Assembly (NCBI GenBank): GCA_028826165.1
Contig: JAPDFW010000062.1
Span: 155,644-219,643, forward strand
Length of the DNA stretch: 64,000 nt
Source of the DNA: Anaeramoeba ignava BMAN
Lineage: Eukaryota; Protista; Anaeramoebae
Reading direction: 5' to 3'
Shown here: piece after piece, positions 1 to 64,000 of the stretch
How positions within the stretch are numbered: the first letter of the stretch is position 1
Layout of the letters: the number at the start of each line of letters is the position of its first letter
The notes under the pieces: generated by a model
Database searches by the model: none
What the model was told of the DNA's origin: nothing
Seen by the model: only the letters and a program-made list of their open reading frames with translations
Position numbers and translations under genes: made by a program

Positions 1-89
1 ATTCATATTCAGATTCAGATTCATATTCAGATTCATATTCAAAAATAAAATCAGAAACAGAATCAGAAACAGAATCAGAAACAAATTGA
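1..89 (+). CDS. Probable 3' end of an upstream gene (Ser/Asp/Glu-rich tail ...SDSYSKIKSETESETESETN*)
   Basis: Open frame from position 3 to TGA at 87-89; low-complexity tail style matches other genes here; no homology can be assessed. Confidence 0.3.
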   Translation, partial: SYSDSDSYSDSYSKIKSETESETESETN

Positions 90-400
90 AAAAAAGATAA
101 CAAAAATGATTGAGATTAAAATCAAAATAACCAAAATCAAAATCAAAACAATTTTAAAAAAGAAAAAATTTTTTGGAATCTTTTCTTAAATTTAATCAAC
201 CTTACAAATTGGGATTTCTTCAAAGAAATCAAAACAAAAAGGAATTATTTTTTAATTTTAATTTTAATTTTAATTTTAATTTTAATTTTAATTTTAATTT
301 TTTGTGTTTTTCCAAAAGAAAAAATTTTTCAAAAATCCAAAATCATTTTTTATTTTTTTATTTTTTTATTTTTTTTGTTCATTCTCTACTTTTTTAAATA

Positions 401-1750
<1,350 letters not shown>

Positions 1751-1954
1751 GTATAGGAAGGCTCTATGTGCGGTATTTGTTGAGAGTTTTTTTGGGATAA
1801 TAATTGGGCGGATTGGTGTTTTTTCATTCAGATTTTTTTCAATTAAATTCAATTAAATTCAATAAATTGTTTTTGAAGATTTTTTATTAAACAAAAAAAA
1901 AACATCAAAAAAATTTTTTTCATTTTTCTTCTTAATTAAAAAAAAAAATAGAGA

Positions 1955-4649
1955 ATGAAAGTTTTTTATTTTTTGGTTTTAATTTTTGTTTTGAGTTCAA
2001 TTCAAGCATACAAACATAAAGCGTTTCATGAGGTTATTCAAGAAAAGCCATCAGATCCAGAAAATGTGTTTTGGTTTGATCAAGAGCTTGATCATTTTGA
2101 TTTCTTGAGCAAAGAAACTTTTAGACAGAGATATTATGTTAATGATACTAATTATGTTGCTGGTGGTCCTGTTTTTCTTTTTCTTGGTAAGATTTTTTAT
2201 AAAAACAAAACTCATTTATAAAATTAAAATTCATTTATAAAACAAAATTAAATTTAAATTCATTTATAAAATTAAATTAAATAAAATTATAAAATTAAAT
2301 TAAAATTAAATTCATTTATAAAATTAAATTCATTTATAAAATTAAATTAAATTCATTTATTAAATTAAATTAAATTAAAATTCATTTATAAAATTAAATA
2401 AAATTCATTTATAAAATTAAATTAAATTCATTTATAAAATTAAATTAAATTAATTTATAAAATTAAATTAAATTCATTTATAAAATTAAATTAAATTCAT
2501 TTATAAAATTAAATTAAATTCATTTATAAAATTAAATTAAATTCATTTATAAAATTAAATTAAATTCATTTATAAAATTAAATAAAATTCATTTATAAAA
2601 TTAAATTAAATTCATTTATAAAATTAAATAAAATTCATTTATAAAATTAAATTCATTTATAAAATTAAATTAAATTCATTTATAAAATTAAATTTAATTC
2701 ATTTATAAAATTAAATTTAAATTCATTTATAAAATTAAATTAAATTCATTTACAAAATAAAATTAAATTCATTTATAAAATTAAATAAAATTCATTTATT
2801 AAATTAAATAAAATTCATTTATAAAATTAAATTAAATTCATTTATAAAATAAAATTAAATTCATTTATAAAATTAAAATAAAATTCATTTATAAAATTAA
2901 ATTTATTTATAAAATTAAATAAAATTCATTTATAAAATTAAATTTAAATTCATTTATAAAATTAAATTAAATTAAAATTAAATAAAATTCATTTATAAAA
3001 TTAAATTTAAATTCATTTATAAAATTAAAAATAAAATTCATTTATAAAATTAAATTAAATTCATTTATAAAATTAAATTTAAATAAAATTTATTTATAAA
3101 ATTAAATTAAATTCATTTATAAAATTAAATTTATTTATAAAATTAAATTAAATTCATTTATAAAATTAAATTAAATTTATTTATAAAATTAAATTAAAAT
3201 TAAATTCATTTATAAAATAAAATTAAATTTATTTATAAAATAAAATTAAATTCATTTATAAAATTAAATTAAATTCATTTATAAAATTAAATTAAATTCA
3301 TTTATAAAATAAAATTAAATTCATTTATAAAATTTAATTAAATTTATTTATTAAATTAAAATTAAATTCATTTATAAAATTAAATTAAATTCATTTATAA
3401 AATTAAATTAAATTCATTTATTAAATTAAAATTAAATTCATTTAATTAAATTAAATTAAAATTTATTTGTAAAATTGATAAAATTAATATTGAAAAATTT
3501 TTAGGAGGTGAAGGCGAATTAACTGACAAATGGATTCAAGAAGGATTAACTGTCGAACTCTCAGTAATGTACAACGCATTAGTAGTAGCACTTGAACATC
3601 GATACTACGGAGAATCTATGCCATTTGACGAACTCAAAACAGAAAACATGAAGTACTTATCATCACAACAAGCACTAGCAGATATTTTAAAGTTCCGAGA
3701 TTTAATCATGAAGAAATACAGCCTTCCCGAAAACACAAAATGGATCAGTTTCGGATGTTCTTACTCAGGCGCATTATCACTGTGGCTGCGAATAAAATAC
3801 CCACATTTGATCGCAGGAGCTTATTCAGGAAGTTCACCAGTTGAGGCCAAGATGGACTATGTCGAATACGACGAGACATGCGAAGCAGCACTTTCAGCCA
3901 CAGATTCAAGCTGTCTTAATTCGGTACAAACAGCTTTTAGTTCAATCAGGGATCTCCTTGAAACTGAAAACGGAAGAGTTCAACTTCAGCAAATGTTCAA
4001 CACCTGTCAGCCTATTGACACCGATGATCGGATCAAACTTTTTAAATATAACGTCATCGGCGCTATTCAGGGTTCGGTGCAATATAATAACGCACCTTCC
4101 TTCCCGCGATTGGCTCTCTGCCAGGCAATGAATAGTGCAACTGATAAAATTTCAGCATATGCTCAACTTAATAATGAAATGAATGGAAATTTATGTTTGG
4201 ATTTAACTTATGATTTTATTACAAACAGAACAGCAGCCCCAGAAAATAATGGACGACCCTGGTACTGGCAGAAGGCAAGCGAGTTTGCATACTACAAGAA
4301 TAGTCCCGATGGGAGTCAAATTTTCTTCCGTGATATTGATGCTGAATTTCACAATAAAATTGTCGAGATTGGTTTTGGTGAATATTTAACGCCTCGTGTT
4401 GGTTTCACAAATGAATTCTATGGTTCTAAGTCTCCTGTTGTTAATGATGCTATATTTACTAATGGTCTTTATGATCCCTGGAGTAAGCTTAGTGTTTTGA
4501 AGGATATTGGTGATGTTAGTTCAATCATTTATACTTCATCTGGTCATTGTGCTCCTGTTTATCCTTTTGATCCAAAAATGCCTTCAGATGTTCAAAAGGC
4601 GAGAAATGATGTTGGTGTGTTTGTCAGAAACATTATTTTGCAGGATTAA
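1955..4649 (+). CDS. Secreted/lysosomal serine peptidase family S28 (PRCP/DPP7/PRSS16-like); exons 1955-2186, 3505-4649
   Basis: Signal peptide; WFDQELDHF, FRQRYYVN, PVFLFLG|GEG across the intron, LEHRYYGES, YLSSQQALAD, nucleophile FGCSYSG, NGLYDPW, GHC. Confidence 0.93.
2200..3480. repeat. ~23-bp tandem minisatellite (AAATTAAATTAAATTCATTTATA) filling the 1.3-kb S28 intron
   Basis: Direct inspection; intron 2187-3504 is GT...AG. Confidence 0.93.
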
Positions 4650-5228
4650 TTCCTTTCAAAAATTAATTTCTTTCAAAAATTAATTTCTTTCAAAAAAAGA
4701 ATTTCTTTCAAAAACGAATTTCTTTCAAAAAAGAATTTCTTTCAAAAAAAGAATTCCTTTCAAAAAAAGAATTTCTTTCAAAAACGAATTTCTTTCAAAA
4801 ATTAATTTCTTTCAAAAAAGAATTCATTTCAAAAAAAGAATTTCTTTTCTTTTTTCGATTCAATAAGCAATTCAAAAGAATAAAACAAAATTTCCCAATT
4901 CTTCTTTTAAAAGTTATTTTGTTTTTGAAATTTGTTTTGAGTTTATTCCGTTTTTTAGCTTTAAAAAGAAAATGAAAAAAAGAATGAATTTTTGAAATCA
5001 AATTTGAAATCAATTTGAAATCAATTTTGAAATGAAATTTGAAATCAATTTTGAAATCAAATTTGAAATGAATTTGAAATCAATTTTGAAATGAAATTTG
5101 AAATCAAATTTGAAATGAATTTGAAATGAATTTTTAAATCAATTTTGAAATGAATTTGAAATGAATTTGAAATGAATTTTTAAATCAATTTTGAAATCAA
5201 ATTTGAAATGAATTTGAAATGAAATGTT
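4650..5228. repeat. Tandem repeats in the convergent 3' spacer (TTTCAAAAAAAGAATTTC-type, then TTTGAAATGAA/TTTGAAATCAA-type)
   Basis: Direct inspection. Confidence 0.85.
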
Positions 5229-6725
5229 TTAAATGAAAAAAGTTTCAAGTTCATCAACTTCCCATGATTTAGGTGAACCAGCTAAATAACTTTTCGCTTC
5301 ATTTGTTCCTTTTTCAATTCCATCAGGCAACTCAAAACTAACTCCAAAATTTGAACCACCACCTTTAAATTTTCGATCAAACCAAAAATCTGGATAATAT
5401 TCATTTCCTAAATCAGGACTTAATTCTCCTCTTCCGAAATTTGGACGTGAACCTAAATGATCATAATAGAGAGCATAACCGACTTCTTCTTGTTTAACTG
5501 GAAACTTCATAGGTTCTCTATCATTCTTATCATTTCTTAATGAAAAAATAAATGCATCTGGATCAGGAATAAATCCATCAGCTCCATAATCAAAACTCCA
5601 TTTAGATCTATCCTCTGTCCATCCAGCTTTGGTATATCCTCCAAAAATGAAATTATCTGTTGTTTTAGCAATAACTAATACTTTTCCTTTTTCCATAACT
5701 TTTTGACACCATAATTTAGAATTAAGTCCATCTCTTTTTGTTGAAAATCCTTTCTTCATTTTAGAGAGAAATTCATTATCATTTATCCATTCTTTTAATT
5801 TTCTGAAATCTTTTATTTCTTTAATTATTGTTGAATCAATTCTAATTCTTGATTTGAAAATGAATGATTTTTCATTTTGACTTTCTTTTTCAATAAATTC
5901 TTCTGGATTTTCAAGTTTTTGGAATTCAATTAATTTTTCTTTAATATCATTTGGAATTAAATCTTCTTCTTCTTTTAAAGTGTTTTCAAGTTCTTCTTTT
6001 GAGAAATCAACAAATCTGATCTTATCAATAACATTTGAAATTTGCTTTTGTAATTTTTCTTTTTCTTCTTTATCAAGTTTTTGATTTTCTTTTTCTTGAT
6101 TTAAATTAACTTTATGTTTTCCCCATTTCATTAATGATTCAAAAATTTCAAGTTCATTTATAAAAATTTCATCATTGGATAATATTGAATTTAAATGATT
6201 TTCTTCAAGTTCAACAAAAAACGGAGTTTTGATAAATTCATGAAAATTTGCTAAAAGAAATTGATAAGCAGAATCAAATAATTGATTGAAATTCATTGAT
6301 TCAGAAAATTTAAGAACATCAACAACAATTTCAAGTTGTAAATTGTTTTGAATAAAGTTTAAAGTAATTTCAATTAATTCATCAATTAAGTACTTTGTTG
6401 AAAAAATTAAAATTTCGATTGCATTTTCTAAATTAATTCCAATTTTTCCTGAATAAAAATAATTCAAAATTAAGGATATAATTGAACTTGAAAAATCTTT
6501 TAAAACAACTTTGTTTTCTTGAAACTCTTTCATTTTGGAATTGAAAAGAGATTTAAAATATTGACTTCTTGAAGAAAGTATTGATTTATGAGTTTTAAAT
6601 GTTATTGGAATTGAATCTTCATTTTGTTGACAAATTATTTCAAAATCAAAATAATTTTCTTCTTGGTTTTCAAATAAAGTTTTTAAATCATTTGAAAGCT
6701 TTTCTAAATTTGAATAATTTTCCAT
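5229..6725 (-). CDS. BTB/POZ-BACK-TLDc protein, copy 1 (intronless, 498 aa)
   Basis: BTB (FKTHKSILSSRSQYFKSLF, ILNYFYSG), BACK (FVELEENHLNSILSNDEI, ELEIFESLMKW, IRF), TLDc (STKRDG, FIFGGYT, DPDAFIFSL, FG, WEVDELETF). Confidence 0.9.
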   Translation of the reverse strand: MENYSNLEKLSNDLKTLFENQEENYFDFEIICQQNEDSIPITFKTHKSILSSRSQYFKSLFNSKMKEFQENKVVLKDFSSSIISLILNYFYSGKIGINLENAIEILIFSTKYLIDELIEITLNFIQNNLQLEIVVDVLKFSESMNFNQLFDSAYQFLLANFHEFIKTPFFVELEENHLNSILSNDEIFINELEIFESLMKWGKHKVNLNQEKENQKLDKEEKEKLQKQISNVIDKIRFVDFSKEELENTLKEEEDLIPNDIKEKLIEFQKLENPEEFIEKESQNEKSFIFKSRIRIDSTIIKEIKDFRKLKEWINDNEFLSKMKKGFSTKRDGLNSKLWCQKVMEKGKVLVIAKTTDNFIFGGYTKAGWTEDRSKWSFDYGADGFIPDPDAFIFSLRNDKNDREPMKFPVKQEEVGYALYYDHLGSRPNFGRGELSPDLGNEYYPDFWFDRKFKGGGSNFGVSFELPDGIEKGTNEAKSYLAGSPKSWEVDELETFFI

Positions 6726-7521
6726 TTATTTTTTTTAAAAAATAATAAAAATGAAAATGATGAAATAAAAAAATTTTTTTCTTTTTAAATTAATTTTTCA
6801 AAATTAGAACTTCTTTTTTTTGAAGACAACTTAATATTTATTTTAAACAATAAATTATTTTTGATCATTTATTAAATTTATTTTTTAAATTATTTATTTT
6901 AAATTTATTTAACTTTTTCATTTATTCAGTTTATTTTCAATTAAATTTATTTATTTAATTAAATTTATTCCAAATTATTTTAAATTATTTAATTAAATTT
7001 ATTTTTTTATTAAATTTATTCTAAATTATTTAATTAAATTTATTCTAAATTATTTTATTAAATTTATTCTAAATTATTTATTAAATTTATTTTAAATTAT
7101 TTAATTAAATTTATTCTAAATTATTTAATTAAATTTATTCTAAATTATTTAATTAAATTTATTCCACTTTTTTTATTTATTTATTTTAAATTATTTAATT
7201 AAATTTATTTTAAATTATTTTTTTAAATTAAATTTTATTCCAAATTATTTTATTAAAAACATTTGACTAAATTGATTTTGAAATTAATTAAAACATTTGA
7301 CTAAATTGATTTTGAAATTAATTTTGAAATTTGTTTTGAATTTATTCCGTTTTTTAGCTTTAAAAAGAAAATGAAAAAAAGAATGAATTTTGAAATGAAT
7401 TTGAAATCAATTTTGAAATGAAATTTGAAATCAAATTTGAAATGAATTTGAAATGAATTTTTGAAATGAATTTGAAATCAAATTTAAAATCAAATTTGAA
7501 ATGAATTTGAAATGAAATGTT

Positions 7522-9020
7522 TTAAATGAAAAAAGTTTCAAGTTCATCTATCTCCCATGATTTAGGTGAACCAGCTAAATAACTTTTCGCTTCATTTGTT
7601 CCTTGTTCAATTCCATCAGGCAACTCAAAACTAACTCCAAAATTTGAAACACCACCTTTAAATGATCTTTCAAACGAAAAATCTGAATAATATTCATTTC
7701 CTAAATCAGAACTTAATATTCCTCTTCCGAAACTTGGAAGTAAACCTAAATGATCATACCAGAGAACATAATCTACTTCTTCTTGTTTAACTGGAAACTT
7801 CATAGGTTCTCTATCATTCTTATCATTTCTTAATGAAAAAATAAATGCATCTGGATCAGGAATAAATCCATTATCTCCATAATCAACACTCCATTTAGAT
7901 CTATCCTCTGTCCATCCAGCTTTGGTATATCCTCCAAAAATGAAATTATCTGTTGTTTTAGCAATAACTAATGCTTTTCCTTTTTCCATAACTCTTTCAC
8001 CCCATAATTTAGAATTAAATCCATCTCTTTTTGTTGAAAATCCTTTCTTCATTTTAGAGAGAAATTCATTATCATTTATCCATTCTTTTAATTTTCTGAA
8101 ATCTTTTGACTTTCTTTAATTATTGTTGAATCAATTCTAATTCTTGATTTGAAAATGAATGATTTTTCATTTTGACTTTCTTTTTCAATAAATTCTTCTG
8201 GATTTTCAAGTTTTTGGAATTCAATTAGTTTTTCTTTAATATCATTTGGAATTAAATCTTCTTCTTCTTTTAAAGTGTTTTCAAGTTCTTCTTTTGAGAA
8301 ATCAACAAATCTGATCTTATCAATAACATTTGAAATTTGTTTTTGTAATTTTTCTTTTTCTTCTTTATCAAGTTTTTGATTTTCTTTTTCTTGATTTAAA
8401 TTAACTTTATGTTTTCCCCATTTCATTAATGATTCAAAAATTTCAAGTTCATTTGTGAAAATTTCATCATTGGATAATATTGAATTTAAATGATTTTCTT
8501 CAAGTTCAACAAAAAACGGAGTTTTGATAAATTCATGAAAATTTGCTAAAAGAAATTGATAAGCAGAATCAAATAATTGATTGAAATTCACTGATTCAGA
8601 AAATTTAAGAACATCAACAACAATCTCAAGTTGTAAATTGTTTTGAATAAAGCTTAAAGTAATTTCAATTAATTCATCAATTAAGTACTTTGTTGAAAAA
8701 ATTAAAATTTCGATTGCATTTTCTAAATTAATTCCAATTTTTCCTGAATAAAAATAATTCAAAATTAAAGATATAATTGAACTTGAAAAATCTTTTAAAA
8801 CAACTTTATTTTCTTGAAACTCTTTCATTTTGGAATTGAAAAGAGATTTAAAATATTGACTTCTTGAAGAAAGTATTGATTTATGAGTTTTAAATGTTAT
8901 TGGAATTGAATCTTCATTTTGTTGACAAATTATTTCAAAATCAAAATAATTTTCTTCTTGGTTTTCAAATAAAGTTTTTAAATCATTTGAAAGCTTTTCT
9001 AAATTTGAATAATTTTCCAT
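7522..9020 (-). pseudogene. BTB-BACK-TLDc protein, tandem copy 2, with a +2 frameshift near 8108 (pseudogene or assembly error)
   Basis: Near-identical to copy 1 (1499 vs 1497 nt); 'ttttgactttct' versus 'ttttatttct' splits it into ORFs 8088-9020 and 7522-8052. Confidence 0.75.
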
Positions 9021-9149
9021 TTATTTTTTTTAAAAAATAATAAAAATAAAAAAAAAAAAGAAACAAAAAAATTTTTTTCTTTTTAAACTAATTTTTCAAA
9101 ATTAGAACTTCTTTTTTTTGAAGACAACTTAATATTAATAAACAATAAA

Positions 9150-11210
9150 TTAATTTGATCATTTTTAATTAAATTTATTTTAAATTACTTATTTAATTTT
9201 ATTTAATTTCATTTATTCAGTTTATTTTATTAAATTTATTTTAAATTAAATTTTATTTTATTTAATTTAATTTATTCCAAATTATTTAATTAAATTTATT
9301 CTAAATTATTTAATTAATTTAATTCCAAATTATTTAATTAAATTTATTCTAAATTATTTTATTAAATTTATTCTAAATTATTTAATTAAATTTATTCCAC
9401 TTTTTATTAAATTTATTCTAAATTATTTAATTAAATTTATTTTAAATTATTTTATTAAATTTATTCCATTTTTATTTATTTTATTTTAATTTATTTAATT
9501 AAATTTATTTTAAATTATTTTATTAAATTTATTCCAAATTATTTTATTAAATTTATTCTAAATTATTTTATTAAATTTATTTTAAATTATTTAATTAAAT
9601 TTGTTTAAACTTTTTATTTATTTTTATTTTAAATTATTTAATTAAATTTATTCTAAATTTATTTAATTAAATTTATTCTAATTTATTTTAATTAAATTTA
9701 TTCTAAATTATTTAATTAAATTTATTCCACTTTTTATTTATTTATTCAAATTTATTTTAAATTATTCCACTTTTTTTTATCCAATTTTTTTTATTAAATT
9801 TATTCCACTTTTTTTATTTATTTTATTCCAAATTATTTTATTTTAATTTATTCCACTTTTTATTAAATTTATTCTAAATTATTTAATTAAATTTATTCTA
9901 AATTATTTAATTAAATTTATTCTAAATTATTTTATTAAATTTATTCCACTTTTTATTTATTTTATTTTAAATTCATTTTAAATTATTTAAATAAATTTAT
10001 TTTTTTTATTTATTTAATTTTAAATTATTTTATTAAATTTATTCTAATTTATTTAATTAAATTTATTCTAAATTATTTTATTAAATTTATTCCACTTTTT
10101 TTATTTATTTAATTTTAAATTATTTTATTAAATTTATTCCACTTTTTTTATTTATTTTAATTTAAATTATTTAATTAAATTTATTTTTAAATTTTTTATT
10201 AAATTTATTCTAAATTATTTTATTAAATTTATTTTAAATTATTTTATTAAATTTATTCTAAATTATTTTATTAAATTTATTCTAAATTATTTTATTAAAT
10301 TTATTCCACTTTTTTTATTTAAATTTTATTTTATTTTAAATTATTTTATTAAATTTATTTTAAATTATTTAATTAAATTTATTTTAAATTATTTAATTAA
10401 ATTTATTCCACTTTTTAATTAAATTTATTTTAAATTACTTATTTAATTTTATTTTATTAAATTTATTCTAAATTATTTTTATTAAATTTATTTTAAATTA
10501 TTTTAATTAAATTTATTCCACTTTTTTATTAAATTTATTTTAAATTATTTAATTAAATTTATTTTTAAATTATTTAATTAAATTTATTCTAATTTATTTA
10601 ATTAAATTTATTCTAAATTATTTAATTAAATTTATTTTAAATTATTTTATTAAATTTATTCTAATTTATTTAATTAAATTTATTCTAAATTATTTTATTA
10701 AATTTATTCCACTTTTTTTATTTATTTAATTTTAAATTATTTAATTAAATTTATTTTAAATTTTTATTAAATTTATTTTAAATTATTTAATTAAATTTAT
10801 TCTAAATTATTTAATTAAATTTATTCTTTTTTATTTATTTAATTTTAAATTATTTAATTAAATTTATTTTAAATTATTTAATTAAATTTATTCTAAATTA
10901 TTTTATTAAATTTATTTTAATTTATTTAATTAAATTTATTCTAAATTATTTAATTAAATTTATTCTAAATTATTTAATTAAATTTATTCTAAATTATTTT
11001 ATTAAATTTATTCCAAATTATTTAATTAAATTTATTTTAAATTATTTTATTAAATTTATTCTAAATTATTTAATTAAATTTATTCCACTTTTTTTATTAA
11101 ATTTATTCCACTTTTTTTATTAAATTTATTTCTAAATTATTTAATTAAATTTATTTTAAATTATTTTATTAAATTTATTTTAAATTATTTTATTAAATTT
11201 ATTTTAAATT
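9150..11210. repeat. ~2-kb degenerate AT minisatellite (~24-bp AATTAAATTTATTCTAAATTATTT); shorter homologue at ~6850-7260
   Basis: Direct inspection. Confidence 0.9.
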
Positions 11211-11456
11211 CCTTTTTTTAGATTTGTTTGAAAAATTTCATCAAAAAAAAAAAAAAATTTTTGTTTTTGTTTTTGTTTTATTTTATTGTTTTGTTTTGTT
11301 TTATTGTTTTTATGTTGAGTTGTTAAAAAAAAAATAAATAAGAATAATCTGTCGTAAAAAATAGAAGAAAAAATTTCAAAAAAAAAAGAAAAAAAATTTA
11401 TTAAAAAAATTATTTCATTTTTTTTTCATTTTGCTTCAAAAAAAACAAAGAAAAAA

Positions 11457-13619
11457 ATGAATAAAATAATAATAAAAATAATACTTTCAATTTTAATAAT
11501 TCAAACAGTATTAAACACAAAATTAGTTTGGGTTGAAGAAGGAACAATAATAACAACAAACGGACAATCACAAGACAACTTTGGATTCAGCGTTAAAATC
11601 AGTGAAGATACTATTGTGTCCGGAGCACCACAAGCAACAATAGCAAACAAAAGCGGACAAGGAGCAGTTTATATATTTCAAAATAACGGAACAAATTGGA
11701 ATCAAATGCAAATTTTGACAGCTAGCGACGGAAAAGCTGGCGACAATTTCGGAAACAGTTTGGCTATCCAGGACTCAATTCTCGTCATCGGCGCTTATTA
11801 TTCTAACGTTTCCACTAACCATTCACAAGGAAAAGTTTATGTTTTCCAAAATAACGGAACAAATTGGATCGAAAGTCAAATTTTGACAGCTAGCGACGGT
11901 TCTTCTGGTGATTGGTTCGGAAAAAGCGTGGCAATCAATGGAAATTATATTGCGATCGGTGCGCAAAATGCGAATACAAGCGCAAACGGAGTCAATCAAG
12001 GAAAAGCTTATGTTTTCCAAAATAACGGAACAAATTGGAATCAAATGGAAATTTTGACAGCTAGCGATGGCGCTTCAGGAGATTGGTTCGGAACAAGCAT
12101 AGGTGCAAATGGGAACTATATTGTGATAAGCTCAGTCAGAGCAAATGTCAGCAATAACACTCAACAAGGAAAAGTGTATGTTTTTACAAATAACGGAACC
12201 AATTGGATCGAAAGTGAAATTTTGACAGCTAGCGATGGTGCTTCTGGAGACGCTTTTGGATCAAGTATTGCTATTCTCGCAAACGACATCATCATCGGAT
12301 CTCCAAAGGCAGAGGTCGGCACTAATGCAGACCAGGGCAAAGCGTATTACTACCAGAACAATGGATCGAGCTGGGTCCAGAAAAGTATTCTTGTGGGAAC
12401 TAACGGAGCAAAAGGCGATAATTTCGGTGCAAGTGTTGATGTTTCTTCTGAATATCTCATTGTTGGCGGTCCAAGAGCAGCCGTCGACGGAAAAACCGAC
12501 CAAGGAAAAGCATGGATGTTCAGCAAACAAGGCGGCGATTGGACAAGTGATGGTGAGGTTGTTTCTAGAGATGGGCAAGCCCACGACAACTTCGGAAGTA
12601 GTGTGAGTATTTCTGTCAACCGCTCTGCAGTCGGTGCTTTTGGCGCAGAAGTCGGCCAGAACACGGAACAGGGAAAGACTTATTTTGTGGGACTTGTTGA
12701 AGCGCCTCCGCCAGTTACGATTGATTTTTGCGGTGCAATGTTTTCGCAATTCAATTGCACTTGGGAAGATCTTGGAAGTGACATTTCTTATGACATCAAT
12801 TACAACGGAAACTGGCAAAATATCAATAATTCGCAGTATAACGGAACAAGTTACACAAAAGTGTTTGGATCACCAGAATTTACTGATATCACAGGAAACG
12901 TTGATTATTCTGTGCAAATCCGAGGATGTAACACAACAACAACAGCATGTGGAGATGGATCAACAGTTTACAATGTGTTGACACGAATTGACGCAGTAAA
13001 GACTTTATCCGGAATTCCAAGTGGAGATTACATTGATTTATCATGGAACTATCCAGATGTTCCAATGGAAAACAGTGTACCAAAGTTGAATCACTATTTG
13101 ATTTCTTATAAGGGAACGGGACCAACATCAATGGTGTCAGTTTCAAATATTACTTTGACAGCTAGAATTTCCAATTTAACAACAACAGAACAATATGCCA
13201 TCAAGATTTGGGCCTGCAGAACCGCTCTTTGCACAGGTGAGGATGCTGGAGAGGATAGTTCAATTGATGTCACAACCTCATTTGGAACTGTAAATGATCT
13301 CTATTGTGTTAGTTCAGGCTTCACTAGTTTGTATTGTTCTTGGTCTCCTCCTCAATCCACTTTTGTTCCTTATTTCTATAATCTTACTTATATTACCTCA
13401 ATGCCTAGTGAAAATGGTACGGAAATTGTTAACTCTACCCAGGAAATGTTCGATATTTCTTATCCTCTTCGTCCTTATACTGTCTATCTTTCTGCTTGTA
13501 ATCAGGATTCTTATTGTGGTATTCTTTCTCAATATGATCTTTATGCTGGTTATAGTTCAGCTTCTTTTGTTTCTTTTGTCTTTTGGTTTGTTGCGTTACT
13601 TTTTGTTTTTGTTTGGTAG
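11457..13619 (+). CDS. Cell-surface protein: signal peptide, ~7 FG-GAP (integrin-alpha-type beta-propeller) repeats, ~3 fibronectin-III-like domains, C-terminal hydrophobic GPI/TM tail
   Basis: Repeats of LTASDGxxGDxFGxSVAI...IGA...QGKVYVF; FN3-like W/Y patterns (FNCTW..YSVQIRGC, IDLSW..YAIKIWAC, LYCSW..YTVYLSAC); hydrophobic C-terminus; intronless. Confidence 0.88.
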   Translation: MNKIIIKIILSILIIQTVLNTKLVWVEEGTIITTNGQSQDNFGFSVKISEDTIVSGAPQATIANKSGQGAVYIFQNNGTNWNQMQILTASDGKAGDNFGNSLAIQDSILVIGAYYSNVSTNHSQGKVYVFQNNGTNWIESQILTASDGSSGDWFGKSVAINGNYIAIGAQNANTSANGVNQGKAYVFQNNGTNWNQMEILTASDGASGDWFGTSIGANGNYIVISSVRANVSNNTQQGKVYVFTNNGTNWIESEILTASDGASGDAFGSSIAILANDIIIGSPKAEVGTNADQGKAYYYQNNGSSWVQKSILVGTNGAKGDNFGASVDVSSEYLIVGGPRAAVDGKTDQGKAWMFSKQGGDWTSDGEVVSRDGQAHDNFGSSVSISVNRSAVGAFGAEVGQNTEQGKTYFVGLVEAPPPVTIDFCGAMFSQFNCTWEDLGSDISYDINYNGNWQNINNSQYNGTSYTKVFGSPEFTDITGNVDYSVQIRGCNTTTTACGDGSTVYNVLTRIDAVKTLSGIPSGDYIDLSWNYPDVPMENSVPKLNHYLISYKGTGPTSMVSVSNITLTARISNLTTTEQYAIKIWACRTALCTGEDAGEDSSIDVTTSFGTVNDLYCVSSGFTSLYCSWSPPQSTFVPYFYNLTYITSMPSENGTEIVNSTQEMFDISYPLRPYTVYLSACNQDSYCGILSQYDLYAGYSSASFVSFVFWFVALLFVFVW

Positions 13620-13624
13620 AGAAC

Positions 13625-14430
13625 ACAAGAATTTTTAAAGAATTTTATAAAAGAATTTAACAAGAATTTAACAAGAATTTAACAAGAATTTTATAAAAGA
13701 ATTTATAAAAGAATTTAACAAGAATTTAACAAGAATTTAACAAGAATTTATAAAAGAATTTAACAAGGATTTTATAAAAGAATTTTATAAAAGAATTTTA
13801 AATCAAAATTTTAAATCAATTTTAAATCAATTTTTAAATCAATTTAATTAGAAATTTTAAATCAATTTTATAAAAGAATTTAACAAGAATTTAACAAGAA
13901 TTTATAAAAGAATTTTATAAAAGAATTTAACAAGAATTTAACAAGAATTTAACAAGAATTTAACAAGAATTTTATAAAAGAATTTAACAAGAATTTTAAA
14001 AAAGAATTTATAAAAGAATTTAACAAGAATTTAACAAGAATTTTATAAAAGAATTTTTAAAGAATTTTTAAAGAATTTTTAAAGAATTTTAAATCAATTT
14101 TTTAAAAGAATTTTAAATCAATTTTATAAAAGAATTTAACAAGAATTTAACAAGAATTTTTAAAGAATTTATAAATCAATTTTTAAATCAATTTAATTAG
14201 AAATTTTAAATCAATTTTTTAAATCAATTTTTAAATCAATTTTATAAAAGAATTTTTAAAAGAATTTTAAATCAATTTTATAAAAGAATTTAACAAGAAT
14301 TTTAAATCAATTTTATAAAAGAATTTTTAAAAGATTTTTTAAAAGATTTTTAAAAGATTTTTAAAAGATTTTTTAAAGATTTTTATAAGATTTTTAAAAG
14401 ATAAAAAATATTAAAAGATTTTTAAAATTC
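13625..14430. repeat. (AAGAATTTAAC)-type tandem repeat in the convergent 3' spacer
   Basis: Direct inspection. Confidence 0.9.
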
Positions 14431-14439
14431 TTTATTAAA

Positions 14440-17400
14440 TTATTTCTTCTTCTTTGAATCAATATTTCTGGGAAGTTTCCTTTCAAAAGTTGTTTTCCCT
14501 AAAATAATCTTCTCTTTCCTTGATTTCTCTTCATTAACACTTCCAAGTAATAACCTTAATTTTGCTGAATCAATAATTCTCTCAGTTTCTTTTTGATATA
14601 CTATTGACTTCCTTCTCTCTTTCTCATCTTCCTTATTCAACTGATCCCTCTTTAAATTAACATCTCCCAACTTTTCTTTCTCTTCTAAATTTCCTAATTC
14701 CCTCTTTGAATCCAAATCAATGCTTTTTTCTTGTTCTCTTAAAAATTGATTGTGTTTTTTCAAAGCATTTATAAATTTTCGATTTTTTTTATCAGAAATA
14801 TCATTTCCTTTCAACAATTTCAAAGCAAGTAAATCCATTTCACTTTCCGTTTTTTTTGACGGTTTATTTGAAGACGAAAAAATTGTTTTCTTGAGAATTT
14901 CAGTTGAATTTGAAAGAACAAATTTCGCAAGATCAAATGCAAATTGTCTTAAAAAATTATTCCATGTCCAAGCAGTACTTGAATAAGTAAAATCATTTGT
15001 TTGCAGTTCTAAATCCTCGAAATTCGCAAAGAATTTTTTCTGCTCATCTTTGAAACTAATTTTAAGCTCAATTGATGTCACTTTGATATAATTGAAAATA
15101 ATGTTTCTTGATGCTCGATATTTCATAAGTGTAAGATCATCAATTGCACGTTGCTTTGTTTTCTGTTTAACTAGGTTCGTTGTTTCCTGCGGTTTTTTTT
15201 TCTGATTCTTCCCTTTTTTCAATGTGTTTTCTTCATTCCATTTTTCGCCTAATCCGGTTTTCTTATTTTTTGCTTGATTATTTTTTTCAACATTTGACAA
15301 ATGATTGCTATTATTGCTAATATTCTCATTTCCAGTTGTTTCTGATAAATTTTCATTTTTGGAACCATCATCATTTCGAACAAAAAAATCTTGCAAATGC
15401 GAATCTTTCAATCTTTCATTGGGAACAAAATTTGCATGAAGACTCGAGAAATCTTGTTTCAAAAGAGTTTCTAGAACAATAACTGGATCTTGAATAACAT
15501 AAACCTGCTGGTCTGAATTAGATTCAACAATATTTGGATCAATAACTTCAACTGAATCAAATGAGTTTCGCGAGTGATGCGCGCTTTTTGATTCATTTAT
15601 ATTCGCTGAAACAACAACAGCAACATTTTTTGGATCATTTTCCAAATCCTTTTTGGCTTTTCCTTTCTTCTTAAAAAACGGCAGATGAAGTTTTGCTCGA
15701 AAACCTTTTTTTGCTTTTGTCTTTATATCCTCATTTTTCTGCAATCCATGACCTGAATCACCACCTCCAAGTCCTTGTAAAAATTTCTGTCTTGCTTTAT
15801 CTTTTGGATTTTGTGCCTGGAATGATTCAATAAATTGAATTCGATGTTTTTGTTTTGCTGTTTTTTTGCGATCCTTTGAATTTCCAATCTCGCGATTTTT
15901 GGGGTTGATTTTCTCATTCATATTCACATCCAAATCAGTGGGATTGCTCATCCCAAATTTCTCATCAAAAATACTCACAATGCCATGATAACTATCGATA
16001 TTTTTGCTTGGATTGTCGAAATTTTCAAATAAAAAGTGGTACATTTTAACACAAAAATCCTTAGTCAATTTGATTGTGATTGGATGAATATTGACTTCAA
16101 AATGGTCGTAAATCTGGATTCCTCCAACAGGAGCACTTGTCTTGGCTCTGATCAAGAAGGATGTGTTATCCTTGCTCCATCCCTGCTCTCTCATATGCGT
16201 TGGAATAAGCACATCAGGATAAATTGACTTCCGATCTAAATTCTGAATCAAAATGGAGCTAAATTCGTATCTGTTTGAAGACGAACCGTCTTCGTATTCA
16301 ACGATAACTCCTCGTAATTTAGAAAGACTAATTCGTGTAAAAGCCTGTTTGAATTCATCCACAAGTTCCCATCCCATTTCCGAAAATAAATACCGCATCT
16401 GATACGTTGGGATCTTAAGTTTTTCCTTCTTTTTTTGCGTTTCCATTCTTAGTTTAATAAACTCAGTTATTTTCCGCATTTCCTCTTGTTTGCGTCGAAT
16501 CTGCTCAAGAAGATGCTCTTGTTTCTTCACATTTTCTCGGTTCATTTGCGAACCATCTTTATCCTGCGAGGTTTGCTGGAAAGCGAGTAAAGTCTCTGAA
16601 ATACTCACTTCTTTTTTCAACATTTGCAGTTGCGATTTTTTCTCAACAAGTCCTTCTTCTTTGTCAATATCCAGCGATAAAAGCTCCTCATCGATTTGCT
16701 CTTGGAAAAAAGCACGCGGTGTTTTACCGCCAAAGATCCACATCAAAACATCATAAAATTGTTGATATTCGCGGGAATTTGTTCTGAGGAAAAATTTCTT
16801 AAAATAAATAGTGAAATCATCAACTTTGTGATTTGTTTCAAAAATTCCATATTCATCTCCCCGTTTTTTTGTGTGGATATATGTTTTTCTGTTGTATAAT
16901 GTCCAATAAATATGCCACAAAGAAAGTGGGACAATTTGCTTGAGCTCTGAGCCCTTGATTTCTCGTTCATTCAATTTAATATATCGTGCTGGAACCCACA
17001 GAATTTGACTTGATTCTTGGTTTATTTTGCGTGAGTTTTGCAGCGTTTTCTTATCAAATTTCGTATTTGTTTTTGCTGTGAAGATTTGCGAATTACTAAA
17101 TGCAATTTGAAGAAGATTCTTCTCAAAATCGGAATAACAAAGAAGAATCACATTTTCTGAAGGCATTACAAGACAAGCCTGAGCTTCTTCTGATTCCATA
17201 TTGATTTGCATATAAATAAACTTGACTGAATAATTTTTTTCCATATCAACTTTGGTTTTCTTGATGTTTCTCAGCTCTTCTTCAACACGATCTGCATTTG
17301 TTTCTGTTATTTTTTGTTCTGTTTCTTTTTCTTTTTCTTTTTCTTTTTCTTTTTCTTTTTCTTTTTCTTTTTTCATTTTTTTGGAATTTCTTCGTTTTTT

Positions 17401-18235
17401 ATCTTCAATATCTTCAATTTTATTCATAATCATTTGATAAGTATCAATCCATCCATATATTGCACTTCGTATATCTCTTGTAACATAAAATTTAAATTTA
17501 TCAAATATCCATTTCTTTGGGAATTTCCCAAATTCTTTTTCTTCCTCAAATTCATTTTGATTTTGATTTTGATTTTGATTTTGATTTTGATTTTGATTTT
17601 GATTTTGATTTTGATTTTGATTTTGATTTTGATTTTGATTTTGATTTTGATTTTGATTTTCATGTTCACTTTCATTCTCACTTTCATTTTCATCAGCAAT
17701 CCCTCCAAAAAGATAATCTGTTTTATGAAATTTTGTTGCAAATCTTCGTCGATTTTCCTTTTTTTGTTCTAAAATGTAATCATTTGCTTTGATATTTTGA
17801 TTTGGATCTTTTTCTATTGTTTTTTGATATTGAATTTCATGACATCGAGCCCAAATATCTCCTAAGTAATCCCCTTCAGCTTTACTTTTTTGGAAAATCA
17901 ATTCTCCTTCTGGTGTATAAAGAACAGAATATGATTTTTGGAAATGGATATAAGCTTTTGAAATTTCCCATTCTAAAATTTAAAAATTTAAAATTTAAAA
18001 ATTAAAAATTTAAAAATTTTGAAAATTTGAAAATTATAATTAAAATTTACGCTCATTTCTTGTCATATTCCCAATAAATTGAACTTCTCGACTAAAAAAT
18101 TCAATTCCATGGTTTGTTAATTTTTTATTTTTATCCAATTCTCTTTTCAAATCTTGGTTTATATCTTCTTCTTTTTCAATAAAATCATAAGTACGATTTT
18201 GATTTGAATTATTTTCATCATCTCTATTATTATTG

Positions 18236-18270
<35 letters not shown>

Positions 18271-21200
18271 GTAATCATCCTCACTAATATCAAAATGAGG
18301 CATTAATGTTGATGCAATTTGCCAAATTTTAAGATTAAAATCTTCAAGAGTGATTCCAAAATCAATTTCTTTGATATGCTTTCCAAATGAAGTTACAACA
18401 ATATTTTTATTTTCATTTTTATTTTCATTTTCTTTTTTCTTTTCTTGAAAAATTTCGTTTCGATTCAACTTCTTTTTTTTAGAGCAAAGATGAATTGGTG
18501 GATCTGCAAAAAAATCCCATAATTCATAAATCCAGAGAATTGTATTCAAATCTGCTATAAAAGATGTTGTAATTTCATTTTGTTTTTCGTTTTGTTTTTC
18601 ATTTTGATTTTCAGTTTTCATTTTCATTTTCATTTTGATTTTCATTTTCATTTTCACGAAAGCATTTCAAAACTGTCTTGATATTCAATCCATATGAACG
18701 AAATTGTGAATAAGTATCATAATCGAGATTGTTAAATTTTTGTAAATCAAGATCAACATTTCGATGATCAAAAGGATCATCACCCTCATTTTGTAATATC
18801 CAATTAAACCAAACATTTAATTGGAAACAGGGTGATTGAAAAGAAGCATTATTGCCTTGATAAGAAGGAATCTTTATAATACGCACAGCTTTGGAAACCC
18901 ATTTTATTTTCCCAACATTGGAATTGATAATTGATGCATTTTGGAATTGTAATTGAAGACGAGAGAATTTTTTGTGTATTTTAACATGTTTCAACAAATC
19001 AACTTTCAAAAAATTACAATTAAAAATAAACTTCCCATGAAGCAGAAACCGAAATTTATCCCACCAAGCCAATTTTGGACTTGGATCTTTGCTTTTGGGT
19101 GTTAGACGATCTCCTGCAAGTGAAATCTCCCTGAAAACAGGTTCAAAAACTGGAGTATATGTGATTAATCCTTCTGAAGAATTAAGTTCAAGATTGTAAA
19201 AGTTTTTCATTGGAAGCATTGTGCGAGGTATTTTAATTTCTAATCCATCAAATGATATTTTCTGATAAAATACATGCTTTTCGTTGATTGCTTCTTCTTC
19301 ACAAGTAATAAATATCCCTTTTAATATGACTTTTGCTAATGTTATTGGACAAAATGGGAAATCTCGAACTCGGGTTGAAACTTCTTCTGCTTGACAATAT
19401 ATACTGATCCCATAAATATCACTATATTCTATTTTTTGAGACTCTCCATTTTGCTTATAATAATCCAGCAAGGAAATCTGTTTCTTAAGATTGTCATATC
19501 CTGTTAATTCCTTCCCGTTTTGCATGATAAGATCCATATTATTCATACAAAGTCTGAAAAGTATTGCTTGGTTTTGTAAAAGATTTTTGAATTTCGATGT
19601 GCGTTTGCAATAAATTTCTGCATTCTTTTTCTCAAGAAGTTTGAACGCTTGAATTTTCTTTTCCCCAGAAACACCAAGTGCCTCAAGTTTTTGGGAAAGG
19701 ATTTCATATCTATGTTTTTGTAATTTATATTCGTCTTGGAAAATATTGAAACTATTAGTCAAAAATATTTCAAAAATATCATCATCAAAATCAAAATTGA
19801 AATTGTCAGCTCGAATCCTCACGGGTATTTCTAAAGCATTCATCAATGACTTATCCTTTCTTTTATATTTTAAAAGCTCTCTCTGTCTTATTTTCACAGC
19901 TTTATATGTAACTTTAATATCGTCAAGTGCCTTCCCAAAATCAAATTCATAAGGCAACACAAACATAAATTGCTCGAAATTTAGCACTAATCCTTTTTCA
20001 TCTGTTTTCTCCAATTCTTGTGGTTTTGCTCCATTAGTATATTCATATCGAAGAGGATATGATCCTTTGCTTCGATTGATTCCAAAATTCGCTTCAATAA
20101 AAGGTTTTGCATAATTTTCTTCAAGATAATTGCTAGTCAATTCAAATGCTCCTTTTGAGAATTGCATGATATTATTCCCATTAATAAGAAGCTCTGCTTG
20201 GTTAATTGTAAATATAAGTTCGTTTGTGAGAGCTTTAGTTTCATGGAGAATAATTGAAACAAAGACTTGATTATTACAATTAAAGTTGATAACAGATGCT
20301 GGAATTGATAATGTAATTGATTTGCGCAATTTTTTTTCTTCATTTTCTTTTTTTGCTTCATTTCCAATTAATTGCTTCAAAGAATCGCTCGCATGAATAT
20401 AATAATTAATAATTGCAATTTGTGCATTTGCGAGCCATTCAATATAGCAATTACTTGAATATATATTATAAGAAGAGTCTGCTTCTTCAATTAATAAATT
20501 TTCAAAAGAAAGAAGTGTTGTATATTTCTTCGAAGCTCCTTCTGTTTGATAATAATGAAGACCAATATATTTGGTATTAATTTTGACAATATTTGTTGAT
20601 GTGGAAAATGCAAAAGATAATTGGTTTGATTGTAAATAAATCCCATCTTTTTTTTCGGGAAATTGATTTTCCATATAAGATATTTTAATAAGTGTAATAT
20701 CCACAGATAAATTGATTATTCTTGCTCTTTTCTTTGAAACTTGATTTTGTTCTGTTTTCTCTTTTTTCATCATCTTCATTTTTGCTTTTAATTGTAATAT
20801 TGTTGATAATAAATCATCACTAAACCCAACTGTGAAAGATTGAGAACGGATTTGGATATTTAGATGATCTTTCTTATTATCGTTATCGTTATCGTTTTGT
20901 TCTTTTGTTGTACTTTTTGAAAGCGGAAAAGTTATGTTCATTTTCGTTTTCAGTAAATTGAATAGTTTGATCTTTTTTTGGTTTATTAAAAATACTTCAA
21001 ATTGATCCAAATCAACTTTCATATTCATTGAATAGGATTCTTCCTTTTCAACATTTGCGTTTCTCATCAATTTTACTCGTAGATTTTCTTGAATTGGTTT
21101 TGATATATTAAATCCAAGTTGTATGCTTAACTTTGTGAGTAGAAAATTTGCAATTTTTTCAGAATTGATCGAGAATGCTGTATTGATTTTTTGAAATGAT

Positions 21201-22838
21201 ATTGAAACTGTAATTACAGAAAGATATGAATATAGTTTTGAATTATTGTTTGTTTTTTCTACTTGATTTGAAGAAGTCTTTTTCTTAAGAGGGATATTTT
21301 TTATAAAATTTTGAATTGATTCCAGACATTCATTATCAAGATCTAAATTGATGTTTTGGAAATTTAAACCAATTTGAAAACTTTTATTTTGTAAATTTTG
21401 CAAATGGGCTTCTTGTTCGATCAATTCCAAATTATTTTGGAGATCTTCTTTCTTATTGATTATCGATAAAGGAATCCTCATGTTTTCAAACTCAAAAAAA
21501 GTAAACTTTGGTTGAAGATTATTGATATTAAATGAGGTTGAATCTTGGGTATTAAATGAGAAAGTAGCCTTTTTGATATTAAATGAATCAGGATCTTCAT
21601 TTGTTGGATTTTTAATTATAATTTGATCCAATTTTGAAGAAATGGTTTGTATTTGAGAATCGTTTATTTTCTCAAAAAAAACTAAAGAAATATCGTTAAT
21701 ATTCATTTTAAATTTTGACGATAACAAACTTTCTATTTTTTCAACAAATTCTTTTTGAATAAATTGCTTATCTACATCCTTTTCTTTTTGGATATCAGTT
21801 TCCTTCTTGCTTTTATTTTCTCCAAGAAATTCAGAAATGCTTTGAAGTTGGTCGAGATTAAATATTCCCATAATTGATTTTAAATTAAATTCTAAATCAC
21901 GTGGTTTAGGTAAGAGAGTATCTTTGGAAAGCAAAATGACAAAATTAAAATCAAATTCTTCAAGATTAAGAATGAAATCCTGTTCTGGATCATTTTTGAG
22001 CAAAATTTGTTTAATTTTTGATTGCGAAAATGTTTGGTCATGAAGAATAGATTTGAAATTTTGAAACAAAAATTTAAATTCAAAGATGAAATTCTTATTT
22101 GAAGTGCCAAAATATTGAGTTTTAAGAGATATTTTTTTTTGCGAAATGGTAATAAATTTTCCATTTTCATTTTGAATTTGATTTTGATTTTGATTTTGAA
22201 TTTGATTTTGATTTTGATTTTGATATTGATTTTGAATTTGAATTTGATTTTGATTTTGATTTTGATTTTGATTTTGAATTTGAATGAATAAATCATTAAT
22301 TTGAAATTCTGCATAATTTAATAAATAAAAAACAGTTCGATATAAAAATTTGTTATATTTTTTCTTTCCTGAAAAATATTCCTTTTTTATATCATTTTCT
22401 TTTTTTTCTTTAATTTCTTTAATTTCTTTAATTTCTTGTTTTTCTAAAATGGGTTCTTTTTGAATTTTTGATTCACAAGGATTAATAATTATTGAAATTC
22501 CAATTATTGTGAAATTTAATTTTCTTGAAGATTTTCTTAATAAAGTAAAAGGATTAAAAGCTAATTTTTTTATTTTAATAATAAATTGCTTTTTATTTTT
22601 ATTTTTATTTTTAATTTTTAAATTTTATTAATAAAAAAAATTTTTTTTTTATATTATTTACTAAATTTGATTTTTGAATTATAAGAGTAATATTTCTGAA
22701 AGCAAAAATTGATAATAAATCAAGAGAGAAATATGAATTTAATTTTTTTCTAATAAATTTACGAAGAAATAAATTAATTATAATTCTTAAAATTAGAAAA
22801 AGAATAAAAAATTTCAAAAGAAAACGTAAAATATTCAT
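14440..22838 (-). CDS. BLTP2: Bridge-like lipid transfer protein, BLTP2/Hobbit/Fmp27/SABRE family; exons 22838-22662, 22588-18051, 17972-14440, with an apparent frameshift in an (EN)n tract at ~18611-18657
   Basis: N-terminal TM anchor; DPSPKLAWWDKFRFLLHG motif; C-terminal Apt1-type segment (MKYRASRNIIFNYIKV...FTYSSTAWTW); GT-AG introns 22661-22589 and 18050-17973 join the ORFs in frame. Confidence 0.85.
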
Positions 22839-22938
22839 TTAAAATTGAAATGAAAAGAAAAAAAATGAAAAAAATAAAATTCCACTTTTAAAAAATCATT
22901 TTTTTTTCCTTTTTTTTTTTTTTTACAAAACATTTAAA
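22839..22938. promoter_or_regulatory. 100-bp divergent (bidirectional) promoter between BLTP2 and the FAF1-like gene
   Basis: Head-to-head ATGs at 22838 (-) and 22939 (+); TCATTT on each strand facing its own gene. Confidence 0.6.
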
Positions 22939-25900
22939 ATGTCTTTTATTGATTTTATTATTCATGTTAATAAATCAATTACTTATGTTTCAGTAAAAGA
23001 AACTTATTCTATTGAAGAATTTAAACAAGAATTATCACTTTATATAGGAATTGAACCAAAAAAACAATTTATAAAAGGTTTAAAAAATGAAAATGAAAAG
23101 GTTTTTAAAATTTAAAAACAAAAACAAAAACAAAAACAAAAAATATTTTTTTTTCCTTTTTTTCCTTTTTTTTTTTTTAATAAAATTAATAAAAATAAAA
23201 ATAATAATAATAATAGGAAATTCTCAAAAATATGAATTTAAATCAACCTCATCATATTACAATAAAATCTCAAAATGATTTCAATTTAAAAAATTCAAAA
23301 AATTTAAAAAAAAAAGATTTGGATGAGATTAATTATCATTATTCTTATAGTGGAAATTCATCTCCAATTTCACAAAATTTCAAAAAAAATAGTTTTGAAA
23401 ATACAGAAGGAACAACAAATACAAATCAAGTAAGGAAAAGAAAAAGAAAAATTATTTAAAAAAAAAAATTAATAAAAATTAATAATTTAAAAGCCACATT
23501 CACAAAGCAGGTTTGAAACAAAAATGCGTTTAGCTCAAAAAAATATACGTTCATATTCAACATCTAATTCTAATTCTAATTCTAATTCTAATTCTAATTC
23601 AAAATCAAAATCAACATCAAAATCTAAATCTAAATCAACATCAAAATCAAAATCTACATCTAAATCATATAAATCATCTAAATCAACATCTAAATCAACA
23701 TCTAAATCAACATCTAAATCAACATCTAAATCATCTAAATCAACATCTAAATCAACATCTAAATCAAAATCAAAATCAACATCTAAATCAACATCAAAAT
23801 CAACATCAAAATCAACATCAAATTCAAATTCAAAAAAAAAAGAAAAACCAAATTCAGATAGAAATTTTGATTTCAATTCCGATTCTGAAATTGATTCTGA
23901 AACAGAAACTGATTCTGATTCTGATTCTGATTCTGATTCTGATTCTAATTCTAATCATAATTCTAATTATAATTCTAATTATAATTATAATTCTAATTCT
24001 AATTCTAATTCTAATTCTAATTCTAATTCTAATTCTAATTCTAATTCTAATTCTAATTCTAATTCTAATTATAATCATAATTCTAATTCTAATTCTAATT
24101 ATAATCATAATTCTAATTATAATCATAACCAAAATCAATTTCAAAATCAATTTCAAAATCAATTTCAAATTCAAAATCTAAATCAATTCCAAATTCAAAA
24201 CTTAAATGAAAATAAATATAATTCTGATAAAAATGCAAATCAAATACAAATTCAAAATATAAATCGAAAATCTGAATCTGAAACAATTTCTGAAAGTGAT
24301 TCTCCTAGTTATTCTCAAACAAATATAAATATAAATCAAATTCAAAATCAAAAATCATCCAAATCTAAATCTAAATCTAAATCTAAATCTAGATCTAATT
24401 CAAAATCAAAATCAAAATCAAAATCAACTTCAAATTCAATATCAATTTCAAAATCTAAATCAAAATCAAAATCAAATTCAATATCAACTTCAATATCAAC
24501 TTCAAAATCTAAATCTAAATCTAAATCAAAATCAAATTCAATATCAACTTCAATATCAACTTCAAAATCTAAATCTAAATCAAATTCAATATCAACTTCA
24601 AAATCTAAATCAAAATCTAAATCTAAATCTAAATCTAAATCTAAATCAAATTCAATATCAACTTCAAAATCTAAATCAAAATCTAAATCAAAATCTAAAT
24701 CAAAATCTAAATCAAAATCTAAATCAAAATCTAAATCAAAATCTAAATCAAAATCAAAATCTGAATCTAAAACAGTTTCTGAAAGTGATTCTGAAAGAAA
24801 TACAAACCAAAAACAACCAATAAATCTCACACTTAATGGAATTAATGTTTTAAAAAAATTATCTGTTAATTCCCTCAAATCTTTTAATGGAAAAAATTTT
24901 AATTTTAATGATTGGGATCTTTTTCAAAAAAGTAAACCAAAAGGTTTCGAACTAAACTTCAACAAATCTTTAAATTTATCTAAACAAACTGATAATCTAA
25001 ATCAAGAAATAAAATTCCCTTATGGAAAAAAAGATGAAAGTTCAGAAACAGATCCATTTATCTCAGAAAATACGTCAAATAGTGATGAAAATGATCAAAG
25101 TATTTTTTCAAATGAAAATGATAAAAAAAATCAAATTTCACAAAGTTTTTCTTCTGATGAACAAGAAAAATCGCAAATTGATAAAATGGATAATTTACAA
25201 AAAAATATTCATTCAAATTCTAATCAAGATGAAATTACTGATCCATATGATTTTATGCTTAATTTTTCAAAAGTAATTTCAAAAAAATTTGGATAAACTA
25301 TTTTAAAATTTAAATTATTAATATTTCTATTATATTATATTATTATATTATTTTAAAGAATAATATTAATTCTGTTCATCCAAACTCAATTTTAATTCAA
25401 AAATTCCCAAAAATTTTTGGGAAAAAATATCAAAGAGTTTCAAACAAAGAAATTTTAAGAATAGCTTTGAAAAAAAATAAATCAGTAATATTTATTATTG
25501 GAGATTTGCAAACGAAAGAGAATATAAGAATGATTAAAAAATTTTTCTTGAATCCAGAAATTGGAAAAATAATTAGAACACATTTTTTAGTTTGGGCTTG
25601 TGATGTTCAATATGAGGAAAATATTGAGGCTTTATATTTAGCATTTCGAATAAAAGAATTTCCTTTTTTAATGTTTCATGACAAGAAAAAAATCCAAACT
25701 CTTGAAGGTTTTAAATTAATTTTTATAATTTTAATTCAAAATTTAAATTTTAATTTTTATAAATGAATTTTAAAAGGTGAAGGAATTACAGAAGAACAAT
25801 TTAAAATAAAACTTAAAAGATTTATTCCTGATAAAAAATTAAAACAATTCCAAGGATTGCTTGTTCTTCCAAAAAATGATGATTCAAATTCAAGAATTAA

Positions 25901-26291
25901 ATATGAAAAAAATTTGGAATATGAAAAATCAATAAGATCAGATCAAGCAAAAAAAGAATTAATAAAAAAGCAAAAAAAACTCAAAAAATCAATAAATAAA
26001 GATTCAAAATGTTATCCAAATGAACCTTTAGTAAATGATCCTGATCAAATTAGTATCAGATTTTCTTGTGAAGGAAGAACTTATGATAGAAGATTTTATA
26101 AAAATGATCTTTTGGATTCTTTATTTCTTCATCTTATTACTTTGAATCAAAATTATAAAGAAATTGAATTAATTGATATTGCTTCAAAACAAATTTTCTC
26201 TTATGATAATTGGGAAAATAGAAATAAACAAATAAATGAAGTTGGAATTAAACAAAACTCAAGATTTATTGTTAGAACAAAAGAAGATTAA
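22939..26291 (+). CDS. FAF1-like UBX protein (UBL, long Ser/Lys/Asn tract, UAS, coiled coil, UBX); exons 22939-23100, 23217-23429, 23494-25272, 25359-25707, 25777-26291
   Basis: N-terminal ubiquitin-like segment (SIEEFKQELSLYIGIEPKKQFIKG); UAS (HFLVWACDV, FPFL); YEKSIRSDQAK coil; UBX (PNEP..ISIRF..YDRRFYKND..NEVGI); four GT-AG introns keep the frame. Confidence 0.8.
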
Positions 26292-26449
26292 AATTCTTTT
26301 TTAAAATTCTTTTTCAAAATTCTTTTTCTCTTTTCAATTAAAATTTTTAATAAAAAAAGAAAATTAAAAAAAAAAAAATTTTTTTTTATTATTTAAAAAT
26401 CATTTTTTTTCTTATTCTTTATTTCAAATTAATTAATTTACTTTTTAAA

Positions 26450-27809
26450 ATGACTAAATTTATAGGAGGAATTGATGGGTTAAAAATTTATTAAATTAAT
26501 AAAAAAAGAAAAAGATTTGATAAATTAAAAAATTAATTAATTAATTAATTAAAAATTAAAAAATATTTTTTCTTCTTCTTTCTTCTTTCTTCTTCTTTTT
26601 ATTTTTCAATTTTCAATTTTCAATAAAATTATTCAGAGGAGCAACAAACTCAACAATGGTTATTATGAAAAGTCCAGATGGAGAAATTATTGCTAGAGTA
26701 ACTGGTGGTCCAACAAATCAATTTTTAGATTTTGAAGGAACAGTTTCAACAATAATTGAAATGACAAAAAAAGCAAAAGAACAAGCAAATATTCCTTCAG
26801 ATCAACTTTTAGATTCCTTAGGTTTATCTTTAAGTGGACTTGAAAGTGAAAAAGAACAAAATAGAATGAAGAACGAACTTTCGAAATACGGTTTAAGTTC
26901 AAATTTTTATTTATGCAATGATTCTTTTGGTTCACTTGCAACAGCTTTTCAACCAAATACAGAACGAATTGTGGTTATTTCGGGAACTGGCTCGGTTTGC
27001 AGAATGATTGACAGTTCTGGTAAAGTTTATAGAGTTGGTGGTTGGGGTCATGTTCTTGGTGATGAAGGAAGTTGTAAACAAATAAACAATTATTTAAAAG
27101 AAAAAAAAAATTTTTTTTTTCACCTTTTGATCAAATTTTTTTCACCTTTTTGATCCAAAAAAAATTTTTTTCTTTTTCTTTTTTATTTTTAATAGCTTAT
27201 TATGTTGCTATGAAAGCTGTTAAATCTGTTATTCGTTTTTTGGAAAAAAATGTTAAAGAGAAATATTTCGAATACGATCATAGTGTTTTAATTAGAATTG
27301 TATTTGAATATTTTCAAATTCATGATATTAATGAATTATTAGATATTTTTTATCGACGTTTTTCAAAAAACTATGTTGCTGGATTAACAAAATATCTTTC
27401 ACAAGGTTTTTAGAAAACAAAAAAAAAATATTTATTTTAATAATTTTATTTTTTATATTTTTAAATAGAACTCAAAAATCAAGATCCATTATGTTCATTA
27501 ATTTTTAAAAAAGCAGCAAAACAACTTGCAAGAATGATTTTAGCAGTTTTAAAGCAAAGAGGAAATGATTTGGAAAAAACACAAACACAAATTCAAATTC
27601 TTTGTTGTGGATCAATGTGGAATAATTTTACCGATTTCCAAAATGATTTTCTAAAAAATATCCGAAAAGGAATAAAAACAAAAATTAAATTTGTACAACT
27701 TACAGATACAAGTGCTATTGGTTCATGTTTATTAGCAGCTCATGAAAAAGAATATCCTTTAAATTTCAATCATTCTTCAGCAATTAGAATTTTATATGAA
27801 GAAAAATAA
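26450..27809 (+). CDS. NAGK: N-acetylglucosamine kinase (BadF/BadG ATPase family); exons 26450-26478, 26637-27073, 27196-27405, 27469-27809
   Basis: FIGGIDGGATNS across intron 1, LGLSLSG, NDS, IVVISGTGSVC, GGWGHVLGDEGS, CCGSMW. Confidence 0.92.
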
Positions 27810-27989
27810 CTTCTTTTTTTTCTTTTTCTTTTTTTCCTTTCATTTTCTTTCATTTTTTTTAATAAAATTTTGTTTTTTTTTTTTCATTTTTTTCATTTTT
27901 TTTTTAATTCAAATTTTATTATTTTTTTGCTTTTTTTTTTGTCAATTAAACAAACAAAAAAAAAAATTTTTTTATAATATTAAATAAGA

Positions 27990-30900
27990 ATGAATAAAAA
28001 CAATAAAACAAAAACACAAGAAAAAAACCAACAACAAAATCAACCAAAAAAACAAGAAAAACCAAAATTTGCCAAAAAATTTGAAACAAAAGGTAATTTT
28101 TAAAAACTATTCCAAAAAAGAAGAAAAATATGATTATAATTTTAATTTTAATTTCAATTTTAATTTATAATAAAGATAAAAAAGAATATTATGGACCAGA
28201 TATTGATTTATCAACTCCAATAAAAAATCAGAAAAAGGAAAATATTCAAATTCCTTTCTTTTTAAATATTGATGGAGAATTTTTAGATATTTATTTACAA
28301 AAAGTTGGAGATTTGAAAAACATTCAAAACAAAATTAAACAAAAATATTCACAAGAAATTCAAAAAGAAAAAGAAAAAGAAATGAAAAAAAAAATTAAAA
28401 AAAAGCAAAATATTTTATTAAAAAACATTCCTCAAAATTATCAAAATTTACCGCCTTTTCCTTTAATTGATAATTATAAAAATTACAGTGATTATGAACA
28501 AGCTGTTCTTGATTGGAAAGCAAATGTTGAAAAAATAGTTGGTTTTGCAAAATTACCTCATATGATGGGAAGAGTTTATCCTCGACCATTTTTAAATCAA
28601 GACAAAGTAAAAAATTAAAATTCATTTATAAAATCAAAATTAAAATTAAAATCAAAATTAAAATTAATTTATAAAATTAAAATTCATTTATAAAATTAAT
28701 TTATAAAATTAAAATTAAAATTAAAATTAAAATTAAAATTAAAATTAAAATTAAAATTAAAATTAAAATTAAAATTAAAATTAAAATTAATATTAAAATT
28801 CATTTACAAAATTAAAACTAAAATTAAAATTAAAATTAAAATTAAAATTAATATTAAAATTCAAATTAAAATTAATATTAAAATTCAAATTAAAATTCAA
28901 ATTAAAATTAAAATTAAAATTAAAATTTAAATTAAAATTCATTTATAAAATTAAAATTCATTTATAAAATTAAAAATTAAAATTAAAACTAAAATTAAAA
29001 TTAAAATTCATTTTATAAAATTAATTTATAAAATTGAAATTTAAATTAAAATTAAAATTAAAATTAAAATTCAAATTAATTTATATAAAATTAAAATTAA
29101 AATTAAAATTAAAATTAAAATTAAAATTAAAATTAAAATTCATTTATAAAATTAAAATTAAAATTAAAATTAAAATTCAAATTAAAATTAAAATTAAATT
29201 CATTTATAAAATTAAAATTAATATTAAAATTCATTACAAAATTAAAATTAATTTTAAAATTAAAATTAAAATTAAAATTAAAATAAAATTAAAATTAAAA
29301 TTCATTTATAAAATTAAAATTAAAATTCATATTAAAATTCATTTATAAAATTAAAATTAAAATTAAAATTAAAATTAAAATTAAAATTAAAATTAAAAAT
29401 AAAATTAAAATTAAAATTCAAATTAAAATTAAAATTAAAATTAAAATTAAAAATTAAAATTAAAATTAAAAATAAAATTAAAATTAAAATTCATTTATAA
29501 AATTAAAATTAAAATTAATATCAAAATTAAAAATTAAAATTAATATCAAAATTAAAATTCATTTATAAAATTAAAATTAAAATTAAAATTAAAATTAAAA
29601 TTAAAATTAAAAATCAAAATTAAAATTAAAATTAAAATTAAAATTCATTTATAAAATTAAAAAATTTATAAAATTAAAATTAAAATTAAAATTAAAATTA
29701 AAATTAAAATCAAAATTAAAATTAAAATTAAAATTAAAATTAAAATCAAAATTAATTTATAAAATTAATATCAAAATTAAAATTAATATTAAAATTAAAA
29801 TTAAAATTAAAATTAAAATTCATTTATAAAATTAAAATTAAAATCAAAATTAAAATTAAAATTAAAATTAAAATTAAAATTAAAATTAATATTAAAATTA
29901 AAATTAAAATTCATTTTAATATTAATATTAATATAAAAAATTAATATTAAAAAGACTGAAATTGAAGACCAAGAAAGATCATCAGGAACTGACTCTGGTA
30001 GAACATCAAGTGATATTAGAAGAACATCTAGTGGTCATAAAAATCCTATCCCAAAAATAGGAAATTTATCACATATATCCCAATTTACAAAATCTCAAAA
30101 AGAAATTGAAGATATTAAAATTGTAAAAAAAAAAAAATAAAAACAAAAAAGATTTTTAATTTAAAAAATTAATTTGAAATAATTTAGGATGAAAATGAAA
30201 AAGAAAAAGGTCCTCCAAAATTTTATCCAGAAACAGAATTAGTTATGAAAGAAAATGAAAGTTGGAAAAACCAATTAATTATTCCTCCACCTGAAGTTGA
30301 TTACTTTAATACTTTTGAAGGTTATTTTTATTTTTATTTATTTATTTTTATTTATTTATCATTTTCATTTATATAATTTTAGAATACGAACAAGCAAATA
30401 TTAATTGGGCAAAACTCGTTTTAAATCAAAATAAACTTATTCCTCTTCATCCAAAACAATTTCATGATTTATATAGTATTAAAACTGTTGTTGAAATTGA
30501 AGAAATTCAGAAAAAAAAAAAAGAAAAAGAAAATGCAATTTTGTTTCGAGTAATTTTTCAAAATCAAACAGACAAAAAATATTCTTAATTATATATAATT
30601 TTTTTTCCACTGTAATTCAGGAAAGAACAAAAACAAAAAGAACAAAGCAAATTAATACTCGAAATGACTTCAATGATTGGAAAGAAAAAATCGATATGAT
30701 AAATAATTATTATTCAAATAATTATGGAAAATTTGCAATTGAAAATGTGAGGTTTATTTTGACAGGGAAAAATTTAAGACAAAGAAACGAGGAAGAGTAT
30801 TTAAAAGAAAAGGAAAGAAAAAGACTAGAATTTGAAAAGGAGATGAAAAGAATTGAAAACGAAAAGAAGCAAATCAAAGACAATGAAGAAACAGAAATGC

Positions 30901-33812
30901 TTATGAAACACAGTAATACAGAAAATGTACATAAGAATTTATCCAAACTGACACAAAAAAAAGAGGGAATTGGAATTTGGAAGAAACTGAAAGAAGAAAC
31001 CAAAAAGCATATCAAAGATTTTTTTCAAACTATTACTCTTCATACTGAATATAATTTAAGGGAATATAAATCAAGTGTCAAACCAATACTTGGAAAAGTT
31101 CACGGGATTTTCACACTAACTAAACAATCTGGTTCAATTACTTCTTCCTCTATTAATATTCAATCTGAAGGTGTTTGTGCAATTAGAAGAAATGATGTTA
31201 AAGAAACAATTATTCAACGTTCTTTTGATTGTGAACCAGAAATTGAAGTATTGTTTTTTTTTAAAAAAAAAAAAGTAAAAGGATGGTTATTAAATTAATT
31301 CATTTTTATTAAAAAAAAATTTAGAGCAAATCTGTTTTCTTCCAAATTCCTCAACATGATTTAAAAGGAAAAATCAATGTAGCAAATTTTTCGGAAAATA
31401 TTTACAAATTAAGGAAAGAAATTGATCAATTAAGCAATGCTCATGAAATTAACAAATTAAATTCCTTTTATTATCCCAAAAAATTTGATCAAAATGTAAA
31501 AGAAAATTGGAAACAAATTTTTTTCAGATTAATTTATATTAATTTATTTATAGAAAATTAAAAAACAACAAGCAGTAATTGAAGAATTTTCAAAAAACGA
31601 TCAACAATATTTTTTGGCGAATTTACCAAAACTATTTCAATCTGAATTATATTTGGATAGTTTCAGTGAATTATTATCCAAATATCTTGTTCACAAATTT
31701 TCCGAAATTACATTTTCAAATTTTTTCTACTCTTTAACACTACCAGAACAATTTAAAGATATTCTCGAGATATTCCATGATTCTTGTTCTTTACTTACGC
31801 ATGCCAAAGTAAAGCAAATTAAATCAATTTTAATTTAATTTAAATTATTTAATTAAAGCGTAATTTTTTTTTGTTTCCATTTAAACCAAGATTGGCCAAT
31901 TTATTATTGAAGGATTGCAAGGAAATTACGCTCAAGAAATATTTAAGAAATATTGCACAGATTTTGATTATTCTAATTTATTCCATATTGCATATGGAGC
32001 TAATTTATTGGAAAAAATTCCCAGAAAAGTGTTTCCTCCTTATCTTTTCTTGAATTATTATGTTTGCTATTTAAAAACAAAATGAGAGAAAAAAGTTTTT
32101 TTTGATTTATTATTATTATTGTTTTTTTGGAATTTATTATAATTTAGAAATCTCCATTTAGAAATTATGAAGTTGAAAAAACAATTCTTTCACATTATTA
32201 TCTCTCAATTATTCAACAAAAAATTTCTGATCAATCACAAGGATTTCTTTTTGTTGGAGTTTCAAGAAGCATTCCCCAATTAATTTCGAATATGAAAAAT
32301 ACTATGATTCAAATGGCAAGTATAAATATTCCATTTCTTCAGAATGATTTATTTGAAGGAATTAAATCAAAAAGCTCGATGATTTCTAGTTATTATTGCT
32401 TAATTTTAGAGCATTTAGTCGGAATTGATGATGATTCATTGATTGTAATTTTTAATTTTTAAAATAAAATATATTAAATAATATCTTCTTCTTCTTCTTC
32501 TTGTTTATGATAGAAACTCCTTCAAAATCCAAAAATCAATTTGTTGGAAAATATCCGCATTTTCTCAAAACATAAATTTAGCCACATAAAATTTTGTATC
32601 CAAAAAATTTGGCATAAACTAATAAACATTCAAGCATGGAGAAATCACATTTCGGTGCAATATTCCTCTTCATATTCCAAACTAATTGAAGATTTGGAAA
32701 ATCCACAAAAAGATCTCAATGAAAATCCAAAAGTTCCTTTGATGGTCGTTTTGCTCACCGAATTCTTTAGAATGGTTTTCTCCAAAAAAATTGAAAACAA
32801 TTACGACTCAGAATCACTCCAACTTTTAAGAAGCAAATTCTTTTATGATATTGTAGCAAGAATCAAAAGAGATATTGATTCGAATTCAACAACAAATACA
32901 TTGATTTATTTATCCAAAATACTAGTTTTGATGCAAAAAGCGTTTGACAAGTTCCAATTAATAACAGGAACAAAAGAAAACAAGATCCAAATTGACGAGA
33001 AGAAGCAATTCCTGGAAATCAACTTGTCGTTTCTGAACACAATTATTGATATTTTATTGCGGGCTCCACAATCACTTAATCAAATGAAATACAATTTTAT
33101 TGTTTTATTAAGAAGACTACTTGAAAACCAATCAGTATTCCAAATTGTGGAGGACGAAAGAGACTTCTTTACTCATTTATCCTCTTTATTCCGCAGCATG
33201 ACAGAAGACAAAATTTGCAGAGAATTGTGGGGAATCTTTTTCGATTCAATTGCTTATCATTCAGGACTTGTTTCAAAACTAGGGAATCTTAATGTCCTAT
33301 CTGGTTTGCTTCAATGGATTTCAAGTGTTTCACATCCTTGCATTATTATTTATGGATTGAAAACTCTGAATCACATTCTAAATTTGGATCGCTTGAAAGA
33401 TGAAGCGCTTTCCAAAAAAATACTTAAAATGAGAAATTCTTCAAAAAAACCGTTTAAAGATGACTTGAAATTTTTCACTGATTTTTTTGAGAAAAATAAA
33501 TGCTTTGTTAATATTCATATGATCTTTAAAAAATTTGAAAATCAAAAAGGAACAATATTTTCAGTAATTTAAATTTAAAATTTTAAAATTCAAAATTATT
33601 TAATTTAATTTAATTTTATTATTTAGATTTTAAGTCAAATTTATTTAACAATTTTCGAAAATCAAAATTGCAAAAAAATTTTTGCTGAAATTAAAAAAAA
33701 TGAAAGTTATGTTGAAGGATTTGAAACATTTTCAACATTTTTTACTGATCAAAAAAGGAAAAAATTTGGTACAATTAAGAAGAAAAAAAGTCAAAAACAC
33801 AAACAAAATTAA
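27990..33812 (+). CDS. Large multi-exon protein, tentatively Sca1/ScaA scaffold-like, with a helical C-terminal half
   Basis: Many GT-AG-joined coding blocks from ATG 27990 to TAA 33812; two copies of a P.P....Y..Y..YEQA...W motif; family assignment is from recollection only. Confidence 0.55.
28610..29950. repeat. (AAAATT)n satellite filling intron 28607-29954
   Basis: Direct inspection. Confidence 0.93.
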
Positions 33813-33822
33813 TTTTTTTTTT

Positions 33823-33872
33823 TTTCATTTTTTCATTTTTTTCATTTTTTCATTTTTTCATTTTTCATTTCA
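33823..33872 (+). promoter_or_regulatory. Tandem TCATTTT initiator-like motifs upstream of RBM42 (example of a window-wide motif)
   Basis: Multiple TCATTT copies shortly before the ATG; the same motif precedes most start codons in the window. Confidence 0.5.
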
Positions 33873-33887
33873 AATAAAAAATATTAA

Positions 33888-35511
<1,624 letters not shown>

Positions 35512-35682
35512 TTTAATAAATAAATTAATAAATAAAAAATGGTTTTATTTTTCCTTTTTTTCCTTTTTTATTTTATTTTTCCTTTTTTTCCTTTTTTATT
35601 TTTTTCATTTTTTTCCTTTTTTATTTTTAAAAAAGAAACAAACAAACAAACAAACAAACAAACAAACAAACAAATAAATAAA

Positions 35683-38600
35683 ATGAATTCAGCAGTAAAT
35701 TCAACAACAACAAAACAAATAGAAAATTTAAGTAAAACAAAATAACAAAATAACAAAATAACAAAATAAAAAAATAACAAAATAAAAAAAAATAATTTTT
35801 AACTCTTTTTATTTCCTTTTTTTTAATTTTATTTAAATTTTTAGAACAATTACCATTAAAAGATTTATTTGATTTAATGATTAATTTCTCAAATGATGAA
35901 AATATTCAAGAACAACTTATTCTTGAAATAAGAAAGAGATCCAAATACAAAAGTAAATTCAAATTCAAAATCAAATTCAAAATCAAAATCAAAATCAAAA
36001 TCAAAATCAAAATCAAAATCAAAATCAAAATCAAAATCAAAATCAAAATCAAAATCAAAATCAAAATCAAAATCAAAATCAAAATCAAAATCAAAATCAA
36101 AATCAAAATCAAAATCAAAATCAAAATCAAAATCAAAATCAAAATCAAAATCAAAATCAAAATCAAAAAATCAAAATCAAAATCAAAATCAAAATCAAAA
36201 TCAAAATCAAAATCAAAATCAAAATCAAAATCAAAATCAAAATCAAAATCAAAATCAAAATCAAAAAATTAAATTATATTTTTTATTGAAATAAAAATAG
36301 AAAATGCAAATGAAATTGTTGAATTAAAAGGAATTGAAATAATAATTAAATCAATGAATAATTTCTCAAATAATCAAGATATTCAAGAAAATGGATGTTT
36401 CGCTTTAGCAAATATTGCTCTTGAAGAAAGTAAATTTATTTTTCTTAAATCAAAATCAAAATCAAAATCAAAAATCAAAATTAAAATCAAAATCAAAATC
36501 AAAATCAAAATCAAAATCAAAATCAAAATCAAAATCAAAATCAAAATCAAAATCAAAATCAAAATCAAAATCAAAATCAAAATCAAAATCAAAATCAAAA
36601 TCAAAATCAAAATCAAAATCAAAATCAAAATCAAAATCAAAATCAAAATCAAAATCAAAATCAAAAATCAAAATCAAAAATCAAAAATCAAAATCAAAAA
36701 AAAAAATCAAAATCAAAATCAAAAATCAAAATCAAAATCAAAATCAAAAATCAAAATCAAAATCAAAAAAAAATCAAAATCAAAATCAAAAATCAAAATC
36801 AAAAATCAAAAATCAAAATTCAAAATCAAAATTAAAATCAAAATCAAAATCAAAATCAAAATCAAAATCAAAATCAAAATCAAAATCAAAATCAAAATCA
36901 AAATCAAAATCAAAATCAAAATCAAAATCAAAATCAAAATCAAAATCAAAATCAAAATCAAAAATCAGAATCAAAAATCAAAAATCAAAATCAAAATCTA
37001 GAAATCAAAAATCAAAATCAAAATCAAAAATCAAAATCAAAAAAAAAAAATAAAAAATCAAAATCAAATTCAAAATCAAAACAAAAATCAAAATCAAAAA
37101 TCAAAATTAAATCAAAAATCAAAAATCAAAATCAAAATCAAAATCAAAATCAAAAACTCAAAATCAAAAAAATCAAAATCAAAATCAAAATCAAAATCAA
37201 AATCAAAATCAAAATCAAAATCAAAATCAAAATCAAAATCAAAATCAAAATCAAAATCAAAATCAAAATCAAAATCAAAATCAAAATCAAAATCAAAATC
37301 AAAATCAAAATCAAAATCAAAATCAAAATCAAAATCAAAATTAAAATCAAAATCAAAAAATAAATTATATTTTTTATTGAAATAAAAATAGAAAATGCAA
37401 ATGAAATTGTTGAATTAAAAGGAATTGAAATAATAATTAAATCAATGAATAATTTCCCAAATAATCAAGATATTCAAGAAAATGGATGTTTAGCTTTAGC
37501 AAATATTGCTCTTGGAAATGAAAGTAAATTTATTTTTCTTAAATCAAAATCAAAATCAAAATCAAAATCAAAATCAAAATCAAAATCAAAATCAAAATCA
37601 AAATCAAAATCAAAATCAAAATCAAAATCAAAATCAAAATCAAAATCAAAATCAAAATCAAAATCAAAATCAAAATCAAAAATCAAAATCAAAATCAAAA
37701 TCAAAATCAAAAATCAAAATCAAAAATCAAAATCAAAATCAAAATCAAAATCAAAATCAAAATAAAAATCAAAATCAAAATCAAAATCAAAATCAAAATC
37801 AAAATCAAAATCAAAAATCAAAATCAAAATCAAAATCAAAAATCAAAAATATTCAAGAAAATCAAAAATCAAAATCAAAATTCAAAATTCCAAATTTATT
37901 TTTGAAAAATCAAAATCAAAATCAAAATCAAAATCAAAATCAAAATCAAAATCAAAATCAAAATTCAAAATCAAAATCAAAATTCAAAATCAAAATCAAA
38001 ATCAAAATCAAATCAAAATCAAAATCAAAATCAAAATCAAAATCAAAATCAAAATCAAAATCAAAATCAAAATCAAAATCAAAATCAAAATCAAAATCAA
38101 AATCAAAATCAAAATCAAAATCAAAATCAAAATCAAAATCAAAATCAAAATCAAAAAATAAATTATATTTTTTATTGAAATAAAAATAGAAAATAGAAAT
38201 AAAATTGTTGAATTAAAAGGAATTGAAATAATAATTAAATCAATGAATAATTTCCCAAATAATCAAAATATTCAAGAAAATGGATGTTTAGCTTTAGCAA
38301 ATATTGCTGTTGAAGAAAGTAAATTTATTTTTCTTAAATAATCAAAATCAAAATCAAAATCAAAATCAAAATCAAAATCAAAATCAAAATCAAAATCAAA
38401 ATCAAAATCAAAATCAAAATCAAAATCAAAATCAAAATCAAAATCAAAATCAAAATCAAAATCAAAATCAAAATCAAAATCAAAATCAAAATCAAAATCA
38501 AAATCAAAATCAAAATCAAAATCAAAATCAAAATCAAAATCAAAATCAAAATCAAAATCAAAATCAAAAAATAAATTATATTTTTTATTGAAATAAAAAT

Positions 38601-41600
38601 AGAAAATAGAAATGAAATTGTTGAATTAAAAGGAATTGAAATAATAATTAAATCAATGAATAATTTCCCAAATAATCAAGATATTCAAAAAAATGGATGT
38701 TTAGCTTTAGGGAATATTGCTGTTGAAGAAAGTAAATTTATTTTTCTTAAATCAAAATCAAAATCAAAATCAATCAAAAAATCAAAAAAAAATCAAAATC
38801 AAAATCAAAATCAAAATCAAAATCAAAATCAAAATCAAAATCAAAATCAAAATCAAAATCAAAATCAAAATCAAAATCAAAATCAAAATCAAAATCAAAA
38901 TTAAAATCAAAATCAAAATCAAAATCAAATTCAAAATCAAAATCAAAAATCAAAATCAAAATCAAAATCAAAAAAAAATAAAATCAATTTTTCAAAAATA
39001 AAAATCAAAATCAAAATAATAATTAAATCAAAAATCAAATTTCTCAAAAAAAAATCAAAATAAAATCAAAATCAAAATCAAAATCAAAATCAAAATCAAA
39101 ATCAAAATCAAAAAAAATTTAAAATCAAAATCAAAATCAAAATCAAAATCAAAATCAAAATCAAAATCAAAATCAAAAAATAAATTATATTTTTTATTGA
39201 AATAAAAATAGAAAATACAAATAAAATTGTTGAATTAAAAGGAATTGAAATAATAATTAAATCAATGAATAATTTCCCAAATAATCAAGATATTCAAAAA
39301 TATGGATGTTTAGCTTTAGCAAATATTGCTGTTGAAATGAAAAGAAAATCAAAATTTATTTTTCAAAATCAAAATCAAAATCAAAATCAAAATCAAAATC
39401 AAAATCAAAATCAAAATCAAAATCAAAATCAAAATCAAAATCAAAATCAAAATCAAAATCAAAATCAAAATCAAAATCAAAATCAAAATCAAAATCAAAA
39501 TCAAAATCAAAATCAAAATCAAAATCAAAAAATAAATTATATTTTTTATTGAAATAAAAATAGAAAATAGAAATAAAATTGTTGAATTAAAAGGAATTGA
39601 AATAATAATTAAATCAATGAATAATTTCTCAAATAATCAAGATATTCAAAAATATGGATGTTTAGCTTTAGCAAATATTGCTTTTGAAGAAAGTAAATTT
39701 ATTTTTCTTAAATAATCAAAATCAAAATCAAAATCAAAATCAAAATCAAAATCAAAATCAAAATCAAAATCAAAATCAAAATCAAAATCAAAATCAAAAT
39801 AAAAATCAAAATCAAAATCAAAATCAAAATCAAAATCAAAATCAAAATTAAAAAATCAAAATCAAAAATCAAAATTTTTTCCCAAAAATCAAAAAATGGA
39901 AATAAAATTGTTGAATTCAAAAAAAAATTTGAAATCAAAAATCAAAATCAAAATAAAATCAAAATCAAAATCAAAATCAAAATCAAAATCAAAATTCAAA
40001 ATTAAAATCAAAATCAAAATCAAAATCAAAATCAAAATCAAAATCAAAATCAAAATCAAAATCAAAATCAAAATCAAAATCAAAATCAAAATCAAAATCA
40101 AAATCAAAATCAAAATCAAAAATTAATTTATATTTTTTATTGAAATAAAAATAGAAAATAGAAATGAAATTGTTGAATTAAAAGGAATTGAAATAATAAT
40201 TAAATCAATGAATAATTTCCCAAATAATCAAAATATTCAAGAAAATGGATGTTTAGCTTTAGCAAATATTTTTGAAGAAAGTAAATTTATTTTTCTTAAA
40301 TAATCAAAATCAAAATCAAAATCAAAATCAAAATCAAAATCAAAATCAAAATCAAAATCAAAATCAAAATAAAAATCAAAATCAAAATCAAAATCAAAAT
40401 CAAAATCAAAATCAAAATCAAAATCAAAATCAAAATCAAAATCAAAATCAAAATCAAAATCAAAATCAAAATCAAAATCAAAAATAAATTATATTTTTTA
40501 TTGAAATAAAAATAGAAAATAGAAATAAAATTGTTGAATTAAAAGGAATTGAAATAATAATTAAATCAATGAATAATTTCTCAAATAATCAAAATATTCA
40601 AAAATATGGATGTTTAGCTTTAGCAAATATTGTTTTTGAAATGAAAGTAAATATATTTTTCTTAAATAATCAAAATTAAAATCAAAATCAAAATCAAATT
40701 CAAAATCAAAATCAAAATCAAAATCAAAAATAAAAATCAAAATCAAAATCAAAATCAAAATCAAAATCAAAATCAAAATCAAAATCAAAATCAAAATCAA
40801 AATCAAAATCAAAATCAAAATCAAAATCAAAATCAAAATCAAAATCAAAAAATTAAATTATATTTTTTATTGAAATAAAAATAGAAAATAAAAATGAAAT
40901 TGTTGAATTAAAAGGAATTGAAATAATAATTAAATCAATGAATAATTTCCCAAAAATCAAAAATCAAAAAATTCAAGAAAATGGATGTTTAAAAATCTTA
41001 CTTTTGAATAAAAGTAAATTTATTTTTCTTAAATCAAAATCAAAAATCAAAAATCAAAATCAAAATCAAAATCAAAATCAAAATCAAAATCAAATTCAAA
41101 ATCAAAATCAAAATCAAAATCAAAATCAAAATCAAAATCAAAATCAAAATCAAAATCAAAATCAAAATCAAAATCAAAAAATCAAAATCAAAATCAAAAT
41201 CAAAATCAAAATCAAAATCAAAATCAAAATCAAAATCAAAATCAAAATCAAAATCAAAATCAAAATCAAAATCAAAAATCAAAAATCAAAAAATTAATTT
41301 ATATTTTTTATTGAAATAAAAATAGAAAATAGAAATAAAATTGTTGAATTAAAAGGAATTGAAAAATAATAATTAAATCAATGAATAATTTTCCAAAATA
41401 ATCAAAATATTCAAAAAATGGATGTTTAGTTTTAGCAAATATTGCTTTTGGAGAAAGTAAATTTATTTTTCTTAAATAATCAAAATCAAAATTAAAATCA
41501 AAAAAATCAAAATCAAAATCAAAAAAATTCAAAATCAAAAATCAAAATCAAAATCAAAATCAAAATCAAAAAAATCAAAATCAAAATCAAAATCAAAATC

Positions 41601-44600
41601 AAAATCAAAATCAAAATCAAAATCAAAAAATCAAAATCAAAATCAAAATCAAAAATAATTATATTTTGAAATTGAAATAGAAAAGAAATGAAAATAAAAT
41701 AAAATCAAAATTAAAAAATTGAATAAAATAATAATCAAGAAAATCAATGAATAATTTTTCCCAAATAATCAAATATTCAAAAAAATGGATGTTTCAAAAT
41801 CAAAATCAAAAATAAAAATTTTTCAAATCAAAATCAAAATAAAAATCAAATCAAAATCAAAATCAAAATCAAAATCAAAATCAAAAATCAAAAATCAAAA
41901 TCAAAATCAAAAAAAATCAAAAAAAATCAAAATCAAAATCAAAAAAATCAAAATCAAAATCAAAATCAAATCAAAATCAAAAAAATCAAAAATCAAAATT
42001 AAAATCAAAATCAAAATCAAAATCAAAAATCAAAAATAATTTATATTTTTTATTGAAATAAAAATAGAAAATAGAAATGAAATTGTTGAATTAAAAGGAA
42101 TTGAAATAATAATTAAATCAATGAATAATTTCCTAAATAATCAAGATATTCAAGAAAATGGATGTTTAGCTTTAGCAAATATTGCTGTTGAAGAAAGTAA
42201 ATTTATTTTTCTTAAATCAAAATCAAAATCAAAATCAAAATCAAAATCAAAATCAAAATCAAAATCAAAATCAAAATCAAAATCAAAATCAAAATCAAAA
42301 TCAAAATCAAAATCAAAATCAAAATCAAAATCAAAATCAAAATCAAAATCAAAATCAAAATCAAAATCAAAATCAAAATCAAAATCAAAATCAAAATCAA
42401 AATCAAAATCAAAATCAAAATCAAAATCAAAATCAAAAATTAATTTATATTTTTTATTGAAATAAAAATAGAAAATAGAAATAAAATTGTTGAATTAAAA
42501 GGAATTGAAATAATAATTAAATCAATGAATAATTTCCCAAATAATCAAAATATTCAAGAAAATGGATGTTTAGCTTTAAGGAATCTTACTATTGAAGAAA
42601 GTAAATTTATTTTTCTTAAATAATCAAAATCAAAATCAAAATCAAAATCAAAATCAAAATCAAAATCAAAATCAAAATCAAAATCAAAATCAAAATCAAA
42701 ATTAAAATCAAAATCAAAATCAAAATCAAAATCAAAATCAAAATCAAAATCAAAATCAAAATCAAAATCAAAATCAAAATCAAAATCAAAATCAAAATCA
42801 AAATCAAAAAATAATTTATATTTTTTATTGAAATAAAAATAGAAAATAGAAATAAAATTGTTGAATTAAAAGGAATTGAAATAATAATTAAATCAATGAA
42901 TAATTTCCCAAATAATCAAGATATTCAAGAAAATGGATGTTTAGCTTTAAGGAATCTTACTATTGAAATGAAAGTAAATTTATTTTTCTTAAAATCATCA
43001 AAAATCAAAAATCAAAATCAAAAATCAAAATCAAAATCAAAATCAAAATCAAAATCAAAATCAAAAATCAAAATCAAAAATTAATTTATATTTTTTATTG
43101 AAATAAAAATAGAAAATAGAAATAAAATTGTCAAAATAAAAGGAATCAAAATAAAAATTAATCAAAATCAAAAATTTCAAAAATCAAAATATTGAAAGAA
43201 AATAGAAAATGTTTGCAAAAGCAAAATAAAATCAAAATGAAATGAAAATGAAAGAAAAATTTATTTTTCTTAAATCAAAAATCAAAAATCAAAAATCAAA
43301 ATCAAAATCAAAAATCAAAAATCAAAAATCAAAATCAAAATCAAAAATCAAAATCAAAATCAAAATCAAAATCAAAATCAAAATCAAAATCAAAATCAAA
43401 AATCAAAATCAAAATCAAAATCAAAATCAAAAAATCAAAATCAAAATCAAAATCAAAATCAAAAAAATCAAAATTAAAATCAAAATCAAAATCAAAATCA
43501 AAATCAAAATCAAAAATCAAAAATCAAAAATCAAAATCAAAAATAAATTTATATTTTTATTGAAATAAAAATAGAAAATAGAAATGAAATTGTTGAATTA
43601 AAAGGAATTGAAATAATAATTAAATCAATGGATAATCAAATAAAAAATCAAAAAAAAAGATATTCAAAAAATATGGATGTTTATTTTTCTTAAATCAAAA
43701 TCAAAATCAAAAATTAAATTCAAAATTTTTCAAAAATTAAATAATCAAAATCAAAATCAAAATCAAAATCAAAATCAAAATCAAGATCCAAAAATCAAAA
43801 TCAAAATCAAAATCAAAATCAAAAAATCAAAATTAAAAATCAAAAATCAAAAATCAAAATCAAAATCAAAATCAAAATCAAAATTAAAAAAAATCAAAAT
43901 CAAAATCAAAATCAAATTCAAATTCAAAATCAAAATCAAAATCAAAAAAAATCAAAATCAAAAATTAATTTATATTTCAAAATCAAAATAAAAATCAAAA
44001 TCAAAATCAAAATCAATTAAAAAATCAAAAATCAAAATCAAAAATCAAAATCAAAAATCAAAATCAAATTCAAAATGCAATTAAAAAATCAAAAATCAAA
44101 ATCAAAAATCAAAATCAAAAATCAAAATCAAATTCAAAATGTAATGTTTAGCTTTCAAAAATTTAAAATCAAAAAATCAAAATTCAAAATCAAAATCAAA
44201 ATCAAAATCAAAATCAAAATCAAAATCAAAATCAAAATCAAAATCAAAATCAAAATCAAAATCAAAATCAAAATCAAAATCAAAATCAAAATCAAAATCA
44301 AAATCAAAAAATTAATTTATATTTTTTATTGAAATAAAAATAGAAAATAGAAATAAAATTGTTGAATTAAAAGGAATTGAAATAATAATTAAATCAATGA
44401 ATAATTTCCCAAATAATCAAGATATTCAAAAAATGGATGTTTAGCTTTAAGGAATCTTACTATTGAAGAAAGTAAATTTATTTTTCTTAAATAATCAAAA
44501 TCAAAATCAAAATCAAAATCAAAATCAAAATCAAAATCAAAATCAAAATCAAAATCAAAATCAAAATCAAAATCAAAATCAAAATCAAAATCAAAATCAA

Positions 44601-47600
44601 AATCAAAATCAAAAAAATCAAAATCAAAATCAAAATCAAAAATCAAAATCAAAATCAAAATCAAAAATCAAAATCAAAATCAAAATCAAATTAAAAAATC
44701 AAAATCAAAAATTTAAAATAAAAATCAAAAATTAAAAAAAAAAATCAAAATAAAATCAAAATCAAAAATAAATTATATCACATTGAAATAAAAATAGAAA
44801 ATAGAAAATGAAATTGTTCAAAAATCAAAGGAATCAAAATAAAAATTAAATCAATGAATAATTTCCCAAATAATATTCAAGAAAATGGATGTTTAGCTTT
44901 AAAAAATCAAATCAAAATGAAAATAAAAAATCAAAATCAAAATCAAAATCAAAATCAAAACCAAAATCAAAATCAAAATCAAAATCAAAATCAAAATCAA
45001 AATCAAAATCAAAATCAAAATCAAAATCAAAATCAAAATCAAAATCAAAAGAAAAATGTAAAAATCAAAATCAAAATTAAAAAAAATCAAAAATCAAAAT
45101 CAAAATCAAAATCAAAATCAAAATCAAAATCAAAAATCAAAATCAAAATCAAAATCAAAATCAAAAATCAAAATTCAAAATCAAAATCAAAATAAGATCA
45201 AAATCAAAATCAAAAATCAAAAATCAAAATCAAAATCAAAATCAAAATCAAAAATCAAAATCAAAATCAAAATCAAAATCAAAATCAAAATCAAAATCAA
45301 AATCAAAATCAAAATCAAAATCAAAATCAAAATCAAAATCAAAATCAAAATCAAAATCAAAATCAAAATCAAAATCAAAATCAAAATCAAAATCAAAAAA
45401 TTAATTTATATTTTTTATTGAAATAAAAATAGAAAATAGAAATAAAATTGTTGAATTAAAAGGAATTGAAATAATAATTAAATCAATGAATAATTTCCCA
45501 AATAATCAAGATATTCAAGAAAATGGATGTTTAGCTTTAAGGAATCTTACTATTGAAGAAAGTAAATTTATTTTTCTTAAATCAAAATCAAAATCAAAAT
45601 CAAAATCAAAATCAAAATCAAAATCAAAAAAATAATTTATATTTTTTATTGAAATAAAAACAGAAAATAGAAATAAAATTGTTGAATTAAAAGGAATTGA
45701 AATAATAATTAAATCAATGAATAATTTCCTAAATAATCAAGATATTCAAAAATATGGATGTTTAGCTTTAGCAAATATTGCTGTTGGAAATGAAAGTAAA
45801 TTTATTTTTCTTAAATCAAAATCAAAATCAAAATCAAATTGAAAATCAAAATCAAAATCAAAAATTATATTTTTTATTGAAATAAAAATAGAAAATCAAA
45901 ATAAAATTTCCGAATTAAAAGGAATTGAAACAATAATTAAATCAATAAATAATTTCCCAAATAATTTCAAAATTCATCAATGGGGATTTTTAACTTTACT
46001 TAATATTTCTGATAATAATGAAGGTAAACAATTAAAATCAAAATCAAAATCAAAATCAAAATCAAAATCAAAATTAAAATCAAAATCAAAATCAAAATCA
46101 AAATCAAAATCAAAACCAAAATTAAAATCAAAATCAAAATATAAATCAAAATCAAAATCAAAATCAAAATCAAAATCAAAATCAAAATCAAAATCAAAAT
46201 CAAAATCAAAATCAAAATCAAAATCAAAATCAAAATCAAAATCAAAATCAAAATCAAAATTAAAAATCAAATTCAAAATCAAAATCAAAATCAAAATCAA
46301 AATTAAAATTAAAATCAAAATCAAAAACCAAAATCAAAATCAAAATCAAAATCACAATTAAAATTAAAATCAAAATTAAAATCAAAATTAAAATCAAAAT
46401 TAATTTATATTTGTTATTGAAATAAAAATAGAAAATACAAATGAAATTTCCGAATTAAAAGGAATTGAAATAATAATCAAATCAATGAATAATTTCCCAA
46501 AAGTATCAAAAATTCAAGAATATGGAAGTAAAATTTTATTTAATTGTTCTTTTTCAAATAAAGGTAAAAAAAAGAAAAAAAGTTTTTTTAAAGAATTAAA
46601 AAACCAAAAACAAAAAAAAATGAAATGATAATTAATTTGAAATAATATATTTTGTTTAAATAGAAAATCAAATGAGAATTAAAGAATTAAATGGAATTGA
46701 AACAATTAAAAAAGCAATGAATATTTTTCCAAATCATAAATTAATCCAAAAATTTGGAATTTTAATAAAATTCAATTTAAATCCTGAAGATAGTAATTTA
46801 AAAAAATTAAAAAAATTAAAAAATTAAAAAATTAAAAAATTAAAAAAATTAAAAAATTAAAAAATTAAAAAATGAAATCTTTTTTTTTTGAAATAGTAAA
46901 TCAAAATGAATTAATTATAATAAAAGGATTTAATGAAATTGAAAAAATGGAAGAATCATTATCATCATCATCAACTTTAGAAGATCCAAATTTTCTCTCA
47001 AAAATTGATATTTTAACCAAAAAAATTAACAAAATGAAAAAAGGTAAATTAAAATCAATTTCCAAAAAAAAAGAAACCAATTTATTTAATTAAATAATTT
47101 TTTACATAATTTTTCCAAAATAGAAAAAATAAATAAACAAAAAAATGATATTTGGGAATTTGATATGAAAATGTTTCCTTCAAATAAACATCAACAATTT
47201 CAAAAAATTGAAATGAAATTAATTGAAATTGAAAATGAAAATGAAAATGAATATGAATATGAAAACGAAAATGAATTTCAAATCAAACAAATTGTTTCTT
47301 CAACCCGTTTCAAAAATTTCCTTTATTATAATGAACAATTATTTGAAGAATCAAATCAAAATTCAAATAAACGAAAAAAAATTGGAATTGAAAATATTAA
47401 AAAAGTATCTGTTGGATTTGATATTGAAACAATTTTAACAAGAGAAGGAAAAGTATTTGCAAAAGGAAAAAGAATTAATTTAAATTTACTGAATGAATAT
47501 ATTGAAATATCAGAATTGATCAAAGATAGAAAAGAAGAAATAATTGAAGATATTATTTGTGGGAAAGATTCAGTTTATTTATTAAGTTCAAAAAAAAATG

Positions 47601-48892
47601 TTTATGGAATTGGATCAAATGAATATGGGCAACTTGGAATAAATTTACCTAAAAAAGTTGAAGAACCAATTTTGATGAAACAAGATATTTACAAAATATT
47701 TTCAGGAAATTGCTCAAATGGAGTTTTTCTTTTAAATTCCAAACAAGAATTATTTTCATGTGGAGATAATAAATATGGACAACTTGGATTAGGAACAAAA
47801 ATATTTTCCAATGCTACATCATTAATTCAAATCGAAAACATACCAAAAGGCAAAATAAATGATATTCAAATGGGAATTTTTCATTCTATAATGATGATTG
47901 AAGAAGAAAATGGAAAAAGAAAACTTTATTCATGTGGTCATCATTTATATAATGGACTTGGTGAAAATGAAATGATGAAAGAATTCAAAGAAATCAAAGC
48001 AAATTTGATTGAAAATGATAATATTAAAGAAATTTCAGTTGGTAAATATCATAGTTTGATCTTAACAACACAAGGGAAATTAATTGGTTTTGGACAAAAT
48101 GAAAATGAAAACCAAAACCAAAATTTAAATCCAAATGAAATTATATTATTTCAAATTAAAGTTCCAGATTTATTATTATATGATATTTCTAGTTATCATA
48201 TATTTTGTGGAGTTGAAAATTCATTTCTTTATTCTGCATTTTTTTCAAGTTTTACAGATGATTTTCTTCAATTATTCAAAAGAAAAGAATTTTGTGATGA
48301 TATTTTTACAACGAAGAATGGAGAAATCATATCAGCACATAAATTAATTCTTGAATTTCGAATAGGAAGTCAAATTGAAGAATTTCGAGAAACAATAACA
48401 GAAAAAACCATTGAAGAAGCAAATCAAATATTTGAAATTGTTTATGGAAATACGAAAATTGAATCAGAAGAATTAAAAAATCAAATAATTGAAGGATTTA
48501 ATATATATATTCCAATGACAGAATCGATATCAGAAATATATTTTGAAGAAAAATCAAAAGATTTGATTATTTTGGGGAAAGAAAAAAACATTACATTTGA
48601 TAAATTAATATTGATTGCCAGAAGTAAATTATTTCGAGATAAATTTTTATTAATGAATGAAAAAGAATTTAAAGAATATAAAGAATTTAAAGAAAATATT
48701 CAAATAAGTGATAAAACAATTGAAATTATGAAATATTGGATTTATACAAATCAAATTGAAGAAGGAACTGAAATTAACAGAGAGGTATTACAAGAATTAA
48801 ATGAAGCAAATTCGTATTTCCAATTAAATCAATCAATTCCAAATTTAATTGATTTAGCAAATGAAATATTTAATGAAATGAATGAAAAATGA
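35683..48892 (+). CDS. Armadillo-repeat array - RCC1 - BTB protein with one ARM repeat per exon
   Basis: Exons 35683-35731 and 35845-35952 (cap); clean ARM exons 36301-36429, 37392-37523, 38190-38318, 38603-38731, 39564-39692, 40155-40280, 42068-42196, 42472-42600, 45433-45561, 45664-45795, 45892-46023, 46432-46563, 46664-46792; damaged ARM exons starting 39212, 40516, 40885, 41326, 42843, 43113, 43575, 44344, 44798; linker 46897-47043; last exon 47124-48892 (RCC1 [21 protein letters not shown]; [14 protein letters not shown]). Phase-1 GT-AG introns throughout. Confidence 0.85.
35955..46400. repeat. Higher-order tandem array: ARM exon plus (AAAATC)n intron with conserved ends
   Basis: Repeated donor flank GTAAATTTATTTTTCTTAAAT and acceptor flank TTATATTTTTTATTGAAATAAAAATAG around (AAAATC)n cores of variable length. 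Confidence 0.95.
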
Positions 48893-50110
48893 AATTCAAA
48901 TTCAAATTCAATTTCAAAATCAATTTCAAATTCAAATTCAAAACCAATTTCAATTTTAATTTCAAATTCAAATTCAAAATTCAATTTCAATTTTAATTTC
49001 AAAATTAATTTTAAATTCAATTTCAAATTCAATTTCAAATTCAATTTCAAAATTAATTTTAATTTCAAAATCAATTTTAATTTTAATTTCAATTTTAATT
49101 TCAATTTTAATTTCAATTTTAATTTTAATTTCAAAATCAATTTTAATTTTAATTTTAATTTCAATTTCAATTTCAAATTCAGATTCAAAATCAATTTCAA
49201 TTTTAATTTTAATTTTGATTTTAATTTCAAAATCAATTTTAATTTTAATTTTAATTTTAATTTTAATTTTAATTTCAATTTTAATTTCAAATTTAATTTT
49301 AATTTTAATTTTAATTTTAATTTTAATTTTAATTTTAATTTCAATTTTAATTTTAATTTTAATTTTAATTTTAATTTTAATTTTAATTTTAATTTTGATT
49401 TCAATTTTAATTTTAATTTTGATTTTAATTTTAATTTTAATTTTAATTTTAATTTTAATTTTAATTTTTAATTTTAATTTTAATTTTAATTTTAATTTCA
49501 AATTCAATTTTAATTTTAATTTTAATTTTAATTTTAATTTCAAAATCAATTTTGATTTTAATTTTAATTTTAATTTTAATTTTAATTTTAATTTTAATTT
49601 TAATTTCAAATTCAATTTTAATTTAATTTTAATTTTAATTTTTAATTTTAATTTTAATTTAATTTTAATTTCAATTTTAATTTTAATTTTTAATTTTAAT
49701 TTCAATTTTAATTTTAATTTTAATTTTTAATTTTAATTTTAATTTTAATTTTAATTTTAATTTTAATTTTAATTTTTAATTTTAATTTTAATTTTAATTT
49801 TAATTTAATTTTTAATTTTAATTTTAATTTTAATTTCAATTTTAATTTTAATTTTAATTTTAATTTTAATTTTAATTTAAATTTTAATTTTAATTTTAAT
49901 TTTTAATTTTAATTTTAATTTTAATTTTAATTTTAATTTTAATTTTAATTTCAATTTTAATTTCAATTTTAATTTTAATTTTAATTTTAATTTTAATTTT
50001 AATTTCAAATTCAAAATCAATTTCAATTTCAATTTTAATTTTAATTTTAATTTTAATTTTAATTTTTAATTTTGATTTTAATTTCAATTTCAATTTTTTC
50101 AATTTTAAAA
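48893..50110. repeat. (TTTTAA/TTTCAA)n intergenic satellite
   Basis: Direct inspection. Confidence 0.93.
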
Positions 50111-50187
50111 AAAAAATTAAAAAAAAAAAACAAAAAACTTTTTTCATTTTTTTCATTTTTTTCATTTTTTTTTTCATTTTTTTTTAA

Positions 50188-51851
50188 ATGGAACTTGGAC
50201 CAAAAGGATTTTATAATGCACCTTTTACAAAAACACTTTTTGTTTTAATTATTTTTTTTTCAGCAATGATCACAATTTTAAATATTAATCCTAATGATTT
50301 ATCAATTAATTTTGAAAGTGTTTTAAAAAAATTTGAATTATATCGAATATTTTCATCACAAATATTCTTTTTAACACCATCTGAAACACTTTTTGGAGTT
50401 TTATTATTATATTATTTTAGAAGTTTTGAAAGACAAATGGGAAGTTCAAAATTTATTTTATTTTGTTTTTTAAGTTTTATACAATCTTTAATACTTCAAT
50501 TAGCATATCTTGTGATTCATCCTCGTTTATTTATTCCTCCTGGACCGTAAATTTATTTACAATTTATTAATTAATTTATTAATTAATTTATATTTATTTA
50601 TTTATTAATTAATTTCTTAATTAATTTCTTAATTTATTTATTTATTAATTTATTTATTAATTTATTTATTTATTAATTTATTAATTTCTTAATTAATTTC
50701 TTAATTAATTTCTTAATTAATTTCTTAATTAATTTCTTAATTAATTTATTAATTAATTTCTTAATTAATTTCTTAATTAATTTCTTAATTAATTTATTTA
50801 TTAATTTCTTAATTAATTTATTTATTAATTAATTAATTAATTTATTTATTAATTTCTTAATTAATTTATTTATTAATTTATTTATTAATTTCTTAATTAA
50901 TTTATTTATTAATTTCTTAATTAATTTATTTATTAATTTCTTAATTAATTTATTAATTAATTTATTTATTAATTTATTAATTAATTTATTTATTAATTTA
51001 TTTATTAATTTATTAATTAATTTATTAATTAATTTATTTATTTAATTATCAATTTATTTATTAATTAATTTCTTAATTAATTTCTTAATTAATTTCTTAA
51101 TTAATTTATTAATTAATTTATTAATTAATTTCTTAATCAATTTCTTAATTAATTTCTTAATTAATTTCTTAATTTCAATTCAAAATTTAAAATTAGTTAC
51201 GGAATTATTTTTAGTTGCTTTGTTCTATTTTATTCACAAATTCCATCAACACAAGAATTTTTCCGATTTTCAAGATTTCGATTAACAAATAAAATATTCT
51301 TTTATATAATTGGAATACAAATATTAATCATCTTATCACAAAGATCATTAATACCATTTTTCTCAGGAATAATACCAGGATTGATATATGTTAGTGCACA
51401 AAAAATCCGAAATATAAATATTCCAGTTTCAATACAAAATTTAGGAGAGAGAAGAATACTTCCATTGATACAAGAAAGATCAACTACAAGCCGAATTAAT
51501 ACAAATTTACATCAAGAACAAATAACTGGAGAAAATGATATTCAAAATATTTTCCATTTTGACAATAATGGAAATGATAATGATGATAATGATAATCAAG
51601 ATAGAAGAGGAAGAAGAAGAAGAAATCAAAGAAATCCTAATTTGGTTCAAAGACAAAGAGCCAATTTAACAGATATTATTAATTTTCTTGAGCAATATCA
51701 ACCACAAGAGTTAGATTCAAGAGAACAAGATCAAACTGAAGAAAATATTCAAAAATTAATTGAAATGGGTTTTGAAAGAGAAGTTGCTCAAAATGCTTTA
51801 GAACAAGCTGGTGGTAATTTAGATATTGCACTGAATCATTTATTGAATTAA
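50188..51851 (+). CDS. UBAC2/Dsc2-like rhomboid pseudoprotease with C-terminal UBA; exons 50188-50546, 51197-51851
   Basis: GPKGFYNAPFTK, YRIFSSQ, YYFRSFERQMGSSKF, PGP|YGIIF across the intron, UBA (IQKLIEMGFEREVAQNAL..AGGNLDIALNHLL). Confidence 0.88.
50550..51180. repeat. (TTAATTAATTTC/TTTA) repeat filling the UBAC2-like intron
   Basis: Direct inspection. Confidence 0.9.
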
Positions 51852-52300
51852 ATTTTGAATTTTGAATTAAATTGATTTGAATTTGAATTAAATTTGATTT
51901 AAATTGATTTGAATTAAATTTATTAAAAATTGAATTTAATTGAATTTAAATTTGATTTGGATTGAATTTTGAATTTAAATTTAATTTGATTTGAATTTAA
52001 TTTGAATTAAATTTGAATTAAATTTGGATTTGATTTGAATTAAATTTGATTTGATTTGAATTGAATTTAATTGAATTTGATTTGATTTGAATTTAATTTG
52101 ATTTGATTTGATTTGAATTAAATTTGAATTGAATTGAATTGAATTTGAATTTAATTTAAATTGATTTGAATTTGAATTAAATTTCGATTTAAATTGATTT
52201 GAATTTGAATTAAATTTCGATTTAAATTTGGTTTAATTTAAATTTAAATTTGGATTGAATTTAAATTGATTTGATTTGATTTAAATTGATTAAAAATTGA
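51852..52300. repeat. (TTTGA/ATTGA) degenerate intergenic repeat
   Basis: Direct inspection. Confidence 0.85.
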
Positions 52301-52423
52301 TCACATTTTTTTTTAATAAATAAAAAAGAAAAGATTTTTTTTAATTTTTTTTAATTTTTTTTATTTTTCATTTTTCATTTTGTTTTAATCCCCTTTTTAA
52401 TTAAAAAAAAAAACAAACAAAAA

Positions 52424-55400
52424 ATGACAACGTTTGAAACAAAGCATCAAATAAAAGAAATATATGTTTGTGAAGATTCAACAACAGATTTTTCATTATC
52501 AGGAGATAACGATGAAGAATTAAAATCAGATTACTTTGAATTTCTTAAAAGCTTAAAAAATAAAAGTCTTTTTGGTGAAATGAAAACTCGAAAAAGATAC
52601 ACTCGTTTTCATCTTCAAAAAACTCTTCAACTTATGGGTTATAAACCTCATCATGCTCTTAGAATTACTGGTAAATTATTTTTATTTTTATTTTTATTTT
52701 TATTTTTATTTTAAAAACAAAAACAAAAACAAAAACAAAAAAGAAGAAAAAAATTTTTTTCTTACTTTTTTATTCAATTTCAATTAAAAAAACTAATTAA
52801 TATTTCTTTTTATTATTCTTATTATTCTTATTTGGAATTTAAAATCAATTTCAACTTATAAATCAATTTCAATTTCAATTTCAATTTCAACTTCAACTTC
52901 AACTTCAATTTTTTTCAAATAAATAAAATTTCAGATTTTTAATTTTTAATTTTTATTTTCATTTTTCATTTTGTTTCAATTTCTTTTTAATTAAAAACAA
53001 ACAAAAATTTCAATTTCAGTTTTAAAGTTTCAAATAAAACTTCAATTTATGTTTGTGAAGATTCAGTTTCAGATTTTTCATTATCAGGAGATAACGATGA
53101 AGAATTTAAAGTTTCAGATTACTTTTCAATTTCTTAAAAGCTTAAAAATAAAATTTTTTTTTGGAAAATGAAAATAAAAAAAGTTTATAAATCTCGTTTT
53201 CATCTTCAAAAACTTTCAACTTATGGGTTATAAACCTCATCATGCTTCTTAGAATTACTTTCAATTATTTTTATTTTTTTAGTTTTTATTTTTATTTTAT
53301 TTTAAAAGAACTTTCAAAACAAAACAAAAAGAAGAAAAATTTTTCTTTACTTTTTATTCAATTTCAATTCGGCTTTAAATTAATATTTCTTTTTATTTTC
53401 TTATTATTCTTTTCAATTTAAATCAATTTCAATTTCAACTTATAAATCAATTTCAATTTCAACTTCAACTTCAACTTCAATTTCAACTTCAATTTCAATT
53501 TCAATTTCAATTTCAACTTCAATTTCAATTTCAATTTCAATTTCAACTTCAATTTCAATTTCAATTTCAATTTCAATTTCAATTTCAATTTCAACTTCAA
53601 TTTCAACTTCAACTTCAATTTCAATTTCAATTTCAATTTCAATTTCAACTTCAACTTCAACTTCAACTTCAATTTCAATTTCAACTTCAATTTCAACTTC
53701 AACTTCAATTTCAATTTCAACTTCAATTTCAATTTCAATTTCAGCTTCAGTTTCAGTTTTCAATTTCAATTTCAGTTTTCAATTTCAACTTCAATTTCAA
53801 GCTTCAACTTCACTTTTCAATTTCAATTTCAATTTCAATTTCAATTTCAACTTCAATTTCAATTTCAACTTCAATTTCAACTTCAACTTCAATTTCAATT
53901 TCAACTTCAATTTCAATTTCAACTTCAACTTCAACTTCAATTTCAACTTCAATTTCAATTTCAACTTCAATTTCAACTTCAATTTCAATTTCAATTTCAA
54001 CTTCAATTTCAATTTCAATTTCAATTTAATTTAATTTCAATTTCAATTTCAATTTCAATTTCAATTTCAACTTCAATTTCAACTTCAATTTCAATTTCAA
54101 TTTCAATTTCAATTTCAACTTCAATTTCAATTTCAACTTCAACTTCAATTTCAATTTCAATTTCAACTTCAATTTCAACTTATAAATCAATTTATAAATC
54201 AACTTATAAATCATTTTATAAATCAACTTATAAATCAACTTATAAATCAACTTATAAATCAACTTATAAATCAACTTATAAATCATTTTATAAATCAACT
54301 TATAAATCAACTTATAAATCAATTTCAAAAAAATTGATTCCTAATCTAAATGCAATTCTAAACTCGAAAAATTGATCCCGCATTCGAAAACTGAAAATAT
54401 TAATTATTTATTTATTTAAATGGAAAACAGAACTTACATTTGATGTTCTTGAAAATCCAGAAGATCATGATTTGGAAAAAATTCTAAACTTAAACGAACA
54501 ACTTGTTCAAGAAAAAAAGAAAACAAGAAAAAGAACAATAACATTAACAAGACATCAATTTCTAAGTTTGGTTTACTATACATTAACCAATTATCAAGGT
54601 TCAACACGAAATTTACTTCTCAATTTTTGTATTTCGTGTGAAATTCATGAAAATCGTCTTTCATTCACAATTCTTTTAAGTGGGACAAGTGGATGTGGAA
54701 AAAGGTATATGAATATTTATTTAAAATATTTACATTTAAAATATTTATTTAAAATATTTACATTTAAAATATTTACATTTAAAATATTTACATTTAAAAT
54801 ATTTACATTTAAAATATTTACATTTAAAATATTTATATTTAAAATATTTATTTAAAATATTTACATTTAAAATATTTATTTAAAATATTTACATTTAAAA
54901 TATTTATTTAAAATATTTACATTTAAAATATTTATATTTAAAATATTTATTTAAAATATTTACATTTAAAATATTTACATTTAAAAATATTTATTTTTAT
55001 TTATATTTAAAATATTTATTTAAAATATTTACATTTAAAATATTTATATTTATATTTTTTTATTTACATTTAAAATATTTATATTTTTTTATTTACATTT
55101 AAAATATTTTTATTTATATTTAAAATATTCATTCTAGTACATTGTCTTCACTTCTTGCAAGTAGAATGGGGATCACAAACCTTCTTTCAACTGATTCAAT
55201 TAGACATATTATGAGGAATTTTGTTTCAGCAGATGAAAATCCTCTTTTATGGGCATCAACATATAATGCAGGAGAAAGTATCCAAAATGTTGAAAATCTC
55301 ACTGCAAAAGAAAAAGTTCTCAAAGGATACAAACTTCAGTGCTCACTTGTTTATGAAAAATTAGATGAAGTCATTTCCTCTTTCGAAAATTCAAATAGCG

Positions 55401-57277
55401 CATTAATTGTTGAAGGAGTTCATCTTCATATCAGTTACATTCTTAAACTAATGAGAAATCACCCAACATGCATTCCCTTTTTAATATACATTTCCAATCC
55501 AAAAAAGCAAAAAGCAAGATTTGCTGTTCGTTCACGATATATGACTTTGGATCCGAACCAAAACAAATATGTCCAATATTTCTCAAATATTCGAACTATT
55601 CAAAAACATCTAGTGGATTTATCAGATCTTCATCTAATCCCCAAAATCAACAACACAAATACTGATAGAAGTGTCGGGATTATCCATCAAATTGTATTTG
55701 GCTGCTTGAGAAAAATAGTTAATGGTGGTAAGCTTTTAGATTTTGAAAGCAAGAAGGCTACTTCAATGTATAAAATTTATGAAAAAAAATTAAAGGAAGA
55801 ATGGGATCCAACCAAATTTATTGAGGAAAAAAAAAGGATATTTGAATCAACAAAATCAAATGCAAATTTAGAAAAACAAAATAATATTAATATTATTAAT
55901 AATAATAATAATAAAAATAACAATAACAATAACATTATTATCCAAAATAGTAATAATATCATCCAAAATAATACTAATACTAATAATAATAATTACAACC
56001 AAAATATCATCCCAAAAAACCACAACACTTTAAATTCAAATAATAATTTTAATAATGCAAATCTTGAAAAGAAGGTTAGTAATCCAATTCAAATTCAAAA
56101 TACAAAGAAAAATGAAACAAAAGAAAAAATTGAAATTCTTGCAAAATTATCATCTCAAAATAAAAAACCACAGAAAAAATCAAATGAGCAATTAAACGAA
56201 AAATCAAATCCAATTCGAAATTATACAGTAAATTCCTTGAATAAAGAAGAAAATTCTCTAGAAAAAAATCCCAAACCAGAAATCAAAGCAAAAGAGAAAA
56301 AATCAGTTCCAAAAATTGAAAATTTATCAAATCAATACAAAATTGAACAATTAAAAAAATTGGATTTAATTGAGAATCAAATGAATGAAAAAAAAGTGAT
56401 TGTAAATAATGAAAAACCAATGATTTTTGGTGATAATGATGATACAATTCAAGCTGGATTGGGTGGAATTGATTACAGTGATCCAGAAGATGAAATACGA
56501 GAGCAATCAGATGAAATTGATTCAGAACAAGAACAAGAACAAAAACAAAAACAAAAACAGAAACAAAAGCAAAAACAAAAGCAAAAACAAAAACAAAAAG
56601 ATCCAAAAAAACAACAGAAAAAAACAGAAAAAAACTATCAAAATTTATCAAATATTGATTATATTCTTCATAATGGAATGAATCCAGATTTTGAAAAAAA
56701 TGAAGAAACTCACGATCCACTTTATAATTTAAATCAAAACTATAATATTCATCAAATCAACGAACAAATCCAACAAATTCCAACACAATTAGGAGAAAGT
56801 TTTGGAGAAATTTTACAAGAAAATCAAGACCAAAATTCAGATGAATTAGATGAATATGAAGATTTAAAACTATCTCAACCTTTATCACCAAAAAAGAAGA
56901 AAAAATCACAAAGATCACAAAAAGTTGGGAGTATTACAGAAGAAGAATTATACACACATGATTATTCAGAAACGTTTTATTTGCCAAGTCCAAATTCACC
57001 AATTATTGATTCAAATAAACTTGAAGGATTAGTTCGTGCGCGTGATTCAATTGAAAATTATCGCGATGAAATTCCTACTTTGGATATTGTTCAATCTTCT
57101 CCTACTTCTACTTCTACTTCTTCAACTGATGAACATGAAAATGATTTGTTGGATGACCATGAAGACCATGATAATCCAAATGAAGTTTTATTTCATTTCT
57201 CATCAGAAACTTCTTCAGGTTCAATTATTTCAGATCGTGATACTGATTCAGATATTTCAACAGATTCTGATAATTGA
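52424..57277 (+). CDS. P-loop NTPase, 2-phosphoglycerate-kinase-like (plant LPA1 family); exons 52424-52670, 54431-54704, 55138-57277
   Basis: RYTRFHLQKTLQLMGYKPHHAL; Walker A ILLSGTSGCGK|STLSSLL across the intron; STDSIRHIMR, NPLLWASTY, IVEGVH, RFAVRSRYMTLDP; long disordered C-terminal tail. Confidence 0.88.
52920..53420 (+). pseudogene. Scrambled copy of exon 1 and flanks of the LPA1-like gene inside its own intron 1
   Basis: TATGTTTGTGAAGATTCA, CAGATTTTTCATTATCAGGAGATAACGATGAAGAATT and TTATGGGTTATAAACCTCATCATGCT recur with indels and TTCAAT intrusions. Confidence 0.7.
53420..54330. repeat. (TTCAAT/TTCAAC)n then (TTATAAATCAAC)n satellites in LPA1-like intron 1
   Basis: Direct inspection. 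Confidence 0.93.
54715..55125. repeat. 15-bp repeat (TTTAAAATATTTACA)n in LPA1-like intron 2
   Basis: Direct inspection. Confidence 0.9.
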
Positions 57278-57398
57278 AAAACAATTATTTTTTTTTTCAA
57301 ACAATTTTAATTAATTCAAAAAATGAAATTTTGATTCATTTCCAATTTTAATTTTAATTTTAATTTTAATTTTAATTTTAAATTTTAATTTTGATTTT

Positions 57399-57952
57399 TT
57401 AAAAAAAATCTGAAAAATAATCTGAAATAGTTGAAAAAATTGAACCCAATCCACAAGATAAAAGAGAAGTTTTTGGTCCATTTTTTGCTCCTAAAACAGC
57501 ACCAACAGCACAACCACAAACAGCACTAAAATTCAAAATAAAAAAATCCAATTAAAAATTCAAAATAAAAATTCAATTAAAAATTCAATTAGAAAATTCA
57601 ATTTAAAAATTCAATTAAAAAATTCAATTAAAAATTCAAATTACGAATTTATTAAATCTTTTTTATCTCGATAATTCTCTAAATTGCATTTGAAAAGATT
57701 ATATAAAGATCCAGAAATTGCTCCTGTTTTTGCAAATGTTAATCCTTCAGAAAGCCATGATATATTTAATTCTTCAGATTGTATTAAATTTAATATAACT
57801 CCAAATACAAAACCTGATGTTGCTCCATTAATTCCCCCTTTTAAACTTTGAAAAAGACAACTTCTTTCTAATTTTTCATGTGATGATTTTAAATTATCTT
57901 CAATTTGTGAAATTAATATTTCTTGTAAAGTTTGTGGTTTTAATAAACTCAT
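57399..57952 (-). CDS. Tim17/Tim22/Tim23-family inner-membrane translocase subunit (Tim22-like); exons 57952-57645, 57525-57399
   Basis: SCLFQSLKGGINGATSGFVFG; FKCNLENYRDKKDLINS|AVCGCAVGAVLG matches the family R.K.D..N...G...GA motif; glycine zippers. Confidence 0.8.
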
Positions 57953-57989
57953 TTTATCAAAAAAAATGAAAAAATGAAAAATGAAAAAA

Positions 57990-58590
57990 TAATTTTTAAT
58001 TTTGATTTTAATTTTAAATTTTAATTTTGATTTTAATTTTAATTTTGATTTCAATTTTAATTTTTAATTTTAATTTTAATTTTAATTTTAATTTTAATTT
58101 TAATTTTAATTTTAATTTTAATTTTAATTTTAATTTTAATTTTAATTTTAATTTTAATTTTAATTTTAATTTTTAATTTTAATTTTAATTTTAATTTTAA
58201 TTTTAATTTTAATTTTAATTTTAATTTTGATTTTAATTTTAATTTTAATTTTTAATTTTAATTTTAATTTTGATTTTAATTTTAATTTTAATTTTTAATT
58301 TTTGATTTTTATTTTTAATTTTAATTTTAATTTTAATTTTAATTTTAATTTTAATTTTGATTTTTAATTTTAATTTTAATTTTAATTTTAATTTTAATTT
58401 TAATTTTAATTTTAATTTTGATTTTTAATTTTAATTTTAATTTTTAATTTTAATTTTAATTTTAATTTTAATTTTGATTTTAATTTTTAATTTTAATTTT
58501 AATTTTTAATTTTAATTTTAATTTTAATTTTAATTTTAATTTTTAATTTTTTTTAATTTTTTAATATTATTTTATTTGATTTTTTTTGAT
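57990..58590. repeat. (TTTTAA)n intergenic satellite; similar tracts at 60410-60600 and 62480-63005
   Basis: Direct inspection. Confidence 0.92.
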
Positions 58591-58591
58591 T

Positions 58592-60349
58592 TTAATTTTT
58601 AAATTTATTAATTAATAAATCAAATAAATTTGGATTTGTTTGATTTAATTGAAAATAATTAATTCCAATTTCAATTTCATCAATTATTTCTTGTGTAATT
58701 TGAATTTCATCTTTAATTTGATTTGAATAAATCCAATATTCTAATATTTGAAATGATTTATCACTTAATTCACTATAATCTGTAAATTTAGTAGAATCTC
58801 CTTCTGTTACAGATAAAAACTTTTCTCGATATAATTCACTTCTCATTATTAATATTAATTTTGGAAATTTGTATTGTTTTTCTTTTCTTTCAATAATAAT
58901 ATCTTTTACTTCTTCAAATTCAATTAATTCTTTCATTTTTTCTTCTATTGATCCAAATAAATTCATATCAATTTCAATTTCTTCATATAATTTTGGATTT
59001 ATTTTGGAATTATTTGAATAAATAATTTCAAATATTTGATTTGATTCTTTAATTGATTTATTTGAAATAATTTCTTTAAGTTTTTCAATTTGATTTTCAT
59101 CTTGTCCAATTATTGTTTCTAATATTAATTTATGAGCTGAAATTATTTCTCCATTTTCTGTTTTAAATGAAATATTACAAAATTCTTTTCTTCTAAATAG
59201 TTTTATCAAATCTTCTTCAAGATTGGAAAAAGAAGAAAGGAAAGGAGAATAATAAAGAAATGATTTATTAAATCCACAAGAAAGATGATAATTAGAAATA
59301 TTTTCATTAAATCTTAATTTAGGAAGTTCAATTTGAATTGGAATTAGTTGATCTTTTGTATTTCCAGTTCCTAATTGACCAAAAGAATTAATTCCAAATG
59401 CTATTAATTTCGAATTAGATGTTAAAATCAAAGTATGAGAACTTCCAACAGAAATTTCAAGAATATTATCATTTTCAAATAAATATGATTTGATTTCAGT
59501 AAATTCATAAGTATTTTCATCTTCGCCAAGCCCATTATATTGATAATCTCCACATGAATAAAGTTTTCTTTTTGGGTTTTGATTTTGATTTTCAATCAAC
59601 ATTATTGAATGAAAATATCCACATTTAATATCAATTATTTTGCCTTTTGGAATATTTTGTATTTTGGTTACTTTATGGATTTTTGTTTCTTCTTTTCTTG
59701 ATTCTCCTAATCCAAGTTGACCATAATAATTATTTCCGCATCCAAATAATTCTTGATTTGAATTTAAAAGAAAAACAGTTCCTGAATTATTTCCTGAAAA
59801 TATTTTAGAAACATTTTTCATCATTAAAATTGGTTTTTCTGTTTCTTTAAATGTTTTAGAATCAAAACCAAGTTGAGCATATTCATTTGAACCAATTCCA
59901 TAAACATTTTGATTTGAAGTTAATAAGTAAACTGAACAAGCTCCAGAAACAATATCTTCAATTATTCTATCATTTATATCTTCAATTAATGATGAAATAT
60001 TGATAAATTCTTTTGGATTATTTGGATTAATATTTTCTCCTTTGGCAAATACATTTCCTTCTTTTGTTAAAATAGCTTCATTTAGATTACCAACAGTTAC
60101 TTTTTGAATATTTTCAATTTGGATTTTTTGAGGATTTTCATTTGAATCTTCTAAATATTCTATTGCTTTTCCATTTTTAAAAAGGAAAATTGTTGAATAA
60201 TCTCCTGTTGAAATTTGTTTAATTTGTTTTTCATTTTCATTTTCATTTTCATTTTCAAATTTAAATTGAATTGGTTTTCTTATTGAATCTGATTCATTTT
60301 TGAAAAATTTTGGAGAGTCATTTACACCAAAAAATAAACAATCATTCAT
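58592..60349 (-). CDS. RCC1-repeat + BTB protein, tandem copy A (intronless, 585 aa)
   Basis: RCC1 blades (GSNEYAQLG, CGNNYYGQLGLG, CGYFHS, VGSSHTLILT, FGINSFGQLGTG); BTB-like [14 protein letters not shown] and second BTB-like FPKLILIMRSELY..ILEYWIYS. Confidence 0.9.
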   Translation of the reverse strand: MNDCLFFGVNDSPKFFKNESDSIRKPIQFKFENENENENEKQIKQISTGDYSTIFLFKNGKAIEYLEDSNENPQKIQIENIQKVTVGNLNEAILTKEGNVFAKGENINPNNPKEFINISSLIEDINDRIIEDIVSGACSVYLLTSNQNVYGIGSNEYAQLGFDSKTFKETEKPILMMKNVSKIFSGNNSGTVFLLNSNQELFGCGNNYYGQLGLGESRKEETKIHKVTKIQNIPKGKIIDIKCGYFHSIMLIENQNQNPKRKLYSCGDYQYNGLGEDENTYEFTEIKSYLFENDNILEISVGSSHTLILTSNSKLIAFGINSFGQLGTGNTKDQLIPIQIELPKLRFNENISNYHLSCGFNKSFLYYSPFLSSFSNLEEDLIKLFRRKEFCNISFKTENGEIISAHKLILETIIGQDENQIEKLKEIISNKSIKESNQIFEIIYSNNSKINPKLYEEIEIDMNLFGSIEEKMKELIEFEEVKDIIIERKEKQYKFPKLILIMRSELYREKFLSVTEGDSTKFTDYSELSDKSFQILEYWIYSNQIKDEIQITQEIIDEIEIGINYFQLNQTNPNLFDLLINKFKN

Positions 60350-60601
60350 TTTATTTTTTTATTTTTAATTTTTTAATTTTTTTAAAAAGAAAAAAATGAA
60401 AAAAAAATTTTGGAATTTTTAATTTTAATTTTGATTTTAATTTTAATTTTAATTTTAATTTTAATTTTAATTTTAATTTTAATTTTGAATTACATTTTGA
60501 TTTTGATTTTAATTTTAATTTTAATTTTAATTTTAATTTTTAATTTTAATTTTTAATTTTGATTTTAATTTTAATTTTTAATTTTAATTTTAATTTTGAT
60601 T

Positions 60602-62423
60602 TTAATTATTAAATTTCCTAATTAATAAATCAAATAAATTTGGATTTGTTTGATTTAATTGAAAATAATCAATTCCAATTTGAATTTCATCAATCATTTC
60701 TTGTGTAATTTGAATTTCATCTTTAATTTGATTTGAATAAATCCAATATTCTAATATTTGAAATGATTTATCACTTAATTCACTATAATCTGTAAATTTA
60801 GTAGAATCTCCTTCTGTTACAGATAAAAACTTTTCTCGATATAATTCACTTCTCATTATTAATATTAATTTAGGAAATTTATATTGTTTTTCTTTTCTTT
60901 CAATAATAATATCTTTTACTTCTTCAAATTCAATTAATTCTTTCATTTTTTCTTCTATTGATCCAAATAAATTCATATCAATTTCAATTTCTTCATATAA
61001 TTTTGGATTTATTATTCTATTTGAATAAATAATTTCAAATATTTGATTTGATTCTTTAATTGATTTATTTGAAATAATTTCTTGAAGTTTTTCAATTTGA
61101 TTTTCATCTTGTCCAATTATTGTTTCTAATATTAATTTATGAGCTGAAATTATTTCTCCATTTTCTGTTTTAAATGAAATATTACAAAATTCTTTTCTTC
61201 TAAATAGTTTTATCAAATCTTCTTCAAGATTGGAAAAAGAAGGAGGAGAATAATAAAGAAATGATTTATTAAATCCACAAGAAAGATGATAATTAGAAAT
61301 ATCTCCATTAAATCTTAATTTAGGAAGTTCAATTTGAATTGGAATTGTTTGTTTTTTTGTATCTCCAGTTCCTAATTGACCATTTGAATTATATCCAAAT
61401 CCAATTAATTTTCCTTTTTCTGTTAAAATCAAAGTATGATAGCTTCCAACAGAAAAATCAAGAATATTATCATCATTTTCAAATAAAGATGATTTGATTT
61501 CAGTAAATTCATAAGTACTTTCATCTTCTCCAAGTCCATTACATCGAGAATTTCCACATGAATAAAGTTTTCTTTTTGGATTTTGATTTTGATTTTCATT
61601 TTCAATCAACATTATTGAATGATAATTTCCACATTGGATATCAATTATTTTGCCTTTTGGAATATTTTGTATTTTGGTTAATTTTTGGATATTTATTTCT
61701 TTTTTTCTTGATTCTCCTAATCCAAGTTGACCATAATCATTCAAACCACATGAAAATAATTCTTGATTTGAATTTAAAAAAAAAACTTGAGTTGAATCAT
61801 TTCCTGAAAATATTTTAGAAATATTTTTCATCATTAAAATTGGTTTTTCTGTTTTTTTAAGTGTTTCAGAATCAAAACCAAGTTCACAATTTCCATTTGA
61901 ACCAATTCCATAAGCATTTTGATTTGAAGTTAATAAGTAAATTGAATCTCTTGAAGAAACAAAAATCTTCAATTATTCTATCATTTGTATCTTTAATTAA
62001 TAATGAAATATTGATAAATTCTTTTGGATTTTTTGAATTAATATCTTTTCCTTTGGCAAATACATTTCCTTCTTTTGTTAAAATAGCTTCATTTAGATTA
62101 CCAACAGTTACTTTTTGAATATTTTCTTCAATTTGGATTTTTTGAGGATTTTCATTTGAATTTTCTAAATATTCTATTGCTTTTCCATTTTTAAAAAGGA
62201 AAATTGTTGAATAATTTCTTGTTGAAATTTGTTTAATTTGTTTTTCATTTTCATTTTCATTTTCATTTTCATTTTCATTTTCATTTTCATTTTCATTTTC
62301 ATTTTCATTTTCATTTTCATTTTCATTTTCATTTTCAAATTGAATTGGTTTTGTTATTCTGTATGATTCATTTTTGATAAGTTTTGGTTTTTTATTCCGA
62401 CCAAAAAATAAACAATCATTCAT
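60602..62423 (-). CDS. RCC1-BTB protein, tandem copy B, with a +1 frameshift near 61963
   Basis: ORFs 61884-62423 and 60602-61972 together align end to end with copy A; one extra base in an A run. Confidence 0.8.
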
Positions 62424-63001
62424 TTTCTTTATTTATTTTTAATTTTTTAATTTTTTTAAAAAGAAAAAAATGAAAAAAAAATTTTGGAATTTTTAATTTT
62501 AATTTTAATTTTAATTTTAATTTTAATTTTAATTTTAATTTTAATTTTAATTTTGATTTTAATTTTAATTTTGATTTTAATTTTAATTTTAATTTTAATT
62601 TTGATTTTAATTTTAATTTTAATTTTGATTTTAATTTTAATTTTAATTTTAATTTTAATTTTAATTTTAATTTTAATTTTTAATTTTAATTTTAATTTTA
62701 ATTTTAATTTTGATTTTTGATTTTAATTTTTAATTTTAATTTTAGTTTGGAATTTTAATTTTGATTTTGATTTTTAATTTTAATTTTAATTTTAATTTTG
62801 ATTTTGATTTTTAATTTTAATTTTAATTTTAATTTTAATTTTAATTTTTAATTTTAATTTTAATTTTAATTTTAATTTTAATTTTAATTTTAATTTTAAT
62901 TTTAATTTTAATTTTAATTTTGATTTTTAATTTTAATTTTGATTTTAATTTTAATTTTAATTTTAATTTTAATTTTAATTTTGATTTTTGATTTTTGATT
63001 T

Positions 63002-64000
63002 TTAATTTTGATTTTTAAATTTATTAATTAATAAATCAAATAAATTTGGATTTGTTTGATTTAATTGAAAATAATTAATTCCAATTTTAATTTCATTAAT
63101 TATTTCTTGTGTAATTTGAATTTCTTCTTTAATTTGATTTGAATAAATCCAATATTCTAATATTTGAAATGATTTATCACTTAATTCACTATAATCTGTA
63201 AATTTAGTAGAATCTCCTTCTGTTACAGATAAAAACTTTTCTCGATATAATTCACTTCTCATTATTAATATTAATTTAGGAAATTTGTATTGTTTTTCTT
63301 TTCTTTCAATAATAATATCTTTTACTTCTTCAAATTCAATTAATTCTTTTCATTTTTTCTTCAATTGATCCAAATAAATTCATATCAATTTCAATTTCTT
63401 CATATAATTTTGGATTTATTTTGAAATTATTTGAATAAATAATTTCAAATATTTGATTTGATTCTTTAATTGATTTATTTGAAATAATTTCTTTAAGTTT
63501 TTCATTTTGATTTTCATCTTGTCCAATTATTGTTTCTAATATTAATTTATGAGCTGAAATTATTTCTCCATTTTCTGTTTTAAATGAAATATTGCAAAAT
63601 TCTTTTCTTTTAAATAGTTTTATCAAATCTTCTTCAAGATTGGAAAAAGAAGGAGGAGAATAATAAATAAATGATTTGTTATATCCACAAGAAAGATGAT
63701 AATTATAAATATCTTCATTAAATCTTAATTTAGGAAGTTCAATTTGAATTGGAATTGTTTGTTTTTTTGTATCTCCAATTCCTAATTCACCATTTAAATT
63801 ATATCCAAATCCAATTAATTTTGAATTAGAAGTTAAAATCAAAGTATGTTCATTTCCAACAGAAAAATCAAGAATATTATCATCATTTTCAAATAAATAT
63901 GATTTGATTTCAGTAAATTCATAAGTATCTTCAGTTTTGCCAAGCCCATTAAATTCCCAATTTCCGATGGATAAAGTTTTCTAGTTTGATTTTGATGATT
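63002..64000 (-). CDS. RCC1-BTB protein, tandem copy C (5' part outside the window; +1 homopolymer frameshift near 63348)
   Basis: ORFs 63336-63842 and 63002-63262 are near-identical to the C-terminal halves of copies A and B. Confidence 0.8.

Follow-up and report, generated by a model that had tools for sequence, protein, structure and literature searches.

A one-repeat-per-exon armadillo gene of Anaeramoeba ignava and its family as candidate variable ubiquitin-ligase adaptors

Results

Gene structure

A single plus-strand gene spans positions 35683-48892 of the window, the 64,000-nt stretch of contig JAPDFW010000062.1 of the anaerobic amoeba Anaeramoeba ignava BMAN that was analysed, with its ATG at 35683 and its stop codon at 48890-48892. 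About 24 recognisable armadillo (ARM) repeat exons are present (10 clean core exons, 10 damaged ones and 4 caps), and the features of the gene are as follows.

35683-35731, plus strand: first coding exon, ATG, 49 nt, phase 1 end before GT (predicted from sequence)
35845-35952, plus strand: divergent N-terminal capping exon, 108 nt, phase 1-1
36301-36429, plus strand: clean ARM exon, 129 nt
37392-37523, plus strand: clean ARM exon, 132 nt
38190-38318, plus strand: clean ARM exon, 129 nt
38603-38731, plus strand: clean ARM exon, 129 nt
39212-39345, plus strand: ARM exon with corrupted 3' end, without a clean donor; probable assembly error
39564-39692, plus strand: clean ARM exon, 129 nt
40155-40280, plus strand: clean ARM exon, 126 nt
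40516-40646, plus strand: damaged ARM exon, 131 nt, frame lost near the 3' end
40885-41013, plus strand: damaged ARM exon, 129 nt, in frame, part blended with AAAATC
41326-41456, plus strand: damaged ARM exon, 131 nt, homopolymer runs with several indels
41657-41794, plus strand: damaged ARM exon, heavy blending
42068-42196, plus strand: clean ARM exon, 129 nt
42472-42600, plus strand: clean ARM exon, 129 nt
42843-42973, plus strand: damaged ARM exon, 131 nt, otherwise equal to the exon at 45433
43113-43254, plus strand: damaged ARM exon, AAAATC-blended
43575-43680, plus strand: damaged ARM exon, truncated or blended
44344-44471, plus strand: damaged ARM exon, 128 nt, one base shorter than the exon at 45433 and otherwise identical to it
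44798-44915, plus strand: damaged ARM exon, AAAATC-blended
45433-45561, plus strand: clean ARM exon, 129 nt, in the public model
45664-45795, plus strand: clean ARM exon, 132 nt, CAG acceptor, in the public model
45892-46023, plus strand: divergent ARM exon, cap side, 132 nt, in the public model
46432-46563, plus strand: divergent ARM exon, cap side, 132 nt, in the public model
46664-46792, plus strand: C-terminal capping ARM exon, 129 nt, in the public model
46897-47043, plus strand: linker exon, 147 nt, phase 1-1, in the public model
47124-48892, plus strand: intronless last exon, RCC1-like propeller followed by two BTB/POZ domains, stop TGA (Pfam, PDB sequence search, AlphaFold, Foldseek)
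35953-46431, no strand: (AAAATC)n introns with a locus-specific acceptor flank (20 copies) and donor flank
near 37838, 38970, 39884, 43914 and 44035: partial exon-like remnants in introns

A pattern scan of the gene detected 21 acceptor and 16 donor flanks. As had been predicted, all ten clean core exons are 126, 129 or 132 nt long, bordered by AG and GT, and both entered and left in phase 1, and the phase is kept by the 49-nt first exon, the four divergent capping repeats and the 147-nt linker. This symmetry makes in-frame skipping possible for every exon of the array. The expected divergent caps at both ends were recovered (35845-35952 at one, and 45892-46023, 46432-46563 and 46664-46792 at the other), as were the (AAAATC)n introns, in which the perfect microsatellite accounts for 56% of intron letters. 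The original prediction counted about 22 ARM exons plus about five remnants; the array is real, although only ten core exons are intact, and the prediction left out the last exon (47124-48892) with its RCC1 and tandem BTB domains.

Ten core exons (39212, 40516, 40885, 41326, about 41680, 42843, 43113, 43575, 44344 and 44798) have a shifted frame, a missing donor or blended sequence. Several of these depart from a clean copy in a single base adjoining a homopolymer run, and others are mixtures of exon and microsatellite: of 84 substitutions, 62 replace T or G by A or C, towards AAAATC, whereas changes between clean exons are balanced in direction. Furthermore, AAATCAAA is present in 8 of 13 damaged pieces and in none of the 10 clean exons. 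In the 20 sister loci described below, the frame is kept in 337 of 356 called exons. Given the single-base losses beside homopolymers, the bias towards AAAATC and the mostly intact frames of the sisters, the damaged exons and remnants are probably assembly-consensus errors that arose from misaligned long reads, and the exact exon number of the gene is uncertain as a result. The remnants, previously taken as biological relics, likely belong with these errors, and 21 loci contain no antisense exons.

Encoded protein

The public model of this gene (KAJ5076258.1, 'protein aardvark [Anaeramoeba ignava]', here P0039) covers the 3' part only, i.e. the last five repeats, the linker and RCC1-BTB, as determined by profile search. 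The repeat profile matches LRRK2, Vac8, ZYG11B and designed armadillo proteins in the PDB, and exons were searched singly. Among natural solved proteins the LRRK2 ARM domain is the closest repeat type, and Pfam ARM_LRRK2 also matches; Pfam ARM_ARMC5 stays below its curated cut-off (28.6 versus 79.9 bits). When folds were computed, on the public record rather than on the joined spliced protein, residues 1-200 gave an AlphaFold pLDDT of 97.6 with three-helix repeats in an H1-H2-H3 pattern, and Foldseek TM scores of 0.75-0.84 against designed ARM proteins and APC-ARM. The repeats are thus predicted, by HMM and by modelled structure, to adopt the armadillo fold.

The last exon contains a Pfam BTB match of 36.4 bits (cut-off 20.5), and in the AlphaFold model the C-terminal 229 residues fold as a tandem BTB pair whose best Foldseek matches are fused POZ pairs. 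Matches of the BTB model to transcription-factor POZ domains equal or exceed those to CUL3-bound BTB domains. Pfam detected no BACK domain in this protein and one in a BTB-ARM member of the family (P0022), while no ROC-COR or NB-ARC was found by Pfam in the protein or in the family members scanned.

Transcription and splicing

X1 and X3 are RNA runs, their contigs skipping GT-AG introns that X2 and X4 retain. The share of words of 45400-48892 found was 0.67 in X1 and 0.51 in X3, against an exon share of 0.68 in that stretch, so the 3' part of the gene is very likely transcribed. A sister locus, L039, has 23 clean exons and the same domain order as the window gene, and its RNA contigs join neighbouring exons exactly at the predicted borders and continue from the last repeat through the linker into the RCC1-BTB exon. 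Four skip-type joints in L039 were rejected, each being mimicked by a true neighbour pair with identical ends longer than the mapped side. The alternative splicing that was proposed for the array is unsupported, the L039 contigs being canonical and the four skips mimicked, with the qualification that contigs drop rare variants.

The A. ignava family

The gene belongs to a large family, which the original prediction missed. A protein search found at least 40 clusters of sister arrays on about 29 contigs (150 scored of 1474 and 150 of 1637 candidates), all genome counts given here being from a single A. ignava assembly. Across 20 sister loci and the window gene, 374 repeat exons were called, of which 351 have symmetric phase-1 borders, and lengths of 129 or 132 nt predominate. 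The architecture is mostly BTB-ARM or ARM-RCC1-BTB: an N-terminal BTB is attached in L032, L036, L041 and L045, a C-terminal RCC1-BTB in the window gene, L034 and L039, and public models of the family also include an attached RING-kinase-SH3. BTB is found in most members checked and RING in others, and some members are without BTB or RING. About eight cullin loci are present in the genome, where BTB is also hugely expanded (3711 candidates). Other organisms have ARM relatives too, a U-box or RING being attached in some; the two that were traced are intronless. No description of the family was found in the Anaeramoeba genome paper and its supplements or in other Anaeramoeba literature, and annotation is largely blind to it, i.e. 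public models miss most exons, with five repeats kept in the case of the window gene.

Repeat turnover

The acceptor flank had been suggested as a probe for sister arrays, but all 20 of its occurrences in the genome lie inside its own locus. For 228 of 301 exons the nearest neighbour is in the same array, and exon identity drops with distance along the arrays. This locus-private flank, the own-array neighbours and the decay of identity together indicate that the repeats are subject to local duplication and within-locus homogenisation. L036 and L037 are 97.5% identical upstream, yet contain 8 and 11 repeats, respectively, and differ in their variable residues; L049 and L050 contain 4 and 11; and for L044 and L046 the called counts are 26 and 7, the latter being low since a looser scan recovers 18 pieces. 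Four-gamete failures climb from 0.16 at distances of up to 5 bases to 0.41-0.49 further apart, so exchange occurs inside exons as well.

The original prediction placed the engine of this turnover in the microsatellite introns. The microsatellite share of intron letters is 0-26% in sister arrays versus 56% in the window gene and, as the sisters diversify likewise, the microsatellite is not required; the recombination signal within exons also tells against such an engine. In the 21 loci there were no antisense repeat exons, against about 410 sense matches, and no displaced repeat exons.

Variation in helix 3

Variation peaks at repeat positions 26, 29, 30, 33, 36 and 40, plus position 2, on a conserved framework in which positions 27, 28, 31 and 35 are nearly fixed. 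The variable positions fall in the long third helix with a spacing of i, i+3/4 and i+7, on a face that presumably lines the peptide groove around the conserved Asn37, as in importin-alpha and designed ARM proteins. Position 17 in helix 2, mostly S or A, varies too. There are 269 distinct seven-site codes among 301 exons, and even neighbouring repeats have different groove residues, as do paralogues of 97% identity.

Over 136 close pairs, six variable sites gave a pN of 0.171, compared with a pS of 0.051 and a framework pN of 0.030; counts of this kind can overstate selection where repeats recombine and the genome is 80% AT. Substitutions in flanking introns were 0.065-0.094 between close pairs, and pS at the variable codons was not raised (0.055 versus 0.050). 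When sites were picked on half of the arrays and tested on the remainder, the median held-out pN/pS was 3.17 (2.0-7.3) versus 0.61. IQ-TREE codon models of nine arrays gave relative rates of 2.3-5.0 for groove codons versus 0.16-0.72, and the window gene alone follows the same trend, albeit with small numbers (9.5 changes per 101 sites versus 9.5 per 578). The proposal of an ARM-based counterpart of exon shuffling is supported in the recombination between exons, the change in repeat number and the helix-3 excess; its microsatellite engine and its splicing component are unsupported.

Discussion

The best overall reading, given slightly better than even chances, is that the family consists of germline-diversified variable binders that act as cullin-3-type substrate receptors. 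The product of the window gene would be a cytosolic ARM(about 20-24 repeats)-RCC1-BTB-BTB protein, one of a large family of variable binders. Repeats of the inherited genome would be gained, lost and remixed in frame by unequal crossing-over and gene conversion, and selection would favour new groove residues; germline diversification under selection is highly probable. The ARM superhelix would then bind a variable target, and the BTB domains would recruit a cullin-3-type ligase, leading to ubiquitination of that target.

A variable receptor had been proposed, but because the effector module is RCC1-BTB-BTB the gene product appears to be a cytosolic ubiquitin-ligase adaptor rather than a signalling receptor. 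BTB and a domain of substrate-binding type share one chain, ARM being spliced to RCC1-BTB in sister RNA, and both ARMC5 (ARM-BTB; PMC9226510, PMC9462479) and IBTK (ankyrin/RCC1/BTB; PMC4447969) are proven CUL3 receptors. By analogy with these, a cullin-adaptor role of the family is reasonably likely. The most plausible targets would be foreign, such as effectors of bacterial prey or symbionts, viruses or mobile elements, although the chance that foreign proteins are the targets is put at a little under one in two.

The same proteins might instead be scaffolds for partners of the cell's own, e.g. small GTPases of the expanded trafficking system, in the manner of LRRK2 ARM and Rab, with the BTB domains only oligomerising. 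The nearness of the repeat type to the LRRK2 ARM domain is in keeping with this, and RCC1-like domains often bind GTPases. Rab families are also much expanded in Anaeramoeba (PMC11550330). However, fixed self partners predict conserved grooves, which the differences between adjacent repeats and between near-identical paralogues contradict, and ROC-COR is absent from every member scanned; such scaffolds are unlikely. That the expansion is largely neutral, with slippage-prone duplication multiplying repeats whose exposed helix face then drifts, is highly improbable: variable-site pN exceeds the flanking-intron rate about twofold and pS threefold, the remaining exposed positions are conserved and about 95% of sister exons are still in frame, even though the genome amplifies many families, as its BTB candidates illustrate, and extreme AT bias may depress synonymous change.

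The assembly shows damage in half of the core exons, the first exon of the public model is that at 45433, and the exons at 42843, 44344 and 45433 are nearly identical to one another, all of which would fit a copy that is decaying, or an array of mis-assembled length, whose functional part is the last five repeats plus RCC1-BTB-BTB, as in the public 838-aa model. This is distinctly unlikely, since the damage has the pattern of consensus errors, nearly all copies retain intact splice flanks, and the groove codes of the clean exons are distinct from one another, which they would not be if one or a few exons had been over-expanded. Dscam-like or somatic diversification, in which exon skipping or programmed DNA rearrangement would give many combinations per cell or clone, is improbable. 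It could draw on the in-frame skipping open to every exon, on the splice variants of brown-algal ROCO genes of such layout (PMC11378527) and on the blended exons, where long reads disagree on exon positions and heterogeneity could be the cause; against it stand the canonical L039 contigs, with skip joints matched by neighbours (contigs drop rare variants), and the 21 loci, none of which has antisense or displaced exons. It is a long shot that the family is an anticipatory repertoire of ubiquitin-ligase specificities for immunity or symbiont control inside the cell, built by recombining or alternatively splicing cassettes within a clone; if true, this would be the first such system built from armadillo repeats and the first in a single-celled eukaryote.

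Germline-diversified adaptors of this kind have parallels in several known systems. The brown-algal exon-shuffling candidates likewise encode one repeat per exon in constant phase, vary in repeat number among recent duplicates, show diversifying selection at the binding face and undergo multigene birth and death. The A. ignava repeat, however, is armadillo in phase 1, its modules are BTB, RCC1-BTB-BTB or RING-kinase rather than ROC-COR or NB-ARC, and the lineage (Metamonada) is unrelated. Antisense repeat exons occur in Ectocarpus ROCO genes (PMC3341825), whereas the 21 A. ignava loci contain no antisense intronic exons. Because repeat and effector differ and antisense exons are absent, the A. 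ignava arrays work like the brown-algal candidate receptors but are not members of them.

ARMC5 and the plant proteins ARIA/ABAP1 also combine substrate-binding ARM repeats with BTB, but they come as one or a few conserved genes, their self targets are fixed and their repeats are divergent. IBTK and RCBTB1/2 share the pairing of RCC1 with BTB, and the placing of a repeat domain, an RCC1-like propeller and BTB on a single chain; IBTK has ankyrin instead of ARM repeats and is encoded by one conserved gene. In the nematode F-box and MATH-BTB adaptor expansions, as reportedly described by Thomas in 2006, the cullin-binding part is conserved while the substrate part is positively selected, and foreign targets were proposed. 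These are likewise large ubiquitin-ligase adaptor families, but their substrate domains are not one-exon repeat cassettes. Arthropod Dscam has similar exons in tandem arrays, but its exons are mutually exclusive, whereas neighbours in A. ignava L039 are spliced in series.

If the adaptor reading is correct, exon-per-repeat variable binders originated independently in a metamonad, based on armadillo repeats and with a link to ubiquitin ligases in place of signalling NTPases. The family would be a natural counterpart of designed armadillo libraries, in which the same helix is varied, and would offer hundreds of naturally selected binding modules. It is also a testable candidate for how a bacterivorous, symbiont-housing amoeba tells wanted from unwanted proteins.

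In sequence type and fold the repeats resemble those of LRRK2-type and ZYG11B-ZER1-type ARM proteins and of Dictyostelium Aardvark, but no ROC-COR, LRR or catenin context was seen in the A. ignava members. Dictyostelium Aardvark is also the source of 'aardvark' as an automatic label, which is carried by many of the paralogues.

Origin and relatives of the array gene

Features in the window and in two metagenome contigs (L051 and L052)
window 11457-13619 (+): FG-GAP / fibronectin-III gene, intronless, higher-GC
window 33888-35510 (+): three-exon RRM-like gene, upstream neighbour of the array gene
window 58592-63842 (-): three stand-alone RCC1-BTB genes
L051:5001-7916: ARM plus RING, intronless relative (70-kb, gene-dense contig)
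L052:264-2645: U-box plus ARM, intronless relative (4-kb contig)

The BTB part of the three stand-alone RCC1-BTB genes, two of which are split by frameshifts, shares 46-47% identity with that of the array gene, and this suggests that the ARM array was fused onto one member of a larger RCC1-BTB family. RING-kinase(-SH3) modules are also fused to the same ARM cassettes in A. ignava (protein models P0002, P0047 and P0154). Sister loci L033 (1-10000, -), L042 and L047 are very long arrays, with 29 to at least 44 repeats within 10 kb; in L033 a block of several exons is repeated, with cap-like exons lying internally. The variable helix-3 residues are similar in the intronless metagenome relatives, the first of which adjoins a PARP gene.

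BTB expansion and neighbouring genes

Whole-genome searches of the A. ignava assembly returned 3711 first-look BTB candidates, the best 150 of which all exceeded the Pfam cut-off, and about eight cullin loci. This BTB expansion is unusually large, and it is not mentioned in the text of the genome paper. BTB-BACK-TLDc genes also form a tandem pair (window 5229-9020, -), the second being broken by a frameshift.

The promoter region of the array gene is very short, since the RRM-like gene stops (35510) about 170 bases ahead of the ATG. With fibronectin-III domains as well as seven FG-GAP repeats, and hydrophobic at its ends, the predicted product of the FG-GAP / fibronectin-III gene is likely a surface protein. 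At L034, a sister locus, a RasGEF-domain reading frame (1349-2002) lies directly upstream of the ARM-RCC1-BTB gene on the same strand.
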